DNA of 64,000 nt, taken from a bacterium. Its GTDB lineage: Bacteria > UBA10199 > JACPAL01 > GCA-016699445. Positions 1 through 64,000 of the stretch are shown here, one piece after another; the stretch's first letter is position 1; the number at the start of each line of letters is the position of its first letter. The stretch lies in NCBI GenBank assembly GCA_036274695.1, contig DASUFF010000173.1, positions 105 through 64,104 of the forward strand, in the 5' to 3' direction. Below the pieces are notes generated by a model. That model made no database searches. It was not told the DNA's origin and worked only from the letters and a program-made list of their open reading frames with translations. Both the position numbers and the translations under genes were made by a program.

Positions 1-1054
1 GGGGGGGCTGGATCCCGCGGGGGCCTTGATCGCGAAGGCTTTGGAGAAGGGTAAACACGTCGTCACGGCGAACAAGGCCCTGCTGGCCGACCGGGCCCCG
101 CAGATCTTCAAGAAGGCGGCGGAGAAGGGCCTGCACGTGGGTTTCGAGGCCTCGGTGGCCGGCGGCATCCCGCTTCTCCAGGCCATCCGAGAAGGCTTCG
201 TCGGCAACCGCATCCAGGCCCTTTACGGCATCATCAACGGCACCTCGAACTACATCCTCACGGAAATGTCCGACCGCGGCGGTGCTTTCGCGGAGGTCTT
301 GAATCAGGCGCAAAGAGCCGGTTACGCGGAGGCGGATTCCAGCTTCGACGTGAAGGGCATCGACGCCTCGCAGAAGCTGGCCGTCCTAATCTCCCTCTGC
401 CACGGCGTCGAGCCGCCGAAGCAGGGGATGTTCGTGGAGGGCATCGACCGGATCACCCCGTTGGACATCGAGTTCGCCAAGAAGCTGGGCTATGCCATCA
501 AGCTGCTGGCCATCTCCAAGGAACACGCCGGCGCCATCGAAGCGCGCGTCCATCCGACGATGGTTCCGCTCACGCACCCCCTGGCGGACGTCAAGGGCGT
601 CTTCAACGCCATCTTCCTCAAGGGCGATGCGGTCGGCGACACCATGTTCCTGGGGCGCGGGGCGGGGATGATGCCCACGGCCTCGGCGGTCGTCAGCGAC
701 ATCGCGCGTATCGCTCAAATGATCGCGGACGGCCGTGTAGGGACGCATGGCCATGCGCCCCTACGTGCTATCGCGTTACAGCCCATGGATGACCTCGTCA
801 CGGAGTACTACCTGCGCTTCTCGGTGGTCGACAAACCGGGCGTGCTGGCGCAGATCGCGTCGCTGCTTGGCGAGAGCGACATCAGCATCGCCTCCGTCTA
901 CCAGCAGGAGAGGGATCTGGGCTCCAAGGTGCCGATCGTCGTGATGACCCACCAGGCGCGGGAGAAGAACATTCAGAAGGCGATTTCGAAGATTGACAAG
1001 CTGGACGCGGTGCTGGACAAAACCGTCCTCATTCGCGTCGAGCATCTCAAGTGA
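1..1054 (+). CDS. hom: homoserine dehydrogenase, 5'-truncated at window edge
   Basis: 342-aa ORF is open to position 2 with no upstream stop. Motifs [21 protein letters not shown] and a C-terminal ACT-like domain match Hom. Sits upstream of thrC. Confidence 0.9.
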
Positions 1055-2127
1055 GCGTAGAAAGGTATCCCTTGGCTTACAGCGGTCTCATCGTCAAATA
1101 CGCAAAATACCTTCCGATCGACCCGAAGTGCATCGTTTCGTTGAACGAAGGCAACACGCCGCTTCTGCCGGCGCCCCGGATCGCCGCGATGCTGGGCGAG
1201 GGCGTCCAGGTTTATCTCAAACTGGAAGGCTTGAACCCGACCGGTTCCTTCAAGGACCGCGGCATGACCTACGCCGTCTCCAAGGCGGTGGAAGAGGGCT
1301 CCAAGGCCGTGGTCTGCGCCTCCACCGGCAACACCTCAGCGGCCCAGGCGGCCTATGCGGCGCGCGCGGGACTTAAATCCTACATCGTCATCCCCAAGGG
1401 CAAGATCGCCCTGGGCAAACTGACCCAAGCGATGATCCACGGCTCGGCCATCGTCGCCGTCGACGGAAATTTCGACGAATCGCTCATGATCGTCCGCAAG
1501 ATCGCCGAAGAAGGCTATGCCACGATGGTGAACTCGGTGAATCCGTACCGGTTGGAAGGCCAGAAAACCGCGGCCTTCGAGGTCTGCGAAGCCTTAGGGA
1601 GGGCGCCGACGCATCATGCGCTTCCCGTCGGCAACGCCGGCAACATCACGGCCTACTGGAAGGGTTATCGGGAATACCGTTCCGAAGGCGTCATCGACGA
1701 ATTGCCGAAGATGTTGGGCTTCCAGGCCGCGGGGGCGGCGCCGATCGTCTTGGGCAAACCGGTAAAGAAGCCGGAGACGATCGCCACGGCCATCCGCATC
1801 GGAAATCCGGCGTCTTGGAAGCGCGCCGTTGAGGCGCGCGACGATTCGGGCGGGTTGATCGACAAGGTGACCGACAAGGAAATCTTGAGCGCCTACCGGC
1901 TGCTGGCGACGACCGAGGGCTATTTCTGCGAACCGGCCTCGGCCGCCTCCGTCGCGGGCATCTTGAAACACGCCAAGCGAGGGCTTTTCAAAAAGGGCGA
2001 CGTGGTCGTGTGCACGCTGACGGGGCACGGGTTGAAGGATCCGGACACGGCGCTCAAGACCGGCTCGAAACCCGTCATCGTCAAACCGGATTTCAAAAAG
2101 GTGCTGAAGGCGCTCCGACTCTCATGA
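1051..2127 (+). CDS. thrC: threonine synthase
   Basis: PLP lysine motif SFKDRG and [16 protein letters not shown]. 4-nt overlap with hom. Confidence 0.9.
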
Positions 2128-2600
2128 AACCGATCTTCGCCCCATGGCGGATGGAGTTCATCTTAGGTCCCCGGGAGAAGGGCTGCGTTTTCTGCAATCG
2201 CGTCAAACGGAAGTCGGACCGCAAGGACCTGATTCTGCACCGGGGAAAGAGCTGCTTCGTCATCCTGAACAAGTACCCCTACAATCCAGGGCACCTCATG
2301 GTGGTTCCCAACCGCCACGTCTCCTCGCTCACCGAGCTGAACGCCAAGGAACACGAGGAAATCTTTTCCCTCTTGGCTCGCGCCGAAAAAGCGCTGAGCA
2401 AATCGATGCGGCCCCAGGGCTTCAACATGGGCATGAACCTGGGGAAGGCGGCGGGGGCGGGGATCGACGATCACATCCACTTCCACGTCATTCCTCGCTG
2501 GTTCGCGGACACCAATTTCTGGCCCGTGATCGCCGAGACCAAGTCCATGCCCCAGCATCTCCTGGACACCTACGACCTGTTAAAGAAGTTTTGGAAATAG
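2124..2600 (+). CDS. HIT-family hydrolase (GalT/Ap4A-phosphorylase-like)
   Basis: CVFCN ... [10 protein letters not shown] ... HFHVIPR histidine-triad motifs. ATGA start/stop overlap with thrC. Internal Met chosen as start. Confidence 0.8.
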
Positions 2601-2635
2601 CCGAAATCGTGTAGAATTGCGAAAAGGGGGAAGTC

Positions 2636-3007
2636 ATGCGGAAGGTTCTCTACGCCCTGTTCCTCTCTCTCTTCATCTTCGTCATCCTCAACTTCCTCTA
2701 CTGCAATCTGAACGACGCCGCGTTCAATTACCCGATGACCTTCCGGTTCTCCGTGCCGCATGTCTTTGAGATCCGTTCCGTTCCGGTGCAGCTGGGCTTC
2801 GTGGTCATCACGGCCTTTTGCCTCGGCATCGTTTTCCTGGCCCTCCTGCAGGCGATCCCCGCGGTCTTCAAGACCATCGCCGTGCGTTCGCGGGACCGCC
2901 GGATCAAGGAGCTGGAGAAGGAGCTGGAAGAGATGAAGAGCGCCGCTCCCGTTTCGCCGGAGGCTCCGCGCGACGAGACTCATGCAACCACCACCTCTCA
3001 TAGCTGA
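2636..3007 (+). CDS. small inner-membrane protein, LapA/DUF1049-like
   Basis: Two transmembrane segments then a charged coiled tail (KELEKELEEMK). RBS AAGGGGG upstream. Confidence 0.5.
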   Translation: MRKVLYALFLSLFIFVILNFLYCNLNDAAFNYPMTFRFSVPHVFEIRSVPVQLGFVVITAFCLGIVFLALLQAIPAVFKTIAVRSRDRRIKELEKELEEMKSAAPVSPEAPRDETHATTTSHS

Positions 3008-3899
3008 TTTCCACTACGACCATCCGTTCTGCCAGGAGCGCCGCGCGCTCATCGTCCAAAAGATGAAGTCCGGCGGTTATTGGAAACGGGTCATGTCCGC
3101 GGGGCCGGAACTCGACCGCCTGAAGGAATTCCTCTCCCTCGTGGAAAGCCAAAAACATCTCCCCGAGAGCTCGCCTCTCCAGCGGCCCAATTTCCTGCCG
3201 TTGTACCCGGGAGTTTCCTACCGGCCGTTCTACGATCCGAAGGATTTCGACTGGGTGAAGCCCGTCGAAGAGGCTTATCCCGTCATCCTCTCCGAAATGG
3301 AGACCTTGGGGAACGACCCTCTCTACGTCGAATACTCGCCGCCGATCAAAGCCAGCGGCTCGTGGTCGGCCGTGCCTTTTTACTACATGGGCCTTAAGAT
3401 ACCGCTCAGCGCGAGCGTCTGCCCGCGCACCGCCGCTTTTTTGGAAAAACTGCCGGGCAATTGTTTTCTCTATCCGTGGGGCGATGCGCTCTTCTCCCGG
3501 CACATGCCGGGAACGCACCTGAAAGCCCACTGCAGCGTCGACGGATTCCGCCTCCGCTGCCATTTGGGCCTGAAGATCACGGAAGGGGCCGTCATGCGCG
3601 TCGGTTCGGAGACGCGGACGTGGGAGGAGGGGAAGGTCCTGCTGTTCGATGATTCTTTCGAGCACGAGGTGTGGAACCGCGGCACGCAGCCGCGGACCAT
3701 CTTAATCGTCGATTTCTGGCATCCGGAGCTGAATCCGTCCGAAATCCGGGCCATCGAGGCGGGCTTTCGCAAATCCGAGATCCGCGCGTTGATGTACACG
3801 ATCCGCCTTCTTAACGCTTCGGAGGAGACGCACCAGCAAATCCTCCAGGCCTTCGCGATGGAGGACGCCGATCCCGTTATCCGGTCGTTTTGGGACTGA
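2982..3899 (+). CDS. aspartyl/asparaginyl beta-hydroxylase family (2OG-Fe(II) oxygenase, LpxO-like)
   Basis: Family-typical C-terminal region (FDDSFEHEVWN, ILIVDFWHPEL). Alternative start at 3063 (MKSGGYW). Confidence 0.65.
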   Translation: MQPPPLIADFHYDHPFCQERRALIVQKMKSGGYWKRVMSAGPELDRLKEFLSLVESQKHLPESSPLQRPNFLPLYPGVSYRPFYDPKDFDWVKPVEEAYPVILSEMETLGNDPLYVEYSPPIKASGSWSAVPFYYMGLKIPLSASVCPRTAAFLEKLPGNCFLYPWGDALFSRHMPGTHLKAHCSVDGFRLRCHLGLKITEGAVMRVGSETRTWEEGKVLLFDDSFEHEVWNRGTQPRTILIVDFWHPELNPSEIRAIEAGFRKSEIRALMYTIRLLNASEETHQQILQAFAMEDADPVIRSFWD

Positions 3900-5130
3900 G
3901 CCTCGCGATGCTTCGCGTGAAGAAAATGAACTCCATGCAGAAGATGCGCCAGTAATTCTCCCTCTTGGGCAGGTAAAACATCTTCATCCGACAGGCGTCC
4001 GCCAGGTCCTGGCTGTCGACGATGCCGTCGAAAAGGGCGCAAAGGTCGTCCCATTCGACCAAGAGGCCGAACTGGGCGCTGGGACGGTGCGGCCCCGGCT
4101 TCACCGGATTCCACCGTTTGAGGTTGATGTCCCAAAAGACATACTTCCCCTCATAGAAGGAGGAGATCTCGAAATGGGTGGCCAGGAGCGTAAGGACGAT
4201 CTTCGGCGAGAGAGGAAGGGTTTTTAGGAGATGCCGTCGCCGCTGCCGCAGGAAATGTTCCATGACCTTGGTCAATCCCTCCATGTCATATCTCTTCAAA
4301 CGGGGATCCCGAAGCCATCGCTTCCAATCCGGTCCTTCTGATTCGGAATCTCCCGCAACGGCGCGCTTCGGCGCGGGCACGACCCGCGCCCCGTCCTGGA
4401 CCCACCGATCGCCGGGATTCATGGGAAGGGGCGTCATGCGGCCTTCGCCGGCGTTCCGAATGATTTCCAAAAACTCTTCGGGCTTCCCCGGGCAGACCCG
4501 GTCGTTCAACCATTTCAGCTCCTCCGGATACCAGTAGACATTGGATGCCGCAGGCACGACGTAATGAAGGCCCATCTCCACACAGGCCTTGGCCACCTCC
4601 GCGTAGTCGGGCTTCCATTTCTTCTCCGGATCGAGTCCAAAGAGGCCTGAGTAGTCCCAGCCGCAGAAGGGAATGAAGCCGATATCCAGTTGGAACCGCC
4701 GGCCCAGCTCTGCGGCGATGGGCTCGAAGACGCAATCCGCGGCGTCGAACACGCCGCAACCTTCCCCCTCGAAGACGTAGGCCACCTCCTCGGGAATGCC
4801 GACGGAGGGGATCGCCGTGATCTTGAGATCCCGGAAGGTCAGGGACTTCCACGCCTTCAATTCCCTCACGTCTTTGAAGTCCAAGGCCTTCAGCTCCGCC
4901 CGGATGTTCCGGATCGGGCTCCGGGGGATCACGATCGGGACGTCCTTGGGCAGGCGCCTTAAGGTGTCCTCGTGGAAGTGGTCGAAGTGGGCGTGGGTGA
5001 TACAGACGATGTCCGGCGTCGGCAGGTCCTCCAGACGGTGGGCGCGCGGGGGTTCGTGGCGCACGGCGCCGCCGAAGAGCGGATCGGAAAGCCAGGGATC
5101 CGTCAGGCAGCGCGTTTGCGCCGTTTCCAA
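3877..5130 (-). CDS. MBL-fold metallo-hydrolase domain protein
   Basis: HAHFDH metallo-beta-lactamase motif near the N-terminus. 417 aa, last gene of the minus-strand locus. Confidence 0.6.
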   Translation of the reverse strand: METAQTRCLTDPWLSDPLFGGAVRHEPPRAHRLEDLPTPDIVCITHAHFDHFHEDTLRRLPKDVPIVIPRSPIRNIRAELKALDFKDVRELKAWKSLTFRDLKITAIPSVGIPEEVAYVFEGEGCGVFDAADCVFEPIAAELGRRFQLDIGFIPFCGWDYSGLFGLDPEKKWKPDYAEVAKACVEMGLHYVVPAASNVYWYPEELKWLNDRVCPGKPEEFLEIIRNAGEGRMTPLPMNPGDRWVQDGARVVPAPKRAVAGDSESEGPDWKRWLRDPRLKRYDMEGLTKVMEHFLRQRRRHLLKTLPLSPKIVLTLLATHFEISSFYEGKYVFWDINLKRWNPVKPGPHRPSAQFGLLVEWDDLCALFDGIVDSQDLADACRMKMFYLPKRENYWRIFCMEFIFFTRSIARLSPKTTG

Positions 5131-5190
5131 GAGGAGACAGGCGTGTCCGATCCAAGTGATTTGCAGGGGAAGACTCCCGTTTCGAACGTC

Positions 5191-5913
5191 TTAGATCTTA
5201 CCAGGGGCGCGGCGCTTTTGCAGGTCTTTCAGCGAAACGGCCGGCTTGTCGGCCGGAGGTTGAATGGGCGTTTCCTTCGCAGGCTGGGATTTCGCGAGGT
5301 CCGCCAAACGGCTGGTGAAGATCTGTTGGGCCGTCTGCCCCGCCTTGAAGCCGCTCTTTTGCAACTGCTCCTGGCTCGCCTTGCGGGAACCCTTTTTCTG
5401 TCTCATGAGGCCGTAAACGGAGACCTCGAGGACGCGCATGGGGGAGGGATACTGATTGATGATCTGCAGGATGAATTCCTTGGCCCCCTTGTCGATGCGG
5501 GCCTTGCCGTTCACCAGCCGGCCCTGGGCCTTCAGATTGTTGACGTAGACCTGGGCATAGCTGGGATCGAGAACGGTGCAGGGAATGATCTTATTGGCGA
5601 TGATTTCGCCGATTTCCTTCTCGCTGTATTCCCGCTCCTCGAGGGACATCGGGTCCCAGGGCGGCCGGATCGGCCCGTTGTAGTGGAACTTCTTCTTCTC
5701 CATCCACTGGGCGTGGGGAACGATGTAGGTGCCGTCGGCCTGCTTGCACGGCTCGAAGGAATCCACCCATTCCTTATACGTGTATTTTTTTGCGTCGACG
5801 AATCCCGAGGCGTAAAGGAAGGCGATGTCAATCTGATCCTTGAAGAAAATATACTTCTTCCGGTCTTTTCCTTCTTTCGCGACCCGGATGAAGATCGCTT
5901 CTAGAGGCTCCAT
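5191..5913 (-). CDS. uncharacterised protein, paralog family P copy 1
   Basis: 240 aa. Shares with 11283-11948, 14824-15468 and 15847-16497 the motifs GFVD, W..F...PDGSY/ADGTY, QW..K..F.Y.GP, YPSP.RV and a low-complexity Lys/Ala/Gln C-tail. Confidence 0.6.
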   Translation of the reverse strand: MEPLEAIFIRVAKEGKDRKKYIFFKDQIDIAFLYASGFVDAKKYTYKEWVDSFEPCKQADGTYIVPHAQWMEKKKFHYNGPIRPPWDPMSLEEREYSEKEIGEIIANKIIPCTVLDPSYAQVYVNNLKAQGRLVNGKARIDKGAKEFILQIINQYPSPMRVLEVSVYGLMRQKKGSRKASQEQLQKSGFKAGQTAQQIFTSRLADLAKSQPAKETPIQPPADKPAVSLKDLQKRRAPGKI

Positions 5914-6026
5914 TCACCCTCTCGGTTAGGCTAATTCTCTGAATTTACTTGCTTTTATTGTACTTGGGTTGAGCTATCTTGTCAAAAGGAAAGGGGATGA
6001 GGGGAATCGCCGGGTGGGGACGGGGA

Positions 6027-6353
6027 TTACGTCAGGAAATCGGTCGTTTCGACCGTATTGGAATCGCCTTTTTCGATCTCGGCCATCTTCTCTTCGTGGC
6101 GATCCGTTTCGGCCAAGCGGTCGTTCTTGTAATTGAGCCGGGCCTCGTCCTTGCGCTCGTCCAGTCTCTCCAGACCAAGCTCCAAGTTGGCGGCCGTGAT
6201 CTCGGAGCGGTTCATCGAGGATTCCATGATCCCAAAGGTCTGAACGCCCTGGGCGCCCAACGCCGTGATCATATTGTTGCTCGACGTCATTCCCAGCGCG
6301 GCCGTGTAATCGACCGGCGCGGGCATCGAAGCTGATGTTGTGGAACCGCCCAT
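6027..6353 (-). CDS. small uncharacterised protein, paralog family S copy 1
   Basis: 108 aa, N-terminus MGGSTTS..PAPVDY, conserved RHEEKMAEI and C-terminal TDF. 95% identical to the adjacent copy. Confidence 0.6.
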   Translation of the reverse strand: MGGSTTSASMPAPVDYTAALGMTSSNNMITALGAQGVQTFGIMESSMNRSEITAANLELGLERLDERKDEARLNYKNDRLAETDRHEEKMAEIEKGDSNTVETTDFLT

Positions 6354-6366
6354 AACCTTCTCCGTG

Positions 6367-6693
6367 TTACGCTATGAAATCCGTCGTCTCAACCGTGCTC
6401 GAATCGCCCTTTTCGATCGAGGCCATCTTCTCATCGTGGCGATCCATCTCGGCCAAGCGGTCGTTCTTGTAATTGAGCCGGGCCTCGTCCGCGCGCTCGT
6501 CCAGTCTCTCCAGACCAAGCTCCAAGTTGGCGGCCGTGATCTCGGAGCGGTTCATCGAGGATTCCATGATCCCGAAGGTCTGAACGCCCTGGGCGCCCAA
6601 CGCCGTGATCATATTGTTGCTCGACGTCATTCCCAGCGCGGCCGTGTAATCGACCGGCGCGGGCATCGAATTGGATGTGGTTGAACCGCCCAT
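6367..6693 (-). CDS. small uncharacterised protein, paralog family S copy 2
   Basis: Tandem near-identical duplicate of 6027-6353, 13-nt spacer. Confidence 0.6.
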   Translation of the reverse strand: MGGSTTSNSMPAPVDYTAALGMTSSNNMITALGAQGVQTFGIMESSMNRSEITAANLELGLERLDERADEARLNYKNDRLAEMDRHDEKMASIEKGDSSTVETTDFIA

Positions 6694-6720
6694 AAAAACC
6701 TCTTCTCCTCGTCGGACCCG

Positions 6721-7305
6721 TTACGGTCCGTAATAGCCGTTTTCGTACTTGGCCTTATCGGCCTCCGCCTTCGCCTTATCCGCATCCGCTTTTGCCTTAT
6801 CCGCATCCGCTTGCTTCTGGAACGTGTCCTGCCAATTCTGGTGCTGCTGCGAGTCCTTGTTCATCAAGTCGTCCCACTGCTTGCTAAAATCGGGACGGCT
6901 GCCATCCGCATACTCGGTCGCGTTGTTCCAGATCGCTCCGGGAGAATAGCTCCCGGAGCTATTCGCTAAAAAATCGGATACCTCAGTCGTCGTCGTGCCC
7001 TCGCGAGCCGCATCCACGTCGGCTCCGATCTCGGCCATCTTCTCCTCGTGGCGGTTTTCTTCTTCGCTCATCGACTGGATATAGTTCAGCTTGGCGATCT
7101 GCAGCTTCGTATCCAGCGATTCCAGGCCTTGCTCCAGATTGGCCGCGATCTGCATTTCGCGGTCCATACTGGCGGTCATGACGGCGAAGTTCTGGGCCAT
7201 GATCTGGCCCATGGCGATGGTCTTGTTGTTGTCCGACTGATACATCATCGCCTGCGAGTAATCGACCGGAGGCGGGTATGTCGTCGTACTGGTTGATCCA
7301 CCCAT
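6721..7305 (-). CDS. uncharacterised protein, paralog family S copy 3 with repeat-containing C-terminal extension
   Basis: N-terminal ~110 aa homologous to the S family (MGGSTSTTTYPPPVDY, NRHEEKMAEI). C-terminus carries KADADKAKAEADKAK heptad repeats. Confidence 0.6.
   Translation of the reverse strand: MGGSTSTTTYPPPVDYSQAMMYQSDNNKTIAMGQIMAQNFAVMTASMDREMQIAANLEQGLESLDTKLQIAKLNYIQSMSEEENRHEEKMAEIGADVDAAREGTTTTEVSDFLANSSGSYSPGAIWNNATEYADGSRPDFSKQWDDLMNKDSQQHQNWQDTFQKQADADKAKADADKAKAEADKAKYENGYYGP
6752..6814. repeat. 3 x 21-nt in-frame tandem repeat
   Basis: gccttatc(g/c)gc(c/a)tccgc(c/t)tt(c/t/g)(c/t) three times, encoding a DKAKA(D/E)A heptad. Confidence 0.7.
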
Positions 7306-7381
7306 AAAATCTTCGCTCCCCTTAAGCTAAGGTATCGTCAAACCCTTTGTTTCCAGTTGCTTCCAAACACCCGATGCGGCC

Positions 7382-7771
7382 TTAGGGGCCAGGCATCGAG
7401 AAACCGCCGTTGCTCGGGTCGTCGTTTCCGTTGTTCCCGAAAATATCGCCCATCACGTCCCAGCGACTCTCGTTCGAACCGCCGTCGCTGAACAGGATCT
7501 CGGAATCCATGTGTTCGGGAGGCGGGAGGCCTTCTGCGGTCGCTTCGGCGCGGCCGTTCACCGTCTGCTGCCATTCGAGCATATAGGAAAGGGCGTCCTC
7601 CGCTCCCTGGCCGGCCTCGTGCAGGGCCATCTGGGACATCATCGCGCCTTCGTTCTCGGCGCGCGCCTTCTCCATTTCCTGCTGCTGCATCTCCCAAAGC
7701 CGTTCGTAAGCCGCCATGACCTCGGCGTTATTGGCTGCGTTATGGGCATTGACGTCGTTCGTATCGGCCAT
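7382..7771 (-). CDS. hypothetical acidic protein
   Basis: 129-aa ORF on the locus strand. Weak RBS and no recognisable domain. Confidence 0.4.
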   Translation of the reverse strand: MADTNDVNAHNAANNAEVMAAYERLWEMQQQEMEKARAENEGAMMSQMALHEAGQGAEDALSYMLEWQQTVNGRAEATAEGLPPPEHMDSEILFSDGGSNESRWDVMGDIFGNNGNDDPSNGGFSMPGP

Positions 7772-7826
7772 AAGGAAACACTTATCCTTTCACTATTCTA
7801 AACCTATTATCGGACCGCCTCAAAGG

Positions 7827-8498
7827 CTAAGTTGCTAGGCCCCCCTCAACGGGCTTGACGTAGATCCTCTGCAACTTCCTTAGGGAAATCGGCCAAAACT
7901 CCTTCATCCGTTCCCAGCGCTCCTTCAAACCCTTCGGTTTGACGGGGCGCCAGCCCAGGGCCTGCATGCGGGCATCGGGGATCACCAGCGTGGCCGTTCT
8001 CTCCCGAACGCCCCCCATCCGGAGGGTTAAACGGTCGAAACTCTTCTGGAAAATGAAGATGGCTTCCCGGCGCAATTGGGGATCCACATCGGGGATCCGG
8101 ACCTTGGGAAGGATCATCAAGTTCAGCAAATGATTCTCTTTTTTGCCGAAGTGGAACATGGAGTGCCCGCCGGCGATCAGCCGCTTTTCTTCTTTCAGCA
8201 GGCTCGTCCCCAGGAATTCCCGCACCAGGCCGTCGTAAAAGAGCTTGGGCCGCAAAAAAGACTTCCAGTTCAGGTATTTGAACGGATCAAAGAGGGAATG
8301 GTTGAACTCGTAGTGGATCTTGCCCTGGTCATCCATGAAACCCGAGATCTGCATTTCTTCCGTCAGAGGCTGGATGGTCCACGGCATGTAGGTGGTAAAC
8401 AAGTCCTCGTCGCTGACCACATAGGCATCCACCAGGCCCAAATGGGTCCGCTTCACAACCCGAGGAAGCTTCATGTCTTGTTGGAATGCCACTGACAC
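7827..8498 (-). CDS. hypothetical protein
   Basis: 223-aa ORF with consistent GC3 bias. No recognisable family. Confidence 0.5.
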   Translation of the reverse strand: MSVAFQQDMKLPRVVKRTHLGLVDAYVVSDEDLFTTYMPWTIQPLTEEMQISGFMDDQGKIHYEFNHSLFDPFKYLNWKSFLRPKLFYDGLVREFLGTSLLKEEKRLIAGGHSMFHFGKKENHLLNLMILPKVRIPDVDPQLRREAIFIFQKSFDRLTLRMGGVRERTATLVIPDARMQALGWRPVKPKGLKERWERMKEFWPISLRKLQRIYVKPVEGGLAT

Positions 8499-8629
8499 AA
8501 GTGATTATAAAGCAATGCCGGTGCCAAGAGCAGGCCTCGACGGAGCCTTCCAACTATTTGATTTAATTATTATTTTTTGCGAAGAGGTTTGAGGGATCTT
8601 CCTAAAGTGGTGACCTAACCCCCCGAAAT

Positions 8630-9004
8630 CTATGCCGTAGTCCCATTGCGGGCGTTCTGGACTTGCTGACGAGGACCGGAAGGATCGGGGGGATTGTTGG
8701 GTTGTCCCGGCTGCGCTTGAGCGCCGGAAGGGGGGAGGTAACCCATCTGTTCCAAGTACTGCTGAATGGCGGGATCGCCTCCGGTGGCGGCAGGGTCCGA
8801 GGCCATGGCAAAAATGCCTTGGGCCATTTGTTCGCTTTCGGAGTCCACCTGCTGTTGAGCGCGCTGCCGGGCGTCGGCCGAAGCGGCATCCTGGGCCGCC
8901 TTGGAGGCCTTGGCCTTATTGGCTTCCGAAACGCCGATGGTCGTGGCCGTGCACGCGACGGTGACGGCGGCTCCAACGGCTGCTGCTGCTACGGCTCCAG
9001 ACAT
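8630..9004 (-). CDS. small putative secreted or lipoprotein
   Basis: Internal-Met start gives an Ala/Val-rich hydrophobic N-terminus ending VTVAC (lipobox-like), then a Gln/Ala/Pro-rich tail. Confidence 0.4.
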   Translation of the reverse strand: MSGAVAAAAVGAAVTVACTATTIGVSEANKAKASKAAQDAASADARQRAQQQVDSESEQMAQGIFAMASDPAATGGDPAIQQYLEQMGYLPPSGAQAQPGQPNNPPDPSGPRQQVQNARNGTTA

Positions 9005-9106
9005 AATTAAATAAACCTCAAAACTAACAAGAGGATACACACCCCTCTTTAAAGATTTTCGGCCGGAACCCTTCTCCAGTTGCCTTGCCGACTATCCAAA
9101 TAATAA

Positions 9107-10246
9107 TCAAAGGTTAACACTGTTCGAGAGACAGTCCAAGAGCCTATTCAAGTGGCTTTCAGTATGGCGGCTGGTCAGGGAGACTCGAAGGCGGCATTGA
9201 CCTTCTGGAACGATGGGGGGGCGGATTTCTTGGACGTAAAGGTTTGAGTCGATCAAATAAGTCCACTGCCGAAGGATTTCCTCCGAAGAACCCGTCATCA
9301 TCGTGAAGATAGGAGACGGCTCGCGAATCACCATGAGGCGCTTCTGAAGATAGTCGATATTGTTCCAAAGAGACCTGCGCCGCTCCGGTTCCCCGCGAAC
9401 GATTTTGATCCCCTCTAGAGCCGCCGCGGCCGAGGCGGGTGGAAGAGACGTCGAAAACAAAAACGTACGGGCGTAATTGATCAGATAATCCTTCAAAAGC
9501 GAGGAACCACAAACGAACGCGCCGTATGAGCCCAACGCTTTTCCGAAGGTTCCCATCGTGACGACGAAGGAAGGCAGGGGACGCGGAACGAGGCCTTCGC
9601 CCTCATCACCGAAAACGCCGACGGCGTGGCATTCATCCACATACACGGTGGCCCCGTAACGAACCGCGAGGGTGAAGATATCCTTCATCGGGCAAAGATC
9701 GCCACCCGTGTTGAAGACCGCCTCCGTCACGATCAAACGCCGCCCCGGTTCCGAACGGAAACGATCGAGAAGATCCTCCAGCTGATTCATATGGTTGTGC
9801 CGGAAGGGTTGGATGTTCGCCCGAGATAGCCTCACGCCGTCGAGTGAGGAAGGATGGCACCCCTCGTCGATAAAGATGATGTCGGAGGACGAGGCCAGCA
9901 CGGGAATGACCCCCAGATTCGCTTGATAACCCGAATTAAAGAGCAGGGCGGACTCGGCGCCTTTCCATTCCGCCACGGCGTCTTCGAGTTGCTCGTAAAC
10001 CGGAAGGTTGGCGGAAATGATCCGGGATGCGCAGCCGCCGGCCCCGTATTGCCGCATGGCCTTTGCGCCGGCTTCAATGAGGCGGGGATCTCCGGCGAGC
10101 CCCAAATAATTGTTGGTGCAGAAATTGACGACCCGATGCCCTCCCAGGACCATTTCCGGCTCCTGCGGCGTTTCCATGGGGATCAAAGACAAATGATGCC
10201 CTATCTCCTTCAACTCCAGAAGGCTGTCTTCCCAATGGTCTCTCAC
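9107..10246 (-). CDS. alpha-oxoamine synthase (class II aminotransferase, 8-amino-7-oxononanoate synthase / BioF-like)
   Basis: VNFCTNNYLGL, FNSGYQAN and the PLP-lysine block TMGTFGKALGSYGA. GTG start at 10246 overlaps the upstream stop as GTGA. The longer ORF extends to 10468. Confidence 0.75.
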   Translation of the reverse strand: MRDHWEDSLLELKEIGHHLSLIPMETPQEPEMVLGGHRVVNFCTNNYLGLAGDPRLIEAGAKAMRQYGAGGCASRIISANLPVYEQLEDAVAEWKGAESALLFNSGYQANLGVIPVLASSSDIIFIDEGCHPSSLDGVRLSRANIQPFRHNHMNQLEDLLDRFRSEPGRRLIVTEAVFNTGGDLCPMKDIFTLAVRYGATVYVDECHAVGVFGDEGEGLVPRPLPSFVVTMGTFGKALGSYGAFVCGSSLLKDYLINYARTFLFSTSLPPASAAAALEGIKIVRGEPERRRSLWNNIDYLQKRLMVIREPSPIFTMMTGSSEEILRQWTYLIDSNLYVQEIRPPIVPEGQCRLRVSLTSRHTESHLNRLLDCLSNSVNL

Positions 10247-11301
10247 GCGGATTTCCCTCCCAACCGTTCCTTGAGAAAGCGCGCATCTCCTCCGACCTCC
10301 TCCAGCGCGGCAATCAAATCCGATTCGCCGATTTCCACCATGCCGGACCTCTTCGAAAGCGCGCGAAGGTAATCCGGCAAAGACACCCCGGCTTCGCGGC
10401 AGACATTCAGAAAGAAGGAAATAGGGTGGACGTCGATTCCCAGGCTCGCGGGAAAATAATCCTGCCACGAGACCCCGCGCGTCTCCCGCGGGAGAAACTC
10501 CGCAAGGCGCTGGGACGCCATGGCGAGGACCTCCTCGTTCAACCCCGGCTTGAGCCCGAGGCGCACCAAGTGAGCCGCCAAAAGTTCTATCTGGGCGTTA
10601 CCCGCGCCTCGACCGGCACCGCACAGACTTCCGTCGGCCCAACGACATCCTATGCGAATCGCTTCCAACGTCGTGGCCAACGCGGTGCCTAAATGATCGT
10701 GCGCGTGGATGCCCAAGGGAATTGAAACCGCCGCCAGCGCCTCTTCGACGTACGGCCTTACCTCCCACGGACTCCATATTCCCCCCGAGTCCACAAGGTA
10801 GACGACATCCACGCCTTGCGATTGAAGCCATTTTGCCGCCTTCGCCGCCGTTCTCGGAGGGACGCGCGAAGTCCGTATCATTTGAAAAAAAACTTCGTAG
10901 CCCAGTTTCTTTGCGCCAGCGATGAGCTCCTCCGCATCTTCGTACGCATTCGCGTTCGTCCCCACTCGAATGAAATCGAGGTAAGGCCGCAACTCCTCCA
11001 GGTCCTTGGCGCTGGCGAAACGCGGAAGGGCGACCATGCCCAGACGGGCTTGCGTCACAGATTCCCGGGCGGCGCGCGCGTAGACGACATCCCGCTCGCC
11101 GGCCGCAAAGACGCCCTTGTCGCGGGCACCCACGCTCATCCCGTGGCCGACCTCCAAGTAGCTCACGCCGGCCGCGTCGAGCAGATGAGCGACGTCCCGG
11201 AAGAGATCCAACGGATAATTATGATCGAAGAGATAGGCCCCATCCCTCAATGTCACGTCCATCAGAACGGGGGATTCCATGATCACTTCCGTCCTTTCCA
11301 A
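10243..11301 (-). CDS. HMGL-like DRE-TIM aldolase (4-hydroxy-2-oxovalerate aldolase / DmpG-like)
   Basis: VTLRDG, LEVGHG, YLVDSGG, GIHAHDHLGTA and ADGSLCGAGRGAGNA align with the DmpG catalytic core. Start may be the Met at 11280. Confidence 0.75.
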   Translation of the reverse strand: MERTEVIMESPVLMDVTLRDGAYLFDHNYPLDLFRDVAHLLDAAGVSYLEVGHGMSVGARDKGVFAAGERDVVYARAARESVTQARLGMVALPRFASAKDLEELRPYLDFIRVGTNANAYEDAEELIAGAKKLGYEVFFQMIRTSRVPPRTAAKAAKWLQSQGVDVVYLVDSGGIWSPWEVRPYVEEALAAVSIPLGIHAHDHLGTALATTLEAIRIGCRWADGSLCGAGRGAGNAQIELLAAHLVRLGLKPGLNEEVLAMASQRLAEFLPRETRGVSWQDYFPASLGIDVHPISFFLNVCREAGVSLPDYLRALSKRSGMVEIGESDLIAALEEVGGDARFLKERLGGKSA

Positions 11302-11948
11302 AGCAGGTCGCTTAACTTGTCCGCGGTTTGGCGTTCCTTCGAAGGCCCCTGGCTGAATTTTGATTTGTCGGGAACGGTCGGGACGGCCTTCGTCCGTGCG
11401 GCAACCGGAGGAACTGCCGACGACTTTCTCGCCTCCGCCACGGACATCTCGCGGACGCGCCGGGGTGACGGGTAGGTGAGGAGCAACTGCTTCAAGCCGA
11501 ACTTGAACACCCGGTTGACTACGTACTTGCCGTCTTTGATCGCGGTGTCCTTGGTCTTTTCGATTGCCTTGCGAAAATGGTCTTCAGTCAACGTCGTGGC
11601 CGGCAGGATGCCTTCTTTGAGAAGTTTTTCGAAATCCTTCATCTCCCAAAGACCTTCTTGAAGCATCATGGGATCGAGGGGGAAACCTACCGGCCCCTCA
11701 TAGCGAAAGTGCTTCTTGGCCAACCACTGATCCTTGGTGACGCGGTAACTTCCGTCCGGCCGCCGCGAATCTTCGAAGGCGTTGATCCAATCGTCCTTGG
11801 AATGCTTGTCCGTATCGACGAATCCGGTAAGATAGAGATATTCGAGATCATAGCGATCCCGCCATATGATGTAGGAAATTCCGTCCGGAAGAATCGTGGC
11901 CGTCTCGTTCCAGACGGCGACCATGGGGTCGCTTTGACGGCTAACCAT
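11283..11948 (-). CDS. uncharacterised protein, paralog family P copy 2
   Basis: 221 aa with the family motifs (GFVD, PDGSY, QW, YEGP, YPSPRRV, LSDLL). Confidence 0.6.
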   Translation of the reverse strand: MVSRQSDPMVAVWNETATILPDGISYIIWRDRYDLEYLYLTGFVDTDKHSKDDWINAFEDSRRPDGSYRVTKDQWLAKKHFRYEGPVGFPLDPMMLQEGLWEMKDFEKLLKEGILPATTLTEDHFRKAIEKTKDTAIKDGKYVVNRVFKFGLKQLLLTYPSPRRVREMSVAEARKSSAVPPVAARTKAVPTVPDKSKFSQGPSKERQTADKLSDLLWKGRK

Positions 11949-11979
11949 ATTAAAAGATTACACTTTTTGGCGTCTCAGG

Positions 11980-12876
11980 TCAACGCGCGAGCGGGTTCAG
12001 GCGAATAAGAAGGTTTTTGAGATTCTCTTTTTCTGTCTGGAGGCGTTCAAGAACCGCGCCAAGAAATTCCTGATAAGGCCGATTTTCCGACAATTCCCGG
12101 ATCGACAACTCCCTCCCGTCCTGATCACGGACAATCCATTGAGGGTCGCTGACCCGGACGCCTTTTCTTAAGTACACCTGAGAAAGCGGTCCCACCTCCA
12201 ACGTTTCTTTGGATTGCGAAATCCATTCCCAGGCGGCCAAACGTTCCCCGGGCGGAGGGACATAAAAGTCGTCAAAAATGACGGGGGCTTTGGCGGATGC
12301 CCGCGGGTAAAGGTTTTCCAAGCAGGTCCGGGTGCTATCGTAAATGTCACAATCGATGTGAACGAGCGAAAAGGACCTGGAGATTGAAACCTCCGGAAGC
12401 GTTTCCTCAAACCAGCCGGGCATGACTTCCACCTCGTTTTGCAACCCTTCGTCGCGGATGAAGGCGAGACACTTTTCGAAATCACTCGTGAGCATGCCTT
12501 TGCGGTAATAGGAGTCGAAGTTCGGATTCGGCTCAGGCAACCCCTCGAAGCTGTCGCAAAGGAAAACCCTTTTCTTGAGTCCGAAATGACGGATGAAAAA
12601 TCCCAGCAAAAATCCCAGCCCGCCTTGGTGGCTGCCGCATTCGATGAAATCCCCCTCCAGATCCTTCGCCTCAACGGCCAGGTCCCACACTCTCTTGGCC
12701 TTGTAGGCATCAAGATAGGTATGCGCCTTTACTCGGTCCCAATAGCCGTTGAAGACGGGGTCCGCGATGGTGCAGGGGATCTCCGGAATGAAGGAAGGGA
12801 TGGGAACGATGGCGCGATTGGAGATGTAATTGACCTGGCTGAGAACAAAGAGGGGAAAGTCGAACGGTTTCGTCAT
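11980..12876 (-). CDS. TylF/MycF-family SAM-dependent O-methyltransferase
   Basis: ECGSHQGG and CDSFEGLP motifs typical of macrocin-O-methyltransferase-like proteins. Confidence 0.65.
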   Translation of the reverse strand: MTKPFDFPLFVLSQVNYISNRAIVPIPSFIPEIPCTIADPVFNGYWDRVKAHTYLDAYKAKRVWDLAVEAKDLEGDFIECGSHQGGLGFLLGFFIRHFGLKKRVFLCDSFEGLPEPNPNFDSYYRKGMLTSDFEKCLAFIRDEGLQNEVEVMPGWFEETLPEVSISRSFSLVHIDCDIYDSTRTCLENLYPRASAKAPVIFDDFYVPPPGERLAAWEWISQSKETLEVGPLSQVYLRKGVRVSDPQWIVRDQDGRELSIRELSENRPYQEFLGAVLERLQTEKENLKNLLIRLNPLAR

Positions 12877-12885
12877 GAGCTCGTT

Positions 12886-13227
12886 TTAGAGGCTTCTCAT
12901 CATTTGAGCAACCCACGGCGGCGGTCCGGGCTGGCCGGCTTCCGACCGTTCTCTGGGACGCGCCGGAGGACCGCCGGCGGGATCGGTTTGAGAGGGATCC
13001 ATCTCAGCCTTCGCGATGCCGGCATAGAGATCGCCGCTCCCTCGGAGGACGGCCGCATAAATCTGCTGCTTGGCGCCGGGACTCATTCCTTCAGGGGCGG
13101 TCGCCGCAGGCGTAGGTGTCTCTGTAACCGGATCACCCGCAGGAACAGGCGCAGGCGCCGGTGCGGCAGCCGCATCGGCAGCTGGCGGAGGGGGCGGCGG
13201 CGCTGAAGAGACATCTCCGACGGCCAT
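12886..13227 (-). CDS. proline/alanine-rich hypothetical protein
   Basis: 113-aa ORF in frame and on the operon strand. Low complexity, so coding status uncertain. Confidence 0.3.
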   Translation of the reverse strand: MAVGDVSSAPPPPPPAADAAAAPAPAPVPAGDPVTETPTPAATAPEGMSPGAKQQIYAAVLRGSGDLYAGIAKAEMDPSQTDPAGGPPARPRERSEAGQPGPPPWVAQMMRSL

Positions 13228-13265
13228 AGGAATCGTTCCCTAGATATCGATCGCTGATTTAGGAA

Positions 13266-13454
13266 TTACTTTACCGGAGGCGTGCCAGCGCGGAGTTGAT
13301 CGATAACCACGGCGGCCGTCGGATCCGGAGGAGGAGGATTTGCGGGTGCACCAGCAGCCGGCGCCGGTTGAGGCTGATGAGCGTCCGAAGCTAGCTTAGC
13401 TCCAGTCGTTGCCAATTGAGTACCGGCATTAATTAATGCGGGAGCCCATCCCAT
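13266..13454 (-). CDS. small hypothetical protein
   Basis: 62-aa ORF at the head of the minus-strand operon, facing an AT-rich divergent promoter region. Confidence 0.3.
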   Translation of the reverse strand: MGWAPALINAGTQLATTGAKLASDAHQPQPAPAAGAPANPPPPDPTAAVVIDQLRAGTPPVK

Positions 13455-13558
13455 AAATACACCCCTTGATAGTTTATTATCGTATTTTGCGCTCTTTCCG
13501 GTTTCCCCACCAGTTTTTATTTCCTACGTTCGAGAGATCAGGTAATAAAATCAAACAT

Positions 13559-14500
13559 ATGGCCGACCTCGTCTCTCAGATGTTTTCCGGCGATCGACTC
13601 GCACTTTCCCGATTGATTTCAATGGTCGAAGCCCGCTCGGGCGATCTGGTCTCCCTCATGTCCCAGGTCCAGACGCGCTGCGGCAAGGCCTATAAGATCG
13701 GCGTCACCGGCCCTCCGGGGGCCGGCAAGTCGACGTTGACCGACAAACTGATCGCCCACCTCCGCAAACAGGGAAAGACCGTGGGCGTCGTCGCCATCGA
13801 TCCTTCCAGCCCCTTCTCCGGCGGCGCCGTCCTGGGCGACCGCATCCGCATGCAGGACCACGCGGGCGATGAGGGCGTCTTCATCCGCAGCCTGGGAAGC
13901 CGGGGGAGCCTGGGCGGCATCTCGCGCGCCACGCGCGAGGTGGTGAAACTCTTCGATGCCTTCGGCATGGATCATGTGATCGTCGAAACGGTCGGCGTGG
14001 GGCAGACCGAGTTGGACATCATGGAGATCGTCGACACCACCGTCGTCATCCTCACGCCCGAGTCGGGCGACGCCATCCAGACGATGAAGGCCGGCATCTT
14101 GGAGATCGCCGACGTCTTTGTCGTCAACAAGTCCGACCGCGACGGGGCTCCGATGATGCAAGCGGAGCTCAAGGCCATGCTGGAACTGGGCGCGCACGGG
14201 CCCTCCGACTGGATGCCGCCGGCGCTGTTGGTGCAGGCCAACAAGGATCAGGGCGTACGCGAGCTTTTGAACGCCATCGAGGATCACCATGCCTTCCGGA
14301 GGCAAGCGCACCCCGACGCGGGCAAGAAGCGCAAGATCGCCTTGGAAGAAGTGAAGGAAATCGTCCTGGAAGAGACGGCCTTGCGCCTGGCCAAGATACT
14401 GCCGGATGAGGTCAAAGGGGAGATCAGCAATCCCTACGATGTGGCCTCCGGCTACGTAAACCTCATCGAAAAAGCCCTGCGGAAAAAACAAAACGGCTGA
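13559..14500 (+). CDS. meaB: G3E-family GTPase MeaB/ArgK (methylmalonyl-CoA mutase-associated GTPase-like)
   Basis: GPPGAGKST P-loop, the DPSSPFSGGA..GDR switch region and NKSD. Start at the internal Met 13559. Confidence 0.8.
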   Translation: MADLVSQMFSGDRLALSRLISMVEARSGDLVSLMSQVQTRCGKAYKIGVTGPPGAGKSTLTDKLIAHLRKQGKTVGVVAIDPSSPFSGGAVLGDRIRMQDHAGDEGVFIRSLGSRGSLGGISRATREVVKLFDAFGMDHVIVETVGVGQTELDIMEIVDTTVVILTPESGDAIQTMKAGILEIADVFVVNKSDRDGAPMMQAELKAMLELGAHGPSDWMPPALLVQANKDQGVRELLNAIEDHHAFRRQAHPDAGKKRKIALEEVKEIVLEETALRLAKILPDEVKGEISNPYDVASGYVNLIEKALRKKQNG

Positions 14501-14548
14501 AGCAGGTTTCCCCGCTCCAGCCGTTTCTTTAAAAACCGAAAACTCGAA

Positions 14549-14761
14549 TTAAGCGCGAACGCCGCGGTCGGCCGCCACGACGCCAGAAGCGCCCCGGGAC
14601 GAAGCCGACAACGAGAAGTTCGCCTGGAAATCTTTGCTGCTGGTGATGTCACGGAGAGCGCGGCTTCCCGTGAAGGGGCTCGATCCCTCGACGCGCGAGG
14701 CGCTGGAGGAAGTGACGGACCCGGCGGCGCGGACATTCGAGGTATTGATGGTGGTGCTCAT
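14549..14761 (-). CDS. small Ser/Thr/Gly-rich protein, partner of P copy 3
   Basis: 70 aa, GGGGA/AGGAG RBS upstream. Lies directly 3' of a P-family gene, like 15604-15789. Confidence 0.4.
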   Translation of the reverse strand: MSTTINTSNVRAAGSVTSSSASRVEGSSPFTGSRALRDITSSKDFQANFSLSASSRGASGVVAADRGVRA

Positions 14762-14823
14762 ATGTATTCCCCTTTACTCCTAATGTTATCGGGAGGAGGG
14801 GAGGTCTCGGTTGCTTCCCCGGA

Positions 14824-15468
14824 CTATTTTCCCCCCGAACGGTTCAGCAGATCGGAAAGCCTCTGCGCCGCCACCTGGCTTTGGGCCTGGCCGGTGGAGT
14901 ATCCAGACCCCTTCTGGCCGGACCGCTCGGCACGGGCCTCGGCCAAGCCTAAGGCGCGCACCTGGGCCGGGGAGGGGTACATATCGATCAGCTTCTTCAA
15001 GTCCTCTTTGACCGCCCGCGTTATCTTATACACCCCTCCGGAAAAGAACGACTCCCGGGCCTCGTCGAAGATCGAACGAAATTCCTTTTCGGTAAAATAG
15101 ACGGCGGGGAGGATGTGGAGCCTGATCAAGGTCTCCATCTCCTTTTCCTGCCATTCGCCTTCCTTGATCAGCAGGGCGTCGAACGGGCGTCCCACGGGCC
15201 CGCAATACCGGAACCGCGCCTTGTCCATCCATTGCTCTTCACTCAAGCGGTAACTGCCGTCGGGCTGAAGGGAGTCTTTAAAGGATTCCACCCAATCATG
15301 GACGGTATGCTTCGATTCGTCCACGAAGCCCGTGCAGAAGAGATAAACGAGATCGGTGCGGCTGACGAAGGTGAGATACTTTTTGCCGTCCGGCCCGGCT
15401 TGGGACACGGCGGCCCAGATGGCCTTGACGGCTTTTATCGCTGCATCACTCGGTTGGGATGGTGGCAC
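14824..15468 (-). CDS. uncharacterised protein, paralog family P copy 3
   Basis: 214 aa with family motifs, ending RLSDLLNRSGGK. Confidence 0.6.
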   Translation of the reverse strand: MPPSQPSDAAIKAVKAIWAAVSQAGPDGKKYLTFVSRTDLVYLFCTGFVDESKHTVHDWVESFKDSLQPDGSYRLSEEQWMDKARFRYCGPVGRPFDALLIKEGEWQEKEMETLIRLHILPAVYFTEKEFRSIFDEARESFFSGGVYKITRAVKEDLKKLIDMYPSPAQVRALGLAEARAERSGQKGSGYSTGQAQSQVAAQRLSDLLNRSGGK

Positions 15469-15603
15469 GTTGAAATCCTCGTTAATATGAAGGTCTGAAA
15501 CGTACCTTCAGGTATGGACCAAAATATAGCGTGATTTCAGCGCTTTGTAAACGACTAGCTTCCTCTACGAGCCGTAGCGAGCGCTGTCCCGCGGGAAGCG
15601 GGA

Positions 15604-15789
15604 CTAGCCTAACTGGGCCTGAAAGTTGGCCGCGGAGATCGGATGGGAGGAGGCCCCGCCGGCCGCGGGATTCGGCCCGCCGTGCACGCCCGCCCGTTCC
15701 TTGGCCGCATGCAGACCGCCCGCGACAACGGTCGATCCGCCATGCGTCGCGTGAACTCCCGAAGTGTGCGTACCGGTGACTTGGGCCAT
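15604..15789 (-). CDS. small His/Gly/Ala-rich protein, partner of P copy 4
   Basis: 61 aa. Strong SD (GGAGGT, 4-nt spacer, ATG). GC3-biased. Confidence 0.45.
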   Translation of the reverse strand: MAQVTGTHTSGVHATHGGSTVVAGGLHAAKERAGVHGGPNPAAGGASSHPISAANFQAQLG

Positions 15790-15846
15790 GGGACCTCCGA
15801 TGATTGGATTATCGGATTGTCGCCCTTTTCGAGTTTCTTGGAAAGC

Positions 15847-16497
15847 TCAGCGATCCCGTTTGGCGATCAACTGGCTCAAACGGTCCGCGACCTGGCGGCT
15901 GGCCGCCGGTCCTTGAGCGAAGCCGGACTGAGGAGAGGACGCGGGGGCGCCTTGTCCCGATTGAGCCGCCTTCAACTGGGCGACGCCCATTTGCAGCACG
16001 CGGCGCGGGGAGGAATAGGTGTTCACGAACGTCGTCCATTCCTGCTTGAGCTGCCGGGAGATGAGGTACTTGCCGTCCTTTTTGGGCAGCGTCTTTTTCA
16101 CCTCGCCGATGATCCGGCCCCATTCGTCCTTGGTGAAATAGACGCAGGGCTTGAGCTTCTCCCACACCAATCCTTCCAGATCCGCCTCGCTCCATTCGCC
16201 CTCGCGGATGGTCATCGGGTCATAGGGAGGAAGGATGGGCCCGGAATAGTGATAGGGGACCTTAGCCATCCACTGCTCTTCGGTCACCAGATAGGCCCCG
16301 TTCGGAAGCAACGAGTCTTGGAAGGCGTCGACCCATTGTTGGATCGTGTAGTGATCATCGTCCACGAAACCGGACCAGAAGTGGTATTCAAGGTCCTTGC
16401 GGTCCTTGATGACGATGTAGTTCCGGCCGTCGGCGCCCGGCTTGGCGATCTTGTCCCACATTTTTTGGAGGATCTGGCGGGATTTTTCCTCAGGCAC
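15847..16497 (-). CDS. uncharacterised protein, paralog family P copy 4
   Basis: 216 aa with family motifs. Confidence 0.6.
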   Translation of the reverse strand: MPEEKSRQILQKMWDKIAKPGADGRNYIVIKDRKDLEYHFWSGFVDDDHYTIQQWVDAFQDSLLPNGAYLVTEEQWMAKVPYHYSGPILPPYDPMTIREGEWSEADLEGLVWEKLKPCVYFTKDEWGRIIGEVKKTLPKKDGKYLISRQLKQEWTTFVNTYSSPRRVLQMGVAQLKAAQSGQGAPASSPQSGFAQGPAASRQVADRLSQLIAKRDR

Positions 16498-16602
16498 GAC
16501 CGCATGGTAACGGAGACGACGGGGACGGTCAATTTCTCAAATTCATTGGACGGGGCATCGGCGGTTATATATTAGGAGTCCGCTCGCGTTTTTCGCGGTA
16601 AC

Positions 16603-16677
16603 GGCAGCGTAGCTCAGTTGGTAGAGCAGGCGGTTCATACCCGCCGTGTCGGGGGTTCAAATCCCTCCGCTGCCACC
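16603..16677 (+). tRNA. tRNA-Met (anticodon CAT), elongator-type. tRNA-Ile2 (lysidine) not excluded.
   Basis: Cloverleaf by hand: acceptor GGCAGCG/CGCTGCC, D-arm GCTC-AGTTGGTA-GAGC, anticodon arm GGCGG-TTCATAC-CCGCC, T-arm GGGGG-TTCAAAT-CCCTC, discriminator A. Confidence 0.85.
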
Positions 16678-16798
16678 TTTAGAACTAAGGGGAGATGCCG
16701 CTCTCCCCTTAGCAACCCCATCTGAAAATCGCGGATTGATCGTTCGCTGCGGCCTGGAACGCGGAATGAATCCGCGCTCCAGGTCCTCACTCACTTTT

Positions 16799-18109
16799 AT
16801 GAAGCCGATCGTCGCTATCATTGGTCGTCCTAACGTCGGAAAATCCACATTGTTCAATCGATTGGTGGGTTGGCACCGTGCCATTACGTTGGACGAACCG
16901 GGCGTCACCCGCGATCGCCACTACGGCGATGCGTCCTGGGATGCACGGGAGTTCATCGTCGTCGATACCGGTGGACTCTTTCTGGAGGAGGAAGGAGCGA
17001 TCGAAGGGGAGATCCGCAAGCAGGTGGATCTGGCCATCGGCGAGGCGGACGTCCTGCTCTTCGTGATGGACGCGCGCACGGGCCTCTTGCCGGACGAGAG
17101 GGAAATCGCGCGTTATGTCCGCCAGTCCGGCAAGCGCGTCTTCTTCGTCGCCAATAAAGTCGACGGGCCGAAGAACGAAGAAACGCTCACCGAATTTTTC
17201 GAATTGGGAGAAGAGGTCCTGCCGATCTCCTCCGAGCACGGTTACCGGGTCAACGACCTGTTGGACCGCGTGGTGGCTCCCTGGCCCAAGCTTACCGACG
17301 AGGAGGCGGGGCAAACGCAGCATCCCATCCGCGTCTCCGTCATCGGCCGCCCCAACGTCGGCAAGTCCTCCCTCTTGAACCGTCTGCTGGGCGAGGACCG
17401 CCTGGTCGTCCATAATCAGCCGGGCACCACGCGCGACGCCATCGACACACCCGTCACCGTCCGCAACCGCGACTACCTTCTCATCGACACCGCCGGCATC
17501 CGGCGGCGGGGCACCTGGGAATCGAAGGTGGAACGCTATTCGGTCATAACCTCGCTGAAGGCGATCGAGCGCTCCGACGTCTGCGTGATGGTGCTGGACG
17601 CCACCGAGGGCATTCACAAGCAGGACGCGCACGTCGCCGGTTACGCGGCTCAGGCCGGGAAAGGCGTCATCTTGGTGTGGAACAAATGGGATCTGATCGC
17701 CGAAAAAGACCGAAAGAAGCTGCTGAAGGACTATGAAGACGAACTTCCCTTTTTAGCGCACGCCCCGATCCTTTGCGTTTCCGCGCTGACCGGGGAGGGC
17801 TGCGACCGACTCTGGCCCGAGATCAACCGCATCCATGAGGCCAGCGGCAGGCGCATCCCGACTTCCCAGGTCAACCGCGCCTTCGAAGGCCTGGTCGACA
17901 ACCACAACCCTCCCGTTTACAAGGGCAAGCCGGTCAAGTTTTTCTACGCCACGCAGACCAAGAGTTTTCCGCCGACCTTCGTGGTGTTCGTCAGCGAGCC
18001 GGAGGGCGTGCATTTTTCGTTTCAGCGCTATTTGGTGAACGGATTCCGGAAAGCGTTCGATTTCGGCGGCGCGCCGATCGTCATGCTGTTCCGGCGTAAA
18101 AGAAGGTAG
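16799..18109 (+). CDS. der: ribosome-biogenesis GTPase Der (EngA), tandem G-domains
   Basis: Two GRPNVGKS P-loops, DTGG/DTAG and NKxD motifs. Start at the internal Met 16799. Confidence 0.9.
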   Translation: MKPIVAIIGRPNVGKSTLFNRLVGWHRAITLDEPGVTRDRHYGDASWDAREFIVVDTGGLFLEEEGAIEGEIRKQVDLAIGEADVLLFVMDARTGLLPDEREIARYVRQSGKRVFFVANKVDGPKNEETLTEFFELGEEVLPISSEHGYRVNDLLDRVVAPWPKLTDEEAGQTQHPIRVSVIGRPNVGKSSLLNRLLGEDRLVVHNQPGTTRDAIDTPVTVRNRDYLLIDTAGIRRRGTWESKVERYSVITSLKAIERSDVCVMVLDATEGIHKQDAHVAGYAAQAGKGVILVWNKWDLIAEKDRKKLLKDYEDELPFLAHAPILCVSALTGEGCDRLWPEINRIHEASGRRIPTSQVNRAFEGLVDNHNPPVYKGKPVKFFYATQTKSFPPTFVVFVSEPEGVHFSFQRYLVNGFRKAFDFGGAPIVMLFRRKRR

Positions 18110-18132
18110 GGGCGGGGTTACCCCGCCCCTAC
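18106..18132. terminator. GC-rich hairpin GTAGGGGCGGGG-TTA-CCCCGCCCCTAC between convergent der and hydrolase genes
   Basis: 12-bp perfect stem, 3-nt loop. Followed on the minus strand by CTTCTTTTA. Overlaps the der stop codon. Confidence 0.6.
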
Positions 18133-18133
18133 A

Positions 18134-18952
18134 TCATCCATTCTTTTCCGCCGTCTGCAATTCCTTCTTGATGATGCTGTAGGCGTTCTTCCGGATCAGA
18201 TAATCCGAATGGCTCAAACCCGGCACCAGCACGTTCTTCATGTGCGTGGCGCCTTCGGGAATGTCGAGGATTGAGCTTTTGTAGAAACAGACGCGGTCTT
18301 CCTTGGAATAAATCGAAACGAAACGGACATGCTTGGGCCACGCGCCCCTCTGGAGGTTCCGGATGAACGGCGACATCGGATACATCTGCCAAAGGCTCTT
18401 GGAGAAAAGGCTCAAAGGGGAAAAGAGACCGACGAGCGCCCAGGGGTTTCCTCCGTGGGGCGTGCCGAGCGTGATGAGCGTCCTCACGCGCTGCGAGCCG
18501 CCCAGCCTCTTGATGTAGTAACGTCCGATCAGCCCGCCCTTGGAATGTCCGATGATGCTGATCTTCTTCAAGTCGTAACGCTGGCAGAGACGTTCGACCT
18601 TCTCATTGACCAGTTGGGCCATCTCCTCGATGCAGCGGGTGTTGAAGGTGTCGAAGATGCCGCCTAAGTTGAAGCTGAACACGCCGAAGCCGTCCTTGCG
18701 CAGGCGTCGCTCCAAGATGCTGAAGACCCGGCGCGTGGCGCCGAAGCCGTAGAGGAGGAGGACGGGATGGTCGCAGCGGCTGAAATCGGTCAGGCGCTCG
18801 ACCTTGTTCCCCTCGAGGGCAAGCTTCACATAGGTCAGCGTGGTGTTCAGATCGCGTTTGGTGTCGCGGGCGTACCTCTTCACTTTTTCCAAAAGAGGTG
18901 TGCCGTTCTTGGACACTTTGGCGGATTCATGTCCCATAAAGGAAAGGTCCAA
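18134..18952 (-). CDS. alpha/beta-hydrolase (lipase/esterase-like)
   Basis: GHSKGG nucleophile elbow (GxSxG). LLLYGFG oxyanion region. Confidence 0.65.
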   Translation of the reverse strand: MDLSFMGHESAKVSKNGTPLLEKVKRYARDTKRDLNTTLTYVKLALEGNKVERLTDFSRCDHPVLLLYGFGATRRVFSILERRLRKDGFGVFSFNLGGIFDTFNTRCIEEMAQLVNEKVERLCQRYDLKKISIIGHSKGGLIGRYYIKRLGGSQRVRTLITLGTPHGGNPWALVGLFSPLSLFSKSLWQMYPMSPFIRNLQRGAWPKHVRFVSIYSKEDRVCFYKSSILDIPEGATHMKNVLVPGLSHSDYLIRKNAYSIIKKELQTAEKNG

Positions 18953-19027
18953 TACCCTAAAAAATAAATGATATCAGCACTCTAGTCAATTGACAAACTG
19001 CGGCGTTTGAAGTCATAAAATCCCCCC

Positions 19028-19696
19028 ATGCCTACCTACAAACAGAGGCCCGTCTCCCGGAAGGAGCGGGACGAAAAACTCCCTCTTTACCGGCCCATCG
19101 ACGGGCTGGCGCTCCAAGTGGCCGAAAACCGAAAAAAGCTGGCCCCTTATATTCTTTTGGTCGTGGTGGCCTTTGCCCTCTTCGGCGTTTACAAGGCTTA
19201 CGGGGCCCATTACGAATCGAAGGCTTCCGGGCTACTGGAGCGGGGCGAGTTGGAGACTGTGGCCAAGGAGTACGGACGCTCCAAGGCCGCCCAGGTGGCT
19301 CGGGTCCGTCTCGGAAAACAGGCGATGGACGCCAAGGAATATGACCGGGCCGCCGATTGGTACGGACCCGTGGCCTCGAACGCGTCGGCCCCGGCCCTCC
19401 TGCGGATCACGGCGAAGCAGAACCTGGCTCTGGCGTATTTGAAAAAGGGCGAGGCGGCCAAGGCGGTGGGGCTTCTGGACGACGCATCCAAGGATCCGGC
19501 CAACGTAAGCGCCGACTACACCCAGCTTCTGCTCGCTTACGCCCAGGAAACGTCCGGTCACAAAGACAAGGCGCTGGAGATCTACAAGACCTTGGCCGAC
19601 GGATCGAAGGAAGCCTCCGTGAAGGCCGAGGCCCAAGCGAGAACCAAATGGCTCGAACCCGCAACCCCCTCATCGGTCACTTTGCCGCCGCGTTGA
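19028..19696 (+). CDS. YfgM-like TPR-containing membrane protein
   Basis: Cytoplasmic N-terminus, one transmembrane segment, a TPR-like periplasmic domain. Located immediately upstream of bamB, as in the yfgM-bamB arrangement. Confidence 0.55.
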   Translation: MPTYKQRPVSRKERDEKLPLYRPIDGLALQVAENRKKLAPYILLVVVAFALFGVYKAYGAHYESKASGLLERGELETVAKEYGRSKAAQVARVRLGKQAMDAKEYDRAADWYGPVASNASAPALLRITAKQNLALAYLKKGEAAKAVGLLDDASKDPANVSADYTQLLLAYAQETSGHKDKALEIYKTLADGSKEASVKAEAQARTKWLEPATPSSVTLPPR

Positions 19697-20832
19697 TCGT
19701 TCTCGGAGCGTTCCCGGCCGTCCCCGCGACGGCCCACGCCTGGAAGAACGTTCCTCTCAAGGAGAGGACCGTCGAGAAAATGCCCTATCGCGCGCAGTGG
19801 GTCTCCAAGATCAAAAAGGGCAAGCTCCTCAAATACAAGAGAAAGGAATATTCCTCGCCGCGCGTTTACGGGGACCTCATCTTCGTCGGCTCCGACAGCG
19901 GCTACTTCTACGCCATGAAGAAAAAGAACGGCGGCAAGGTCTGGCGTTTCAAAACGACCGGCCCCATCAACTCCGTGCCGGCCTTCTCGAACGACCGCGT
20001 CATCGTCGGAGACGATGACGGCCATCTCTACGCCCTGACGATGGCCGACGGCAAAGAAGCCTGGCGGGCGGAACTCGATTCCGAAATCTTGAGCGCCCCT
20101 GCCGTGGGCGGAAACCGCGTCTTCGTGCAGACTTCGGAAGGAACGGTATTCGCGGTGAGCGCCGAGGACGGAAAGCTTTTGTGGAAGAACGAGCGGCGGC
20201 AGGAGTTCACGGGCCGCCTCCAGATGACCATCCGCGGGAATGCCTCGCCGGCCGTCGATCCCGCGGCCGACCGTCTCTACGTCGGCTTCTCGGACGGAAC
20301 GGTCCAGGCCCTATCCGCCTCCGGCGGCAAGGTCCTGTGGGAAAAGTCCCTGGCGAAGGAAAAGACGGCGAAGGCGAACGCCTTCCTGGACGTCGACGGA
20401 ACGCCGCTGGTGGACGGAGACCGGGTCTACGTCTCCACCTTCGACGGGGCGATCTACGCGCTTTCGGTGAAAAACGGCGCCGTCCTCTGGAGCCAGTCGC
20501 CCGGCAGCGGCGTCGGGACGGCTCTCATCGGGGAAACCCTGGTGGTCGCGGCCTCCAACGGCCATCTCTACGCCTATCAGAAGAAGGACGGGTCCAAGCT
20601 GTGGGATTCGCCGGTGGGCCGCGGAGCGCTGACCGCGCCGGTGGTCTACAAGGATTTGATCGCTGCGGGCCTTTCCGACGAGACCATGAATTTCGTGGAT
20701 TCGGAAGACGGGCACATCATCGCGCGCCGGTTCGCCAAAAAGGGCGTTTATTCGGATCCCGTCGTCGACGAGGACCGCATCTATTATCTCTCCAACGGCG
20801 GTCGCCTCTATTCCCTCAGGCTCGTGCGTTAA
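19648..20832 (+). CDS. bamB: outer-membrane protein assembly factor BamB (PQQ-repeat beta-propeller lipoprotein)
   Basis: Signal peptide, then repeated YA../GG.LW PQQ-like blades. 48-nt overlap with the upstream gene at this start. Confidence 0.8.
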   Translation: MARTRNPLIGHFAAALIVLGAFPAVPATAHAWKNVPLKERTVEKMPYRAQWVSKIKKGKLLKYKRKEYSSPRVYGDLIFVGSDSGYFYAMKKKNGGKVWRFKTTGPINSVPAFSNDRVIVGDDDGHLYALTMADGKEAWRAELDSEILSAPAVGGNRVFVQTSEGTVFAVSAEDGKLLWKNERRQEFTGRLQMTIRGNASPAVDPAADRLYVGFSDGTVQALSASGGKVLWEKSLAKEKTAKANAFLDVDGTPLVDGDRVYVSTFDGAIYALSVKNGAVLWSQSPGSGVGTALIGETLVVAASNGHLYAYQKKDGSKLWDSPVGRGALTAPVVYKDLIAAGLSDETMNFVDSEDGHIIARRFAKKGVYSDPVVDEDRIYYLSNGGRLYSLRLVR

Positions 20833-21947
20833 AGGCCCCGGAGATCCAGCTTGTCGGTCCGGATTTTCTGAAGCGCGTCGCGAAACGCCGCGAGTTCCCG
20901 CCGAAGCGATTCGTCTTTCTTCTCGTCCGTTCTGAAAAACCGGTCGACCTTGGCCTGATAGTGGTCAAAGAGCGTGTCCACGCTTTCCTGTCCGTAGACC
21001 GTGACCAGCAACCTTTTGGTCTTGGCCAGGATCTCCATCAAGCTCTTGCCGTCTCCCGGACCGACCTCCAGGTTCATCAAGTGGCTGAAATCGTCGCTTA
21101 AGAGGGTCCAGATCTGCCGAAGCTTCGGATTCCCCTTCAGCAAGGCGCTGCCGGATTCGTAGAAGAGGGACGCGGTGCGCTGCTCCAAGAGAGTGAGCTG
21201 GATGGAGGAGTGGATCAAGTGGGCCAGGTCATGAATCGTATAATCCGCCGGCTCCGCGAGGCGGCCGTGCATCCGCAGCTTCCGAAGGGGTTCGCCGAGC
21301 GCGTGAAAGCCCGATTTGTGGAGCTGGTTCACAATGCCGTATTCGACCTCGCCTGCGGCGAAACAGGGCGTGAGCGCCCTGCGGCCCAGGCAGTACTTTA
21401 GGGCGGACTCGAAGAAGGTGAGCGACGGGATGCGAAGCACGGCGTGATCGCCGTGCATGGCGAAGAGATAAAGCCCGTAAACATTCAGCTCCGCGTGGAC
21501 GGTGAAATACGTCTCCAATCCCGGAGTGCCGTGGGGATAACTGACTTCCACGTAACGGTTGGCGGAAAGATGCTGGTGGGCGATGCCCCGGCCGATCGCC
21601 GCCGCATCCGCCTTGCGTCCCGCCGGCGGCGCGTCGTCCGCGCCGAAAACGACGTTGCCCTTTTCCATGGGTTTGAACAGGGCCTCGACGCCGAAGTGCG
21701 AGCGGGCGGAAACGCCGGCTTCCTTCATACCCGGCAACTGCGACCATCCGGTGATCGTGGAAAACAGCAGTTCGTCGGCGATTTCCCGGATGGGCGCTCC
21801 CTTGTCGAGAAGGCCCTCCAATTCGCCGCGGCTCGATGCGTCGAGATAAGGGCTGATCGGCAGATCAGCCCTCAGGTGCGAGAGAAAACCGGCATGGAGG
21901 CCTTGAACCAACGGTGGGTAGGCGGGCAAGAGTAGGGGAGACGTCAT
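20829..21947 (-). CDS. hypothetical protein
   Basis: ORF extends to 22028. The shorter start leaves a ~100-nt promoter region shared divergently with guaB. Confidence 0.5.
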   Translation of the reverse strand: MTSPLLLPAYPPLVQGLHAGFLSHLRADLPISPYLDASSRGELEGLLDKGAPIREIADELLFSTITGWSQLPGMKEAGVSARSHFGVEALFKPMEKGNVVFGADDAPPAGRKADAAAIGRGIAHQHLSANRYVEVSYPHGTPGLETYFTVHAELNVYGLYLFAMHGDHAVLRIPSLTFFESALKYCLGRRALTPCFAAGEVEYGIVNQLHKSGFHALGEPLRKLRMHGRLAEPADYTIHDLAHLIHSSIQLTLLEQRTASLFYESGSALLKGNPKLRQIWTLLSDDFSHLMNLEVGPGDGKSLMEILAKTKRLLVTVYGQESVDTLFDHYQAKVDRFFRTDEKKDESLRRELAAFRDALQKIRTDKLDLRGL

Positions 21948-22051
21948 GAGGGGTGCCCTTCGTTTCCGTCGGTCGAATGCCGCTATCGTCATAAAAATCA
22001 AACGGTTGCTCAATATTTGACAAACCAAAACCTCCCTGCTAACCGTCCTCC

Positions 22052-23512
22052 ATGGCAGCCCCCCAAATCCCCATCGCCTACACTTTTGACGACGTTTTGC
22101 TCCTCCCGGGGGAGAGTTCCGTCCTGCCGACCGACGTCGAGACCTCCATCAAACTGACCGAGAAAATCACGCTGACCATCCCCCTCGTTTCCGCCGCCAT
22201 GGACACGGTCACCGAATTCCGCACGGCCATCGCCATGGCGCGCCTGGGCGGATTGGGCATTCTCCACAAGAACTTCACCCCGGAAGAGCAGGCCCTGGAG
22301 GTCGAGAAGGTGAAGCGGGCCGAGTCGGGCATGATCCTCGAACCCATCACCATGGCCCCCGACCAGAAGCTGGGGGAGGCCGCCCAGGTGATGAGGAAAA
22401 GCGACATCTCGGGCGTGCCCATCACGGTAGGAAAGAAGTTGGTCGGCATCCTCACGCACCGCGACCTGCGGTTTCAGAAGAATTTGAACCAGAAGATCGA
22501 GGAGGTCATGACCAAGGAGGTCGTGACCGCGAAGGAAGGCATCACGCTGGAGAAGGCCAAGGAGATCCTGCAGAAGAACCGGATCGAGAAGCTCCCCGTC
22601 GTCGACGACAAAGGGAACTTAAAGGGCCTGATCACCATCAAGGACATCGAGCAGGCCCAGCGCTATCCCAATTCCACCAAGGACGAACTGGGCCGCCTGC
22701 GCGTGGGCGCGGCTATTGGAGTCGGCGAAGCCTCCCTCGCCCGCGCGGATTTGCTCATCAAGGAGGGCGTGGACCTGGTGATCATCGACACCGCGCACGG
22801 GCATTCCAAGAGCGTGTTGGACACCGTGAAGGATTTCCGCGAACGCTTTCCCAAGGTCGCTCTGGTGGCCGGCAACGTCGCCACCGCCGACGGCACGGAG
22901 GCCCTGATCAAGGCCGGCGTGCATGCGGTGAAAGTGGGCGTCGGACCGGGATCGATCTGCACGACGCGCGTCGTCTCCGGCGTCGGCGTCCCCCAGTTGA
23001 CCGCCATCTTCGAATGCGCCTCGGTGGCCAACCGTTACCAGATCCCCCTCATCGCCGACGGCGGCATCAAGTTCTCCGGCGACATCACGAAGGCCATGGC
23101 CGCGGGCGCCACGGCCGTCATGGCCGGCGGCCTCTTCGCGGGCACGGACGAGGCGCCGGGCGAGACGATCCTGTATCAGGGCCGCTCGTTCAAAACCTAC
23201 CGCGGCATGGGATCGCTGGGCGCCATGAAGAAAGGGAGCAAGGACCGCTATTTCCAGGAAGGCGTCAGCGAAGTTTCCAAGCTCGTTCCGGAAGGCATCG
23301 AAGGCATGGTGCCGGCGCGCGGACCGATCTCGGATCAGGTACATCAATTGGTCGGGGGCCTGCGATCCGGGATGGGTTACGTCGGCGCCGCCAACATCCC
23401 CGAGCTGCGCAAAAAGGCCCGCTTCGTCCAGATCACGTCGGCGGGGTTGAAGGAAAGCCACGTGCATGACGTGACGATCACCAAAGAATCGCCGAATTAT
23501 AGATTGGAGTAG
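22052..23512 (+). CDS. guaB: IMP dehydrogenase
   Basis: Tandem CBS domains and the catalytic loop [11 protein letters not shown]. Confidence 0.95.
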
Positions 23513-23540
23513 GGGCGACCCGCCGGGCCGCCCGTACACT

Positions 23541-25079
23541 ATGCCATCACGCGTCCTCATCCTCGACTTCGGTTCCCAATACACGCAGCTGATCGCCCGC
23601 CGCATCCGCGAGGAGAAGGTGTATTGCGAGGTGCAGGCCTGCAACGTCCCCTTCGAAAAGATCCGCGACTTCGCGCCCCAGGCCGTCGTCCTCTCCGGCG
23701 GGCCTTCGAGCGTATATGAAAAAGACGCTCCCGTCGCCGACATCCGGCTGCTGGATTTGAACGTCCCCATCCTCGGGATTTGCTACGGCATGCAGTGGCT
23801 GTCGCATCAGATCAAGGGCAAGGTCGAGCCGGGAACGGTGCGCGAGTACGGGCCGGCCAAGATCAAGCTCCTGAAGAAGTACGGTGTCTTCGAAGGATTC
23901 CAGGAAGACGAGATCCAGGTGTGGATGAGCCACGGCGACCACGTCACCGAGCTGCCGGCCGGCTTCGAGAGCTACGCCCAGAGCCACAACGGGCTGCAGG
24001 CCGCCATCGGCGATCCCAAACGGAAGATTTACGGACTGCAGTTCCATCCCGAGGTCGTGCACACGGCCCGCGGGCGCGACCTGCTCAAAAATTTCCTCTT
24101 CAAGGTAGCCGGCCTTAAGGCCGATTGGTCGATGGAGTCCTTCGTCGAACAAAAGACGAAGGAGATCCGCGAGACGGTGGGGGACGGGCACGTCCTCTGC
24201 GCCGTCTCGGGCGGCGTCGATTCCTCCGTCATGGCCGCCTTGATCCACAAGGCCGTCGGCAACCAGCTGGACGCCCTCTTCATCGACAACGGCGTGCTCC
24301 GCAAGAACGAGGGTACCCGCGTCCTCGAGCTCTTTCAAAAGAACATGCAGGTACCTCTGAAGAAGATCGACGCTTCCGAACGCTTTCTGGAAAAACTGAA
24401 AGGGGTCGAAGATCCCGAGAAAAAGCGAAAAATCATCGGCAACGAGTTCATCGCCGTCTTCGAGGACGAGTCCAAGCGCCATAAAGAAGCGAAGTTCCTG
24501 GCTCAGGGCACCCTGTATCCCGACGTCATCGAAAGCGTGTCTTTCCGAGGCCCGTCCGCCATCATCAAAAGCCATCACAACGTGGGCGGTCTTCCCGACC
24601 GCATGAATTTGAAATTGATCGAGCCCTTCCGCGAGCTCTTCAAGGACGAGGTGAGGGCGATCGGCCGACTGATCGGAGTCCCCGACGAGATCATCGACCG
24701 CCAGCCCTTTCCGGGCCCGGGTTTGGCGGTGCGCATCTTGGGCGAGGTGACGAAGGAACGTTTGGAAATACTACGAAACGCCGACGACATCGTCGTTTCG
24801 GAAATCAAGGCCGCAGGCCTTTACACCAAGATATGGCAGTCCTTCTCGGTGCTTTTACCGGTCAAGACGGTCGGGGTGATGGGCGACAATCGGACTTATG
24901 AAAACGTGCTCGCCGTCCGCGCCGTCGAGAGCCAGGACGGCATGACGGCCGATTGGGTGCGGCTGCCCTACGACATCTTGGCCGTGATCTCCGCCCGCGT
25001 GATCAACGAAGTGCGCGGGGTCAACCGCGTCGTCTACGATATCTCCTCGAAGCCGCCCGCGACGATCGAGTGGGAATGA
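23541..25079 (+). CDS. guaA: GMP synthase (glutamine-hydrolysing)
   Basis: GATase domain with catalytic ...GICYGMQ, ATP-PPase SGGVDSSV and a C-terminal dimerisation domain. Confidence 0.95.
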
Positions 25080-26814
25080 CCAAACGGAAGACCCCCAAGG
25101 TCAATCCGAGCATCGCCAACATCAAGACGCCCTGATGGTCATCGCCGGACGAACCCGCATCCACCCGGCAACCACAACCTCCGCCGTTTAAGAAGGTGGG
25201 GCCTCCGGGAGTCGTCGCCGCCTCGCCGCTGGGATCGTCGGTGGTTTTGGGTCCTTCCTGATCATTCGCCGGACTCTTTCCCGGCCCAGTGCCTCCCGAA
25301 GAACCGCCGCCGGTGGTCGAACCGCCCGTCGTCGACGACGTCCCGCCGCCTCCGCCCTCCGCCTTCAGTCGGACGACCGCGAAGTCCTGGTTGCCGTTGG
25401 GGCCGGGAGTCGTCGCGTACTCGCTGCCCGCCGCGACGACGTCGCCCGAAGGATCGATGGCCACTCCCTGCGCCTCTCCGGAAACGTAACCGGGAAAGGC
25501 GACGCGCAGCACGCCCTTCACACCGAACTCCGTCGCCCCGCAACCGGCGGCCGTCCCGTCGTCCAGATGGCCGTTCGCGCAGGCGCGCAGGAGGGTGAAG
25601 TCGCGCGCGTTGTTCGCCTCGATGTGGCCCGCCAGGAGGTATTTGCCGTTGGGCTGGCGCGCCGCGCCGCGCATGATGGCGTAGGAGCCGGCGGGCCCCA
25701 TGTCAATCATGAGCGTGCCGCCGTTTCCGAAGCCCGCATCCGGCTTGCCGTCCTTGTCCACGCGGGCCATGGCCACGTCTTCGTTCTCGCCTTGATCGCC
25801 GTGCAACGACGTTCCGGAGGCGAAGACATTTCCATCCGGCTCGACCAAGAGGCCTAAAGCCTCGTCCATGTTGCCGTCGACCACCTTGATTTTCAAAAAG
25901 CCACCGGCCGCGCAGGCCGGCGTGTCGCCGAAACACTTGTCGAGCTGGCCGTCCTTGGAGAGCCGGGCCAGGGCGAAACCGAAGCCGTTCGCCATGGAGG
26001 TCTTGCCGGCCACGTACACACGGTCGGCGCCGTCGACGGCCACGGCGTTTCCGTAGTCTTCGAGGTAACCGGGATCCGACGTGGAGACGAGGGCGATGCC
26101 CGAATTGCCGAATCCGGCATCCAGCGTGCCGTCGGTCTTGAGGCGGACGACGAGAATGTCTTCGCCGCCCTGGCCCGCATTGGGCACGCCCGCGAGGCTG
26201 GAGTTGATGTGTCCCGTCAAGACGGCCTTGCCGTCGCTTTGGAAGGCCACCGCCTTGGCCTCGCTGCTGTCGTAGGAAAGCGAAAAGTGTCCGTCATGAT
26301 TGGGTCCGAAGCCGGTGCCGCAGGAACCCGCCTTGTCGAGCTTGCCGTCGGCGCAAAAACGGACCGCGGCCAGGAAGGTTTTGGGGGTGTTGATGTTCGT
26401 GCCCATGGAGCCTACGACCAAAATTTTTCCGTCCGCCTGGAGACCGACGCCGTAGACCTTCTCGAAATAACTGCTCGTGAACGCGGCTTCGGTGCCTCCC
26501 TTGAGCTCGCTTGATCCGACATCGACGGCGCAGGGATGATCTTCGGTCTTTCCGTTGAACGCCGTGTCCAACTGGCCGTTCGGCAGATATTTGGCGAGGG
26601 CGAAGTGGGTCGTGCCGCATTGGCTCGAATTTCCCGCGACGAACACCGAGCCGTCGGAGGCGACCGCCAGGGCCGTGCCTTCATCGGCATTGTTTTGAAA
26701 AAAATCGGTCGTCACCTTGCCGCCCGAACCGAAGGATCCGTCGAATTCGTCCGCCGCATGGGCGGCCGCGGCGCCCAGGCAAAGCAGGAGCGCCAGGCAA
26801 AATCGATTCTTCAT
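25021..26814 (-). CDS. secreted delta-60-repeat protein with Gly/Ser/Thr linker and CGC-containing C-terminal anchor (MYXO-CTERM-like)
   Basis: Signal peptide. Recurring D/NG(K/Q)(I/L)L/VxxG and DxxFGxxG motifs, at least 10 times. C-terminus GGGCGCR...TM...RRYRRRRG. Confidence 0.7.
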
Positions 26815-26976
26815 ACGTCGTTTCCTCCCCATAGCGAACCTAAAGGAGCAAGATCGATACCAATTCGGAAAAGATAATTATTCGAAAACAAAGAGGTTTT
26901 TCGATCGAAAAAAGCCGGCCATTTTTCAAAATGAGAAAATTATCGAAATGAGAACGGAGACCGGGTCAAAACGATT

Positions 26977-27927
26977 TTAGAAGAATCCGCCGCCCAACGC
27001 GCTTCTCAATGCGGCTTGGGTCCCGGCGATTCGGTGCATGTCGCGCAGATTCCTCATCAGGAAATCGGTGTGGAGCAGGGCGGGATCGTCGGCTCTTCCC
27101 AGGCAGGCCAGGAAACCGTTCAGAAAGGTTTCGCATTCCCGGTAAATCTCAAAGGCGTCTTCCCCGTCGTCCGACCGGCTCGCCTCTTGGAAGCGCTCCA
27201 TGATCCCGCGGAACGGGATGAAGGCCAGAATTTCCTCCGATTCGACGAGGCGGGCGTCGATGTCGTTGTCGGTCAACGTGTCGAGAAGGCGCTCGGCGAC
27301 GGTCAGGCGACGGATCGGATCGGGAAGTCCGTTGATACGATCGTACAGGTTGGCCCACATGAGGCGCAGGTGCAAAGGCAGGGCGGACCCGAACGCCAGA
27401 TGATAGAGATCGTGAAACATGAAGATGAAGCCGTGCACCAAGTCCTTCATGTGACTTAAATAGCGCGGGTGATCGAAGACGCCGACGGGTTGCTCGTTCC
27501 GGGCGTACATGCGGTTCACCTCGTCGCGCTCCACCTCCCGCGAGAGAAAGACCGGCGTCATCGCCTGGGCGCCATAGAGAAACGTCAACAGGCCCACGAG
27601 AACGCTGGGGAAGGGAAAACCCAGGCGGGCGACGACGTCCTCACCCTTCGATTCCAGCGACACCAACCTCACCTTGCCTTGGAGGAGGCCTTGGACGTTT
27701 CCCAAATTGGTGAGGAAATAGTGAGGGTCCTCCTCGCCCCTCAAGGGAACGACGGCGCGCACGAAACGGTCTTCCGTCGAGACTTCCGCGGCATAACCTT
27801 GGGATCTCAGGGGTCTAAAAAAGTCCTCCGCCAAACCGGCGAAGGAGCGGTCGGCCGCGGCCAAAACGGACGCAACCCGCGGAGAGGCCGGAACCGGAAG
27901 GATTTGCGGGGAGAGCACGCCGATCAT
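26977..27927 (-). CDS. hypothetical protein
   Basis: 316-aa ORF. No recognisable domain. Confidence 0.45.
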   Translation of the reverse strand: MIGVLSPQILPVPASPRVASVLAAADRSFAGLAEDFFRPLRSQGYAAEVSTEDRFVRAVVPLRGEEDPHYFLTNLGNVQGLLQGKVRLVSLESKGEDVVARLGFPFPSVLVGLLTFLYGAQAMTPVFLSREVERDEVNRMYARNEQPVGVFDHPRYLSHMKDLVHGFIFMFHDLYHLAFGSALPLHLRLMWANLYDRINGLPDPIRRLTVAERLLDTLTDNDIDARLVESEEILAFIPFRGIMERFQEASRSDDGEDAFEIYRECETFLNGFLACLGRADDPALLHTDFLMRNLRDMHRIAGTQAALRSALGGGFF

Positions 27928-27977
27928 GCCCCCTCATCGTCGTTTTTTCCCAAATGTTGTGCACGGAGTGAACGGCC

Positions 27978-29390
27978 TCAAAAGCCGTCGCGCAGGGCGA
28001 GGACGGCGGCGTAGTAGCCGCAAAGACCGTGGACGCCGGCACCGGGAGGGGTGGCGGCGGAGCAGAGGTACCAGCCCTTCACGGGCATTCGGTAAGGGGA
28101 GAGACTGAACCGCGGCCGAAAGAGGATCTGCCAGAGGTCGGCGATGCCGCCGCTGATGTCGCCGCCGACCAAGTTGGCATTGCGCCGCTCCAGCTCGGCC
28201 GGCGGCGTCGCCTTTTTCCCCACGATGAGATCGCGGAAACCCGGAGCGAACCGTTCGATTTGATCCTCGATGCGCTTCGTCGCGTCCTCGGTCGAGCCGC
28301 GCGGGACGTGCGTGTAGGCCCAGACCGTATGCTTGCCCGACGGGGCGCGGGTGGGATCGAAGGGGCTTAAGTGGGCCACGAGCACGTAAGGCTTCTCGGC
28401 GATCCGACCGGCCCAGGGCGCGGCCTCGGAGACGGCGAGCTCCTCGAGCGTCCCTCCCAAATGCACGGTGCTGGCCTTCGAGCATTCCTTCGCCTTCCAG
28501 GGAACGGGACCGGACAAAGCGAAATCCATTTTGAAGGCCGCGGGCCCGGGACGGAAACGGCGGAGGCTGTTTTGATAGCCGGCCGGCAGGCGGTCCCCGG
28601 CGATCGCAAGAAGGGGTTCGGGCTGAAGATCGAAAAAGACGGACCGAGCCTCGGGGATGTCGGAGACCGAACGCACCCGGACACCGGTGCGGATCTCGCC
28701 CCCCAATTCCTTCAAATACGACGCCAGGGCGTCGGCTATTTTTTGACTGCCTCCTTGGGGGATAGGCCATCCGACGGCGTGGCCCGCGAGTCCCAGCATC
28801 AACCCGATCGCCGCCGAAGGCGGTTGAGACAGCGGCAGGAACGAATGCGCCGCGTTCCCGCCGAAGAGGCCCTTGGCCCATTTTTCCCGGAACAGGGCGT
28901 CGGCAAGCCCGGTGGCCGAACGCATCGCCTTCAGGCCGAATCGGAGGGCGAGCAGGGGATGGCGCGGCAGGTGAGGGGGACGCAGCAGGTCATCGATCGC
29001 ATCCTCCCAGCGGTCCACGAAGGGCTGCATGAGTTTTCGATAGGCCGGCCCGTCGGAACGCAGACTCGCCTCCGTCTCCTCCATCGACGGCGACAGGCAG
29101 GCTGCGGTGGCGTCGTCGAAGGGATGGGCGAGGGCCAAGGGCGGCTTGATCCATTTCAGGCCGTGGCGCTCCAACGGGAGTTGACGGAAAAAGGGGGAAG
29201 CCGCCGCCAGCGGGTGGACGGCGGAGCACAGGTCGTGAACGAAGCCGGGGAGGGTGATCTCCGACGATCGCGCCCCGCCGCCGATCGTCTCTTCCGCTTC
29301 CAAAACCAGCACCGACCGCCCCGCGCGCGCGAGCGCCACGGCCGCGGCCAAACCGTTCGGGCCTGAGCCGATGACGACGGCGTCCTTCAC
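27978..29390 (-). CDS. FAD-dependent oxidoreductase, phytoene-desaturase/CrtI-like family
   Basis: N-terminal Rossmann motif VVIGSGPNGLAAAVALARAG. GTG start at 29390 overlaps the nth stop as GTGA. Confidence 0.7.
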   Translation of the reverse strand: MKDAVVIGSGPNGLAAAVALARAGRSVLVLEAEETIGGGARSSEITLPGFVHDLCSAVHPLAAASPFFRQLPLERHGLKWIKPPLALAHPFDDATAACLSPSMEETEASLRSDGPAYRKLMQPFVDRWEDAIDDLLRPPHLPRHPLLALRFGLKAMRSATGLADALFREKWAKGLFGGNAAHSFLPLSQPPSAAIGLMLGLAGHAVGWPIPQGGSQKIADALASYLKELGGEIRTGVRVRSVSDIPEARSVFFDLQPEPLLAIAGDRLPAGYQNSLRRFRPGPAAFKMDFALSGPVPWKAKECSKASTVHLGGTLEELAVSEAAPWAGRIAEKPYVLVAHLSPFDPTRAPSGKHTVWAYTHVPRGSTEDATKRIEDQIERFAPGFRDLIVGKKATPPAELERRNANLVGGDISGGIADLWQILFRPRFSLSPYRMPVKGWYLCSAATPPGAGVHGLCGYYAAVLALRDGF

Positions 29391-30028
29391 TCCAACTCCT
29401 TCGTCTTGGGCTCGTAGGGACACAGTTTCAGGACGGGGCATCGAGGACATTCCGGTTTTCGGGCGTAACAACAGCGCCGTCCGTGCCAGATGATGACATG
29501 CGAGGCCGTCGTCCAGTCCTTCTTGGGAATCAGCTTTTGCAATTCGAACTCGAGCTTTACCGGATCCTTCTGTTTGGAAAATCCCAGGCGCTCGGAGAGG
29601 CGGAGCATGTGCGTGTCACAGGTGATGCCCGGGATTCCGTAGGCGTTGCCCAAGATCACGTTGGCGGTCTTTCGGCCAACACCGGGCAACTTCACCAATT
29701 CTTCCAGGGTTTTCGGGACTTTACCGCCGTATTTTTCAACCAGGATCTTGCAGGCGCCTTGGATCGACTTCGCCTTGTTCTTATAAAAACCCGTGGTTCG
29801 AATGTCCTTTTCGAGCTCCGAGGGCGCCACCTTTATATAGTCTTCGGCCTTTCGATACTTCTTAAAGAGGGACTTGGTGACAATGTTCACGCGGACGTCC
29901 GTACATTGGGCCGAGAGGATCGTCGCTACGAGAAGCTCAAGGGGATTCGAGAAGTCGAGCTCGCAGCGGGCGTCGGGGTAGGTTTTTTTGAGTATTCCAA
30001 GAATGCGGGAGGTGCGTTCGCTGGTCAT
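29387..30028 (-). CDS. nth: endonuclease III
   Basis: HhH-GPD motif LPGVGRKTANVIL and the 4Fe-4S cysteine cluster CxxxxxxCxxCxxxxxC. Confidence 0.9.
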   Translation of the reverse strand: MTSERTSRILGILKKTYPDARCELDFSNPLELLVATILSAQCTDVRVNIVTKSLFKKYRKAEDYIKVAPSELEKDIRTTGFYKNKAKSIQGACKILVEKYGGKVPKTLEELVKLPGVGRKTANVILGNAYGIPGITCDTHMLRLSERLGFSKQKDPVKLEFELQKLIPKKDWTTASHVIIWHGRRCCYARKPECPRCPVLKLCPYEPKTKELE

Positions 30029-30086
30029 AGTGCTATTTTGCTGAATACCCTGTAAAATAGGGTTTTTCTAGGAAAAGGGGGACTCT

Positions 30087-30632
30087 ATGCCATCATTGAG
30101 ACTAGGGAACGGCAAAAAAGCGTTTCGGTGCCTTGCCGTCGCGGGCGTTCTCGCCTCTTTCACAGTGCCTTTCGGAGTTTGGGCGGGGCCCACCACGGAT
30201 CGTCCTATCAGGTCCGACAATCCGGTTATGAGCGCCGCGCCGACGGCGAATCTGACCAGTGTGACTGTCGACGGCGATGGCCATCTGACCGTGAAAGTGC
30301 CGTCATCCGCCTCCCTACGCCCCTCCGTGGAAAATTGCCCCAGCGGGACGACGGTATCGGGGACGGATTCGGCAGGAATCATAACAATCGGATCAGGTGG
30401 AGGAGGTCACTGCGAAGTCGTCTTTGGAAAACCCTTCGCCGAGGCGCCTGCCTGCGTCATTTCTAATAATATGTGGCATCCGACTCCCAAAAGCATCTAC
30501 ATCTATGAAGACCATTTTGCGATTGACCAGGTCCCCGTATGGAACACAACGACGCACGATTTTACGGATCAACTTGACACCATGTTGACTAGCGAAAAAA
30601 TAAGCTATGTCTGTATTGGGATCGTCAAATAA
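30087..30632 (+). CDS. secreted hypothetical protein
   Basis: Signal peptide (AVAGVLASFTVPFGVWA). 181 aa. Confidence 0.5.
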   Translation: MPSLRLGNGKKAFRCLAVAGVLASFTVPFGVWAGPTTDRPIRSDNPVMSAAPTANLTSVTVDGDGHLTVKVPSSASLRPSVENCPSGTTVSGTDSAGIITIGSGGGGHCEVVFGKPFAEAPACVISNNMWHPTPKSIYIYEDHFAIDQVPVWNTTTHDFTDQLDTMLTSEKISYVCIGIVK

Positions 30633-30671
30633 TTCTAGAAAGTACTTTTCACAATGACTAGATAAGGGGCC

Positions 30672-33600
30672 GTGCAACCCCCTAAGTTCGTCCACCTCCA
30701 TCTCCACACCCAGTACTCCCTTTTGGACGGCGCCATCACCATCGACGCCCTCGTGGCCAAGTGCAAGGCGCTGGGCATGCCGGCGGTCGCCATCACCGAC
30801 CATGGCAACCTCTTCGGGGGCATCGAATTCTACCAGGCGGCGACGAAGAAGGGGATCAAGCCGATCTTGGGCTGCGAGATCTACATCCAATCCGACGGCA
30901 GCCGCTTCGAGAAGAAGATCCGGCCGGGGAGGGAACCGTATCACCACCTGACCTTGCTCGCCCAGGACCTCGAGGGCTACCGGAACCTCTGCAAGATCAT
31001 CACCTCGGGATACCTCGAGGGTTTTTATTACAAACCTCGCACGGACAAGGAATTCTTAAAGGAACACTCGAAAGGCATCATCGCCCTCTCGGGCTGTCTT
31101 TCCGGGGAAATGGCGGAAGCGGCCATGAGCGGCGGCGTGGCCGGAGCCCGCCGGGTGGCGGAGGACTTCCGGGCCATGTTCGACGACCGTTTCTACCTGG
31201 AGGTGCAGGGGAGCAGCCTGCCGGAGCAGAAGCGGCTGAACAACGTGCTCTTCGAGCTCTCGAAGGAGCTGTCAATCCCGGCCGTCGCCACCAACGACTG
31301 CCATTATCTGAACAAGGAAGACGCCCCGATGCACGAGGCCCTCCTGTGCATCCAGACGGGCAAGACCCTCCAGGACGAGGACCGCATGCGGTTCTCCACC
31401 GACGAGTTCTACATGCACACGGCGGAGGAAATGGCCGCGCTGTTTCCGGAACGATTGGACGTCGTGGAGGCCTCGGCGGGCATCGCCGAACGCTGCGACC
31501 TCCATCTCGACTTCAAGACCTACTATTTTCCCAAATTCGAACCGCCCGCCGAGAAGACGCTCGACCAGCACCTGGAAGAAGAGACCTGGAAGGGTTTCGA
31601 GGAACGCTGGGCCTTCATCAAGACGGTCCTGAAGGACGAAAACCCGGACGAAGTCCGGAACAAGTACGTCGACCGTCTCAAAGGCGAGCTGGAGATGATC
31701 CGCAAGATGGGCTTCTCCGGCTATTTCCTTATCGTCGCGGACTTCATCAATTACGCCAAGAAACACGACATCCCCGTCGGTCCGGGCCGCGGTTCGGCCG
31801 CGGGCAGCCTGGTGGCCTTTTGCCTGGCCATCACCGACATCGACCCAATCCCTTACAACCTGCTCTTCGAGAGGTTCTTGAACCCCGAACGCGTTTCCAT
31901 GCCCGACATGGACATCGATTTTTGCATGAACCAGCGCGAGAAGGTGATCGCGTACGTGCAACAAAAGTACGGGAACGTCAGCCAGATCATCACCTTCGGA
32001 AAGATGAAGGCCAAGGCCGTCATCCGCGACGTCGGCCGCGTGATGAACATGGCCTACAAGGACGTCGATAAAATCGCCAAGCTCGTCCCCAACACGCTGA
32101 ACATCACCCTGGAAGACGCCCTGAAGGCCGAGCCCCAGCTCCGCGACCTGGAATCCAAAGACTCACAGGTCAAACAGTTGCTCAAGATCGGCCGCGCCCT
32201 GGAGGGCTTGACCCGCCACGCCTCCACCCACGCCGCCGGCATCGTCATGTCCGACCAGCCGCTGGTCAACTTCATGCCTCTGTATAAGGGCAACAACGAC
32301 GAAATCGTGGCCCAATACGACATGAAGGCGATCGAGAAGATAGGCCTGATCAAGTTCGACTTCCTGGGCTTAAAGACCCTCACCGTCATCGACGACACGG
32401 TGAAGACGATTCAGAAGACGCGGGGGATTAGGATCAAGATCAACGAAATCCCGTTGGACGACGCCCAGGTTTATAAAGATCTCTCCACAGGAGACACCAC
32501 CGGCATCTTCCAGCTCGAAAGTTCGGGGATGCGGGAGCTCATCATCAAGATGAAGCCGTCCGTGTTCCCCGACCTGATCGCCTTGGTCGCCCTCTACCGC
32601 CCGGGCCCGCTGGGCAGCGGCATGGTCGACGAGTTCATCAACCGCAAGCACGGCAAGGTGCCGGTGAAGTACGAGCTGCCCGTATTGGAAAACATCCTTC
32701 GGGAGACCTACGGCATCATCGTCTATCAGGAGCAGGTTATGCAGATCGCCTCGGCGATGGCGGGCTTCTCGCTCGGCGACGCCGACATCCTTCGCCGCGC
32801 CATGGGCAAGAAGAAGGCCGAGGAAATGTTGGAGCAGAGGGGCAAGTTCCTCGAGGGCTGCGAGAAGAACAAGATCAATCCGAAAAAATCCGAGAAGATC
32901 TTCGACTTGATGGCGAAGTTCGCCGAATACGGTTTCAACAAATCGCATTCGGCGGCCTATGCCTTCGTCTCGTACCAGACGGCTTACTTGAAGACTCATT
33001 ATCCGACGGAATACACGGCGGCCCTCCTGACCCACGACATGGGCAATACGGACAAGGTCCTCCAGTTCATCCAGGACGCCCGGGAGCACGACATCAAGAT
33101 CCTGCCGCCGGACATCAACGAGAGCTCCGCCGTCTTTACCGTCGTGGGCGACAGCACCGGCGAGCGGCAAATTCGCTTCGGCCTGGCGGCCGTCAAGAAC
33201 GTGGGCGAGGCGGCCATCGAGTCCGTCATCGAGTCCCGCGTCCGCGTGGGCGGCTTCAAGACCTTCAGCCAGTTCTGCGGAGAAATCGACGGGCGCAAGG
33301 TGAACCGGCGCGTGGTAGAGAGCTTGGTCAAGTGCGGCGCCTTCGACTCCTTGGGGGTCGAGAGGGCCCGGATCTTCGCCGCCATCGAAACCGAGATGGA
33401 GACGGCGGCACGCCAGCAAAAGTCCAAGGCGACCGGCCAATCGGGCCTCTTCGACGCGGCAGCGGGCGACGGACCGGCCAAAGACGTTCTCCCTCAGATT
33501 CCGGAGTGGCCCCAGAAGGAAAAGCTCTCTTTCGAAAAGGAATCTCTGGGCTTTTACATCACCGGCCACCCCTTGGCCGACGTGGCCTCGGAGCTGAAGC

Positions 33601-34217
33601 AAAGGACCAGCTTGGACACCGAGGCGATCCGGAATTTCACGGAAGAGGACTCGGAAAAGAACATCGCCTTCGGCGGCATCGTGTCTTCGCTGCGCGAGAC
33701 GGTCACGAAGAAGGGCAACAAGATGGGCTTCGTGACGCTCGAAGATTTGAAGGGGACGATCCCGGTCATCGTTTTTTCCGATCTGTACGCCCGTACGGCC
33801 GGACTGCTCCAGACCGAGGAGCCTCTCTTCGTCCGCGGCACCGTGGACGTGGAAGAGGAGAGCGTCAAGATCATCGCTCGGGAGATCGTCAGACTTAAGG
33901 ACCTCATGGCCGTGAACCCGGCCTCCTACGGGTCGGCTCCCTACAACGCCCCTCAAAGCCCAGGAAAAGGTTCGGGAAACGGCCGGAAGGAAGTCCACTT
34001 CCACCTGCCGGAGGGCCTGACGCGCGACCAGCTCCAGACCTTGAAGACGCTTTTGGCACGCCATTTGGGCGAATCCCCCGCATTCATCCACTTGAAGGAC
34101 GCCCAGAAGGGTGAGACTATCTTGGTGTTGCCGGAGGGGATGAAGGTCAACCCCTCCCACGACATGATGCGGGAGGTCGATCAACTCTTTGGGTCACCGG
34201 TCACCATACTCCACTGA
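30672..34217 (+). CDS. dnaE: DNA polymerase III alpha subunit
   Basis: PHP domain (FVHLHLHTQYSLLDG), polymerase core, OB-fold. 1181 aa. Confidence 0.95.
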   Translation: MQPPKFVHLHLHTQYSLLDGAITIDALVAKCKALGMPAVAITDHGNLFGGIEFYQAATKKGIKPILGCEIYIQSDGSRFEKKIRPGREPYHHLTLLAQDLEGYRNLCKIITSGYLEGFYYKPRTDKEFLKEHSKGIIALSGCLSGEMAEAAMSGGVAGARRVAEDFRAMFDDRFYLEVQGSSLPEQKRLNNVLFELSKELSIPAVATNDCHYLNKEDAPMHEALLCIQTGKTLQDEDRMRFSTDEFYMHTAEEMAALFPERLDVVEASAGIAERCDLHLDFKTYYFPKFEPPAEKTLDQHLEEETWKGFEERWAFIKTVLKDENPDEVRNKYVDRLKGELEMIRKMGFSGYFLIVADFINYAKKHDIPVGPGRGSAAGSLVAFCLAITDIDPIPYNLLFERFLNPERVSMPDMDIDFCMNQREKVIAYVQQKYGNVSQIITFGKMKAKAVIRDVGRVMNMAYKDVDKIAKLVPNTLNITLEDALKAEPQLRDLESKDSQVKQLLKIGRALEGLTRHASTHAAGIVMSDQPLVNFMPLYKGNNDEIVAQYDMKAIEKIGLIKFDFLGLKTLTVIDDTVKTIQKTRGIRIKINEIPLDDAQVYKDLSTGDTTGIFQLESSGMRELIIKMKPSVFPDLIALVALYRPGPLGSGMVDEFINRKHGKVPVKYELPVLENILRETYGIIVYQEQVMQIASAMAGFSLGDADILRRAMGKKKAEEMLEQRGKFLEGCEKNKINPKKSEKIFDLMAKFAEYGFNKSHSAAYAFVSYQTAYLKTHYPTEYTAALLTHDMGNTDKVLQFIQDAREHDIKILPPDINESSAVFTVVGDSTGERQIRFGLAAVKNVGEAAIESVIESRVRVGGFKTFSQFCGEIDGRKVNRRVVESLVKCGAFDSLGVERARIFAAIETEMETAARQQKSKATGQSGLFDAAAGDGPAKDVLPQIPEWPQKEKLSFEKESLGFYITGHPLADVASELKQRTSLDTEAIRNFTEEDSEKNIAFGGIVSSLRETVTKKGNKMGFVTLEDLKGTIPVIVFSDLYARTAGLLQTEEPLFVRGTVDVEEESVKIIAREIVRLKDLMAVNPASYGSAPYNAPQSPGKGSGNGRKEVHFHLPEGLTRDQLQTLKTLLARHLGESPAFIHLKDAQKGETILVLPEGMKVNPSHDMMREVDQLFGSPVTILH

Positions 34218-35454
34218 CGGGCACGAAAAGGCCCTTCTCGTCGGCGTCTATTCCTCGAAACGCGAACGCCATCGCCAGGAAACCTCGCTTGCGGAACTCA
34301 CGCGATTGACCCAGACCGCGGGCGCCGAGATCTTAGGCTCCGAGCTTCACGAGCTGAAGGGCGTGCATGCCGCCACCTACGTGGGCCAGGGCAAGGCCGA
34401 GGCCTTGGGCCGTTCGGCGGAAGGCTTGGGCGCGGGCACCGTCATCTTCGACGAAGATCTGAGCCCCACCCAGAACCGAAATTTGGAAACGATCTCCAAA
34501 CGCAAGGTGATCGACCGCACCGGCTTGATCCTCGATATCTTCGCCAAGCGCGCCCGCACCCGCGAGGGCAAGCTCCAAGTCGAGCTCGCGCAACTCCGTT
34601 ACCTCCTGCCGCGGCTGACCGGCCGCGGGACCGAATTTTCCCAATTGGCCGGCGGCATCGGGACGCGGGGCCCCGGCGAAACGCGCCTGGAGATGGATCG
34701 CCGGAAGGCGAAGGTGAGGATCAGCTTAGTCAGCCGGGAACTGAAGCGCGTGCAGGCGCATCGCGAGCTCCATCGGACCCGGCGCAGCGAGATTCCGATC
34801 CCGACGGTGGCTCTGGTCGGCTACACCAATGCCGGCAAATCGACGCTGATGAACCGCTTAACCGACGCCTCCGTCCTCGTGGAGGACAGGCTCTTCGCCA
34901 CGCTCGATCCGACCGTCCGGCGCCTGAAGCTTCCCTCGGGCCGCGAGATCCTGCTCTCCGACACCGTCGGCTTCGTCCACAAGCTGCCTCACCAATTGGT
35001 CGAAGCCTTCCGAGCCACGTTCGAAGAGGTCGCCGCCGCCGATCTGCTCATTCACCTGATCGACAGCTCCGATCCCGAAGTTCTGCACCAGATGGAGACC
35101 GTCGACCGCGTGTTGGAGGAATTGGGCCTGCACAGGAAGCCTCAGATCCGCGTGTTCAACAAGGTGGACGCGGCGCGGACGGGGGAGGGGCCGGTCTCGC
35201 CGCACGCCGACGGTTTGCAGATCTCGGCGTTGACAGGGGAAGGCACCGAAAATTTGCTGATGACCTTGGAGGACAAGCTCTCCGAGTCCTTCCGCTTCGT
35301 CTCCTTGACCCTCCCTTACGAAAAAGGCGCCGAGCTTTCGGTTTTATACCGCACCAGCCGGATCTTGAATCGGGAAGACCGCGCCGACGGTGTTCATCTC
35401 GAGGCGGTCGTGGACGAGAAGCACTACAACAAATTCAAGGCTTACCAGTCCTAG
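34189..35454 (+). CDS. hflX: GTPase HflX
   Basis: HflX N-domain, then G-domain GYTNAGKSTL, DTVGF, NKVD. Start uncertain (overlaps dnaE by 29 nt). Confidence 0.85.
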   Translation: MGHRSPYSTDGHEKALLVGVYSSKRERHRQETSLAELTRLTQTAGAEILGSELHELKGVHAATYVGQGKAEALGRSAEGLGAGTVIFDEDLSPTQNRNLETISKRKVIDRTGLILDIFAKRARTREGKLQVELAQLRYLLPRLTGRGTEFSQLAGGIGTRGPGETRLEMDRRKAKVRISLVSRELKRVQAHRELHRTRRSEIPIPTVALVGYTNAGKSTLMNRLTDASVLVEDRLFATLDPTVRRLKLPSGREILLSDTVGFVHKLPHQLVEAFRATFEEVAAADLLIHLIDSSDPEVLHQMETVDRVLEELGLHRKPQIRVFNKVDAARTGEGPVSPHADGLQISALTGEGTENLLMTLEDKLSESFRFVSLTLPYEKGAELSVLYRTSRILNREDRADGVHLEAVVDEKHYNKFKAYQS

Positions 35455-35466
35455 ATCCGATATGTT

Positions 35467-36069
35467 ATGCCGCAAAGTGTGACGGCGGGTCTCTTCACCA
35501 TCCCCAACCTCCTGACGTTCTTCCGCATGGGAGCTTCGCTCGTGCTGCTCTATTTGGGGTTCATGGGCCGGTGGGATCTGGCCTTCCCCGTCTTTTTGGC
35601 CGCGGCGGGGACGGACTTGGTGGACGGGACCATCGCCCGGCTGCTGCGGCAGAGGACGCGCCTGGGGGCCTTTCTGGATCCGGTGGCCGACAAGGCCCTC
35701 ATGTTCTCGAGCTTCCTAACCTTGACGATCGGAGGGTTCCTGCCATTGCCGGTGGCCCTCCTCGTGTTCGCCCGCGACTTGCTGATCTCCGTCGGCCTCT
35801 ACATCATCAAGAGAAGCGGGGTGAAGATCGTCTACAGCCCGACCTACCTGTCGAAGCTCACCACGCTCGTGCAGATCTTGACCGTCTTCGGCGCCTTCAT
35901 CCGCACGCAGGGCTATGCTCGCGCCGCGCAGCCTCCCTATGATACCCTTTGGACGTTCGCGCTGGGGCTGACCGCTCTGCTCACGGCGGTCACGAGCGTC
36001 CAGTACACCCGAATCGGATGGGAGATGCTCTCCAAGAGTCCCGCGCGTCCCGCACATGGCGCCGACTAA
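35467..36069 (+). CDS. pgsA: CDP-alcohol phosphatidyltransferase (PgsA-like)
   Basis: D(G)xxAR...G...D.xADK motif (DLVDGTIARLL...LDPVADKAL). Confidence 0.75.
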   Translation: MPQSVTAGLFTIPNLLTFFRMGASLVLLYLGFMGRWDLAFPVFLAAAGTDLVDGTIARLLRQRTRLGAFLDPVADKALMFSSFLTLTIGGFLPLPVALLVFARDLLISVGLYIIKRSGVKIVYSPTYLSKLTTLVQILTVFGAFIRTQGYARAAQPPYDTLWTFALGLTALLTAVTSVQYTRIGWEMLSKSPARPAHGAD

Positions 36070-37135
36070 AAAACTTAAACTCGTCGTCAGCGATTTCCAC
36101 GTGGGCCGGGGCAAGCACCTGCCCAACGGGAGCCTCAATTACCTCGAGGACTTCCATTACGACGCCGCCTTCATCGAGTTTTTGGAGCATCACACGGGTC
36201 CCGATTTCGCCGGGAGCGAGATCGAGTTGGTCTTCAACGGCGATTTCTTCAATCACCTCCACACCGATCCCGGAGATCCGTCGCCCGAGATCATCGACGA
36301 GGCCGCCGCCGTCCTCCGCACGACGCAGATCTTGGAGGGACATCCGGAGCTCTTCGCGAGCCTCCGGCGGTTCGGTGAGGACCCCAAAAAGTCGGTCACC
36401 TTCGTCCTGGGCAATCACGATCCGGGGCTGCTCTTCGGGGCCGTGCACCGCTTGCTGCAGGAAAGGCTGGGGCCGCGGACGAAGGTCGTCATCGGCCGCT
36501 ACCGCTTCGACGGCGTCCTGATCGAGCACGGCAACCAGTACTTCGCCGACAATGCCTACGACACCCGGGCCTATTTCCTGACGGAGAACCTGCCCACGCC
36601 GGTGGTGAACCTGCCGTGGGGCAGCTTTTTCGTGATCCACTACTTGAGCAAGGTGAAGAAGGAGAGACCGTACTTCGACAAGGTCTACCCGTTCAAACAG
36701 TACCTGCGCTGGGCGCTGATCCACGACACGTTCTTCGCGGTCAAATCCATCCTCCGCATCGCCTTTTACTTCGTGTGGCTCCGTTTCCGCCCGGACCCGC
36801 ACCGGCGATCCTCGTTCCTCAAGAGCCTCCAGATCCTGAAAGAAGTGCCGATCAGCCCCAAGCTGGATCGCGAGGCCAAAAAGATCCTGCTCTCGGAGCG
36901 GGATACGCGGGTCGTCGTCTTCGGCCACACGCACCACGCCGTCTTGAAGGAGTTCGCGCCCGGCAAGTTCTACGCGAACACGGGCCTGTGGAACGAGCAG
37001 ATCTCGCTGGAAATCTCGGACTTGGGCCGCATCGTGAGACTCACCTACGTCGCCCTCGAATACGATCCGCCGGGGCGGATCACCCCCCACTTGAGGGAAT
37101 GGAAGGGGAGTCATAAGATGATCCAGGAGCTCTAA
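36056..37135 (+). CDS. calcineurin-like metallophosphoesterase
   Basis: VVSDFHVG, NGDFFNHL, GNHD and GHTHH motifs. Confidence 0.65.
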   Translation: MAPTKKLKLVVSDFHVGRGKHLPNGSLNYLEDFHYDAAFIEFLEHHTGPDFAGSEIELVFNGDFFNHLHTDPGDPSPEIIDEAAAVLRTTQILEGHPELFASLRRFGEDPKKSVTFVLGNHDPGLLFGAVHRLLQERLGPRTKVVIGRYRFDGVLIEHGNQYFADNAYDTRAYFLTENLPTPVVNLPWGSFFVIHYLSKVKKERPYFDKVYPFKQYLRWALIHDTFFAVKSILRIAFYFVWLRFRPDPHRRSSFLKSLQILKEVPISPKLDREAKKILLSERDTRVVVFGHTHHAVLKEFAPGKFYANTGLWNEQISLEISDLGRIVRLTYVALEYDPPGRITPHLREWKGSHKMIQEL

Positions 37136-37136
37136 C

Positions 37137-37796
37137 GTGATCACCTGCTCGGATCTGGGGATCGTCCCCTATGAAGAAGCGCTGGCCTGGCAGAGGAAAC
37201 TCGCCGATCTAAGGCGCAAGGACCTCGTGGCCGACCAGCTCCTGCTGCTCGAGCACCCGCCCGTCTACACGATGGGCCGCCGGGACGCCGGCTCGGACCT
37301 CTTGATCGAGCCGGAAACCCTCAAATCCAGCGGCGTGAACGTGGTGAAGACGGACCGCGGCGGGCGCATGACCTACCACGGCCCCGGCCAACTGGTGGGC
37401 TACCTGATCTTCAAGCTCCACGACTCGGTTCCCGGATTCGTCTGGAAGATCGAGGAGTGCCTCTTAAGAACGCTGGCGAAGTTTCAATTGGACGCCGAAA
37501 GAGACCCGGCCCACCCCGGGCTCTGGGTCGGCCGCTCGAAGATCGCCGCCCTGGGGTTGCACATCGAAAAGGGGATCAGCACGCACGGATTCTCGCTCAA
37601 CGTCACCTGCGACCTGGCGCCGTTCGCGCACATCCACCCCTGCGGTATCAAGGACCGCGACGTCACCTCGCTCGAGCGCGAGATCGGCTGGTCGCCGTCC
37701 ATGCGCGAGGTCAAGCAATCGGTGCTGGAGGAGGTCGCCCGGGTCTTCGAATCGAACGTGTCGGTGGAAGGGATCTACTCGAACCAACCGGAATAA
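37137..37796 (+). CDS. lipB: octanoyltransferase (lipoyl(octanoyl) transferase)
   Basis: EHPPVYT and RGGRMTYHGPGQ motifs. Confidence 0.9.
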   Translation: MITCSDLGIVPYEEALAWQRKLADLRRKDLVADQLLLLEHPPVYTMGRRDAGSDLLIEPETLKSSGVNVVKTDRGGRMTYHGPGQLVGYLIFKLHDSVPGFVWKIEECLLRTLAKFQLDAERDPAHPGLWVGRSKIAALGLHIEKGISTHGFSLNVTCDLAPFAHIHPCGIKDRDVTSLEREIGWSPSMREVKQSVLEEVARVFESNVSVEGIYSNQPE

Positions 37797-37803
37797 TGGT
37801 GTC

Positions 37804-37824
37804 GGGGCGGGGTTACCCCGTCCC
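37804..37824. terminator. second copy of the GGGGCGGGG-TTA-CCCCG(T)CCC hairpin, between convergent lipB and a small ORF
   Basis: Same 21-nt core as 18109-18129 with one G:U wobble. Confidence 0.5.
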
Positions 37825-38006
37825 TACTCGGAGACAGCCTCTTTGAAGACGAGGAGGTCGTCCGAGACCTCTTTCTCGTCGGGCGCGTTCTTCAGAATTC
37901 TCTGGAATTCCTGCTGCGAGATGTCGTGACGGCGCAGCTTCTGGTCGATGATGCGCTTGTCGTTGTCGATGAAGTCGAAACGGGTGATGACTTCCTTCTT
38001 TTCCAT
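37824..38006 (-). CDS. small hypothetical protein (60 aa) co-transcribed with the DAC gene
   Basis: Strong SD GAGGAG, 5-nt spacer, ATG. Charged, helical composition. Confidence 0.45.
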   Translation of the reverse strand: MEKKEVITRFDFIDNDKRIIDQKLRRHDISQQEFQRILKNAPDEKEVSDDLLVFKEAVSE

Positions 38007-38026
38007 AACTTCTCCTCGGTTCTGCC

Positions 38027-38926
38027 TTAGTGAGGCTGCGGGACCTTAATGGGCTTTTCGATCTCCATCAAGACCTTTCCGCTCTTGAAGATGCGGACGT
38101 CCCCGGTGGATTCGGAGATGACGATGGCGATGGCTTGGCTCATGGAGGTGATGCCGGCGGCCGCGATGTGGCGGGAACCGAGTCCCCGGGGGATGGTGTC
38201 TTCGTCCCCGGCGGCGCCCAGGTAGCGGCCGGCCGTCAGCACCAGGCCGTCTCGGCCGATCACGAAGGCCCCGTCTAGGGCGGAGAACTCCCGGATGGTC
38301 TCCTTCAGGGCGGGATTCAGGATGTTCCGCTCGTCGTCGTTGTAACCCTTGAAGGGGTTGATGATCATCTGCTTGGAGAGCTGGAGGACCTTTTCCTCGT
38401 CGCCGATCACGAAGATGGTGCCCACCGGCTTGCCCTCGCGCCCCCGGCTGGCGAGCTCCAGGGCGATGGAGAGGGTGATCTGGAAGACCTCCGGCTGGAC
38501 GCTCTCGGCGATGCCTTCCAAACCCTGCGTGGCCAAGATCTCGGATTCTTTGGCCGTGTCGATGAAGAGGATGGCGTCCAAGGTGTTCAAATCCGGATGG
38601 CCGGCGACGAAGACGATCTTGTCTCCGAGCTCGATCAGGCGGTTCGAGATACCCAAAACGACGGCCATCTTCATCAGGCCGATGCGCGTCATGTCGATCT
38701 TGGGCAGGATGATCAAAGGTTTTGAGGAAGGGACCCCGTTGGAGAAGGAACCTTCCAGATCCTCCCGGCTCTTGCGCGTGACGAAGATCATCTCGCAGCC
38801 CTTGGGAGGGGACGAGTTCTCCGGCAACTCCCCCAACGGATCGAGCAAGATCAAGATCGCCTTGGCCTTGCAGGACTTCGCGATGCGGAAGGCGGCCTGG
38901 AGCAGGGCTTGATTGGTTCGTTTCAT
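38027..38926 (-). CDS. diadenylate cyclase (DAC/DisA_N domain) with non-membrane N-terminal domain (DacZ-like architecture)
   Basis: LDGAFVIGRDG and GSRHIAAAGITS...VISESTGDVRIF match the DGA and RHR c-di-AMP synthase motifs. Confidence 0.7.
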   Translation of the reverse strand: MKRTNQALLQAAFRIAKSCKAKAILILLDPLGELPENSSPPKGCEMIFVTRKSREDLEGSFSNGVPSSKPLIILPKIDMTRIGLMKMAVVLGISNRLIELGDKIVFVAGHPDLNTLDAILFIDTAKESEILATQGLEGIAESVQPEVFQITLSIALELASRGREGKPVGTIFVIGDEEKVLQLSKQMIINPFKGYNDDERNILNPALKETIREFSALDGAFVIGRDGLVLTAGRYLGAAGDEDTIPRGLGSRHIAAAGITSMSQAIAIVISESTGDVRIFKSGKVLMEIEKPIKVPQPH

Positions 38927-38978
38927 GCGCGAGACTTCTCTTTTAGCAGTTTTGCCAATATGATAGCAACATTCCCCA

Positions 38979-40553
38979 ATGAATTTACTGGCAAAAATCG
39001 CATTTTTCTTCTTCGTGCCGGGCGTCCTCTTCGCCCAGGTCCCCGATCCGTTTCAGTACACCGTCGATCAATCGGCCCGAACGGTCTTCCGCGGCGGCGA
39101 GACGCCCGTCGAGATCACCTTTCTGATCCCGCCGAGCCACTACCTTTATAAGGACAAGATGGCGCTCACGGTCCTGGAGGGCGAGGGCTATGAGCTGGGG
39201 CCGATCGTCTTATCGCCGGCGGCTGTGACGAAGGATCCTTTTACCGGGGCGGACGAGCAGGTCTATTTCGAGACGGCCGTCTTGAACACCCACCTTCGGC
39301 CCAAGGCGGGGGCGCCGGAGGGCGAAACGACGGTCAAACTACAGCTCGAGTACCAAGGCTGCTCGGACAAGCTGTGTTTCCGTTTGACCCGCAAGGAAAT
39401 CGCCATCCCGGTGACGCTCGGCCGCATGCCGTCTTCCGGCCCGTCGGAGCCTTTGTTTCAGGATCCGTTGACGCTCCTGAAGAAGAAGGGGCTGCTGGTC
39501 GCCTTGCTGATCACCTTCCTCGGCGGCTTGGGCAGCGCCTTCACGCCGTGCGTCCTGCCGATCATCCCGATCACGCTCGCCTTCATCGGCGTGCGGAAAC
39601 AGGGGACGACGATCGCCCATAATTTCATCCTGTCGCTCTTCTTGGTCCTCTCCATGTCGCTGACCTACGCGGCGATGGGGCTCGCCGCCTCGCTGGTGGG
39701 GAAGAGCCTGGGCTTCCTGTTCCAGAACCCGTATTTCCTGTCCTTCGGCGTCCTGCTCTACGCCGCCATGTCGCTGTCGCTGTTCGGCCTGTTCGAAATC
39801 CAGGCGCCCTTGGGGATGAGGAATTTTCTGGCCAAGTTGGGCGGATCCGGCGTGGTGGGGTCGATTCTCTCGGGGTTCACCGTCGGTTTCCTCGCCGCGC
39901 CCTGCGTGGGGCCGGTGATCGCCTCGCTGCTCCTCTACGTCGCCAAGGAGAGGGACGCCGCGCACGGTTTCCTGCTCCTCTTCGCCTACGGCTTCGGGAT
40001 GGGCAGCCTCTTCCTCGTGGTCGGCACCTTCTACCATCGGCTGGCGTCGAAGGTTCACGGCGGGCCGTTCACCGTTTGGATCAAGCGGGTCTTCGCGGTG
40101 CTCCTGCTCGTTCCGGCCTTCTACTACGGCTCCATCGTCTACGCCCAATTCACCGGCAAGGCGGTGGTGGGGCCGGTCGCCCACAACGCCTTCTGGGTCC
40201 GCTCCGTCGCGGAGGGCTTCCAAAGCGCCCAAACGCAGACGAAGCCCGTCTTTTTGGATTTTTTCGCGTCTTGGTGCCTCCCGTGCGTGGAGATGGAAAA
40301 CGGGACGTTCTCCGACAAGAATCTTCAAAAATATCTGACCGAGCACTTCGTGCCGATCAAGGTGGACTGCACGGACGAGACGCCCGACTGCAAGGCGATG
40401 ACCGAAAAATACGGTGTCGTGGGCTGGCCGACCTTCCTGGTCCTCTCCCCGGACGGAAAAGTCCTGCAGTCCTTCATCGGACAGAAGCTGTCGGCCTCCG
40501 AGCTGAAGGCCCGTCTCGACGTGCTGGTGGCCTCTCCCGCCGAAACGCAATAG
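38979..40553 (+). CDS. dsbD: thiol:disulfide interchange protein DsbD-like (N-terminal domain + CcdA-like TM core + thioredoxin domain)
   Basis: Signal peptide, polytopic transmembrane core with paired Cys, C-terminal FFASWCLPC thioredoxin motif. Confidence 0.8.
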   Translation: MNLLAKIAFFFFVPGVLFAQVPDPFQYTVDQSARTVFRGGETPVEITFLIPPSHYLYKDKMALTVLEGEGYELGPIVLSPAAVTKDPFTGADEQVYFETAVLNTHLRPKAGAPEGETTVKLQLEYQGCSDKLCFRLTRKEIAIPVTLGRMPSSGPSEPLFQDPLTLLKKKGLLVALLITFLGGLGSAFTPCVLPIIPITLAFIGVRKQGTTIAHNFILSLFLVLSMSLTYAAMGLAASLVGKSLGFLFQNPYFLSFGVLLYAAMSLSLFGLFEIQAPLGMRNFLAKLGGSGVVGSILSGFTVGFLAAPCVGPVIASLLLYVAKERDAAHGFLLLFAYGFGMGSLFLVVGTFYHRLASKVHGGPFTVWIKRVFAVLLLVPAFYYGSIVYAQFTGKAVVGPVAHNAFWVRSVAEGFQSAQTQTKPVFLDFFASWCLPCVEMENGTFSDKNLQKYLTEHFVPIKVDCTDETPDCKAMTEKYGVVGWPTFLVLSPDGKVLQSFIGQKLSASELKARLDVLVASPAETQ

Positions 40554-41297
40554 CTACGACATATTCCGGATGATGCTCAGCGCCGTATCGTGGCGCGACT
40601 TGAGGAAATTGCTCGCCAGCTGCTGGGTCTCGTTCTTGCGCTCGGTTACGTCCTGAAGGAAGGTCTGAAGCATATTGAGCTCGGTGCTGATGTCCCCCAC
40701 CTGGGAGTTGATGTTCGCCGCGCTCTGGGCGTCCTGCTTTTGATCCCCGCTCTGGCTCTGCGTCAGGTTTGCGGTCAAACCCTGCCTTTGCTTCTGAAGC
40801 TCCTGCATCCGGTTCATGAGGCTCGCCGCCAGTTGATTCGCCTGGCGCGATTCCAGTCCGGAGAAGAGGAGCATGGCGGTGTCGATGTCGCCGGAGGCGA
40901 GCGCCATCCGCAAAAGTTTCTCCAGCTTCTTCGTCTTCTCCTCGGAGGCCCGCTTGGCCTGGTCGGCCGTCTGGTTCGCCACCTGGCGCGTGGAATCGGC
41001 CAGCACCTGATTCCAGAGGGTTTGGAGCTGATCGGTCGGGAGGCCGCCGGTGCAGGATGATTCCGCGGGAGACGGGATGTCGCCCGAAGAGGAGAGGGGG
41101 ACGCACACGGTCCCCGAACGGCCGTCGACCAGCCGCATCAGGTTGCCGTAGGCCTTCGGCAGGCAGACGGGCTCGGGACCTATTTCTTCGATGCGGACGC
41201 CGGCCCCCTCCGGGGTAACGATGACATGCGGCTCCCACTCGGGCACCGCTTCAGATCTTGATTCCTCGCTGCGAACGGTCGTTGGCATTTGGCTCAT
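40554..41297 (-). CDS. hypothetical coiled-coil protein
   Basis: 247 aa. Gln/Leu-rich C-terminal half. Confidence 0.45.
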   Translation of the reverse strand: MSQMPTTVRSEESRSEAVPEWEPHVIVTPEGAGVRIEEIGPEPVCLPKAYGNLMRLVDGRSGTVCVPLSSSGDIPSPAESSCTGGLPTDQLQTLWNQVLADSTRQVANQTADQAKRASEEKTKKLEKLLRMALASGDIDTAMLLFSGLESRQANQLAASLMNRMQELQKQRQGLTANLTQSQSGDQKQDAQSAANINSQVGDISTELNMLQTFLQDVTERKNETQQLASNFLKSRHDTALSIIRNMS

Positions 41298-41601
41298 GGT
41301 GTCCTCCTGGCTTTCGGGGTTGTTCGGAATGCCGGTACAGGGAGCGGATACGTCCCAGCAGGGCGGCGGCTTCCTCCAGCCGCCCTTCCCGGAAAAACTC
41401 GTCGGCGCGCCGCCTCAAGGGCAGCGTCCAGTCCGTCAAGGTTGTGGCCGTTTCGCTTCCCACGCCGGAAGGTCATTGCAAACGTGCCAGCTTCGGATTT
41501 GAGCTTGGAGCGGGTCTCGTCCGTCCAACGACGCGGACGAAGGTGTCCGGCCGATAAAACCCGTCGCGAGCCGGGGGCCGCTGTGGTAAACGGAAAAAAC
41601 G

Positions 41602-43506
41602 GTGACCTTCTTCCGCCCCTACGAGCGCCGCATCCTCCAAGCCTTGTGCGAGGCCTTGCTGCCGCCCACGGCCCTTTTGGCCGAAACGCCCGCCGATGTG
41701 GATTTGATCTCCCGGGTCGAGAGCCACGTGGCGTTCTGTCCGCCGAACATCCGGTCGGCGTTCCGCCTGGGCCTCTGGCTGGTGGAGTGGGGCGCCCTCC
41801 TGCGCCGCGGCGCGCGGTTCACGCGCTTGAGCGAGGCCGAACGCTCCGTCAGCATGGAAGGATGGAAGAAATCCTGGATCTACGGACGGCGGCTTCTGTT
41901 CAAACTCCTGGAAGCGAACTGCCTGGCCGTCTACTACGCAACCCCCGAAATTTCCAAAAAACTGGGCTACGAGCCGCCTCCCGTCAAAAACGGCAAGGCC
42001 GCGCCGATTCACGTCGAAGCCTCCGACCGCGATCTTTATGTGGAAGCCGACGTCTGCGTGGTGGGCAGCGGGGCCGGCGGGGCGGTGGTGGCTAAGGAAT
42101 TGGCGGAAAAAGGGCGGAAGGTGGTCTTGATCGAGGAGGGCGCCTACTACACCTCCAAGGATTTCGGACGCGAGGCGGTGGAGATCGTCGAGCGCATCTA
42201 TCACGGCGGGGGCACGCAGACGACGGTGGGGCTGCCCTGCATCCTCCTTCCCACGGGCCGGGCGGTGGGCGGGACGACGGTGATCAACTCCGGCACCTGC
42301 TTCCGCGCTTCCGACCAGGTTTTGGAAAAATGGCGAACCGAGTTCGGCCTGACGGGACTCACGCCCGAAGCCCTGGCCCCTTACTTCGACCGCGTGGAGA
42401 AGCATCTCCACGTCGCTCCCGTGACGGAAGAGACCTTAGGCAACAACTCCAAAATCTTCCGGCGGGGGCTGGAGGCGATGGGTCTGAAAGGCTTTCCCCT
42501 CCCGCGCAACGCGGATACCTGCGCCGGCTCCGGCATGTGCTGCTTCGGATGCCCCACCGACGCCAAGCAGGCCGTCCAACTCTCCTACGTCCCGCGGGCC
42601 GTGGAAAAGGGCGCGAAACTCTTCGCGCGCTGCCGCGTGGAAACCGTCATCCCGAAACTCTCCCACGGCGGCGAGGTGATCGGACGGTTCGTGGACGAGG
42701 AAGGCCGGCCGGGCAAGCGCCTGCACGTTTCCGCGCATGCCGTCGTCCTGGCGGCGGGGACGTTGAAGACGCCGTATCTCCTTCGAAAGAACCGGATCGT
42801 CCTCCACAACCGCCACGTGGGACGGCACCTGAATATCCATCCCACTGGCAAGATCATCGGCGTCTTCGACGAGCTCGTCCGGGCCTGGGAAGGCGTCCCT
42901 CAAGGTTACGGCTACGGCGGGATGAAATCCGACGGCATCCTCTTCGAGGGCGCCTTCACGCCGCCGTCGTTGGGCGCGGTCAACATCAGCCTCCCGGCCC
43001 GCGAGCACAAGGAAGCGATGGAGCGCTACGACCACGTCGCGTCGTTCGGCTTCCTGATCTCCGACCAGAGCCGCGGCTGGATCCGCTGGCTGCCGAACGG
43101 CGATCCGATCATCTACTACAGCATCCACCGCCGCGAGCTGGACCGGTACGTGAAGGGCATCCGCTTTCTCTGCGAAGTCTATTTGGCTGCGGGCGTGAAG
43201 AAGATCTACACGGGGCTTCGGCCCTTGCCCGTCGTCACGCCGGAGACGGGGCTTAAGGACTTCGACAAGGTCTCGATCAAGCGCACCGATATGGAAATCT
43301 CCGCCTTCCATCCGCTCGGCACCTGCCGGATGGCGGCCGATCCGGAGCGGGGCGTCGTCGACGAGAACGGGGAAGTGCACGGCGTCAAAAATCTCTTCAT
43401 CGCCGACGGGTCGATCTTTCCGTCCTCCATGGGCGTCAATCCCCAGGAGACCATCATGGCCTTCGCCAATCGGATCGCGGATTTCATCGACGCCAAACGT
43501 CTCTAG
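41602..43506 (+). CDS. GMC-family FAD-dependent oxidoreductase with N-terminal extension
   Basis: VCVVGSGAGGAVVAKELAEKGRKVVLIEEG Rossmann motif and C-terminal GMC_oxred_C-like region (HPLGTCRMA). Confidence 0.75.
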   Translation: MTFFRPYERRILQALCEALLPPTALLAETPADVDLISRVESHVAFCPPNIRSAFRLGLWLVEWGALLRRGARFTRLSEAERSVSMEGWKKSWIYGRRLLFKLLEANCLAVYYATPEISKKLGYEPPPVKNGKAAPIHVEASDRDLYVEADVCVVGSGAGGAVVAKELAEKGRKVVLIEEGAYYTSKDFGREAVEIVERIYHGGGTQTTVGLPCILLPTGRAVGGTTVINSGTCFRASDQVLEKWRTEFGLTGLTPEALAPYFDRVEKHLHVAPVTEETLGNNSKIFRRGLEAMGLKGFPLPRNADTCAGSGMCCFGCPTDAKQAVQLSYVPRAVEKGAKLFARCRVETVIPKLSHGGEVIGRFVDEEGRPGKRLHVSAHAVVLAAGTLKTPYLLRKNRIVLHNRHVGRHLNIHPTGKIIGVFDELVRAWEGVPQGYGYGGMKSDGILFEGAFTPPSLGAVNISLPAREHKEAMERYDHVASFGFLISDQSRGWIRWLPNGDPIIYYSIHRRELDRYVKGIRFLCEVYLAAGVKKIYTGLRPLPVVTPETGLKDFDKVSIKRTDMEISAFHPLGTCRMAADPERGVVDENGEVHGVKNLFIADGSIFPSSMGVNPQETIMAFANRIADFIDAKRL

Positions 43507-43544
43507 GGGGCAACAAATCCGGGGATCCGCCGAAGAGGACCGAA

Positions 43545-44624
43545 ATGACCTTCGCTCTCAGCTACCACCCCGACGTCCCGGCGCTTTTGGCCCAGCCGCG
43601 CCTTTTCCTGGGCCCCCAGATCCCGGGCTACGTCTCCGAGGCGGGCAACGTCCTGCTGCCGATGACCCTGGACGGCCGCATGACCGACACCGGCGTCCGC
43701 AACGTGGACATCCGCGGCATGGACCGCTTTCTCCAGAAGCATGAAGACCGGTTCGTCTGCGAAAGCCCGCGGCTGAACATCTATTCGTCCCGGGGATTCT
43801 ATGAAGCCGCCGTCCGTCCGTCATGGCTGTCGTCCGTCGTGACGTGGATCGAAGACGATTGGCTGCGCTACCGCTCCGTCCTGGACAGCCACCCGATGCA
43901 AAGCACGGCCCTCCAGACGGTGAAGGGGCAGATGGCGTCGCTGAAGCTCCTCCTTTCGGCCTGCCTCTACCTCGGCCACGACGGCGGCCCGGATTCCGAA
44001 AATTTCCTCTACCCCCACGATCTCGCCCTTTATGGAAGGCCGGTCGACGTGCGCCGGAAGAATCTTTTCCCCGTCTTGGATTTGCTCAAAACCTTCCTGC
44101 TGACCCACGAGCAAATCCGCACGGGCGTGGCGGAGAAGATCGTCGTGGAGCGGGGCAACGCGGGCGCGACGATCCACGACATCGATCATTTGACCGCGAC
44201 GCACGGCACCTTTATGGAATTCGCCCTTCGTCAGGGGGACATGCTGGCCCTCCGGCGCGATGACGTCCGGCCGACGGTCACCGTCTCCGAAGACGAGGAG
44301 GGCAACCTGGATCCCACCGAACTCCAAGCCGGCCGGATCCACGCCGCCTACCGCTCCCTTCATGACGAGTTCGTTCAGCGGATCTCCGTCTTCTTAGGCT
44401 TCGTCCTCCTCATCCACTACCAAATCGACGGCTGCCTGATGGACGCCTTGTGCCGCCGCCTGGAAAGCGCCGGCCGGATCGGGACCATGGCCAGCGCCGA
44501 GCATCTCCAGTTTGTTTTGGAAGGGGAGATGTACGAGCTGGGCCACAATTTAAGCCGTGACGAGCAGGGCTTCGAAGGCCGCTGCCTGCTCTCCGCCCTC
44601 CAGGCCTTAACCAACATCCAGTGA
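43545..44624 (+). CDS. hypothetical protein
   Basis: 359-aa ORF. No recognisable domain. Confidence 0.45.
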   Translation: MTFALSYHPDVPALLAQPRLFLGPQIPGYVSEAGNVLLPMTLDGRMTDTGVRNVDIRGMDRFLQKHEDRFVCESPRLNIYSSRGFYEAAVRPSWLSSVVTWIEDDWLRYRSVLDSHPMQSTALQTVKGQMASLKLLLSACLYLGHDGGPDSENFLYPHDLALYGRPVDVRRKNLFPVLDLLKTFLLTHEQIRTGVAEKIVVERGNAGATIHDIDHLTATHGTFMEFALRQGDMLALRRDDVRPTVTVSEDEEGNLDPTELQAGRIHAAYRSLHDEFVQRISVFLGFVLLIHYQIDGCLMDALCRRLESAGRIGTMASAEHLQFVLEGEMYELGHNLSRDEQGFEGRCLLSALQALTNIQ

Positions 44625-44725
44625 TATTGGCCCACCTTGGCTAAAAAACTAGGCAACCATTCCCGTCCACCCGCGAGGACTGCGTCAAATCGGCTTAATT
44701 TCAGGGACTTACGACGTAATGCGTC

Positions 44726-46378
44726 ATGGAAATTCCGTTTTCCACGCTCTCCGGGATCGCCCTTCAACAAGGACTTCAATGTCTCTGTCCGACGGGCGTG
44801 AATCTTCCGGGTCTTTCCGAGCGCGACACCGCCGTCCTCGATAGGATTCGCGAAGGCCGGGATGCGACCCCGGCCCAGTCCGCCCTGGCGGTTTCCTCCC
44901 TCATCCGCTGCCTGCAGGGGCACGGCTTCGTCGCCGGTCCCGCTCTGGAAAACGTCCCCGGCGTCCGTCTCTTTCAGGATCCTCTGATCCCCTTGGACCG
45001 GCTTGCGTTTCCGGCCTTCGGAGGCCTCGAACTCACCACGGCGGCTGGCCCGATCCGCTTCGGCGGGAACATGTGGTCTAATAAGGACATCATTTTAGCG
45101 AAATCCGCGGGCCGGCCGACGCCCCGGTATCACGTCCTCGACGGCGCCTCCCCGCACGTGGGCCTGATGGGCGCCGAGTTCGTTCGGAACAATTTCTTCG
45201 TCACCGGCCAGGTGCCCACGTTCGTCGTCGAGAGCGAGACGCAGGCGCGGATCTTGGACGAATTCCTCAGGCAGACCTACGAATCGACGGAGCCCGAGGC
45301 CGTCGGCGCCTTTCCCTCGCCCAGGCACGACACGCTCCACAAGATCGTCTGGTTCGACGAAGGCGGCGCGGCGGCGCTGGAAGAGGGGACGCTTCTGACG
45401 CGCCTGCGCCCGAACGTTTATCGCCTCTCCGAGGGAGGGAAGGAGATCGGCGTCCTGAACTTGGAATCCTTCGCGCGCGCCGAGGCCCGCAGCCCCATCC
45501 GCGCCCAGGCGGGCGGCAAGAAGGCGGAGCGCGTCCGGCGCGCGGCGGTGGAGGAAAAGCGGAGCGGGGTGTGGCCCATCGGCACCGCCAACGGCTTCGC
45601 CACCCGCGAGGAGACGAGCGGCTTCATGATCTGGAACCGGGGCCGCTTCGTCCTGGTCGATCCTCCGTCGAGCACGCCGGCCTATCTCGAGGCCCACCGC
45701 ATCCCGCTGGACCGCCTGGACGGAATCGTCATCAGTCACGGCCACACGGACCATTGCACCGACGCCGTCCCCCGGATTTTGGAAAAAAGACCCAAGACGC
45801 GCATCTACACCTCGCGAAGGATTTTCGACGATCTCGCCCGCCAGCTCGATCTGTCCCTGGGCAAGGCCGCCTCGCGGCTGGATTTCAACTACAGGCGCTT
45901 CACGGAAGTCCGGCCGCGGACGAATTTGCGGATCAATGGGATGACCTTCCGCTTCCACGAAACCCTGCATTCGCTGCCCGCGCTGGGTTTCGAGATCTGG
46001 AACAAGAAGGACTTGGTATTGCACTTCAGCGGAGACACCTTCGCCGATCCCGCGATCTTCGAGCAGTTCTTGCCGACAAAAAAAAATTATATGACCCGCG
46101 AGCGGGCCTTCGAGGTCCTGCGCCATTACTTCCTGATCCCGCAGCGGGCCTCACAGAAGGTGCCGCCCGTCTTTCTGATCGAGGCGGGCGTTCCCCCGCT
46201 TCACACCGCGCCGGATCTGACCCGCGCCTTCCTCGAATTTTTGCAAAAACACCTGGGCGTCGATACGTCGCGCGTGCTGGCCTACCACATCTCCGACGAG
46301 AAGGCCCGGGCCGCCAGGCTCCGCAAATGGCCGGCCGGCCACGAGGGGTGGATTGACTTAAGCCCCTACTATGAATAG
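44726..46378 (+). CDS. two-domain protein with C-terminal MBL-fold metallo-hydrolase domain
   Basis: [11 protein letters not shown] metallo-beta-lactamase motif in the C-terminal half. N-terminal ~330 aa unknown. Confidence 0.55.
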
Positions 46379-46991
46379 TTTTGTCCGCATGAAGCCCCCT
46401 AAAAACAAAGTCGTCTCCATCGCGTCCCAGGGCGTCGTGGAGGATAATCTCGTCTCGTCCTTCGAAGCTGTCCTCCAGGAATTGGGGGAGGACCCCCGCC
46501 GGGAGGGCCTGAAACGCACGCCCGTGCGCGTGGCCAAGGCGCTTCGGTTTCTGACCCAGGGCTACCGGCAGAACGTCGACGACATCGTCAACGGCGCCCT
46601 CTTCAACGAAGAGACTGACGAGATGGTGACGATGCGCGACATCGAAATCTATTCCCTCTGCGAGCACCATCTCCTGCCGTTTTTCGGCAAATGCCATGTG
46701 GCCTATCTCCCCAACAAAAGGATCATCGGTATTTCGAAAATCGCCCGCATCGTGGACGTCTTCGCCCGGCGCCTGCAAGTGCAAGAACGGCTCACCAAGC
46801 AGATCGCCGAAACGATGCAGCGCGTTTTGGAACCCAAGGGCGTGGCGGTGGTCGTCGAGGCCGAGCATCTCTGCATGCAGATGCGCGGGGTTCAGAAACA
46901 GAATTCGTGCGTCGTCACGTCCTCGATGTTGGGCGCCTTCCGGAACCGCCAGGAAACCCGCGAAGAGTTCATGAAGCTGATCAAGGGCTAA
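46371..46991 (+). CDS. folE: GTP cyclohydrolase I
   Basis: [11 protein letters not shown]...HVAYLP catalytic motif. Confidence 0.9.
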
Positions 46992-46997
46992 GCTCCC

Positions 46998-47726
46998 GTG
47001 CCTCTCATCCCTTCACCTTCCTTGTCGCCCGCGCTGCTGGCCGGCTTTCGCCCGTCGTCCATCGACCGGATTTCCCCGTCGCAACCGGGCGTTTACTTCG
47101 ACGCGCCCGGCGCCGGGACCTCCGTCGTTCACGTCGGGAGGGACGTTCCGGCGCCCGTCATCGACCTTCTGCGCTTCATCCGCGACGAAGCCGAACGCGG
47201 GCGGAAGCGCAAGGGCGTCGAGACATCGTACCGCGAAGGCGGGATCGGCCCTAAGTGGTCGCTCCGTCCCGAAAGGGCGGAAGCGGGGTGCCTCCAGGCG
47301 AAAATCGTTCTAGGCGGCGTGGAAATGGTTTACGGCGGCCGCCCGCTGTGGATGCCGAATCAATTGGAAATCCGCCGGTCGCGGGCGTCCTTCGAAGGAC
47401 TGTTCACGGCCGTCCAATGTCTGACTTTCCTGCCCGGTTCCGACGCGCCGACGTGCCGGGCCGAATCCGGCCGGCGCACGCTCACCATGAAGGGCTTTGA
47501 CAACGCCGCCATGAAGCAACTTTCATGGGAATCGCTGTCGAAGGATCCGGCCTTCGAAGGCTGGCTGAAATCGACCGACCGGTTCGGCGGCGCCCTCCAC
47601 AACCGCGCCGGCGGCGAGCATCTCCGCGTGACCAGGGACGCGCAGCGCCTCACCGTCGAATGGAGACTCACCGTCTCCCCGTTGCCGGAGGCGGTACGGT
47701 CCCGTTGGGATTTCGTTCTCGAATAA
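46998..47726 (+). CDS. hypothetical protein
   Basis: 242-aa ORF. No recognisable domain. Confidence 0.4.
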   Translation: MPLIPSPSLSPALLAGFRPSSIDRISPSQPGVYFDAPGAGTSVVHVGRDVPAPVIDLLRFIRDEAERGRKRKGVETSYREGGIGPKWSLRPERAEAGCLQAKIVLGGVEMVYGGRPLWMPNQLEIRRSRASFEGLFTAVQCLTFLPGSDAPTCRAESGRRTLTMKGFDNAAMKQLSWESLSKDPAFEGWLKSTDRFGGALHNRAGGEHLRVTRDAQRLTVEWRLTVSPLPEAVRSRWDFVLE

Positions 47727-47860
47727 AAATCGCTTCTGTTCATTTTATTAGACAATTCTTGGAAAATTGACCTCAGTTAGTTGTGACTTTCTTCCTCCCG
47801 CAGCTACCGTTCCGAGAGTGAAAAACGTGCGAAATCAACCGGTTGAACCTTAGGCCTCCG

Positions 47861-47876
47861 TGGCATGAGCCTTGCT
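47861..47876 (+). promoter_or_regulatory. sigma-54 (-24/-12) promoter TGGCAT-gagcc-TTGCT
   Basis: Exact GG-N10-GC spacing. Lies 31 nt upstream of the SD+ATG at 47907. Confidence 0.5.
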
Positions 47877-47906
47877 TTTGCTTCTCTCCGAGAAGGAGAG
47901 CCAACC

Positions 47907-48395
47907 ATGTCCCACATATCTTTTTCCCACCGGCTGCCGGTCGACGACGACCCCGTCCTCGATGACATCCAGTCGCGCTTTCAGACGGGCGGTTCGGAGA
48001 TCGCGCAGATCATCGCCGCGGGCGAGGCCCAGGCCCAAGGCGGACGGGAGATCATGGGCGTCTTGACCGGCTTGATGGCGGGTTCCTCGAGTCCCGGCCA
48101 TGTAGCGACGGCCTCAGGAAGCAATCCCAGGCAGACGGGGGCCGCCGTCGCGGGGGGTCTCGGAGGGGCGGCGTTGGCGGGCGCTGCGGGGGCGGGCATC
48201 GCTCAGGCGGCGCAGAAGAACAAGGGCGCCAGGGAGCTGAACAAGCTCGAGAGAGGCGCCAAAAGGGATTTCCGTCAGCTGGAGCGCCAGACCGCCAAGC
48301 AGGAGCGAATCGATGCCCGGCAGGAACGGAAAGATCTGCAGGAACCGGAGATTATCCTGGACGCTTCCCGTGAGTGGCCGTCACCGTCGTCGTGA
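47907..48395 (+). CDS. hypothetical Gly/Ala-rich protein
   Basis: Start chosen downstream of the -24/-12 element with GAAGGAGAG SD. 3' end overlaps queF convergently by 44 nt. Confidence 0.4.
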
Positions 48396-48714
48396 TCCCG
48401 CCGCGCACGTTGAAAGCGCCGATCACTTCCATCCAGCGCGGGGCGCAGGCGGCAACCAAATCGTTGAGGATCAAGTTGGTGACCTTTTCGAAAAAATGGC
48501 CCTCGTTCCGGAAGGACCACAAATACAGTTTGAGCGACTTCAGCTCGAGGCAGCTCTTGTCCGGCACATAGCGGATGGTGATCGTCGCGAAGTCCGGCTG
48601 GCCCGTCTTGGGACAGAGGCTGGTGAACTCGGGGCAGACGGAGTCGATGACGTAGTCGCGACCAGGCTCGGGATTGGGGAAGGTCTCAAGCGTTTTCGAC
48701 GGCTGGGTACTCAC
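48352..48714 (-). CDS. queF: NADPH-dependent 7-cyano-7-deazaguanine reductase
   Basis: [11 protein letters not shown] (QueF Cys motif) and an E(S/L)K(S)LKLYL-like motif. Confidence 0.85.
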
Positions 48715-49252
48715 AGGGGCCTCCTAAGATGTTGTCGCGGTCGGACGCGTCTATTTTTTCGTAGGAAAAAGACCACAGCGAGCGGCCTTCCTTTTTCCAT
48801 TTGTCGGCGTAAAACGTCATAAACTCGACGCCATCGTCATGGGAGACGAAGGAAGCGGCGAACGCAGCGAAGACCTCCCGGATCTGCGCGACATAGTTCG
48901 GATCGTCGTGGGCCACATAGACCCTCCCGCCGGGCTTGAGCACGCGAAGGACCTCGCCCACGAATTTTTCCTGAAAGAGACGGTTCTTGGCGTGACGCTT
49001 CTTGGGCCAGGGGTCGGAAAAGAGGATGAACACCTTTTCGAATTCGGCCTCGGCGCATTGCTGCAGGAAGACCTTGGCGTCCATGCAGACGAGCTCGATG
49101 TTGGTCAAACCCCGCTTTTCGATCCGCGCGACCAGCTTCTCGCAGCGCTTCTCCTTCACCTCCACGCCCACGACGGCGGCCAGCGGGTTCTCAGCCGCCA
49201 GGTGGAACAAAAAATCCCCGCGTCCGGGGCCGATTTCCAAAAGCTTCTTCAT
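48686..49252 (-). CDS. trmB: tRNA (guanine46-N7)-methyltransferase
   Basis: EIGPGRG SAM motif, [10 protein letters not shown]. Confidence 0.85.
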
Positions 49253-49380
49253 GAGCCGGACAGTTTCGGGAATCGCGCCCGATCCGTCAAGGCCCCATCA
49301 AAGACCCCGCTTTGTTAAACCAGGTTAACGTTTTTCATCGAAAAACGCTCCGGGCTCCCTGATTTAGCTGGGAAATTCCC

Positions 49381-49396
49381 TGGCCGGGCCTTTGCA
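49381..49396 (+). promoter_or_regulatory. sigma-54 promoter TGGCCG-ggcct-TTGCA
   Basis: Perfect -12 TTGCA. GG-N10-GC spacing. 25 nt upstream of ATG with GAGGAGAG SD. Confidence 0.5.
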
Positions 49397-49420
49397 ATTC
49401 CAAAGTCCGAGGAGAGAAAC

Positions 49421-49774
49421 ATGGGCACGACGATCAACGACCATCGACAGGAGCAACCGATTTCGCCTTTCGATTACATGTCCGACAACAACAAGACCGT
49501 CGCCATGGGCCAGATCCTGGGAATGGAATTCGCCTTGCAGCAGTCGGCTCTCGACCGGGACATGCAACACGCCGCCGCCCTGGAATTGGGTCTCGAAAAG
49601 CTCGACACCAACCTGCAGGTGTCCAAGATGAACGCCATCCAGCAAATGTCCGCGGAAGAGAACCACCACATCGAGAAAATGACCCAGATCAAGCAGAAGC
49701 ATGCCGCCCTGGAGAGCAGCGGGCCCCGCTATGTCGAGATCGCCCCGCCCGAGTTTTTTACGGATTCCTTCTAG
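49421..49774 (+). CDS. small uncharacterised protein, paralog family S copy 4
   Basis: 117 aa. Shares P..DY, DNNKT.AMGQI, ANLE/ALELGLEKLD, NHH.EKM and C-terminal F.TD.F with copies at 6.0-7.3 kb. Confidence 0.55.
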   Translation: MGTTINDHRQEQPISPFDYMSDNNKTVAMGQILGMEFALQQSALDRDMQHAAALELGLEKLDTNLQVSKMNAIQQMSAEENHHIEKMTQIKQKHAALESSGPRYVEIAPPEFFTDSF

Positions 49775-49800
49775 CCCCGGTTCCTGCTAACAGTCGTCCG

Positions 49801-50724
49801 GTGGACGAGCCCCTCCAGCGCTACCTCGATTTCCTGAAGGTCGAAAAGGGCCTCTCGAAGAACACGCTCGCCGCCTACGGCACCGACCTGCACGCCTTCC
49901 ACGAATTCGCGAAGACCCGTAAAAAGACCACCTGGGCCGATGTTACCTCTCAGGACGTCTTGGAGCACGTCATGAAGCTCTCGGATGGCGTCGACAGCAC
50001 CGGAAGGGCTTCCGGCAAGTCGCTCAAGGCCCGTTCTCTCGCGCGGCATCTCATCGCCATCCGCGGCCTCTACAAATTCCTCCTGAAGGAAGGGGAGGTG
50101 AAGAAAAATCCCACCGCGCTGGTGGAGCTTCCCAAGGCGGGCAGGAAACTGCCGAACTTTCTCACATTGGACGAGATCGACAAAATTCTGAGCGTCTCGC
50201 ACGGCCGCTCCCAGGAAGGACCCGAAGGGGTCCGGAACGAGGCGATGATCGAGCTCCTCTACGCCACGGGCCTGCGCGTCTCGGAGCTGGTGAACTTGAC
50301 CGTCGACGACCTCCACATGGAACGAGGTTTCCTCAAGACAATGGGGAAGGGGAAGAAGGAGAGGATCGTGCCGATGGGCAAGTCGGCGATTCAAATCCTC
50401 CAGCTCTATCTCGCCACCGCCCGCGAAACGCTTCGTAAAGGCCGGTCGACGCAGGCCCTGTTCGTCACGCGGCTGGGCAAGGCGATGTCCCGCCAGATGT
50501 TCTGGAAACTCTTGAAAGACCTCGCCCGCAAGGCGGGCATCAAAAAGGATTTGAGCCCGCACGTCCTGCGCCATTCCTTTGCCACGCACTTGGTCCAGAG
50601 GGGCGCCGACCTCCGAAGCGTCCAGGCCATGCTGGGACACGCCGACATCTCCACCACGCAGATCTACACGCACCTGAACCTCGCCCATTTGAAGGGCGTC
50701 GCATCGAAACATCCGCGGGCTTAA
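49801..50724 (+). CDS. xerD: site-specific tyrosine recombinase XerD
   Basis: ELLYATGLRVSEL, HVLRHSFATHL and LGHADISTTQIYTH (R-H-R-Y catalytic residues). GTG start. Confidence 0.85.
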   Translation: MDEPLQRYLDFLKVEKGLSKNTLAAYGTDLHAFHEFAKTRKKTTWADVTSQDVLEHVMKLSDGVDSTGRASGKSLKARSLARHLIAIRGLYKFLLKEGEVKKNPTALVELPKAGRKLPNFLTLDEIDKILSVSHGRSQEGPEGVRNEAMIELLYATGLRVSELVNLTVDDLHMERGFLKTMGKGKKERIVPMGKSAIQILQLYLATARETLRKGRSTQALFVTRLGKAMSRQMFWKLLKDLARKAGIKKDLSPHVLRHSFATHLVQRGADLRSVQAMLGHADISTTQIYTHLNLAHLKGVASKHPRA

Positions 50725-51755
50725 ATTCGGCGAGAAACCAGCGAAGCGGCCTGCGGAGGTAAAAGGGAGATCCCGGCCTCCAACGCCTTTTTCCACTGTT
50801 TGCCCCCCTCGCGCGCCTCTTGAAACGCCTTCTTCAATTCCATCGGGCGCTCGTCCGCACACGCCGTAATCAGACGCTCGGCTTGAACCACGTCCTTTTT
50901 CTTTTTCGCGTCCTCCGTCACCGATCGTCGCTGGCTGACGGTCAGCTTATGGGCGGCGAAACGGCAGGGATCCGGGACCGTCACCGGAACGCCTCCCCAA
51001 GGGACGACGAGAACCGCCCGGATGGGATCCTTGAGAAGAAAGTCCAGGAAGGGAAGAGCCTCCGCTCCGACGTCCTCCATACCCACGGCTTTATAAGAAG
51101 GTCTCGGCTTTCCTCGTTGCGGGACGAGGAAATCGATCCGAAGCCCGTTCGGCGCGACGAAACGGCTGGCGAGTTGTTTCAAAGAAAGCGGAGGGATCGG
51201 CCGGAACTCTTCGGGCAAGACCTCTTTGGATTTCTTCAGGGGCCGGTCTTTCGGATGGAGTCGCGCGTCTCCGAGTACGTCGATATCGAGGGTTCGAACG
51301 GAGTTTTTGTCGAACAGCCGACCCAAAACGCCGGCGTAAGCCATGAAAGCGTAGGAACCGATCAAGACGCCGGAGCGATCGATGAGGCCGTGAGAGGACA
51401 ACGTCTCCAGAACCGCGCTCGAATCGGCGTCCGGGAAGGGAAGGCCGGCGCGTCTTAAGGCGGCGGAACGCCTTTCTTCGTCGGAACGCATTTTTTTGAT
51501 CAGCTCTTTCCTCTCCCTCCGCGCTTTGCGATATGCCTCCGCGCGCGCGTCGGACGCCGCATCCGAAGGCCCTTCATAGGTTTGTCGGGCTTGACCTTCC
51601 ACGTAACGTTGTCGGTACCAGTAGGATTTCCCCTTTACCGTTTTCCGGACGAGCGTCTCTTCCTGCGCTTCCGTCCTTTCGAGATCGAAACGCACGAAGA
51701 CCGCTTCCTGAAATTCCGCGAAGAGATTGCGAATGGCCAGGTCCAAGGTCGGCAT
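50721..51755 (-). CDS. hypothetical protein with pol-beta-superfamily nucleotidyltransferase-like motif
   Basis: GSYAFMAYAGV...(x20)...LDIDVL resembles the hG[GS]-x9-13-[DE]h[DE] NTase signature. Otherwise unrecognised. Confidence 0.4.
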   Translation of the reverse strand: MPTLDLAIRNLFAEFQEAVFVRFDLERTEAQEETLVRKTVKGKSYWYRQRYVEGQARQTYEGPSDAASDARAEAYRKARRERKELIKKMRSDEERRSAALRRAGLPFPDADSSAVLETLSSHGLIDRSGVLIGSYAFMAYAGVLGRLFDKNSVRTLDIDVLGDARLHPKDRPLKKSKEVLPEEFRPIPPLSLKQLASRFVAPNGLRIDFLVPQRGKPRPSYKAVGMEDVGAEALPFLDFLLKDPIRAVLVVPWGGVPVTVPDPCRFAAHKLTVSQRRSVTEDAKKKKDVVQAERLITACADERPMELKKAFQEAREGGKQWKKALEAGISLLPPQAASLVSRRI

Positions 51756-51756
51756 G

Positions 51757-51800
51757 GTTATACGTTATAATTTATAATTATCTACTTTTCAACGTATAAC
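51757..51800. promoter_or_regulatory. AT-rich operator-like palindrome at the start of the 50721-51755 gene
   Basis: Perfect 10-bp inverted repeat GTTATACGTT ... AACGTATAAC flanking a 24-nt AT-only spacer (ATAATTTATAATTAT...). AT-rich island in a 65% GC context. Confidence 0.45.
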
Positions 51801-51905
51801 TTTTCTTTCAGCCCGCTACCGGGGGACTCGCATAGATTGTGAATGCCTGACACTCACACTTTAACAACCCCATAAAAATTAGCCTCTGATTTCAAGCAAT
51901 TAGAT

Positions 51906-51921
51906 TGGCATCGTGATTGCT
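51906..51921 (+). promoter_or_regulatory. sigma-54 promoter TGGCAT-cgtga-TTGCT
   Basis: Same -24/-12 hexamers as the promoters at 47861 and 57368. Followed by a ~285-nt leader before the lipoprotein gene. Confidence 0.45.
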
Positions 51922-52204
51922 CCTTCACGTCTTCAACGAGGAGGCGAGCCTGAGAGCCGGCGGTGCGAACGAAAAAATCCAAGACGGACTCGGCGCGCTT
52001 TCCAGGGAATGAGGATTTAAAATTTAAAGTTTGAGGAGACCCGCTAAGTCCCAACCTCGCGATCATGGTGATTGCGGGGCGACTGCCCATCCCCCAGCGG
52101 GTCTCCTCTTTTCCGGTTGAAAAAGACGATGCAAAGTCTTCGATTTTCTTCTGGAAACTCGTTGCCTATACTGGTCGATAATAGAACCGAAGAAGGGCTT
52201 AACT

Positions 52205-53080
52205 ATGCGTTTGCGGTCGTTTTCATCTCTGAGCGTCCTCTTGGCGTTATCGCTCTTAGGCTCTTCCGTTCTTCTGACCGGCTGTCCGGCCGCCTTTGCG
52301 CCCACCAATCCTCTGGCCGCGAGCCGCGCGGATTCCAACGTAACTCCCGGCGGCGGGAATAATGAGGACTCCGGCGAGGCTCCGGCGTCCGTCGTCGATC
52401 CTTCCGGTCCTGCGGCGGACGGCGCGAATCCGGCCTCCGGCGGCCCGTTCGGGATTCCTTCCCAACAAGACGGCAAGGGCGGCGACATCGCCTCCAATGC
52501 GAACAGCGGTACGATCGCCGCGGCCGGCGACACGGCCGACGCGGGCAAAGAGAGGCTGACGATCACGTTCCGGAAGGTCCGCTACGGCCACAACCTGAAA
52601 GGCCAGCTGCCGGACCCTCCCGCCACGGGATTTCTCTCCGCCAACCCGCAAGGGCCGACCGATCTCCCGCTTTTGATCGGCTACCTCAGCGCCAACAGCC
52701 AGCTCCTGAAGGGTTATCCGGAAGGTTCGCAGATACGTTTGATCTTTTATCCGGAAGTCATCACCAAGCCGACGACTTATGTGGACGGCGGGCCGATGAA
52801 CGCCTTCAACGCCCCGGTCAAAGCCGCCGACGGACCGAATTTCCTCTTCAACGATCTCGACCTCGGCAAGGGAACGCTCGAAATCTATTCCTTCGAAGAC
52901 CCGATTTACGACGAGACGGGCAGCTACGCGATGGCGCACACCGCCGATTACCACGAGGGGGATTTGATTCCCTTCGCCGACCCGTCCCAGTTGACCGATT
53001 TCCTCAACGACACCCTGCACGTCCACCACGTCGGCACCTTCAAGGTGATCTACGGCTACGCGACCGGAAATCCGCACTAG
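52205..53080 (+). CDS. putative lipoprotein
   Basis: Signal peptide with LLTGC lipobox, Gly/Ala/Pro-rich linker, then a globular domain. Confidence 0.55.
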   Translation: MRLRSFSSLSVLLALSLLGSSVLLTGCPAAFAPTNPLAASRADSNVTPGGGNNEDSGEAPASVVDPSGPAADGANPASGGPFGIPSQQDGKGGDIASNANSGTIAAAGDTADAGKERLTITFRKVRYGHNLKGQLPDPPATGFLSANPQGPTDLPLLIGYLSANSQLLKGYPEGSQIRLIFYPEVITKPTTYVDGGPMNAFNAPVKAADGPNFLFNDLDLGKGTLEIYSFEDPIYDETGSYAMAHTADYHEGDLIPFADPSQLTDFLNDTLHVHHVGTFKVIYGYATGNPH

Positions 53081-53083
53081 AGA

Positions 53084-56000
53084 TTAACCCAGAGCCTTCT
53101 CGATCATCTCCTTGAGCGACGCCGCCCCCGGGTCGATGCCCGCCCGCTCCAGGCGGGCGTAGAGGCTCCGCCGCGAGATTCCCAAGGCCTTGGCCGCCTT
53201 GCCCTTGTGGTAGCACTGGTCGCGCAACGCCTTGAGCGTCTCCGTGACGATCGGAGGGAGAGAGTCTTTCGAAACCGCTACCGAAGCGGAACCGCCACTC
53301 CCCGAAAAAGAAGGGGACGAAGTCCCCCCCTCGAAGAGGGCCGGCTTGAACGACAGCGACGCCCGCGTGATCGTTCCTTTCTCCGCGAACAGGACGGCCG
53401 TCTCCAGGGTGTTCTGAAGTTCCCGAATATTACCCGGCCACGCATAGCCCATGAAGATCCGGAGGACACCGGGCTCGAGCTTCACCGGCGTCTTGCTCTC
53501 CCGTCCGCCGATCCTTTTCAAAAAATGCTCCGCCAGGAGCGGCAGGTCTTCCAGGCGTTCGCGCAGGGGAGGGAGCTTCACGGTGATGCCGTTCAAGCGG
53601 TAGAAGAGATCTTCGCGGAATTTTCCTTCGGCCACCAGCGCGCGCAGGTCCTTGTTGGAGGCCGAAACCACGCGGGCGTCCACGCGCACGGGCTCGGCGG
53701 CGCCGATGGGACGCACCTCGCCCTCTTGCAAGAAACGCAGGAGCTTGGCCTGGAGGTTCAGGCTCATGTCGGCGATCTCGTCCAAAAAGACCGTGCCGCC
53801 GTCGGCGTATTGGAGGAGGCCTTTCTTGTCGGAGACGGCGTGCGTGAAGGCGCCTTTCTTATGGCCGAAGAGCTCGCTTTCCAAGAGGGACTCGGGCAAA
53901 GCGCTGCAATTCTCGGTGACGAAGGCCTTCTTCGAGCGGCCGCTGTTGAAGTGCAGGGCGCGCGCGATGGCCTCCTTGCCGGTGCCGGATTCGCCGTAGA
54001 TCCAGACGGGGATCTTGGCGTCGGTGATGCGGTCGACGACGGAGAGGACCTCCACCATCTTGGGCGAGCGCCCGACGATGTCGCCGTATTCCTTCTTCAA
54101 GATCATCCGCGTGCGGTTGACCTCTTTCTGGAGGTTCTGCACCTCGCCTTCCTGTTCGCCGATCTTGACCTCCATCTCGGTGTTCCGTTTTTTAAGCCCC
54201 TCGATCATCTTCGCCTTTTGAAGCGCGAGGGCCGCGATCCCGGCGAAGGCCTTCAGCACGTCCAAAATCTCGCCCTCGAAGAGGCCCTTTTGGAAACGGT
54301 GGTCGAGATAGAAGACCCCCAGGACGCCATCCGGACCGGTGACCGGCAGGGCCAGGATGGATTTGAGCTGGAGGAGCTGGACGCTCTTGGCCTCGCGAAA
54401 GGCCGGATCGATCATCGCGTTGTCGGTGACGACGGCGTCTCCCGTCTGCAGGGCGCGGCGCACCGCGGAAAGGCTGAAGCTGTAGAGATCCGTGCCGAGG
54501 TCCTCCTTCGCGACGTTCCTCGCCACCGCGATGTCGAATCCCGGAATGGGGCCGTTCGGAACGTCGCTGCGGAGGACCAAAAATCCGTTCTCGGCCCCCG
54601 CGATCCTCATCGCCGAGTCCATCAGGCGCTCCAGCACGCGCTGCATGTCGTCCTCTTTCAGGAGGGATTGATTGAGTTCCATCAGAATGGGCAGGACCTG
54701 GGTCATGGGACTGTCTCCTTTCGGTTTTTTCTCGGCGGGAACGGCCGATCGGTTTTTCCAATCCCCGCGTTCCACGAACGTCACCTGGAATTCGGTCGGC
54801 AACGACTCGTAGATCCGTTGGAGGACGTCGGCGGGGAGGGCGTCGGTCCCGTCGCGCAGGGCCGCGAGCCTCTTGGACGTTTCGGCGGCGAGAGCGCGGC
54901 CGTTGGGCCCCGCGGCTTCCATCTCCTTCAAGGCCTCCGCGGCCTTGGCGAAGCGTCCGAGCGAGGCCTCCGTCACCGCCAGCTCCTTCCGGTTCTGGAT
55001 CCATTCCTCGATCCCGCCGATGAAACGCAGGACGTCCCCCGCGCGCCGGAGCGATTCCCAGGACGCGGCCAGATGGCCACGGGCTCGCTCGAGCACGCCC
55101 TGGTTGTTGTGGGCGACGGCCTGGCGCAGGTCCGAGCCCGCTTCGCGCGCGAAGCCTTCCGCCGCCGCGTAGGCCGACGCCGCCGGTTCGATCTTTCCGT
55201 GATCGAGGGCGAGGTTGCCCTCCTCGAGGGACGTCCAAAAAAGCCCTTCCAAATGATGCTCGGAGGCGTAAAGCGCCCGCGCTTCGCCGAGCAGCCGGCG
55301 GGCCGCCTCCCAATCGCCGCCCCGCGAGCGGAGGGTGGCCAGGGTTCTCAAGGCCTCGGCCTTGAGCGCCGGAGCGGCGTCCGAGACCCCGATCTTTTCC
55401 AGACAGGCGACGGCCTCGGGCAGGCGCCCGCGCCGGAGCTCTTCGAGTCCGAGCAGCGAGAGGGCCTTCAGGCGGAAGGGACGCGTGCCGCGCTCGTCCG
55501 GCAAGCCGACGCCGGTCTTGAGCCTCTCGATGGCCTCGTCGCTTCTTCCCAAGTTCTGGCAGGCCTGGCCGGTCACCAGCCAGTACTTGGCGGTGCGCAC
55601 GGCGTCCGTTTCATCGCCGGCGCGAAGGTGAAACCAGTCCTCGCAGGAGGTCAACGCTTCTTCACGGCGTCCGAGGTCGTTCAAGAGGTTGGTCCTCATT
55701 CTTAAGAGGCGCGATTTTTCGTCGGGCTTCGAAACGAGGGGCAGGACGCGCTCGACCAAGGCCAGCGCCGGGGCGTAGCGGCGCCGGCGGCGGAGGTCTT
55801 CGGCGATCTCGCGCGCCTCGGGACCGGCGGCGTCGGCGTCGCCCGATGCGACGGCCCGAATCAGAGAGGGCGGGACGAAGCGATCGTCCAAGGGCCTCTC
55901 GCGCGAGGCCTGGTCCCTCAAGAAACTCCTCCACTCGCCGGCCAGACGGCCCTCGCGCACCAGTTTTTTTTGGGCGAGGAAGCGGATGCGCTCCACGAGC

Positions 56001-57265
56001 CGCGCCGGATTTCCCGCCGTATCCTCGAAGAGAGTCGCCGCCGCCTCGGCCGCGGCCCGGGGGCCGAAGGCGAGGGCGATCAGCGATTCGGTCTCGGCCC
56101 CGTCCAGATCCCTCAAGGCGACGTCGATCGTTTCCGGATTTTTCAGCAGCTCGCGGACGAGGCGGGCGAAGGGTTCCGGCTGGGCGTCATCGCTCCACGT
56201 CACGAGGACCAAGCCCGGCTTGGGTTCGCGAAGGCGGTGATAGAGGCGGGAGAGCTCGTCGGGGGCGAGGAACTCCGCGCCGTCGAAGACCTCCACCGGG
56301 ACATCGCGAAGCCGGCCTTCCAAAGACACCTCGCGCGCGAACCGCGATTTGCCGCTGCCGGAGGGACCGTGAACGGCCAGGAGGAGCGGCGACGACGAGG
56401 CGGCTGCGCGGGAAAGTGCGTCCTGGATTTTCTTCCAGGCGTCCTCGGCGCCGATCATGCGCGCCGGATGGAACTCCGAGAGGGCGGCGGCCCCGTCGGA
56501 ACGCCCGGTCTGCAGGGCGTTCCGGATTTCGCGGGCGCCCGAAAAGCGCTCGGAAGGGGAGACGGCCAGCATCCGTTCGATCACCCGCGCCGCGAGCGGA
56601 TGAGCGGCGGCGAACGCGGGGGCGGATTCGAGGAAAGGATCGGCCGGCCGTTCGAGGAAATCCCGCAGGCTCCGGCACCCGAGACGCGGATGCCGCCCGG
56701 CCAGCGCTTCGTAGAAAACGGTGGCGTACGAAAACAGGTCGCCCGAGGGCAGGCGATGCCCGTCGATCCGCTCCGGCGCCATGTAGGGGAGGGTGGCCAT
56801 CTCCAGGCGGGCCTCGTCGCCGAAGCCGATGGAGAGGTCCACGAGGCGCAGCCGTCCCTCGCGGTCGATCAAAAGATTGGAGGGGGAGAGATCGCCGTGG
56901 AGGAGGCCCTGCGTGTGGAGGGCGTCCAGCGCGTCCAGGCCTTCGAGGAACCAGTGGAGGATTTTTTCCGCGCCGGCGCCGCGCGCGGCGTTCAGGATCC
57001 CGTCCCCGTCCACGAACTCCATCCAGTAGGCGGGGCCGCGGTCGTCTCCGAAAATCTCGCGGCTGTCGGTGGCGAACCCCAGGACCGGCACCAACGAGGG
57101 ATTTTGAAGACGGGTCAGGACGCGCACTTCATGCGCGAAGACGGCGGACGAACGCCCCTTGGGCAGGAGCTTCAAGGCGACACGCCGGCCTTCCGGAGAG
57201 ATCGCATCGAAGACCTCGCCCATGCCGCCGGAGGTCAAAGCCGTCAGGGATGTCCAGGCACACAC
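53084..57265 (-). CDS. multidomain regulator: Ser/Thr protein kinase, P-loop (STAND-like) NTPase, TPR repeats, GAF, sigma-54 interaction AAA+ domain, Fis-type HTH
   Basis: Kinase HGDLSPSNLL..DLS(DFG-like). GPSGSGKS P-loop. Long TPR region. GAF domain. GESGTGKE/GAFTHA/ESELFGH sigma-54 activator motifs. C-terminal AKALGISRRSLYARL. Confidence 0.8.
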   Translation of the reverse strand: MCAWTSLTALTSGGMGEVFDAISPEGRRVALKLLPKGRSSAVFAHEVRVLTRLQNPSLVPVLGFATDSREIFGDDRGPAYWMEFVDGDGILNAARGAGAEKILHWFLEGLDALDALHTQGLLHGDLSPSNLLIDREGRLRLVDLSIGFGDEARLEMATLPYMAPERIDGHRLPSGDLFSYATVFYEALAGRHPRLGCRSLRDFLERPADPFLESAPAFAAAHPLAARVIERMLAVSPSERFSGAREIRNALQTGRSDGAAALSEFHPARMIGAEDAWKKIQDALSRAAASSSPLLLAVHGPSGSGKSRFAREVSLEGRLRDVPVEVFDGAEFLAPDELSRLYHRLREPKPGLVLVTWSDDAQPEPFARLVRELLKNPETIDVALRDLDGAETESLIALAFGPRAAAEAAATLFEDTAGNPARLVERIRFLAQKKLVREGRLAGEWRSFLRDQASRERPLDDRFVPPSLIRAVASGDADAAGPEAREIAEDLRRRRRYAPALALVERVLPLVSKPDEKSRLLRMRTNLLNDLGRREEALTSCEDWFHLRAGDETDAVRTAKYWLVTGQACQNLGRSDEAIERLKTGVGLPDERGTRPFRLKALSLLGLEELRRGRLPEAVACLEKIGVSDAAPALKAEALRTLATLRSRGGDWEAARRLLGEARALYASEHHLEGLFWTSLEEGNLALDHGKIEPAASAYAAAEGFAREAGSDLRQAVAHNNQGVLERARGHLAASWESLRRAGDVLRFIGGIEEWIQNRKELAVTEASLGRFAKAAEALKEMEAAGPNGRALAAETSKRLAALRDGTDALPADVLQRIYESLPTEFQVTFVERGDWKNRSAVPAEKKPKGDSPMTQVLPILMELNQSLLKEDDMQRVLERLMDSAMRIAGAENGFLVLRSDVPNGPIPGFDIAVARNVAKEDLGTDLYSFSLSAVRRALQTGDAVVTDNAMIDPAFREAKSVQLLQLKSILALPVTGPDGVLGVFYLDHRFQKGLFEGEILDVLKAFAGIAALALQKAKMIEGLKKRNTEMEVKIGEQEGEVQNLQKEVNRTRMILKKEYGDIVGRSPKMVEVLSVVDRITDAKIPVWIYGESGTGKEAIARALHFNSGRSKKAFVTENCSALPESLLESELFGHKKGAFTHAVSDKKGLLQYADGGTVFLDEIADMSLNLQAKLLRFLQEGEVRPIGAAEPVRVDARVVSASNKDLRALVAEGKFREDLFYRLNGITVKLPPLRERLEDLPLLAEHFLKRIGGRESKTPVKLEPGVLRIFMGYAWPGNIRELQNTLETAVLFAEKGTITRASLSFKPALFEGGTSSPSFSGSGGSASVAVSKDSLPPIVTETLKALRDQCYHKGKAAKALGISRRSLYARLERAGIDPGAASLKEMIEKALG

Positions 57266-57367
57266 ACCGCAGAGGATACTATCAAACTGTGAATGTGTCT
57301 ATCGCCCGTGACACTCACATGAGGGCATCGAAAAGGCTCTCTTCTTTTAAAATCAAGTAGTTATGCT

Positions 57368-57383
57368 TGGCATCCTGATTGCT
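57368..57383 (+). promoter_or_regulatory. sigma-54 promoter TGGCAT-cctga-TTGCT
   Basis: 27 nt upstream of ATG 57410 with GGAAGGAG SD. Divergent from the kinase-EBP gene. Confidence 0.55.
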
Positions 57384-57409
57384 CTTTAACCCTCCCGGAA
57401 GGAGCAATT

Positions 57410-58078
57410 ATGGGAAACGACAAGTGCGACGCCTTGGGAGGAATCAGCGGTCCGGACGTGTGCGCCTTCGACACGCCGGAGGGCGGGTTCACCGTCCAGG
57501 CCCTTTCCTGCGATAAGAACGCCTTCGCCCAGGTTCAAGACGCGGCATTTACGAAAGAGGATCTGGCGACGATCAGCCGTGTCACCAACTCGAACGCCCT
57601 CGTCACCTTCGCCCTTTGCACCGACTCCTACCGCAGCGGCGTCCTCGGCATCGCCCCGGACGCCCTGGCCAAGCAGCACGACTCCAGCCTGAAGCTCTTT
57701 CGGCAAAAATGCGGGACGTCCGGCATGGACAAGGCCAAGTGCGACGCCGTCGACAAGACCGCCGAGGAGAATGCCCCCGAGAAGGAGCATTGGATCTGGG
57801 AATGGTTCCGGGAAATGCGCACGGGCATCTTCTTCGCCGCCGGCGCCATCCTCTTGGACCGGATTTTCCGGAAGCCGACCGACAAGGGCGGCGGCCAGGG
57901 GTTGAGTTCCGAGACTCCGACGACGACCGTCACCGCCGAAGATTTTAAAAAACTTTACGCCGACCCGATGTCCGCCGGCGCCCTCGACTTCGCCGCCGGT
58001 TCGGCGCCGTCGGCGAAAACCTTAATCGCCCCCGTCGCAATGCCCTTGGGAGGGGCGATCCTCGTTCCGGCTTATTGA
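57410..58078 (+). CDS. hypothetical Cys-rich protein with central TM segment
   Basis: 222 aa. N-terminal domain with 8 Cys, hydrophobic segment GIFFAAGAILL. No signal peptide. Confidence 0.5.
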   Translation: MGNDKCDALGGISGPDVCAFDTPEGGFTVQALSCDKNAFAQVQDAAFTKEDLATISRVTNSNALVTFALCTDSYRSGVLGIAPDALAKQHDSSLKLFRQKCGTSGMDKAKCDAVDKTAEENAPEKEHWIWEWFREMRTGIFFAAGAILLDRIFRKPTDKGGGQGLSSETPTTTVTAEDFKKLYADPMSAGALDFAAGSAPSAKTLIAPVAMPLGGAILVPAY

Positions 58079-58093
58079 AAAGGAAATTCCACC

Positions 58094-59551
58094 ATGGGCA
58101 CTTCGATCCTATTTCCCAATCCTCTCATAAACGCCGGCGGCCTCGGCATGCGCTCGGTCGCCGTGACGGCGGACGCTCCGTTCGGCTTCGCCAAGGCGAC
58201 CTTCGAGCCGGTGGCGGGGACGGGCGGGCCGGCGGGCCCTCAGGTCCCGGGCGCGTTCAGCATCACCGCCGGCCTTTTGACCAGCGTTTTGGCGCCCAAA
58301 CTTTTCGACAAATACGTCACGCAGGACCTGCTGGTCCGTAACGGACTTCTTCCTCAAGGAGCGGCTCCGTTCGTAAACCTCGGCGGCTCCCTGGGCATGG
58401 CCGAACTGCTCCGCGCCGGGGGCTTAAGCCCGGTCGGCGCCTTGGGCGCCTTGAAGATGATGCCGCTGCTCACGGGACTCCGCCTCTTCCTAGATCCCGT
58501 CGCCTTCGATCTCCTGGGAGTTCCGAGGGACGCGTTCACGGAAACCGCCGTCGACGCCGCCTCCATGGCGCCTCTCTTTTTCGCCCAACAGTCGCCCTTG
58601 GCCGCGAGCCTCTTGGGACTCGGGGAAGGGGCCACGCTCCTCACTCCGGGGGTCTGGGTTTCGGCGCTGGGGAAGGTCAAGCTGATCGACGTCGCCTCCG
58701 GCCTCGGCGTGACCTACGGCGCCCGGCTCTACTTCGGCCTGTCCAGCGACCGCCCGGACCTCGATACGGGCCTTTGGGATTTGAGCGTCGCCAGTGTTCA
58801 CGAAACCGTTTCGGAGGAACTCGCCCTCGGCAAATATTTGCCCAACCTCGCGGCCGCCTCCGTCACCATCGTCTCCCTCTGGAGCGACTATGTCTGGAAG
58901 GTGGACGCCGCCGACTCCATGCGCGCCAAGATCGAGGCCAAATTTGATCAGAAGATGGAAACCATCCGCTCCCAGGCGGACGCCCTCGGAAAATTCCTCG
59001 ATCAGAACCTGGCGGGTGCCGTCGCACAAAACATCCGGCAGGACCCGTCCGGCGGCTTCTCCGTCGATTGGGACGGCGTCCGTCGCTCCGTCAAGGCGTT
59101 CTATCACTCGAGCGACAACAAGGAGCTGGGTCCCGCCTACGATTTCGTCGAGGGAAACCGTGAGCTTCTGGGATTCAAGGACGCCCTCACCCTGACCGCT
59201 CTGGTGGACCGGGACGGAAACATCGCCGACCTGGAGGACTTCAAAAAATATTTTTACGTCAAATTCGCCCTCGAGAGACGGGAACTGGAAAAGGATCTCG
59301 AGGCGAAGGCCTGGGAACTGGAAGTCGTGGAAGAGGAGGACGGCCGGGTCCGCCTCAAAACCCCCGAAGCTCCGGACGGCGCCGAAGGAGAGGGCGGCTT
59401 TTCGGCCGAAAACCCCGATTCGCCGGAGGCGTTTTATTTCCGGCAGGTCGCCTTCGTAAACGGCGACGCCGCCGCCCTTTCGCGGCGCATTCTGCTTTTG
59501 TCGATCCTCGAAGGACTTTTGAAGACCGAAGGAGACTCCCATGCCCGATAA
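58094..59551 (+). CDS. hypothetical protein
   Basis: 485 aa. Gly/Ala/Leu-rich N-terminal half and charged C-terminal half. 16-nt spacer to the upstream gene. Confidence 0.5.
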   Translation: MGTSILFPNPLINAGGLGMRSVAVTADAPFGFAKATFEPVAGTGGPAGPQVPGAFSITAGLLTSVLAPKLFDKYVTQDLLVRNGLLPQGAAPFVNLGGSLGMAELLRAGGLSPVGALGALKMMPLLTGLRLFLDPVAFDLLGVPRDAFTETAVDAASMAPLFFAQQSPLAASLLGLGEGATLLTPGVWVSALGKVKLIDVASGLGVTYGARLYFGLSSDRPDLDTGLWDLSVASVHETVSEELALGKYLPNLAAASVTIVSLWSDYVWKVDAADSMRAKIEAKFDQKMETIRSQADALGKFLDQNLAGAVAQNIRQDPSGGFSVDWDGVRRSVKAFYHSSDNKELGPAYDFVEGNRELLGFKDALTLTALVDRDGNIADLEDFKKYFYVKFALERRELEKDLEAKAWELEVVEEEDGRVRLKTPEAPDGAEGEGGFSAENPDSPEAFYFRQVAFVNGDAAALSRRILLLSILEGLLKTEGDSHAR

Positions 59552-60095
59552 CAAGAAAATAGTTCCGTCCGCGCCCGTCTTCGGAGGCATCTGCACGCCG
59601 GACGGGGATTATGAAATCGCCCCGGAGGATACCGGAAGCGGCGGGATCAAGACGGTCGACACGTACATCGCCCCGGCCTTCAAGGACCTTCACGTCCTGA
59701 TCGAAGAATTGATCGTCGCCGAGTTGCAGCGCCCGAAATACGACTCCGTTTGGAACGAATACGGCTTCGCGGGCATCGTGGACCTGCACGACCGGCTGCG
59801 AACGGAGCTTAGGTCCGAGTTCAGCGCCCGCATGGGCTGGTTGGGCGTCGCGGAATTCCTGGACGCGCCCGCGGGCTCTTATCAGGACATGGCCTCCTCC
59901 CTGGAAGCAGCGGCTCAATACGTCTTCGACAAGGTTCCCCCTCAAGCGCCTCCACGAGGCGCCGACCGCCTCAAACCCCGCTTCGAAGACCGGTCGAAGG
60001 CCTTCGAAAAAGGCGAAAGCGCGAGGAAAGTCTCCGAAGACGCGCTCCAGACCAAAAGGGGAAAACCGGAAGCCCGCGAAAAACTTTTCAAATAA
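59541..60095 (+). CDS. hypothetical protein
   Basis: 184 aa. Overlaps the upstream gene by 11 nt, suggesting translational coupling. Confidence 0.45.
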   Translation: MPDNKKIVPSAPVFGGICTPDGDYEIAPEDTGSGGIKTVDTYIAPAFKDLHVLIEELIVAELQRPKYDSVWNEYGFAGIVDLHDRLRTELRSEFSARMGWLGVAEFLDAPAGSYQDMASSLEAAAQYVFDKVPPQAPPRGADRLKPRFEDRSKAFEKGESARKVSEDALQTKRGKPEAREKLFK

Positions 60096-60112
60096 CGACG
60101 AAGGAGCGATTT

Positions 60113-64000: not shown

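Follow-up and report, generated by a model that had tools for sequence, protein, structure and literature searches.

Why would a TylF-type methyltransferase, an orphan protein, a DmpG-like aldolase, and a BioF-like alpha-oxoamine synthase be encoded next to each other, and what could they make? We addressed this question for a six-gene array on the minus strand of a 64,000-nucleotide stretch of DNA from an uncultured bacterium (the window). The array begins with two small ORFs, followed by the genes for the methyltransferase, the orphan protein (P2, one of four P-family paralogs in the window), the aldolase-like protein (HMGL), and the oxoamine synthase (AOS) (Table 1). We estimate a probability of about 50% that the array is an accessory cassette for specialized biosynthesis, with P2 and HMGL as its core, within a lineage-specific island of orphan proteins. 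The cassette most likely makes a small molecule other than biotin.

Table 1. Features of the six-gene array and of the surrounding island (positions in the window)
Feature	Positions	Strand	Details
Small ORF 1, first gene of the array	13266-13454	-	62 aa; ORF list
Small Pro/Ala-rich ORF 2	12886-13227	-	113 aa; 9 nt upstream of methyltransferase gene
TylF/NovP/MycF-type SAM- and metal-dependent O-methyltransferase	11980-12876	-	298 aa; PF05711
P-family copy 2 (P2), orphan protein	11283-11948	-	221 aa
HMGL, divergent DmpG-like HMGL-family TIM-barrel protein	10243-11280	-	345 aa; PF00682
AOS, putatively BioF-derived PLP-dependent alpha-oxoamine synthase	9107-10246	-	379 aa from GTG; PF00155
Weak terminator-like hairpin, then T-rich tail	9029-9049	-	consensus scan; 58 nt past AOS stop
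MeaB/ArgK-type G3E GTPase	13559-14500	+	PF03308, 304 bits; divergently transcribed
P-family copy 3	14824-15468	-	
P-family copy 4	15847-16497	-	
Downstream co-directional island genes	3877-9004	-	ORFs, paralogy, synteny
Small TM protein	8630-9004	-	
Orphan X	7827-8498	-	
129-aa orphan	7382-7771	-	
Three MGGS-family small proteins	6721-7305, 6367-6693, 6027-6353	-	
P-family copy 1	5191-5913	-	
MBL-fold protein	3877-5130	-	

The gene content and order described in the first-pass annotation held up: the ORFs lie where they had been placed, and Pfam and NCBIfam agree with the assignments. The tight packing is also real. The gaps between successive genes are 38, 9, 31, 2, and -4 nt, and we read directly the GTGA (10246-10243) at which the stop codon of HMGL overlaps the start codon of AOS. 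The GTG start of AOS has a GGAGG 9 nt upstream; the ORF for HMGL reaches a TTG at 11301, and its likely start is the ATG at 11280. The array is a conserved and probably co-translated unit. Its 3' end may be the hairpin beyond AOS, which is only suggestive because such sites are no more common in this region than expected from shuffling. The canonical partners of these enzymes are absent, as had been claimed: a Pfam scan across the window, covering about 50 ORFs that we judged to be genes (except for a few short ORFs), found no bioA, bioB, or bioD and no acylating aldehyde dehydrogenase. Nor does the cassette encode a CoA ligase, ACP, transaminase, or reductase to link the product of the aldolase to the substrate of AOS, so these genes by themselves do not make up a linear three-step pathway.

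The arrangement reflects more than chance: independent assemblies share this gene order, with proteins that are 51-70% identical. When we compared neighborhoods, as the first-pass annotation had suggested, we found TylF-P2-HMGL-AOS in L005 (a JGI contig) and L019, with identities of 65, 60, 63, and 51%, respectively, and L005 has the same 4-nt overlap of HMGL and AOS as the window. An HMGL-AOS pair that overlaps in the same manner is also present in L035 and in L011 (L011/L012). More broadly, P and HMGL are adjacent in 10 distinct loci (the window, L002, L005, L006, L023, L024, L025, L026, L028, and L033), separated by 0-180 nt overall and by 2-32 nt in the closer relatives. Wherever HMGL is present, a P gene is immediately upstream, which bears out the proposal that the P protein is an integral member of the unit.

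The other members vary. A convergent carbamoyltransferase and a B12-binding radical SAM protein accompany P-HMGL in L002, L006, and L023; L033 has TylF and a convergent B12-binding radical SAM gene; L025 and L028 have two radical SAM genes before P-HMGL and YcaO after it; and L026 has radical SAM-P-HMGL-methyltransferase (class I). AOS is missing at the same locus in some close relatives. The enzymes of the cassette are accessory, since L007, L008, L020/21, and L032 have P2 but none of these enzymes; L007, L008, and L032 are close relatives. What stays constant across lineages is P plus HMGL. TylF and AOS belong to a set of interchangeable accessory genes that also includes B12-binding radical SAM, carbamoyltransferase, class-I methyltransferase, and YcaO. 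Because sister lineages decorate the same core differently, the cassette seems to be one chemotype of a mix-and-match family. Thus, the unusual combination of enzymes is a conserved unit, as had been proposed, but its four genes do not form an invariable pathway, as partners are swapped around P and HMGL.

This variability might also mean that the genes share no function and are independent accessory genes that gathered at a permissive, recombination-prone spot in the P island. The gene content between P2 and orphan X varies among relatives, some islands are free of enzymes, and the genes do not give a chemically complete pathway. However, the overlapping start and stop codons and short gaps (2-31 nt), the retention of the HMGL-AOS overlap in three lineages, and the retention of the P-HMGL pair in distant contigs, down to 33% identity for P, all make this highly improbable. 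Also, the variable genes are all of the "tailoring enzyme" type rather than random cargo.

What does the core enzyme do? HMGL matches HMGL-like (PF00682) in Pfam at 119 bits. Its best NCBIfam models are for 4-hydroxy-2-oxovalerate aldolase, and it is below the cut-offs of both. It resembles DmpG, BphI, and MhpE in having an HMGL-like TIM barrel (its closest relatives in PDB are 8ih7, 4lrs, and 1nvm) and in conserving the Arg-Asp and His-x-His site for the metal and 2-oxo-acid, including the HAHDH metal motif. However, it has RDGAY where DmpG has RDGxH, and every P-linked copy of HMGL has R[DE]G[AGSN][YF] there while keeping HxH. That is, the catalytic His of DmpG is replaced by Tyr or Phe; in addition, the region of DmpG's Tyr291 is not conserved, and the DmpF-communication domain (DmpG_comm, PF07836) was not found in HMGL. 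HMGL is at most 37% identical to any DmpG, versus 49-64% to its P-linked orthologs. The description of HMGL as a DmpG-like aldolase is therefore correct as to family and best models, but the missing catalytic His, Tyr, and communication domain rule out a strict 4-hydroxy-2-oxovalerate aldolase. Their loss also explains why a DmpF partner is missing: unlike DmpG and BphI, which work with the acylating aldehyde dehydrogenases DmpF and BphJ, HMGL has no dehydrogenase, and its constant neighbor is the orphan P. We also considered whether the locus is a remnant of aromatic meta-cleavage, and we rejected this reading in favor of an accessory biosynthesis cassette.

For AOS, we considered a housekeeping role. 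It matches Aminotran_1_2 (PF00155, 171 bits), its best NCBIfam model is bioF, and its best matches in PDB are to the Thermus oxoamine synthase ThAOS (7poa/8s1y). It has the same fold and length as BioF and ThAOS and retains the PLP lysine, the stacking His, and the Arg loop that binds the carboxylate. It might simply be the organism's BioF, joining alanine to a pimeloyl-thioester, with the gene parked beside unrelated genes and the other bio genes elsewhere. Small genomes may have fragmented operons (the source genome of L007 is 2.7 Mb, and the main contig of L010 is 2.4 Mb), and the closest relatives of AOS outside the islands, at 48-51% identity, are BioFs from bioB<->bioF-bioA-bioD operons. 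Also, the catalytic residues are all intact: H131, D204, H207, T233, K236 (the PLP lysine), and the arginines of RLR are kept.

Several lines of evidence make a split biotin pathway quite improbable. First, the score of AOS against NCBI's bioF model (TIGR00858) is 370 bits, below the cut-off of 426.45. We compared three distinct island AOS (from the window, P0263, and P0264) to four relatives from the BioF clade, two of which are confirmed to be in bio operons: all three island proteins (356-370 bits) fall 56-70 bits below the equivalog cut-off, and all four BioFs pass (428-485 bits). Second, AOS differs at 19 of the 101 positions that are universally conserved, and about a dozen positions that are invariant in 117 other homologs (28 from the sister clade and 89 further sequences) are replaced only in the island clade. 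The replaced residues (S71, G72, L76, G79, S126, N130, A132, S179, M180, T345, and T350) lie in the substrate loop, which includes S71, G72, and G79, and in PLP-side motifs. In ThAOS, the corresponding loop helps to set the specificity for the amino acid (PMC11906848). Third, AOS is translationally coupled to HMGL, by a 4-nt overlap in the window, in at least three divergent lineages, while no bio genes are nearby. Furthermore, AOS is confined to a subset of closely related islands, and close relatives lack it at this locus. The first-pass annotation had asked whether AOS would group with BioF, SPT, KBL, or CqsA, and considered that a firm place within BioF, with bioA and bioD elsewhere in the genome and no second bioF, would favor a split pathway. 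In a neighbor-joining tree, AOS belongs to a long-branched island clade that is sister to the BioFs of bioB/F/A/D operons and outside of their clade. Judging from its sequence, AOS is not a canonical BioF.

The P family comprises about 131 representative clusters among 1.84 billion proteins, and the window's four paralogs are 30-40% identical. P2 had no match in Pfam, NCBIfam, or PHROGs or in a profile search of PDB, and the fold of its AF2 model (pLDDT 81.8) had no Foldseek match in PDB or BFVD. In P2, a disordered linker connects a folded domain (around residues 8-178) to a conserved C-terminal helix. All four paralogs have conserved C-terminal linear motifs, and three of them (P1, P3, and P4) adjoin no enzyme gene. 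This pattern is easier to reconcile with a structural protein or an adaptor than with a subunit of an enzyme.

This architecture also raises the possibility of a peptide- or protein-modification system, either RiPP-like or scaffold-based, in which HMGL, AOS, and TylF (and elsewhere B12-binding radical SAM, YcaO, and carbamoyltransferase) would act on P, by way of its linker and conserved C-terminal tail, or on the products of the small Pro/Ala-rich ORFs. As in bottromycin- or proteusin-like RiPP clusters, distant P-HMGL loci have operon-like groups of B12-binding radical SAM genes (two or three in those loci, and one to three among relatives overall), YcaO (L025 and L028), and class-I methyltransferases. 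The P gene is always immediately before HMGL, and conserved small ORFs precede the enzyme genes. We consider this reading a live but less likely alternative. Genes for radical SAM, YcaO, protease, and transporter proteins are all absent from the window's cassette, and comparing the P-HMGL loci to RiPP clusters gave no recognizable precursor peptide, RRE, protease, or exporter. The tails of the P proteins are short motifs that are common to the paralogs, not hypervariable cores, and no enzymes are near P1, P3, or P4, or near P2 in L007, L008, and L032. To our knowledge, no HMGL-family or alpha-oxoamine synthase enzyme acts on peptides, and we know of no RiPP pathway that includes an HMGL-family enzyme.

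The B12-binding radical SAM and YcaO partners in the relatives are hallmark peptide- or protein-modifying enzymes, and they fit a purely small-molecule reading poorly.

Under our preferred reading, an accessory biosynthesis cassette, HMGL would be a metal-dependent TIM barrel derived from DmpG that binds a 2-oxo-acid and a metal through the retained Arg, carboxylate, and His-x-His site. Having lost the acid/base residues of DmpG, as well as the domain through which DmpG is coupled to its dehydrogenase, it may carry out stand-alone aldol- or Claisen-type carbon-carbon chemistry on the 2-oxo-acid. The P protein could be its dedicated partner, either noncatalytic or with a novel activity, or a substrate carrier. 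AOS probably arose from BioF, with its PLP-binding and catalytic residues kept and its substrate loop and PLP-side motifs rebuilt. Like BioF, it presumably uses a PLP-dependent decarboxylative Claisen condensation; it would join an amino acid to an acyl-thioester, other than the alanine and pimeloyl pair, to yield an alpha-amino-ketone. The methyltransferase would O-methylate a hydroxyl or enol of the product, which might be an amino-ketone metabolite or a lipid head group, as the first-pass annotation proposed. The order of these steps is also conjectural. The closest functional parallel to this combination of an aldolase and an oxoamine synthase is in the ketomemicin (ktm) pseudopeptide clusters of actinomycetes, which we compared at the level of gene content. 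Those clusters additionally require dehydratase, ATP-grasp ligase, amidinotransferase, and dehydrogenase enzymes that have no counterpart here, and they lack a P-like protein and a TylF-type methyltransferase.

The methyltransferase matches TylF (PF05711) at 87 bits (the cut-off is 23) and also Methyltransf_24. Its relatives in PDB are 5i10, 4cdz, NovP (2wk1), and MycF, and the ExGxxxGG, DSF(E/Q)G, DxDxY, and DD motifs align with them (ECGSHQGG is at residue 79 and CDSFEGLP is at residue 107); the SAM- and metal-binding and catalytic motifs are intact. Unlike the sugar O-methyltransferases TylF, NovP, and MycF, it is extended by about 65 residues at the N terminus and about 90 at the C terminus, and no glycosyltransferase or deoxysugar genes are nearby. 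Orthologs lie directly upstream of P2 in L005 (65% identity) and L033 (64%). The two small ORFs had no family matches in profile searches. The 62-aa ORF has a hydrophobic N terminus and then a Pro-rich tail, and it is 50% identical over 42 aa (E = 8e-10) to the small ORF that occupies this position in L005. The C-terminal half of the 113-aa ORF is conserved by tblastn in L005 (50% over 64 aa) and L033 (46% over 54 aa), and these counterparts are directly upstream of the TylF gene.

The cassette is embedded in a larger island of orphan proteins that is conserved and specific to the lineage. The downstream genes are syntenic with L002, L005, L007, L008, L010, L011, L023, and L032, and only the MBL-fold protein among them has a family match. 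P copies 3 and 4 each have their own promoter-like site, although promoter and terminator calls in this region are weak. On the other side of the array, the ORF for the GTPase opens at 13466, with a likely start at the ATG at 13559. The window contains no mutase gene to accompany it. All relatives have the GTPase beside the P2 unit, with orthologs at 54-77% identity in L002, L005-L010, L023, L026, L032, and L033.

The cassette is a conserved, tightly coupled unit. As the first-pass annotation had it, six co-directional ORFs (ORF calls, Pfam, and NCBIfam) lie on the minus strand at 9107-13454: two small ORFs, a TylF-type methyltransferase, P2 (the cassette's copy of an orphan protein family, P, with four paralogs in the window), a divergent DmpG-like protein of the HMGL family (HMGL*), and a BioF-related, PLP-dependent alpha-oxoamine synthase (AOS). 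The gaps between them are, in order, 38, 9, 31, 2, and -4 nt. The proposed GTGA start/stop overlap was seen by direct reading at 10246-10243; a GGAGG is located 9 nt 5' of the GTG start of AOS, and JGI called the ortholog with the identical overlapping start. Neither P2 nor the small ORFs, which are low complexity, matched any Pfam family. A Pfam scan of the window's ORFs that we judged to be genes also bore out the claimed absence of partners: it detected none of bioA, bioB, and bioD, nor an acylating aldehyde dehydrogenase. These ORFs are mostly ordinary housekeeping genes, plus several without a family match, and Rfam and ARAGORN gave a single match in the window, one tRNA-Met.

All three cassette enzymes come from well-known superfamilies; as a biosynthetic unit, the cassette is uncharacterised, and a literature search for this combination of enzymes found no description. 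It is unusual in three ways: it contains an offshoot of BioF with a rebuilt substrate side, an offshoot of DmpG that lacks the catalytic pair and the partner domain, and an orphan-protein neighbour that is obligatory.

Features of the cassette and of the other parts of the window discussed in the text
Feature	Position	Strand	Length	Remarks
Asp/Asn beta-hydroxylase-family (LpxO/OlsC-like) oxygenase	2982-3899	plus		
MBL-fold protein	3877-5130	minus		
P1	5191-5913	minus	~220 aa	promoter-like site 5985-5957
MGGST-starting small protein	6027-6353	minus		
MGGST-starting small protein	6367-6693	minus		
MGGST-starting small protein	6721-7305	minus		
Orphan X	7827-8498	minus	223 aa	
AOS	9107-10246	minus	379 aa	GTG start
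HMGL* (HMGL-like protein)	10243-11280	minus	345 aa	ORF itself opens at 11301
P2	11283-11948	minus	221 aa	ORF list
TylF-type methyltransferase	11980-12876	minus	298 aa	ORF list, Pfam
Small Pro/Ala-rich ORF	12886-13227	minus	113 aa	ORF list
Small ORF	13266-13454	minus	62 aa	ORF list
MeaB/ArgK-type G3E GTPase	13559-14500	plus		
P3	14824-15468	minus	~220 aa	promoter-like site 15551-15523
P4	15847-16497	minus	~220 aa	promoter-like site 16532-16504
tRNA-Met	16603-16677	plus		
EngA/Der, longest ORF	16646-18109	plus		
MGGST-starting small protein	49421-49774	plus		
XerC/D-type recombinase	49801-50724			
Kinase/sigma-54 activator fusion	53084-57265	minus	1393 aa	
Five ORFs without Pfam match	57410-62682			
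Second sigma-54 activator	62679-63977			

AOS matches Aminotran_1_2 (PF00155) at 171 bits, and its top NCBIfam model is bioF, with a score under the curated cut-off. In particular, against the BioF equivalog model (TIGR00858, curated cut-off 426.45 bits), AOS from the window scores 370.3 bits and two orthologs from related islands (the island being the conserved, lineage-specific block of orphan proteins around the cassette) score 356.4 and 360.9 bits; four relatives from the BioF clade, P0269, P0289, P0272, and P0307, score above the cut-off, at 451, 428, 440, and 485 bits. The closest relative in the PDB is the broad-specificity Thermus enzyme (ThAOS; 7POA/8S1Y, E=3e-73), to which residues 6-372 align. 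Among 6255 database homologs, the nearest from outside the island are 48-51% identical and lie within bioB<->bioF-bioA-bioD operons. In a neighbor-joining tree of 121 sequences, AOS, P0263, and P0264/L005 form one long-branched clade, which is sister to the clade that includes these operon BioFs.

We compared AOS with its homologs at the 101 alignment positions where conservation is 90% or more both in the sister clade and in the remaining homologs; 19 of them are altered in AOS from the window. The clade-specific replacements, which P0263 and L005 have too, change GSGA(A/S)RLISG in the glycine-rich loop to GGCASRIISA (S71G, G72C, L76I, and G79A in the window), SDxLNHAS to IDEGCHPS (S126I, N130C, and A132P), FSM(D/E)GD to FNTGGD (S179N and M180T), and PPTVPxGTSRLR to PPIVPEGQCRLR (T345I and T350Q). 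These positions are invariant in the 117 other sequences, except that T345 and T350 are ~96% conserved. The PLP lysine (K236), D204, H207, T233, the stacking histidine (H131), and the arginines of RLR are all kept. In ThAOS, an arginine chelates the carboxylate of the substrate, and the glycine-rich loop bears V79, which contributes to amino-acid specificity (PMC11906848); V79 aligns with A73 of AOS. We read AOS as a predicted catalytically competent enzyme whose substrate recognition is altered.

The first-pass annotation had considered that the operon might just be a split biotin pathway if AOS clustered firmly within bona fide BioF and was the sole bioF, with bioA/bioD elsewhere in the genome. 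AOS falls outside that group: it is in a long-branched sister clade, scores below the cut-off, and has replaced conserved residues. Neither the 64-kb window nor the related island loci contain bio genes. That AOS is a plain BioF with a role in biotin synthesis, as its top NCBIfam model would have it, is improbable: we rejected a split pathway as the leading explanation because of the score calibration, the loss of invariant residues, and the conserved coupling to HMGL*, and keep it as a rival since the search for bio genes covered the window and the related loci. Judged by its sequence, AOS is best described as derived from BioF and no longer a canonical BioF.

For HMGL*, which is encoded directly downstream of P2, the original label of "DmpG-like aldolase" stands in part: the HMGL-like barrel and the metal site are present, but HMGL* misses the DmpG cut-offs and lacks the catalytic His and Tyr as well as the communication domain. 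HMGL* matches PF00682 at 119 bits, and its top NCBIfam models are for 4-hydroxy-2-oxovalerate aldolase, with scores below the cut-offs (158 bits for TIGR03217, cut-off 286; 190.8 bits for PRK08195, cut-off 229). Aligned against PDB entries and sequences of the DmpG type, HMGL* retains R12-D13 and H192-A-H194, which correspond to the Arg-Asp and His-x-His of the metal/2-oxo-acid site. Where DmpG has RDGxH, HMGL* from the window has RDGAY, and every P-linked copy has R[DE]G[AGSN][YF], with Tyr or Phe in place of His; the distant P-linked copies read REG(S/N)Y. The GY(A/S)GVYSS region of DmpG is not conserved. We take the His of RDGxH and the C-terminal Tyr to be the acid/base pair of DmpG and BphI, and the C-terminal domain of these enzymes contacts the dehydrogenase. 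This communication domain (DmpG_comm, PF07836) was not detected in HMGL* or its P-linked orthologs by Pfam or in the homolog search, and nearly all DmpG homologs outside the P-linked group carry it. Identity to HMGL* falls sharply, from 49-64% for P-linked orthologs to 37% or less for all others.

No DmpF/BphJ acylating aldehyde dehydrogenase is encoded in the window or adjoins any P-linked HMGL*, which can be explained by the loss of both the acid/base pair and the domain that would contact it. Given these same losses, 4-hydroxy-2-oxovalerate aldolase is not a suitable name, and HMGL* is best assigned to a distinct HMGL subfamily. We considered whether it could be a remnant of a meta-cleavage pathway (DmpG without DmpF) and rejected this on two grounds: the catalytic residues are missing along with the communication domain, and the P-linked proteins form a separate clade. 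Both AOS and HMGL* have been remodelled on the substrate side. The nearest relatives of HMGL* that are not P-linked, P0148 and P0149, are from alphaproteobacterial MAGs and have the motif RDGSY in common; P0149 lies in an operon-like array (L016, 8001-12744) with an AMP-binding ligase, a cyclase-family protein, and a DUF4910/DUF2172 protein.

The methyltransferase looks intact. It matches PF05711 at 87.1 bits (gathering cut-off, 23), and when it is aligned with 5i10, ExGxxxGG, DSF(E/Q)G, D-x-D-x-Y-(D/E)-S-T, and DD are conserved, so that the SAM- and metal-binding motifs of NovP/MycF-type structures are kept. The cassette has neither glycosyltransferase genes nor sugar genes.

Among 1.84 billion representative proteins, a profile search found 131 clusters of the P family, nearly all of 200-260 amino acids. 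The relatives are from MAGs labelled "Deltaproteobacteria bacterium," "Pseudomonadota," or "bacterium," from metagenome contigs, and from one complete 2.7-Mb "Deltaproteobacteria bacterium" genome (CP064976). The four P copies in the window are ancient paralogs that are 30-40% identical, and relatives have orthologs of each. Individual promoter-like sites are present for P1, P3, and P4. We modelled P2 with AlphaFold2 from an alignment of 14 sequences (mean pLDDT 81.8, which is confident), and in the prediction, a disordered linker (180-202) joins a mixed alpha/beta domain at residues 8-178 to a C-terminal helix (204-217). Comparing this fold to the PDB and BFVD with Foldseek gave no match (best E ~0.5, TM of 0.24 or less), nor did a profile search of PDB sequences or searches of Pfam, NCBIfam, and PHROGs. 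Across 104 family members, the tails carry conserved short motifs, S-x-F-x-x-G and then an L-S-x-L-L helix, and P1-type members have an extra, basic segment at the terminus (SLKDLKK+). These tails look more like docking or membrane-binding elements than like a RiPP core, and because the motifs are conserved, we rejected P as a hypervariable RiPP core, although P may still act as a scaffold.

Searching related loci with the proteins of the window (tblastn), along with gene calls, revealed a common backbone: engA, (in the window) tRNA-Met, P4, P3, meaB on the opposite strand, small ORFs, P2, a small TM protein, orphan X, small "MGGS" proteins, P1, an MBL-fold protein, HIT, thrC, and hom. Conservation of the housekeeping flanks (hom, thrC, and HIT; engA and guaB) across relatives argues against a prophage or other mobile element, and so does the lack of PHROG matches, save a weak one of unknown function to small proteins that start with MGGST; we rejected this explanation.

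Around P2, gene content varies between relatives. TylF-P2-HMGL*-AOS is found in the window and in L005/L019, and L011/L012 and L035, which are short or incomplete contigs, have HMGL*-AOS in the part that is visible. L033/L034 have TylF-P2-HMGL* and then a convergent B12-radical SAM gene. L002, L006, and L023 have P2-HMGL* followed by a convergent carbamoyltransferase and B12-radical SAM, with an additional radical SAM and class-I methyltransferase upstream in L006. L010 has P2, a radical SAM, and HMGL* on the opposite strand, and in L007, L008, L020/21, and L032, P2 occurs without any enzymes. Distant contigs (P identity of 33-38%) have one or more radical SAM genes, then P and HMGL*; L026 adds a class-I methyltransferase after these, and in L025 and L028, P comes after two or three B12-radical-SAM genes and HMGL* is followed by a YcaO gene (6032-7345 and 7442-8758, respectively). 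Because the surrounding genes vary, P and HMGL* emerge as the constant pair, found together at 10 distinct loci, and TylF and AOS belong to an interchangeable accessory set. As the first-pass annotation suggested, the P family is an integral member of the unit. Upstream in L026 (7878-8315) and L028 (3478-3912) is a conserved protein of ~145 amino acids (51% identical between the two), whose N-terminus has a TM helix and whose C-terminus is acidic and rich in Tyr.

We consider it about an even bet (probability of roughly 0.5) that the cassette is for the biosynthesis of a small molecule. HMGL* would perform metal-dependent C-C chemistry on a 2-oxo-acid, with no channelling of an aldehyde, and P would be its partner or carrier. 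AOS would condense an amino acid with an acyl-thioester other than pimeloyl to give an alpha-amino-ketone, and the TylF protein may O-methylate a hydroxyl or enol. The ketomemicin (ktm) genes offer a precedent for an aldolase and a PLP C-acyltransferase that together give an amino-ketone-type product; this six-gene set also includes a dehydratase, an ATP-grasp ligase, an amidinotransferase, and a dehydrogenase (PMC11943689). The likeness is by enzyme type and extends to the first two; the other four are absent here. No gene in the cassette links the product of the aldolase to the substrate of AOS. That the cassette's enzymes have no common function is improbable for a unit this tightly coupled.

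Alternatively, though this is less likely, the cassette could be a peptide- or protein-modification system. The radical-SAM and YcaO neighbours in relatives suggest peptide or protein substrates, with B12-radical SAM and YcaO both present in distant P-HMGL* loci. The window contains no RiPP-type maturases (radical SAM, YcaO, etc.), and the P tails are conserved rather than variable. A bolder reading, which we consider quite unlikely, is that P is a new scaffold or carrier, or else stands in for DmpF as a non-catalytic but obligatory subunit; the P + HMGL* core would then define a new class of biosynthetic system with interchangeable tailoring enzymes (the BioF-derived AOS, TylF, B12-radical SAM, YcaO, and carbamoyltransferase), perhaps with the product on P's conserved C-terminal tail. 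If so, aldolase and alpha-oxoamine-synthase chemistry would act on a protein-borne substrate.

If small-molecule biosynthesis is correct, AOS would be a natural recruitment of BioF away from biotin synthesis, with the substrate loop rebuilt and the catalytic residues all kept, and HMGL* would be a DmpG-type aldolase that was released from its dehydrogenase and acquired a new partner, an orphan protein for which neither the PDB nor BFVD gave a match. C-C bond formation makes alpha-oxoamine synthases and pyruvate aldolases sought-after biocatalysts, which gives both enzymes practical interest. More broadly, the mix-and-match architecture around P and HMGL* hints at a family of metabolites or protein modifications not yet known and offers a practical way into what the P family does. 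The bacteria concerned are uncultured and deltaproteobacteria-like, and come from soil, groundwater, and wastewater.

Several other features of the window and its relatives deserve mention. The MeaB/ArgK-type GTPase gene adjoins P2 in every relative that we examined, yet the window does not encode a B12-dependent mutase. Because in relatives this GTPase often neighbours B12-binding radical-SAM genes, it possibly acts for those enzymes and not for a mutase. Orphan X, which has no family match and a low-scoring single-sequence structure model (pLDDT 39), is present once in the window and as four tandem paralogs in L002 (16372-19587). The MGGST proteins, which have no family match beyond the weak PHROG, include a tandem pair that is 93% identical and contains identical hairpin sequences at 6110 and 6450, 340 bp apart; the fourth, distant copy adjoins the XerC/D-type recombinase gene. 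At the island's edge, the oxygenase gene converges with the MBL-fold gene, which is part of the conserved backbone; the two share 23 bp at their 3' ends. Farther away, the 1393-aa protein fuses a Ser/Thr protein kinase, AAA_16, GAF, and the AAA+ domain of sigma-54 activators; of the five ORFs that follow, at least two have Cys-containing N-termini, and the second sigma-54 activator comes after this block. Finally, the longest ORF for EngA/Der has its 5' end within tRNA-Met, so the true start of engA must be downstream of 16677.

Follow-up and report, generated by a model that had tools for sequence, protein, structure and literature searches.

A lineage-specific two-gene module in two ancient copies, with a promoter-like motif before the small genes

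Analysing a 64,000-nucleotide stretch of bacterial DNA (the window), we find that the region between positions 14549 and 16497 contains a lineage-specific module of two genes, present in two copies of ancient origin. Each copy carries a gene for an orphan protein of the P family, followed directly by a gene for a small protein (S). We propose that the small proteins S3 and S4 would be switched on together with other small proteins of the surrounding island, forming one condition- or life-phase-specific regulon under a sigma-28-type factor, and that expression of the P proteins would start from housekeeping-type promoters. Each S protein may bind its neighbouring P as a cognate ligand, client or regulator, its disordered chain folding on the globular domain, and the P-S pair may attach to a shared hub through the conserved P tail. 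Taken as a whole, from the regulon through cognate binding to tail docking, we give this proposal about an even chance of being correct.

Organization and conservation of the two gene pairs

Both gene pairs are read from the minus strand. The features of the region are as follows.

15847-16497, minus strand: P4, 216 aa, orphan P-family protein (GenBank VFX30_14215, hypothetical protein)
15604-15789, minus strand: s61 (S4), 61 aa, small low-complexity protein (GenBank VFX30_14210, hypothetical protein)
15558-15604: 47-nt GC-rich double-hairpin element, directly 3′ of the s61 stop
15489-15511, minus strand: 7-bp hairpin inside a 54-nt 5′ leader of P3
14824-15468, minus strand: P3, 214 aa, P-family paralog with 36% identity to P4
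14549-14761, minus strand: s70 (S3), 70 aa, predicted disordered (GenBank VFX30_14200, hypothetical protein)
14490-14527: strong stem-loop terminator separating s70 from the convergent MeaB gene, with 17 pairs and then a T run

A preliminary description of this DNA had given the coordinates, the strand and the spacing of the pairs (57 nt from P4 to s61, 62 nt from P3 to s70), and these were exact on re-check. The good Shine-Dalgarno sites it had noted before both small ORFs were also seen, namely GGAGG 4 nt 5′ of the s61 ATG and AAGGGGA 6 nt 5′ of the s70 ATG. The terminator closes the unit, and L020, the closest of the related genomes, keeps its stem-loop sequence identical. A 45/47-identical copy of the double-hairpin element occurs in L001, in the opposite orientation and in a different spacer (P3 to S3). 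Searching Rfam, we obtained a tRNA as the sole match in the region.

The 7-bp hairpin had been described as separating the two cassettes. It exists, but it is no cassette separator, as it lies downstream of a conserved sigma-70-like promoter in a P3 leader that is specific to the window and absent from most relatives. The hairpin is missing from L020, L001, L018, L019 and L005, and the leader holding it folds no better than shuffled sequences (z = -0.73). We rejected a role as terminator or regulator because the hairpin is neither conserved nor unusually stable.

The view of P and its small neighbour as one module proved real. An S gene of 57-78 aa, rich in Ser, Thr, Gly and Ala, lies directly 3′ of the P gene in 16/16 cases, counting all P3/P4-clade genes in related metagenome genomes for which the downstream DNA was in hand. 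The single-pair genomes L007 and L008 are among them, and L006 has another tandem pair. In all 16 loci the small ORF has a similar length, a start codon and a Shine-Dalgarno site; after P1- or P2-type paralogs we found no S-type gene. Adjacency and orientation of P and S persist even where the P proteins are no more than about 45% identical, and also after at least one duplication, and the P-S spacers have otherwise diverged beyond alignment. The wider gene order is also kept: Der, tRNA-Met, P4, S, P3, S, MeaB.

The tandem duplication inferred earlier stands for P at the protein level (36% identity). It does not stand as a DNA repeat, of which none was detectable between the two cassettes, and s61 and s70 are not demonstrably homologous. 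The duplication is ancient, judging from the 36% identity of P3 and P4 and the lack of a DNA repeat; a recent DNA duplication was rejected on the latter ground. A neighbour-joining tree supported P4 at 98.5%, the core P3 group at 95% and one clade of all S-linked P genes at 50%.

The P family and the small proteins

We define the P family here by its length (~200-260 aa), by the motifs GFVD, W..F, QW..K, Y.GP...P.DP, EG.W and YPSP and by a C-terminal tail. The tail, [ST]G[FY]xxG...L[SA]dL, is kept in all four paralog types; P3 and P4 show it as [ST]G[FY]xxG(P)...A..[RK]L[SA]dL. All four paralogs of the window match the definition, together with 125 clusters (50% identity) from 1.84 billion proteins. 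The two further paralogs of the window are the following.

11283-11948, minus strand: P2, P-family paralog, in a run of TylF-like methyltransferase, P2, HMGL-like enzyme and aminotransferase
5191-5913, minus strand: P1, P-family paralog, 240 aa

P is predicted to be an alpha/beta protein of about 215 aa, and AlphaFold2 modelled P4 with a mean pLDDT of 83.7. No match to P was found in Pfam, NCBIfam, PHROGs or PADLOC. PDB sequences were searched with a single sequence and with profiles of 13 and of 88 sequences, in each case without a match below E 0.2, and Foldseek found no match to P4 in PDB or BFVD. On these models and searches, P is a rare orphan family with a confidently predicted structure and without detectable sequence or fold relatives. 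P3 and P4 are globular cytoplasmic proteins, neither having a signal peptide. We also noticed two proteins of 265-303 aa that have signal peptides, carry the N-terminal part of P only and contain no Pfam domain.

Several other leads on P were rejected. A UBC/E2-like (UFC1) fold was set aside, as the matches were below threshold and no Cys is conserved in the family; the UFC1 match came from P2 alone (E 0.03, 14.5 bits against a cut-off of 25), and a Ubc6 domain stood at rank 46 in Foldseek with E 9.5. An 895-aa P match that might have given a domain fusion clue was a repeat-driven false match to an amidase. A phage, plasmid or viral origin was rejected, there being no P homolog in INPHARED, PLSDB or IMG/VR. 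For the pair as a whole, a toxin-antitoxin or anti-phage defence function was dismissed on the lack of a PADLOC or Pfam match, the lack of any copy in the phage, plasmid and IMG/VR collections and the fixed chromosomal synteny.

We checked whether the small ORFs are kept in the related loci, a point on which the preliminary description had staked its reading, and found frame and length both preserved, with dN/dS of about 0.22. Compared with its L020 ortholog, s61 shows 72% identity without gaps and a dN/dS of 0.216; s70 shows 66% identity, gaps that are in-frame only and a dN/dS of 0.228. Substitutions against L020 number 31 at the third codon position, and 13-14 and 9-18 at positions 1 and 2. 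Ortholog clusters at 90% identity number 11 for s61 and 11 for s70, and protein-profile searches recover the small-protein orthologs at E 1e-10 to 1e-24. Both genes evolve fast relative to P (dN/dS about 0.22 vs 0.07; P3, 0.071 against L020).

The small ORFs might instead be chance ORFs in GC-rich spacers, the conserved feature being non-coding (an RNA element or a promoter only). Their low-complexity composition would fit this, and so would the codon-usage log-likelihood ratio per codon, which at 0.08 for s61 and 0.04 for s70 is ambiguous, the 95th percentile of out-of-frame windows being 0.13. Against it are the dN/dS, the third-position excess and the in-frame gaps, the recurrence of a similar-length ORF with start and Shine-Dalgarno site in every one of the 16 loci, the profile-recovered protein orthologs and the Rfam result of a tRNA alone. 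We consider this alternative hardly credible and, for practical purposes, refuted. It is the comparative data that establish s61 and s70 as genes, since the codon-usage score alone is ambiguous; on those data both are real genes under purifying selection.

The similar composition ascribed to the two small proteins was borne out, Ser, Thr, Gly and Ala making up 56% of each; s61 also contains 6 His, and neither protein contains a Cys, Trp or Tyr. All S proteins have a Ser/Thr-rich N-terminus of the form M-x-x-x-[VI]-[TN]. The FQAQ/FQAN motif that had been pointed out near the C-terminus is present in the closest relatives of each small protein but is not family-wide, and the conserved positions of S3/S4 are spread over the N-terminus, the centre and the C-terminus. 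S3 is predicted to be disordered, its AlphaFold2 model having a mean pLDDT of 52, a pTM of 0.14 and short helices only. In Pfam, s61 and s70 had no match with E up to 1 and 11 S3 orthologs had none with E up to 5, and NCBIfam, PHROGs and PADLOC likewise assigned the small proteins to no family. Comparing s61 and s70 by hhalign, we obtained E 0.26 with small alignments, and with 11-sequence alignments P 0.005 and 7% probability over the N-terminal 24 residues only; homology of the two is not demonstrable from these alignments. That S might be a P tail copied out as a free-standing protein was rejected on hhalign E values of 0.57 and 0.97.

The small proteins had further been suggested to be precursor peptides. 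S would then be the ribosomally made precursor of a RiPP and P its recognition or modifying enzyme. As in RiPP cassettes, a short S/T/G-rich ORF comes right after the gene of a conserved uncharacterised protein and the pair stands in tandem, and elsewhere in the island there are genes for a TylF-like methyltransferase, an Asp/Asn beta-hydroxylase and a metallo-beta-lactamase-fold protein. However, the S proteins have no Cys and their conservation follows no leader/core split; in or beside the pairs there is no YcaO, LanB/C/M, radical-SAM, RRE, peptidase or ABC-exporter domain; and the island enzymes are missing at the equivalent L007 and L008 loci. Unlike RiPP cassettes, the locus is also a stable chromosomal neighbour of housekeeping genes (Der, tRNA-Met, MeaB) over deep divergence. 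We therefore regard a precursor role as very improbable.

Predicted promoters and the shared motif

Upstream of the P genes, sigma-70-like promoters are predicted at the following positions.

16504-16532, minus strand: predicted sigma-70-like promoter of P4, TTGACC-N17-TACCAT
15523-15551, minus strand: predicted sigma-70-like promoter of P3, TTTACA-N17-TATATT, 10/12 matches
5957-5985, minus strand: predicted near-consensus sigma-70 promoter of P1

With 6 nt between the end of the predicted -10 element of P4 and the GTG start, the P4 mRNA would be leaderless or nearly so. The form AAATTGAC(C/G)-N17-TAnnAT, 6-8 nt before the P4 start codon, is kept in L020, L001 and L023. The P3 promoter is conserved in L020, L017, L001, L018, L019 and L005, and in most relatives 6-7 nt separate its predicted -10 element from the start codon, which likewise implies a leaderless mRNA.

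The S genes are preceded by a different, alternative-sigma promoter-like motif. It occurs at five places in the window.

15809-15837, minus strand: motif of s61, GAAAC-N18-CGATAA, with the sigma-28-like -10 element CCGATAA, wholly within the 57-nt P4-s61 spacer
14786-14814, minus strand: motif of s70, GCAAC-N18-CGATAA, within the 62-nt P3-s70 spacer
13477-13505, minus strand: motif GAAAC-N18-CGATAA, 22 nt 5′ of a 62-aa Pro-rich ORF (13266-13454)
7807-7835, minus strand: motif 5′ of a 129-aa orphan ORF (7382-7771)
7332-7360, minus strand: motif with CGATAC variant, 5′ of a 194-aa 'MGGST..PPVDY' ORF (6721-7305)

All five sites lie on the minus strand of the island, with PWM scores of 22-38; the s61 site has the top score of the window (37.7), and in 20 shuffles none scored above 16 with the motif PWM. 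G[AC]AAC-N18-CGATAA was found upstream of 16/16 S genes, including those whose spacers cannot otherwise be aligned. The CGATAA element (CGATAC once) is present in all of these upstream regions and takes the form CCGATAA in 10/16, and the s61 motif is conserved 5′ of 8/8 s61 orthologs (N17 in L017). Scanning 469 kb, we observed 31 matches against 2.7 expected. The 18-nt spacer is shared by 26/31 of them, and almost every match precedes a start codon by 15-35 nt, a few by up to 68 nt. The same motif precedes other small orphan genes of the ~11-kb island, here and in related genomes.

The motif is bipartite, like FliA/sigma-28 promoters, and its -10 element, (C)CGATAA, matches the sigma-28 consensus GCCGATAA (PMC12784957). 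The upstream half differs: a sigma-28 promoter would be expected to carry TAAA(G) 15 nt before GCCGATAA, whereas here we find G[AC]AAC, which resembles the ECF-type 'AAC' rather than TAAA or TTAAG. The spacing (N18 to CGATAA) is 2 bp longer than for sigma-28 of E. coli or P. aeruginosa and 1 bp longer than in Bdellovibrio, whose FliA promoter TTAAG-N16-CCGATA drives many uncharacterised attack-phase genes (PMC3627812). The motif described here also precedes small, mostly uncharacterised genes. We infer from its sequence that the motif is a promoter of a FliA/sigma-28-type alternative sigma factor; alternatively, it could serve an ECF-type sigma or a DNA-binding regulator. Among the window ORFs scanned, we found no sigma factor gene.

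Each P-S spacer is filled by a conserved promoter-like motif, so P and S probably do not form a simple co-transcribed unit. The separate predicted promoters for P and S weaken the argument from co-transcription. This raised the question of whether P and S are merely neighbours, S3 and S4 being members of an island small-protein regulon with which P genes became interleaved historically, and S not binding P but acting elsewhere, for instance as a disordered protein in a structural, stress-protective or regulatory role. The S genes' own predicted promoter, of another type than that of P, favours this, as does the fact that other motif-bearing genes (the 62-aa, 129-aa and 194-aa ORFs) do not lie beside a P3/P4-type gene. 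It is hard to reconcile with the unbroken adjacency and orientation of P and S in 16/16 cases, despite spacers diverged past alignment. Moreover, PPVDY-family genes lie directly 5′ of P1 in the window, L007, L012 and L015, and the PPVDY family and P1 form a second conserved small-protein/P pairing. We hold the neighbours-only reading to be rather unlikely, although it is the strongest of the alternatives.

Possible partnership of P and S

S may plausibly bind P, as the cognate partner or substrate that had been suggested from the sequence. Such an arrangement would resemble the chaperone-substrate pairs of flagellar and type III secretion systems. There, too, the gene of a globular cytoplasmic protein lies beside that of a small or disordered partner, a locus may hold several paralogous pairs, and docking on a common machine could go through a conserved terminal motif. 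At about 215 aa, however, P is larger, and it is unrelated in fold or sequence to FliS, FlgN, FliT or CesT-type chaperones; no secretion system genes lie near the P-S pairs.

In flagellar systems, each late substrate has a chaperone, and flgM has its own sigma-28 promoter. We considered a literal counterpart of this logic, in which S would act either as a late substrate for secretion or as an anti-sigma factor of the FlgM kind, with P as its cytoplasmic chaperone and the P tail docking on an export gate. The sigma-28-like -10 element and the conserved P tail would fit it. S also resembles FlgM in being small with an S/T-rich N-terminus; FlgM is disordered and S3 is predicted to be so, and in both cases a sigma-28-type promoter precedes the gene (predicted for S), with read-through from the upstream gene possible. 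The differences are considerable: S has no match to FlgM (PF04316) or any other Pfam family even at E 1 or 5, lacks a C-terminal helical sigma-binding region, and is present in at least two unrelated-looking copies per genome without any flagellar context seen. P, at 215 aa, alpha/beta and without a fold match, contrasts with known chaperones of 12-16 kDa, which are helical or alpha/beta. No flagellar, type III secretion or secretion-ATPase genes occur among the scanned window ORFs or in the gene tables of related loci. An export role of this kind is quite improbable in our view.

Extending our preferred reading of S as a cognate partner of P, the whole 11-kb island (5.2-16.5 kb), with the four P paralogs, S3, S4, the PPVDY-family proteins and the Pro-rich and Ala/Gly-rich small proteins, might be an undescribed phase-specific programme or apparatus. 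The P proteins would be new-fold receptors or chaperones, each for one small disordered protein, the small proteins would depend on a diverged sigma-28-like factor for their joint expression, and the shared P tail would bring them to a common machine. We regard this extension as unlikely.

In summary, two anonymous pairs of 'hypothetical proteins' become a defined unit, with a rare P family, adjoining small proteins, a promoter-like motif and predicted leaderless P genes. The motif is sharply defined and ties the S genes to other small orphan genes. The lineage is uncultured and labelled 'Deltaproteobacteria/Myxococcota'. If neither the sigma-28 assignment nor P-S binding is true, the locus would be an orphan cluster of the ordinary lineage-specific kind. 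Should the motif be a diverged sigma-28 promoter, it would offer a route to a life-phase or stress regulon in a lineage seen only in metagenomes, in parallel to the attack phase of Bdellovibrio, which FliA controls. Binding of S by P would make the four paralogs receptors of a new class, specific for disordered proteins.

P genes and their small partners

Four paralogs of the orphan P family (P1-P4) lie on the minus strand of the window. As the preliminary description had reported, P4 and P3 are each trailed by a small ORF (the S genes S4 and S3, here s61 and s70).

15847-16497, minus: P4, 216 aa
15604-15789, minus: s61, 61-aa ORF, 57 nt after P4
14824-15468, minus: P3, 214 aa
14549-14761, minus: s70, 70-aa ORF, 62 nt after P3
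11283-11948, minus: P2, P paralog
5191-5913, minus: P1, P paralog

The four P paralogs share 30-40% pairwise identity (P3 versus P4, 36%). We find no DNA-level repeat between the two pairs; thus, any duplication of them would be ancient. The low-complexity composition described earlier holds: S, T, G and A make up 56% of s61 and of s70, with six His in s61, and Cys, Trp and Tyr are absent from both. Antisense to P4, a 310-aa ORF (15643-16575, plus; score -0.08) is a shadow of the GC-rich coding strand rather than a gene. Upstream of P4 lies a divergent tRNA-Met (CAT; 16603-16677, plus), and the order Der, tRNA-Met, P4 is kept in the related loci L017 and L007.

A codon-usage score trained on confident genes of the window was ambiguous for both small ORFs (0.08 per codon for s61, 0.04 for s70; the average for in-frame gene windows is 0.37, and 0.13 marks the 95th percentile of out-of-frame windows). 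The GC3 of their annotated frames is high and genome-typical (0.74 and 0.79, respectively). We then compared the window with its nearest relative, metagenome contig L020, whose P proteins are 87-88% identical.

Window versus L020 (protein identity; gaps; substitutions at codon positions 1/2/3; dN/dS)
s61: 72%; none; 14/13/31; 0.216
s70: 66%; in-frame only; 18/9/31; 0.228
P4: 87%; none; 28/6/78; 0.068
P3: 88%; none; 22/9/81; 0.071

The reading frame is kept, and the small genes evolve about 3 times faster than P at non-synonymous sites. Performing profile searches of 5.8 billion proteins, we recovered 11 small-protein clusters for s61 and 11 for s70, including GenBank VFX30_14210 and VFX30_14200, each annotated 'hypothetical protein'. 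Rfam returned nothing over the region besides the neighbouring tRNA-Met. This comparative sequence evidence (L020 and the ortholog clusters) is decisive: s61 and s70 are real genes, conserved in relatives.

Conservation of the P-S pair

An exhaustive profile search of 1.84 billion proteins placed the P family in 125 clusters at 50% identity, and P4 has only 11 close clusters. Metagenome-assembled genomes carrying the labels Deltaproteobacteria, Myxococcota, Pseudomonadota or simply 'bacterium' supplied the related loci, which keep the order Der, tRNA-Met, P4, S, P3, S, MeaB (opposite strand), P2, P1. Sixteen P3/P4-type genes had downstream DNA (8 of P4 type, 4 of P3 type, 2 in tandem in L006 and single copies in L007 and L008). 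All 16 are directly followed by an S/T/G/A-rich ORF of 57-78 aa, while no small S-type ORF follows the P1- or P2-type genes of the compared loci. The P-S adjacency is conserved. Neighbour-joining support was 98.5% for P4, 95% for the core P3 group and 50% for the clade of all S-linked P genes.

By hhalign, the s61 and s70 families could not be shown to be homologous (E 0.26; with larger alignments, P 0.005 and 7% probability over the N-terminal 24 residues only). The FQA[QN] motif, noted earlier near both C-termini, is confined to the closest relatives within each family. Of the duplicated module first proposed, the pairing stands in 16/16 cases, and the duplication holds at the protein level for P only. 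The most economical reading would be an ancient duplication of the P+S pair, after which S diverged quickly.

Predicted promoters of the P and S genes

Sigma-70-like promoters precede three P genes, and a stem-loop closes the unit.

16504-16532: P4 promoter, TTGACC-N17-TACCAT
15523-15551: P3 promoter, TTTACA-N17-TATATT
5957-5985: P1 promoter, TTGACA-N17-TACAAT
14490-14527: stem-loop of 17 pairs, then a T run, against the convergent MeaB gene

Relatives retain the promoters of P3 and P4, and most have 6-9 nt between the -10 element and the start codon. This implies that the P mRNAs are often leaderless, as predicted from sequence. P3 of the window has an extra 54-nt leader carrying its own Shine-Dalgarno site. 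The hairpin at 15489-15511, earlier taken to divide two cassettes, falls within this insertion, is not conserved in relatives and folds no more stably than shuffled sequence (z = -0.73). A 47-nt GC-rich double-hairpin element (15558-15604), present once in the window, is 45/47 identical to L001 11597-11643. There it lies in the other spacer (P3 to S3; S4 to P3 in the window) and in the opposite orientation relative to the genes. The element resembles a small mobile insertion of REP or MITE type.

Each P-S spacer carries a bipartite G[AC]AAC-N18-CGATAA, then the Shine-Dalgarno site already noticed in the first reading, then the ATG. All 16 S genes have the motif upstream (with N17 in L017), including those whose spacers are otherwise unalignable. 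Across 469 kb (window and loci) we counted 31 matches against 2.7 expected, 26 of them with the 18-nt spacer. For nearly all of the matches, the start of a small orphan gene follows 15-35 nt downstream (in a few, up to 68 nt). Shuffled controls never exceeded 16 bits (0/20); the five window sites score 22-38 bits, all on the minus strand of the ~11-kb island of P, S and other small orphan genes.

Minus: site before s61 (15604-15789)
Minus: site before s70 (14549-14761)
Minus: site before a 62-aa Pro-rich ORF, 13266-13454
Minus: site before a 129-aa ORF, 7382-7771
Minus: site before a 194-aa 'MGGST..PPVDY' ORF, 6721-7305

Judged by these matches, the conserved promoter-like motif of the S genes is common to other small island genes. 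The P-S pair is a real, conserved module; the original observation is confirmed, and its interpretation finds partial support and gains precision from the promoter architecture.

The -10 part of the motif fits the sigma-28 consensus GCCGATAA (PMC12784957). Overall it is similar to TTAAG-N16-CCGATA, the attack-phase promoter through which Bdellovibrio FliA controls many uncharacterised genes (PMC3627812). The motif is unlike both consensuses in its -35 part and spacing, and an ECF-type sigma factor is thus a possible reader. A variant with a 17-nt spacer (GAAACTCG...TCGATAA; 52154-52181, plus) is followed after 23 nt by a 291-aa ORF (52205-53080). This ORF has no Pfam domain, encodes a signal peptide of lipoprotein type (…LLTGC) and may be a regulon member outside the island.

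Three tandem paralogs (6027-6353, 6367-6693 and 6721-7305, minus) start MGGST... and carry a PPVDY motif, then a coiled-coil-like region; none has a significant Pfam, PHROGs or PADLOC match. In L007, L012 and L015, their homologs are found immediately before P1 and mostly follow a G[AC]AAC-N18-CGATA motif. Small minus-strand ORFs at 13266-13454, 12886-13227 and 8630-9040 have Ala/Gly/Thr-rich hydrophobic N-termini, then Pro-rich or Gln/Ala-rich tails, and relatives in L001, L005, L007 and L008 (a MAWVAAV... protein after P2). All three score poorly for codon usage (-0.44, -0.24 and 0.03), and 12886-13227 especially is only putatively coding. An alpha-oxoamine-synthase-like aminotransferase ORF (9107-10468, minus), as listed, overlaps the HMGL-like gene (10243-11301, minus) by ~225 nt; its true start is probably further downstream, because the Pfam match begins at residue 113. 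L001 shares the run of TylF-like methyltransferase, P2, HMGL-like enzyme and aminotransferase, which L007 and L008 lack. Farther away, a 1393-aa protein (53084-57265, minus) fuses Ser/Thr protein kinase, AAA_16, GAF and sigma-54 activator domains, near a second sigma-54 enhancer-binding protein (62679-63977, minus). Such kinase fusions are typical of Myxococcota-like genomes.

P and S proteins

The P4 model is a confident prediction (mean pLDDT 83.7, pTM 0.71), in which an alpha/beta domain (residues 1-180) is joined by a disordered linker to a C-terminal helix. Foldseek found no fold match in PDB or BFVD, and profile searches of PDB, Pfam, NCBIfam, PHROGs and PADLOC gave none. A UFC1 identity rested on a weak P2 match (E 0.03) and is unsupported; the family has no conserved Cys. 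The phage, plasmid and viral collections searched contain no P homolog, evidence against an origin from a mobile element. The tail motif [ST]G[FY]xxG(P)...A..[RK]L[SA]dL is kept in all four P paralog types. For S3 the model predicts a disordered protein (pLDDT 52, pTM 0.14) whose short helices span residues 33-40 and 43-46. Neither s61 nor s70 shows the hydrophobic N-terminus expected of a signal peptide.

The suggestion that S is a precursor peptide, as in a RiPP system, is unlikely because the small proteins lack Cys, their conservation shows no leader/core pattern, known tailoring, protease and export genes are absent at the pairs, and L007 and L008 lack the island's enzymes at the corresponding loci. 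In the reading we favor, a diverged FliA-like (or ECF) sigma factor would read the S-gene motif, making S3 and S4 members of a condition- or phase-specific regulon; each S protein would bind its adjoining P protein, and the P tail would contact a common hub. FlgM-like or chaperone-substrate logic is an attractive analogy for the pair, but the membership tests that were run came back negative.

Orphan clusters are common in uncultured lineages. The P-S cluster is set apart by its clean regulon signature, a protein family without detectable fold relatives and directly testable predictions.

Follow-up and report, generated by a model that had tools for sequence, protein, structure and literature searches.

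A short open reading frame (ORF) between trmB and xerD in the genome of an uncultured bacterium raises two questions: whether it is a gene, and what starts its transcription. Here we address both within a stretch of 64,000 nucleotides, hereafter called the window. The ORF runs from an ATG at 49421 to a TAG stop at 49772-49774 (49421-49774, plus strand), encodes 117 aa, and its product is entered in GenBank as HEX5038338.1 (VFX30_14370). Its GC content by codon position (0.57/0.32/0.82) shows the pattern of the annotated neighbours, dN/dS against the ortholog in locus L001 is about 0.08 (pS 0.70, with synonymous sites near saturation), and an HMM built from the family alignment matches it at E 1e-45. 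Because of this codon-position GC, the low dN/dS and the relatives found by profile, we count the ORF as a genuine protein-coding gene.

The peptide motifs by which the sequence-only reading had placed the ORF in a small-protein family (PFDYMSDNNKTVAMGQI, ALELGLEKLD, NHHIEKM and a C-terminal EFFTDSF) were all found when its sequence was read. Its standing as the window's fourth family member is borne out by the HMM match and by tblastn, which finds exactly three paralogs in the window, with core identities of 61%, 35% and 35% (E 1e-25, 3e-9 and 4e-10), at 7305-6027 on the minus strand and so, as had been stated, about 42 kb away. The flanking genes are likewise those that had been named: NCBIfam models identify TrmB upstream and divergent from the ORF (48686-49252, minus strand; TIGR00091, E 5e-36) and XerD downstream (49801-50724, plus strand; TIGR02225, E 1e-105). 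No GTDB species representative has a GMP synthase more than 71% identical to that of the window, the best matches being from an unclassified “bacterium” and a “Deltaproteobacteria bacterium” MAG, and the host therefore belongs to a deep, uncultured lineage.

A HMMER profile search of 1.84 billion representatives returned 67 matches at E<=1e-3 (53 at E<=1e-10), mostly 48-202 aa long, and the family amounts to about 60 clusters among these representatives; a word-seeded search of 5.8 billion proteins recovered only 9 clusters. Six large proteins in the profile search (786-2981 aa, two of which were read) are not homologs: they contain Kelch-type repeats and appear among the matches because their ...YDSxNNKVVLFGG... 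sequence mimics the family's SDNNKT motif. No family member was found in 185,579 GTDB species-representative genomes or in IMG/VR viral contigs, and for this reason a phage origin is not supported. Pfam, NCBIfam, PHROGs and PADLOC gave no match to the ORF or its paralogs, no Pfam family matches the core of any of 52 family members, and a literature search returned no description of the small-protein family or of the kinase-fused activator architecture considered below.

The alignment of these 52 sequences is too diverse for a pattern search, and the conserved core (SDNNKT ... DRxMQ ... LELGLEKLDT ... AEENRHxEKM) is detectable by profile. Alignment with family members leaves S21, N23, R46, A51, L54, E55, E59, D62, E79, H83 and E85 invariant. 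AlphaFold2, run with the 52 sequences, models residues 16-99 as one uninterrupted helix (mean pLDDT 80, above 90 in the centre), on which a hydrophobic stripe (L54, L58, L61, L65, S68, Y72, M76) continues into the invariant polar residues E79 and H83. A Foldseek search of the PDB with this model found no match, as expected of a single helix. The length of the predicted helix suggests a coiled-coil oligomer as the most likely form of the product. Taken with the model, these results describe an undescribed, rare and lineage-restricted family of small proteins, each predicted to be built on one helix of about 80 residues.

Ahead of the core, sequences are hypervariable even between close orthologs, and the length of this N-terminal region ranges from 2-3 aa in L001 through 20 aa in the window's ORF and 47 aa in P0075 to a 66-aa glycine-zipper segment in L010. 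Hydrophobic N-termini with GxxxGxxxG are present in 13 of 71 members and absent from the window's four copies. They are similar to those of Gly-zipper_Omp, Gly-zipper_YMGG and Rick_17kDa_Anti proteins, to which there are a few weak Pfam matches, but the feature is limited to the variable N-terminus of a minority and the conserved core is unrelated. Near the C-terminus, 34/71 members have the motif [D/G/E]-h-P-[P/A/E/S]-P and 23/71 an acidic-Phe-hydrophobic motif. A Met-Gly start occurs in 33/71 members (P0001-P0074), a share far above our expectation for bacterial proteins, and a short subfamily begins MGG[STDN]. Host N-myristoylation of these N-termini was considered and rejected: members disagree at position 6, and orthologs do not share a conserved N-terminus.

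Promoters of the sigma-54 class follow the consensus TGGCAC-N5-TTGCW, with GC at -13/-12. Upstream of the ORF, TGGCCG at 49381-49386 and TTGCA at 49392-49396 compose a -24/-12 element on the plus strand (49381-49396, TGGCCG-GGCCT-TTGCA), which we recognised by pattern match and ortholog conservation and which ends 24 nt before the ATG. The sequence-only reading had described the GG-N10-GC spacing as correct, and it is exact (GG at 49382-83, GC at 49394-95, one helical turn); the Shine-Dalgarno sequence that it had named, GAGGAGAG (49409-49416, plus strand), is also present, its GGAG standing 6 nt before the ATG, and an SD-like GGAG occupies the same place in L107, L010, L003 and L013. Against the extended consensus the element scores 9/11, with TGGCCG deviating from TGGCAC/T at two positions (the flank is CG, not AC). 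Because the usual sigma-54 geometry places GC at -13/-12, transcription is predicted to start near 49407, with a leader of about 14 nt. Read-through from upstream is excluded because trmB is divergent.

Matches of this kind also arise at random. For the strict pattern TGGC-N7-TTGCW the window has 5 occurrences where 0.73 would be expected, and matches of 9/11 quality (GG and TG fixed) number 12, against 7.8 +/- 2.7 in Markov-1 simulations of the window; another 9/11 match, unconserved, falls at 49524-49539, within the ORF. Taken by itself, the ORF's site is not clearly above chance; what makes it significant is where it stands and that it is conserved. In four orthologous trmB-ORF-xerD loci (the window, L107, L001 and L010) TGGC and TTG[C/T]A are invariant while the flanks diverge: the seven bases between the blocks read CGGGCCT, GGCGCTT, CGCGCCT and ACCTGAC, respectively, and TTGTA replaces TTGCA in L010.

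This comparison was extended to the rest of the family by locating its genes in the fetched loci with the family HMM and scanning the 400 nt upstream of each. In unrelated contexts, sixteen family genes whose 5' region is non-coding are preceded by a site scoring 9/11 or better, situated 12-57 nt (mostly 23-28) before an in-frame ATG. The consensus of the 16 is TGGCAY-N5-TTGCT, and the background rate of sites, a figure that includes the 16 family sites themselves, is 1.6e-4 per nt. Family genes that have no site sit behind a same-strand upstream gene (L009, L011, L016, L017, L018, L026 and the window's tandem copies). The exception is a paralog in L007, which is free-standing and has only a TTGTA variant 112 nt upstream. 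Almost every free-standing family member would, on its sequence, have a sigma-54 promoter in front of it. Conservation in the four orthologous loci and the element shared by 16 family genes support the earlier proposal of a sigma-54-type promoter at canonical distance from the ORF. From the sequence, position and conservation of the element at 49381-49396 we infer promoter activity, and we regard this putative promoter as real. Among these loci we also observed four in which the ATG follows TTGCW by only 12-13 nt (L001 3484, L012 259, L021 3096, L022 957), which would imply nearly leaderless mRNAs from sigma-54 promoters.

The window's three tandem paralogs (6027-7305, minus strand) occupy 7305-6721 (194 aa, the copy with 61% core identity), 6693-6367 (108 aa) and 6353-6027 (108 aa), and no -24/-12 site was found within 400 nt upstream of them. 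They belong to a string of genes running from 8498 to 6027 on the minus strand, with gaps of 55, 76, 27 and 13 nt; at its head stands the window's best sigma-54 site, TGGCAC-CGGCA-TTGCT at 8511-8526 (minus strand; 11/11). Because the same-strand gaps are short, we take the tandem copies to be probably co-transcribed from this site. The order gene A, gene B, family gene, family gene recurs in L016. Gene B (7382-7771, minus strand, in the window; 464-835 in L016) has a GLPPPE / GIPPPT motif that resembles the D-h-P-P-P-E near the C-terminus of the family, the proteins being otherwise unrelated. Beyond the string, a near-consensus sigma-70-type promoter, TTGACA-N17-TACAAT at 5957-5985 (minus strand), precedes gene 5913-5191 and suggests that this gene stands outside the upstream sigma-54-driven string.

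On its other side the ORF is closely followed by xerD, which begins 26-27 nt past the stop codon, a distance fixed in all orthologous loci. No recognisable promoter or terminator was found in the gap between them, and xerD either has its own unseen promoter nearby or is co-transcribed, at least partly, from the predicted sigma-54 promoter of the ORF. We also observed that the last nine codons of the ORF (PEFFTDSF-stop) and the following TTCCTGCTA, together 49742-49790, are nearly invariant in nucleotides, also in L001, L010 and L107. In these codons 7/9 third positions are invariant, yet comparable peaks occur inside xerD and the excess is not significant; the segment may contain a hidden xerD promoter or a coupling signal, for which the excess is statistically not clear.

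Further upstream, an imperfect palindrome GTTAA-N6-TTAAC at 49314-49329, unique in the window, lies at about -93 to -78 from the predicted start. Its arms are conserved and its centre is variable among the window, L107 and L001, which makes it a candidate activator (enhancer) binding site, for trmB on the divergent side just as well as for the ORF. From the palindrome towards the promoter element there follows a perfect 8-bp inverted repeat, CGTTTTTC-ATC-GAAAAACG (49329-49347), partly kept in L107 and not kept in L001. A different inverted repeat, TGTGAATG...CACTCACA, occurs at only two places in the window (51838-51858 and 57288-57319), from each of which a strict sigma-54 site (51906-51921 and 57368-57383, respectively) lies about 60-80 bp downstream, and is probably an enhancer, or regulon mark, of the adjacent activator. 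It is not present upstream of the ORF, whose activator may be this one or another.

That activator is a protein of 1393 aa encoded at 53084-57265 (minus strand), 3.3 kb downstream of the ORF, with Pfam matches to Pkinase, AAA_16, TPR, GAF, Sigma54_activat (PF00158, E 5.5e-69), AAA_lid_14 and HTH_8. A partial copy of a second sigma-54 activator, recognised by homology, lies at the window's end (62685-63998, minus strand), and the AAA+ segments of the two are 78% identical. PADLOC matches to the complete protein were set aside as domain-level only, and rpoN is not among the genes of the 64-kb window. The complete activator is not divergent from the ORF copy. Full-length homologs of it (43-50% identity) are divergent from and adjacent to a family gene in L008, L019, L021, L022, L024 and L025, and in these six loci the activator start lies 100-125 bp from the -24 element. 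A homolog in L003 is about 1 kb from the family gene, and the contig of L001 ends in a 92%-identical activator C-terminus whose relative position matches that of the window's activator. VFX30_00100, from the MAG that also contains the window, has a product identical to a protein encoded in L008; the host therefore carries five family genes or more, and such an activator is paired with one of them. The tie between the family and a sigma-54 regulon that had been proposed from the window alone is strengthened by the two activators, by four strict -24/-12 sites that stand before genes in the window besides the ORF's, and by the divergent homologs in six loci.

Three other explanations were weighed against this evidence. 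The ORF's -24/-12 match might be fortuitous, the gene being read, possibly together with xerD, from a housekeeping-type promoter that escaped recognition, located between trmB and the ORF. About eight matches of 9/11 are expected in the window, an unconserved one falls within the ORF itself (49524-49539), and xerD, 27 nt downstream, needs expression; all three fit a coincidence. Against this, nothing in the proximal upstream region is invariant among the four orthologs except the blocks TGGC and TTG[C/T]A, the element recurs at the same distance before 16 family genes in unrelated contexts, and a scan of 49100-49900 found no sigma-70-like site, and we therefore consider coincidence very improbable. 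The other two explanations concern what the protein does. It could be a miniature ferritin-like coiled coil in which E55, E59, E79 and H83 of antiparallel helices form a carboxylate/histidine metal site. H83 and E85 are invariant, with little or no variation at E55 (in a 12-sequence alignment), E59 and E79; moreover, the only PDB sequence matches are six ferritin entries, where AEENRHxEKM aligns with EEREHAEKL of helix B, which we take to carry ferroxidase ligands. The family motif S-x-EE-x-x-H-x-EK-[LM], followed by D-[IL]-x-x-P-[ED], is likewise reminiscent of ferritin helix B and of the EncFtn ExxH site. The similarity is not significant, however: it is confined to one aligned helix (profile E 0.25-3.6 against the PDB, hhalign probability 16%), no four-helix bundle is predicted, neither Pfam nor Foldseek detects a ferritin-like domain, and there are no iron-related genes in the neighbourhood. 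We find a ferritin-like role highly doubtful.

Equally concerned with function is the thought that the small helical protein works on its cognate activator as PspA does on PspF, binding the giant protein and modulating its ATPase, possibly by docking an acidic, proline-rich C-terminal motif on the activator's TPR region. This would be a specialised case of sigma-54 control of the gene, not an alternative to it. The layout of the six loci, in which an activator is divergent from a sigma-54-dependent long-helix gene at 100-125 bp, resembles pspF-pspA of Enterobacteria, and some family members have membrane-seeking N-termini; the single long helix of the model, the [D/G/E]-h-P-[P/A/E/S]-P motif in 34/71 members and matches to the presumed IHF consensus upstream of the sites at 8526 and 57368 point the same way. 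The resemblance is nonetheless one of layout and not of sequence. The family has no relationship to PspA/IM30 (no match to PspA_IM30 or to any other Pfam family), and PspF is without a sensor domain whereas the activators linked to the family carry some 1000 residues of sensor of their own. The family is, furthermore, multi-copy, and many copies, including the ORF and the tandem trio, are not beside an activator. Such feedback is a tentative idea, and on balance an unlikely one.

Very probably, in our view, ORF 49421-49774 belongs to an undescribed small-helix family and is expressed, its transcription starting at a sigma-54 promoter and being driven by an activator. In this sequence of events, sigma-54 holoenzyme would form a closed complex at 49381-49396. 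A sigma-54 promoter stays silent as long as its closed complex has not been remodelled by an enhancer-binding protein that hydrolyses ATP. The activator, probably a giant kinase-STAND-TPR-GAF-AAA+ protein of the kind genomically linked to the family, may have its binding site about 85 bp upstream, in the conserved palindrome GTTAA-N6-TTAAC, and, in response to a signal, would hydrolyse ATP and open the promoter. A short-leader mRNA (predicted 14 nt, with a strong Shine-Dalgarno sequence) would then be translated. The product might act as a coiled-coil oligomer, either a signal-induced effector or a feedback partner of the activator pathway, and in paralogs with glycine-zipper N-termini it could perhaps be membrane-associated.

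A bolder proposal, which we hold to be doubtful, is that the family constitutes the dedicated output, and possibly a feedback ligand, of an undescribed signalling module consisting of a giant Ser/Thr-kinase-STAND-TPR-GAF sigma-54 activator and a small single-helix protein, of which each genome of an uncultured, deltaproteobacteria-like soil lineage would contain many paralogous pairs; a Glu/His metal site formed between molecules may be part of the helix.

The predicted promoter belongs to a textbook class, and the small-protein family is undescribed. With known -24/-12 promoters the element shares the GG-N10-GC spacing, the TGGC/TTGCA blocks, the distance to the start codon, a palindrome at about -85 and HTH_8 AAA+ activators nearby; it differs in the -24 flank, which in the ORF's ortholog group is CG and not AC/AT. 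The activator architecture differs from that of other sigma-54 activators in that the Pkinase-AAA_16-TPR-GAF region N-terminal to the AAA+ domain is unusually large. What is unusual is that an orphan family keeps one promoter class across paralogs and uncultured genomes and is repeatedly linked to one exotic activator architecture. This linkage offers a testable handle on what the giant activators sense and on what the small protein does. For annotation, about 60 clusters of “hypothetical proteins” can be treated as one family, and promoter-based prediction could define its regulon.

Several observations concern other sigma-54 sites. The products downstream of two of those in the window (57410-58078 and 47904-48395) were considered as possible family members and are not. 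Five genes without a Pfam match follow the 57368 promoter (57410-62682, plus strand), the first two products of which begin MG. Between the site at 51906 and a lipoprotein-like gene at 52205 lie about 280 nt (51922-52204) without a convincing ORF; this segment could be a long leader or a small RNA, and Rfam returned no RNA family over 47000-53000. Two further sites are plausible: TGGTATCGATCTTGCT at 26847-26862 (minus strand), 14 nt before the start of a beta-propeller gene (26832-25021), and TGGCATCTTTCCTGCA at 61255-61270 (plus strand), before an internal ATG at about 61300 of ORF 61174-62682. Sequences matching WATCAANNNNTTR, which we take to be the IHF-site consensus, lie upstream of the sites at 8526 and 57368 (AATCAAATAGTTG at 8551-8563, minus strand, and AATCAAGTAGTTA at 57351-57363, plus strand), and related TTCAA-N4-TTA sequences precede the -24 element in L008, L021, L024 and L025. 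In L009 (569-6155) the neighbours of P0008 comprise several coiled-coil lipoproteins that share a G-C-E-Y-Y lipobox region, and two genes upstream of P0008 have sigma-54-like sites of their own (488-502 and 1384-1398).

What the first reader, a model, noticed from the sequence alone, without database searches (positions are those of the whole stretch)
53084..57265. 1393-aa fusion of a eukaryotic-like Ser/Thr kinase, STAND-type NTPase, TPR array, GAF and a complete sigma-54 activator
A single uninterrupted ORF joins an N-terminal Hanks-type kinase, a GPSGSGKS P-loop module, ~500 aa of TPR-like repeats, a GAF domain and the AAA+ sigma-54 interaction domain (GESGTGKE, GAFTHA, ESELFGH, Fis HTH). 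A kinase fused to an EBP would let phosphorylation or ligand sensing feed directly into RpoN-dependent transcription of the divergent neighbour cluster. This is an uncommon architecture.
Basis: partly seen in the sequence, partly recalled or inferred. Interest (0 to 1): 0.7.

Follow-up and report, generated by a model that had tools for sequence, protein, structure and literature searches.

The report
Kinase–STAND–TPR–GAF sigma-54 activator fusion
This is a real 1393-residue bacterial regulator that joins a Ser/Thr-kinase sensor module to a complete sigma-54 transcription activator and sits beside the promoters it most likely controls, but the same design already exists in about a hundred database protein families, so it is a new member of a known, unstudied kind.

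Summary
Window 53084-57265 (-) is one uninterrupted 1393-aa ORF with Pkinase, AAA_16 (STAND P-loop), a TPR-like solenoid, GAF, a sigma-54 AAA+ domain and a Fis-type HTH. Every quoted motif is present. It is not a fusion artefact: independent assemblies hold colinear full-length homologues at 37-59% identity.

The C-terminal 540 aa is a complete NifA-type activator. The N-terminal 860 aa is a PknK/MalT-like input module, and it is atypical in three ways:
- The kinase keeps the main catalytic residues but has Ser for the catalytic-loop Lys (HGDLSPSN) and DLS for DFG.
- The STAND core has no winged-helix domain.
- The STAND Walker B is non-canonical.

A sigma-54 promoter (57368-57383) lies 27 nt before the divergent gene. 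A palindromic upstream element occurs only there and at a second sigma-54 promoter (51906) on the other side of the gene. A divergent sigma-54 promoter recurs in six homologous gene copies at five other loci.

The architecture is not rare. At least 79 clusters (90% identity) and 85 representatives (50% identity) carry it, in Sorangium and other Myxococcota, Nitrospirales and Edwardsbacteria. None appears to have been characterised. Verdict: real, ordinary in kind, of modest interest.

The parts
53084..57265 (-). Whole ORF, 1393 aa, kinase-STAND-TPR-GAF-AAA+-HTH regulator (GTG start)
56501..57253 (-). Hanks-type Ser/Thr kinase domain, residues ~5-255. It is non-RD (HGD), has Ser instead of the catalytic-loop Lys, and has DLS for DFG
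   Evidence: Pfam Pkinase 5e-22; alignment to PknA 4ow8 at E 8e-21; clade alignment
55856..56449 (-). STAND-like P-loop NBD plus helical domain, residues ~273-470. Walker A is GPSGSGKS 300-307 and the GxP motif is G418-N-P420. No winged-helix domain follows
   Evidence: AAA_16; model and 6MFV match; about 110 aa missing relative to P0003/5/6/7/8
54851..55837 (-). TPR-like alpha-solenoid sensor, residues ~477-805
   Evidence: helical hairpins in the model at pLDDT 85-95; TPR structural matches; weak TPR_12/TPR_MalT Pfam hits
54221..54649 (-). GAF domain, residues 873-1015
   Evidence: Pfam GAF 35.7 bits; aligns to the NifA GAF domain in 9qq6_C
53351..54079 (-). Sigma-54 interaction AAA+ domain plus lid, residues 1063-1305 (GESGTGKE, ESELFGH, GAFTHA, FLDEIAD)
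   Evidence: Sigma54_activat 5.5e-69; PDB NifA, NtrC1, ZraR and PspF matches
53144..53233 (-). Fis-type HTH (HTH_8), residues 1345-1374
   Evidence: aligned to the NifA C-terminus
57368..57383 (+). Sigma-54 promoter-like -24/-12 element TGGCATCCTGATTGCT, 27 nt before ATG 57410
   Evidence: 4 sites with <=1 mismatch against 1.05 expected; the same position holds in homologous loci
57288..57319 (.). Candidate enhancer (UAS): imperfect palindrome TGTGAATGTGTC-N9-TGACACTCACA, ending 49 bp before the -24 element
   Evidence: The 11-mer occurs exactly twice in 64 kb (0.29 hits expected at <=1 mismatch), both times upstream of a sigma-54 promoter
57273..57301 (-). Sigma-70-like promoter (TAGACA-17-TATCCT) for the regulator gene itself; it overlaps the UAS
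   Evidence: consensus match only
57410..62682 (+). Divergent cluster of five ORFs (222, 485, 184, 344 and ~460 aa) with no Pfam or PADLOC hits. One has a signal peptide and one a TM segment. An internal sigma-54-like site lies at 61255-61270
   Evidence: w61300 is homologous to L005 13088-14467
51838..51858 (.). Second copy of the UAS (TGTGAATGCCTGACACTCACA)
   Evidence: conserved in L090 as TGTGAGGGTCTGACACTCACA
51906..51921 (+). Second sigma-54 promoter-like element TGGCATCGTGATTGCT
   Evidence: conserved in L090
51934..52204 (+). Long structured leader or possible small RNA downstream of the second promoter
   Evidence: fold z = -3.2; the ~180-nt core is 94% identical in L090, and a 349-nt stretch spanning it is 92% identical in L093, while the adjacent protein is only 58% identical in L090; no Rfam hit
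52205..53080 (+). 291-aa lipoprotein-like ORF, convergent with the regulator gene. It belongs to a fast-evolving ~300-aa family found just downstream of homologous regulators
62679..64000 (-). 3' part of a second, paralogous regulator (66% identity over the GAF end, AAA+ and HTH; GSFTHA), cut by the window end

Best explanation
The ORF encodes a genuine one-component sigma-54 enhancer-binding protein.

Output half (residues ~860-1393). This is a complete NifA-type GAF-AAA+-HTH activator. I infer that its HTH binds the palindrome TGTGAnTGTC...GACAnTCACA. That palindrome sits about 50 bp upstream of the -24 element of two sigma-54 promoters flanking the gene. One promoter drives the divergent five-gene cluster of unknown envelope/secreted proteins. 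The other drives a conserved structured leader plus a lipoprotein gene. As in other EBPs, a hexameric AAA+ ring would use ATP and the GAFTHA loop to open the sigma-54 closed complex.

Input half (residues 1-860). This is a PknK/MalT-like Hanks kinase, P-loop NBD-HD and TPR sensor. I infer that it keeps the AAA+ domain inactive until a ligand or protein partner binds the TPR and/or GAF. Nucleotide-dependent self-association of the P-loop module, together with kinase autophosphorylation, would then favour assembly of the active ring.

Shown: domain content, motif integrity, promoters, shared upstream element, conserved synteny.
Inferred: DNA-site assignment, direction of control, kinase activity, and the signal.
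For: - Domains and motifs.
- The C-terminal 539 aa aligns end to end with the NifA structure 9qq6_C (E 2.6e-82) and with NtrC1, ZraR and PspF.
- GAFTHA is a natural variant carried by D. vulgaris DVU2894, to which that study assigns a predicted flagellar regulon; it counts the variant among those that keep the activating function (PMC4641369). GAFTHA or GSFTHA occurs in 50 of 85 family representatives.
- Kinase: alignment to PknA keeps the G-loop, K32, E46, D125, N130, D143 and APE. K32, H123-G-D125, N130, D143 and APE are invariant in the clade, and the kinase is about 50% conserved, more than the STAND and TPR parts.
- The model of residues 258-862 (pLDDT 81) best matches the STAND-TPR protein 6MFV.
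- Sigma-54 sites with <=1 mismatch: 4 found against 1.05 expected. One is 27 nt before the divergent ATG.
- The exact 11-mer TGACACTCACA paired with TGTGAATG occurs only at the two promoters flanking the gene. It is conserved in the close relative L090.
- In L001, L003, L005 (two paralogues), L007 and L088, each homologue lies about 150 bp divergent from a gene preceded by TGGCAY-N5-TTGC about 25-30 nt before its ATG. Most of these regions also carry a locus-specific repeat at the regulator-proximal end.
- STAND mechanism and the PknK precedent: PMC6468293 and PMC4601284.
Against: - No experiment exists on any member of this family that I could find.
- The catalytic-loop Lys is Ser and DFG is DLS. 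In P0002 and P0004 the alphaC Glu is Gln and the Gly-loop is degenerate. Kinase activity may therefore be weak or lost.
- The query's STAND core lacks the winged-helix domain, has no canonical Walker B, and Walker A is not conserved across the clade (GK-K, GR-S). A MalT-like nucleotide switch is therefore doubtful.
- The UAS-regulator assignment rests on proximity only. A 66%-identical paralogue with a similar recognition helix lies 5.4 kb away and could share or compete for sites.
- No rpoN, PP2C phosphatase or FHA gene was seen in the parts of the window examined (motif scan; Pfam on selected ORFs).
Confidence: 0.68

Rival explanations
1. The kinase domain is a pseudokinase. It binds nucleotide or serves as a dimerisation or scaffold surface that regulates the EBP allosterically, without phosphotransfer.
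For: HGDLSPSN lacks the catalytic-loop Lys and DLS replaces DFG. In clade members P0002 and P0004 the alphaC Glu is Gln, and in P0002-P0004 the Gly-loop is degenerate. No phosphatase or FHA partner was found among the window ORFs scanned.
Against: K32, D125, N130, D143 and APE are invariant across the clade, and the domain is more conserved than the STAND and TPR parts. More distant family members have a fully canonical HRDLKPxN or HGDxKPxN loop. From general knowledge, not tested here: RIO, Bud32 and APH-type kinases work with an HxDLS/TxxN loop.
Confidence: 0.3
2. The protein is bifunctional, with two separate outputs. The kinase phosphorylates other cellular proteins in trans (as PknK does with VirS), while the EBP part independently activates the neighbouring promoters. 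Both respond to the same STAND/TPR/GAF sensor.
For: The same Pkinase-AAA_16-(TPR)-GAF input is fused to histidine-kinase, GGDEF or adenylate-cyclase outputs in other proteins (P0099-P0118), so the kinase is a constant part of a sensory cassette. PknK acts in trans (PMC4601284).
Against: No candidate substrate was identified, and nothing in the conserved neighbourhood resembles a known kinase substrate.
Confidence: 0.2
3. The long ORF is an assembly or frameshift artefact that joins a kinase gene to an EBP gene.
For: The contig is a metagenome-assembled genome and reads could not be inspected.
Against: Full-length colinear homologues occur in independent JGI, ENA, NCBI and Logan assemblies (P0002-P0008). 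A further 85 representatives carry both halves. Domain hits are all in one frame with no gap.
Confidence: 0.02
4. It is a NifA orthologue, or another named EBP, with an N-terminal extension.
For: The best NCBIfam hit is TIGR01817 nifA (354 bits), and the best PDB hit is NifA.
Against: The score is below the nifA cutoff of 528.85, and every other equivalog is also below its cutoff. No nif genes are nearby, and the neighbours have no Pfam family.
Confidence: 0.02
5. It is part of an anti-phage or conflict system of the STAND (Avs-like) type, with a kinase effector.
For: It combines a STAND-like NTPase with a kinase. PADLOC kinase (PD-T4-6, Mad6, MkoA) and RtcR models hit at the domain level. A paralogue in L005 has a TCAD9 Pfam hit.
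Against: The PADLOC hits are generic kinase or EBP domain matches. None of the six neighbours matches any defence model. The output is a classical transcription activator placed next to its promoters.
Confidence: 0.03

Closest known systems
Kinase-EBP fusion proteins of Myxococcota (e.g. Sorangium cellulosum So ce56 'Protein kinase', P0056, 1576 aa; Polyangia, Labilithrix, Kofleriaceae and Sandaracinaceae MAGs)
   Same: The domain order is identical: Pkinase - AAA_16 - TPR - GAF - Sigma54_activat - HTH_8. The kinase is non-RD (HGD).
   Different: Identity is only ~34-40%. The myxobacterial proteins keep the catalytic-loop Lys (HGDVKPAN) and canonical GAFTGA, and are 100-400 aa longer with a full STAND NOD. 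The window organism is an uncultured delta-proteobacterium-like lineage, not obviously Myxococcota. None has been characterised experimentally as far as I could find. My recollection that the So ce56 genome and kinome papers mention such fusions could not be checked, because those papers are not held.
NifA (GAF-AAA+-HTH sigma-54 activator)
   Same: Residues ~860-1393 align over the GAF, AAA+ and HTH domains with NifA 9qq6_C (E 2.6e-82). All AAA+ motifs are present.
   Different: The score is below the TIGR01817 cutoff. The query has an 860-aa N-terminal extension, GAFTHA instead of GAFTGA, and no nif context.
M. tuberculosis PknK and MalT-family STAND Ser/Thr kinases
   Same: A soluble Hanks kinase is followed by an AAA_16/STAND module and a MalT-like TPR region, and it is linked to control of a neighbouring operon (PMC4601284). 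JGI names several homologues 'PknK'.
   Different: PknK has no DNA-binding or AAA+ output and acts by phosphorylating VirS in trans. The query carries its own EBP output and lacks the winged-helix domain.
MalT / PH0952 (STAND transcription activators with TPR sensor)
   Same: The predicted fold of residues 258-862 best matches PH0952 (6MFV), with a P-loop NBD, a helical domain with GxP, and a TPR sensor.
   Different: The query has no WHD and no canonical Walker B. Its effector is a sigma-54 AAA+ domain rather than a LuxR or ArsR HTH acting on sigma-70 promoters.
'Trifunctional serine/threonine-protein kinase/ATP-binding protein/sensor histidine kinase' proteins (e.g. P0106)
   Same: They share the same Pkinase-AAA_16-GAF input cassette.
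   Different: Their output is HisKA/HATPase (two-component signalling) instead of an EBP.

Membership tests
Bacterial enhancer-binding protein (sigma-54 activator, AAA+) | AAA+ Walker A (GxxGxGKE) and Walker B (hhhhDE) | tested here: met
   GESGTGKE 1091-1098; FLDEIAD 1160-1166; Sigma54_activat 5.5e-69 over the full profile 1-167/168
Bacterial enhancer-binding protein (sigma-54 activator, AAA+) | GAFTGA sigma-54-contacting loop | tested here: met
   GAFTHA 1138-1143 retains F and T. The G-to-H variant is invariant in the clade, occurs in 50 of 85 family representatives, and is carried by D. vulgaris DVU2894, where the variant is judged to retain the activating function (PMC4641369)
Bacterial enhancer-binding protein (sigma-54 activator, AAA+) | C-terminal DNA-binding HTH | tested here: met
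   HTH_8 1345-1374, 23.5 bits against cutoff 22; aligned to the NifA HTH
Bacterial enhancer-binding protein (sigma-54 activator, AAA+) | Cognate -24/-12 promoter with upstream enhancer nearby | tested here: met
   57368-57383 and 51906-51921, each with the shared palindrome; a divergent promoter recurs in six homologous gene copies at five loci
Bacterial enhancer-binding protein (sigma-54 activator, AAA+) | ATP-dependent activation of sigma-54 holoenzyme | not testable with these tools
   Needs in vitro transcription or reporter assays
Hanks-type (eukaryotic-like) Ser/Thr protein kinase | Gly-rich loop, beta3 Lys, alphaC Glu | tested here: met
   GGMGEV 13-18, K32, E46 aligned to PknA. E46 is Gln in P0002 and P0004
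Hanks-type (eukaryotic-like) Ser/Thr protein kinase | Catalytic loop HRDLKxxN: Asp, Lys, Asn | tested here: inconclusive
   HGDLSPSN: D125 and N130 are present, Arg is replaced by Gly (non-RD), and Lys is replaced by Ser. Ser is shared by the close clade (12 of 85 representatives), while the others have Lys
Hanks-type (eukaryotic-like) Ser/Thr protein kinase | DFG Mg-binding Asp and APE motif | tested here: met
   D143 (as DLS) and APE 163-165, both invariant in the clade
Hanks-type (eukaryotic-like) Ser/Thr protein kinase | Phosphotransferase activity | not testable with these tools
   Needs an autophosphorylation assay
STAND NTPase (NOD = NBD-HD-WHD plus sensor) | P-loop NBD with Walker A | tested here: met
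   GPSGSGKS 300-307; AAA_16 42.7 bits; alpha/beta core in the model. Walker A Lys/Ser is not conserved in P0005-P0008
STAND NTPase (NOD = NBD-HD-WHD plus sensor) | Walker B acidic residues at the end of the hydrophobic strand | tested here: inconclusive
   LVLVTW-SDD. The clade consensus is LLEWNDD. The acidic pair is displaced by 2-3 residues
STAND NTPase (NOD = NBD-HD-WHD plus sensor) | Helical domain with GxP motif | tested here: met
   G418-N-P420 is invariant; helices at model residues 132-216
STAND NTPase (NOD = NBD-HD-WHD plus sensor) | STAND-specific winged-helix domain (defined in PMC6468293) | tested here: not met
   About 110 aa (the 'LSPxER ... LHHAL' segment) present in P0003, P0005-P0008 and the myxobacterial relatives is absent from the query, P0002 and P0004. 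The model shows no strand or wing after the helical domain
STAND NTPase (NOD = NBD-HD-WHD plus sensor) | Repeat sensor domain (TPR) | tested here: met
   The model's solenoid and its TPR matches. Pfam TPR hits are below cutoff
NifA (TIGR01817 equivalog) | Score at or above the curated cutoff; nif context | tested here: not met
   354.2 bits against cutoff 528.85; no nif genes nearby
Known anti-phage defence systems (PADLOC) | System-specific protein models in the regulator and its neighbours | tested here: not met
   Only generic kinase and RtcR-AAA domain hits; all six neighbours are negative

The most novel reading that the evidence does not exclude
The clade forms a family of self-contained 'Hanks-kinase to sigma-54' switches. 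Autophosphorylation by the fused, RIO-like (HGDLS) kinase would replace the receiver domain of two-component EBPs as the trigger for AAA+ ring assembly. In this uncultured delta-like lineage the family has expanded into tandem paralogues. Each paralogue would have its own private palindromic enhancer and a small, fast-evolving operon of secreted or envelope proteins, and here also a conserved non-coding leader or sRNA.
Probability: 0.25. Interest if true: 0.55.

Novelty: new member of a known kind. Interest (0 to 1): 0.35.

Why it matters
Crosstalk between Ser/Thr kinases and sigma-54 activators is known in myxobacteria, but only between separate proteins. A single polypeptide holding kinase, NTPase switch, two sensor domains and the activator would be a compact system for testing how Hanks-type phosphorylation or STAND-like oligomerisation gates an AAA+ transcription motor. 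This locus is convenient for that test because the likely targets are next door: two sigma-54 promoters with a shared, unique palindrome. The value is as a tractable example, not as a discovery of a new architecture. Databases already hold roughly a hundred such protein families, all annotated only generically.

Tried and rejected
- Literature. Eight full-text searches were run; the five aimed at the fusion found no paper describing a kinase-EBP fusion. The PNAS 2008 'myxobacterial kinome' paper is not held, so my recollection that such fusions were noted for Sorangium could not be verified.
- The look-up of encoding contigs for the exact protein: not on record.
- Genome-contig scan with the clade alignment. 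The tool chose generic EBP peptides (ESELFGHK, FLDEIADM), so most of the 80 loci are ordinary EBPs. Only L011, L014, L015, L020, L023 and L028 are kinase-EBP fusions, and none belongs to the close clade.
- Lineage. DnaE hits name only 'Deltaproteobacteria bacterium' and 'bacterium' MAGs at 60-68% identity, so the phylum remains unresolved.
- Rfam on 47000-64000 at E<=1: no match.
- PADLOC: only generic domain hits, so a defence role was rejected.
- Homology search for the conserved partner ORF 52205-53080: only one homologue.
- Consensus folding of the leader from three sequences. There is too little variation (no compensatory pairs) and one sequence was clipped, so the structure remains unverified.
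- Metagenome scan with a 20-mer from the leader: three hits, of which only L093 is homologous.
- No similar leader in the more distant loci.
- Pfam on selected window ORFs found no PP2C phosphatase or FHA gene, and a motif scan found no RpoN box.

Full report

Yes. The minus strand of window 53084-57265 is one open reading frame of 1393 codons with a GTG start.

Pfam places six domains in a single frame:

| Domain | Residues | Support |
|---|---|---|
| Pkinase | 8-247 | E 5e-22 |
| AAA_16 | 273-394 | above cutoff |
| GAF | 873-1015 | above cutoff |
| Sigma54_activat | 1063-1229 | 5.5e-69, full profile |
| AAA_lid_14 | 1235-1305 | listed by Pfam |
| HTH_8 | 1345-1374 | above cutoff |

- The TPR claim rests on sub-threshold Pfam hits. 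I therefore modelled residues 258-862 with an alignment of eight clade members.
- The model (pLDDT 81) shows a P-loop alpha/beta core, a helical bundle and about nine helical hairpins.
- Its best PDB match is 6MFV, the PH0952 STAND ATPase with a TPR sensor. LGN/Pins TPR domains follow.
- The solenoid covers about 330-390 residues rather than ~500.

**2. Is it an artefact?**

No.
- The identical protein is deposited at NCBI.
- Colinear full-length homologues (P0002-P0008, 37-59% identity) come from independent JGI, ENA, NCBI and Logan assemblies.
- Their N-termini align to the GTG start (M-x-x-W).

**3. What the parts are**

*C-terminal half.* The last 539 residues align end to end with the solved NifA structure 9qq6_C (E 2.6e-82), and the AAA+ part also aligns with NtrC1, ZraR and PspF. 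This half is therefore a complete GAF-AAA+-HTH activator. It is not NifA itself: it scores 354 bits against a cutoff of 529, and no other NCBIfam equivalog reaches its cutoff either. The sigma-54 contact loop reads GAFTHA. This is a natural variant carried by D. vulgaris DVU2894 and judged there to retain the activating function (PMC4641369). It is invariant in the clade.

*Kinase.* It aligns to M. tuberculosis PknA (E 8e-21). The Gly-loop, K32, E46, D125, N130, D143 and APE are all in place. The catalytic loop, however, is HGDLSPSN (non-RD, Lys replaced by Ser), DFG is DLS, and the activation loop is short.
- Within the clade K32, HGD, N130, D143 and APE are invariant.
- The domain is about 50% conserved, more than the STAND (32-42%) and TPR (43%) parts. 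This argues for a functional domain.
- In P0002 and P0004 the alphaC Glu is Gln, and in P0002-P0004 the Gly-loop has degenerated. Catalysis is therefore not certain.
- From general knowledge, not tested here: RIO, Bud32 and APH-type kinases work with an HxDLS/TxxN loop.

*P-loop module.* It has Walker A (GPSGSGKS) and the helical-domain GxP motif. Walker B is displaced (LVLVTW-SDD). The ~110-residue winged-helix segment found in P0003, P0005-P0008 and the myxobacterial relatives is missing from the query, P0002 and P0004. The WHD is part of the definition of the STAND NOD (PMC6468293). The module is therefore STAND-derived rather than a canonical STAND.

**4. Targets**

A search for TGGCAC-N5-TTGCW with at most one mismatch finds four sites, against 1.05 expected.
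- One site, TGGCATCCTGATTGCT at 57368-57383, lies 27 nt before the ATG of the divergent gene.
- A near-identical site at 51906-51921 lies on the other side of the regulator gene.
- About 50 bp upstream of each -24 element sits the same imperfect palindrome: TGTGAATG...TGACACTCACA.
- The exact 11-mer occurs only at these two places in 64 kb, where 0.29 hits are expected even allowing one mismatch.
- A sigma-70-like promoter for the regulator gene overlaps the palindrome. This would allow autoregulation, but that is inference only.

The divergent cluster (57410-62682) holds five ORFs with no Pfam or PADLOC family. One has a signal peptide and one a TM segment.

The second promoter precedes a 270-nt structured leader and then a lipoprotein-like ORF (52205-53080).

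**5. Comparative support**

- In L001, L003, L005 (two tandem paralogues), L007 and L088, every close homologue lies about 150 bp divergent from a gene preceded by TGGCAY-N5-TTGC about 25-30 nt before its ATG.
- Most of these intergenic regions also carry an AT-rich spacer and a locus-specific inverted or direct repeat at the regulator-proximal end.
- By my own estimate from the pattern's degeneracy, the chance expectation for such a site in a given 150-bp region is about 3e-4.
- L089 (P0008) carries six such promoters in 17 kb.
- A fast-evolving ~300-aa protein family, which includes window 52205-53080, lies convergent just downstream of the regulator in L003 and twice in L005. Window 61300-62682 has a homologue next to it in L005.
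- The window also holds the 3' part of a second paralogue (66% identity, GSFTHA) at 62679 to beyond 64000.

**6. How common is the architecture?**

- In the word-indexed search, 79 of the 120 best 90%-identity clusters carry both Pkinase and Sigma54_activat. They come from Sorangium (including So ce56), Polyangia, Labilithrix, Kofleriaceae, Sandaracinaceae and unclassified MAGs.
- An exhaustive HMMER search of 1.84 billion representatives with the STAND-TPR-GAF part gave 89 proteins at E<=1e-30.
- Of the best 150 hits, 85 have a kinase catalytic loop and an EBP Walker A in one chain. Their catalytic loops are HGD..K in 37, HRD..K in 25 and HGD..S in 12, and GAFTHA or GSFTHA occurs in 50.
- Single-ORF fusions also occur in a Nitrospirales MAG and a Ca. 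Edwardsbacteria MAG.
- The same Pkinase-AAA_16-GAF input is fused to histidine-kinase, GGDEF and adenylate-cyclase outputs elsewhere.
- The host of this window is an uncultured lineage. Its DnaE is closest (60-68%) to 'Deltaproteobacteria bacterium' MAGs. An 85%-identical DnaE lies on the same 311-kb contig as homologue P0007.

**7. Mechanism**

*Shown:* a complete EBP output; adjacent sigma-54 promoters with a shared unique palindrome; conserved divergent synteny; a conserved but atypical kinase; a truncated STAND-like NTPase with a TPR sensor.

*Inferred:*
- The HTH binds the palindrome.
- The N-terminal 860 residues hold the AAA+ domain off until the TPR and/or GAF senses a signal.
- Self-association and/or autophosphorylation then promotes ring assembly and opening of the sigma-54 closed complex.

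*Rivals:*
- Pseudokinase rival (0.3). It is fed by the Lys-to-Ser and DFG-to-DLS changes, but countered by the invariant catalytic Asp, Asn and Lys residues.
- Trans-substrate rival (0.2). It is compatible with the main model.
- Artefact, NifA-orthologue and defence-system readings are rejected on the evidence above.

**8. Verdict**

The finding is real and correctly read in outline, but the architecture is already well represented in public data. It is annotated generically and apparently unstudied. This protein is a new member of that kind, with three clade-specific twists: Ser in the catalytic loop, GAFTHA, and loss of the winged-helix domain.

The most useful additions from this work are the predicted regulon (two sigma-54 promoters sharing a private enhancer) and a conserved non-coding leader noticed beside it. 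Interest is modest (0.35).

Noticed in passing
window 51934-52204 (+); L090 5381-5559; L093 ~14-361 (-): A structured leader or possible small RNA lies downstream of the sigma-54 promoter at 51906. Its ~180-nt core is 94% identical in L090, and a 349-nt stretch spanning it is 92% identical in L093, while the adjacent protein is only 58% identical in L090. A 1-nt indel breaks the only small ORF. A 13-bp-stem hairpin (GAGGAGACCCGCU...AGCGGGUCUCCUC) is followed by a U-tract and carries a C-rich internal loop GCCCAUCCCCC. There is no Rfam match. In L093 no sigma-54 promoter is visible upstream of it.
   Followed up: partly
window 62679-64000 (-): A second, paralogous regulator (66% identity over the GAF end, AAA+ and HTH; loop GSFTHA) is convergent on the end of the five-gene cluster and cut by the window end. 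L005 likewise carries two paralogues in tandem.
   Followed up: partly
window 61255-61270 (+) and 61140-61180: A weaker sigma-54-like site (TGGCATCTTTCCTGCA) lies 30 nt before ATG 61300 of the last cluster gene. Upstream it has a repeated GAATTCTCA motif instead of the TGTGA...TCACA palindrome. This may be the paralogue's target.
   Followed up: no
window 8511-8526 (-) and 47861-47876 (+): Two further sigma-54 promoter matches. One is a perfect TGGCACCGGCATTGCT ahead of ORF 7827-8498 and several small ORFs beginning MGGSTS. The other lies about 30 nt before ATG 47907. Neither has the palindrome.
   Followed up: no
window 49801-51755: A XerD-like tyrosine recombinase (Phage_integrase plus SAM-like N domain) and an NTP_transf_8 nucleotidyltransferase sit between the housekeeping genes and the regulator locus. 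In L090 the recombinase is present but the nucleotidyltransferase is replaced by a 145-aa ORF.
   Followed up: no
L001/L002 1-8317: Homologue P0005 lies next to a sterol-type gene set (squalene epoxidase, oxidosqualene/squalene-hopene cyclase, sterol methyltransferase-like, Rieske oxygenase, sulfotransferases) in an unclassified bacterial MAG (GCA_035281585.1).
   Followed up: no
L089 (Logan SRR17348322), whole 17 kb: Six sigma-54 promoter matches occur in 17 kb around homologue P0008. Two are identical (TGGCACAGCGATTGCT), each placed before a small ORF of unknown function.
   Followed up: no
window 53207-55705 (+) and 55846-57360 (+): Long ORFs of 832 and 504 aa lie on the strand opposite the regulator gene. 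They are Arg/Gly/Pro-rich shadow ORFs typical of GC-rich coding DNA, not genes.
   Followed up: partly
representative proteins P0256, P0261, P0262, P0267-P0272: About 1000-aa relatives have the HGDLSP kinase and STAND-TPR but no EBP motif, and ~600-880-aa relatives have only GAF-EBP. These could be split versions of the system or contig-end fragments.
   Followed up: no
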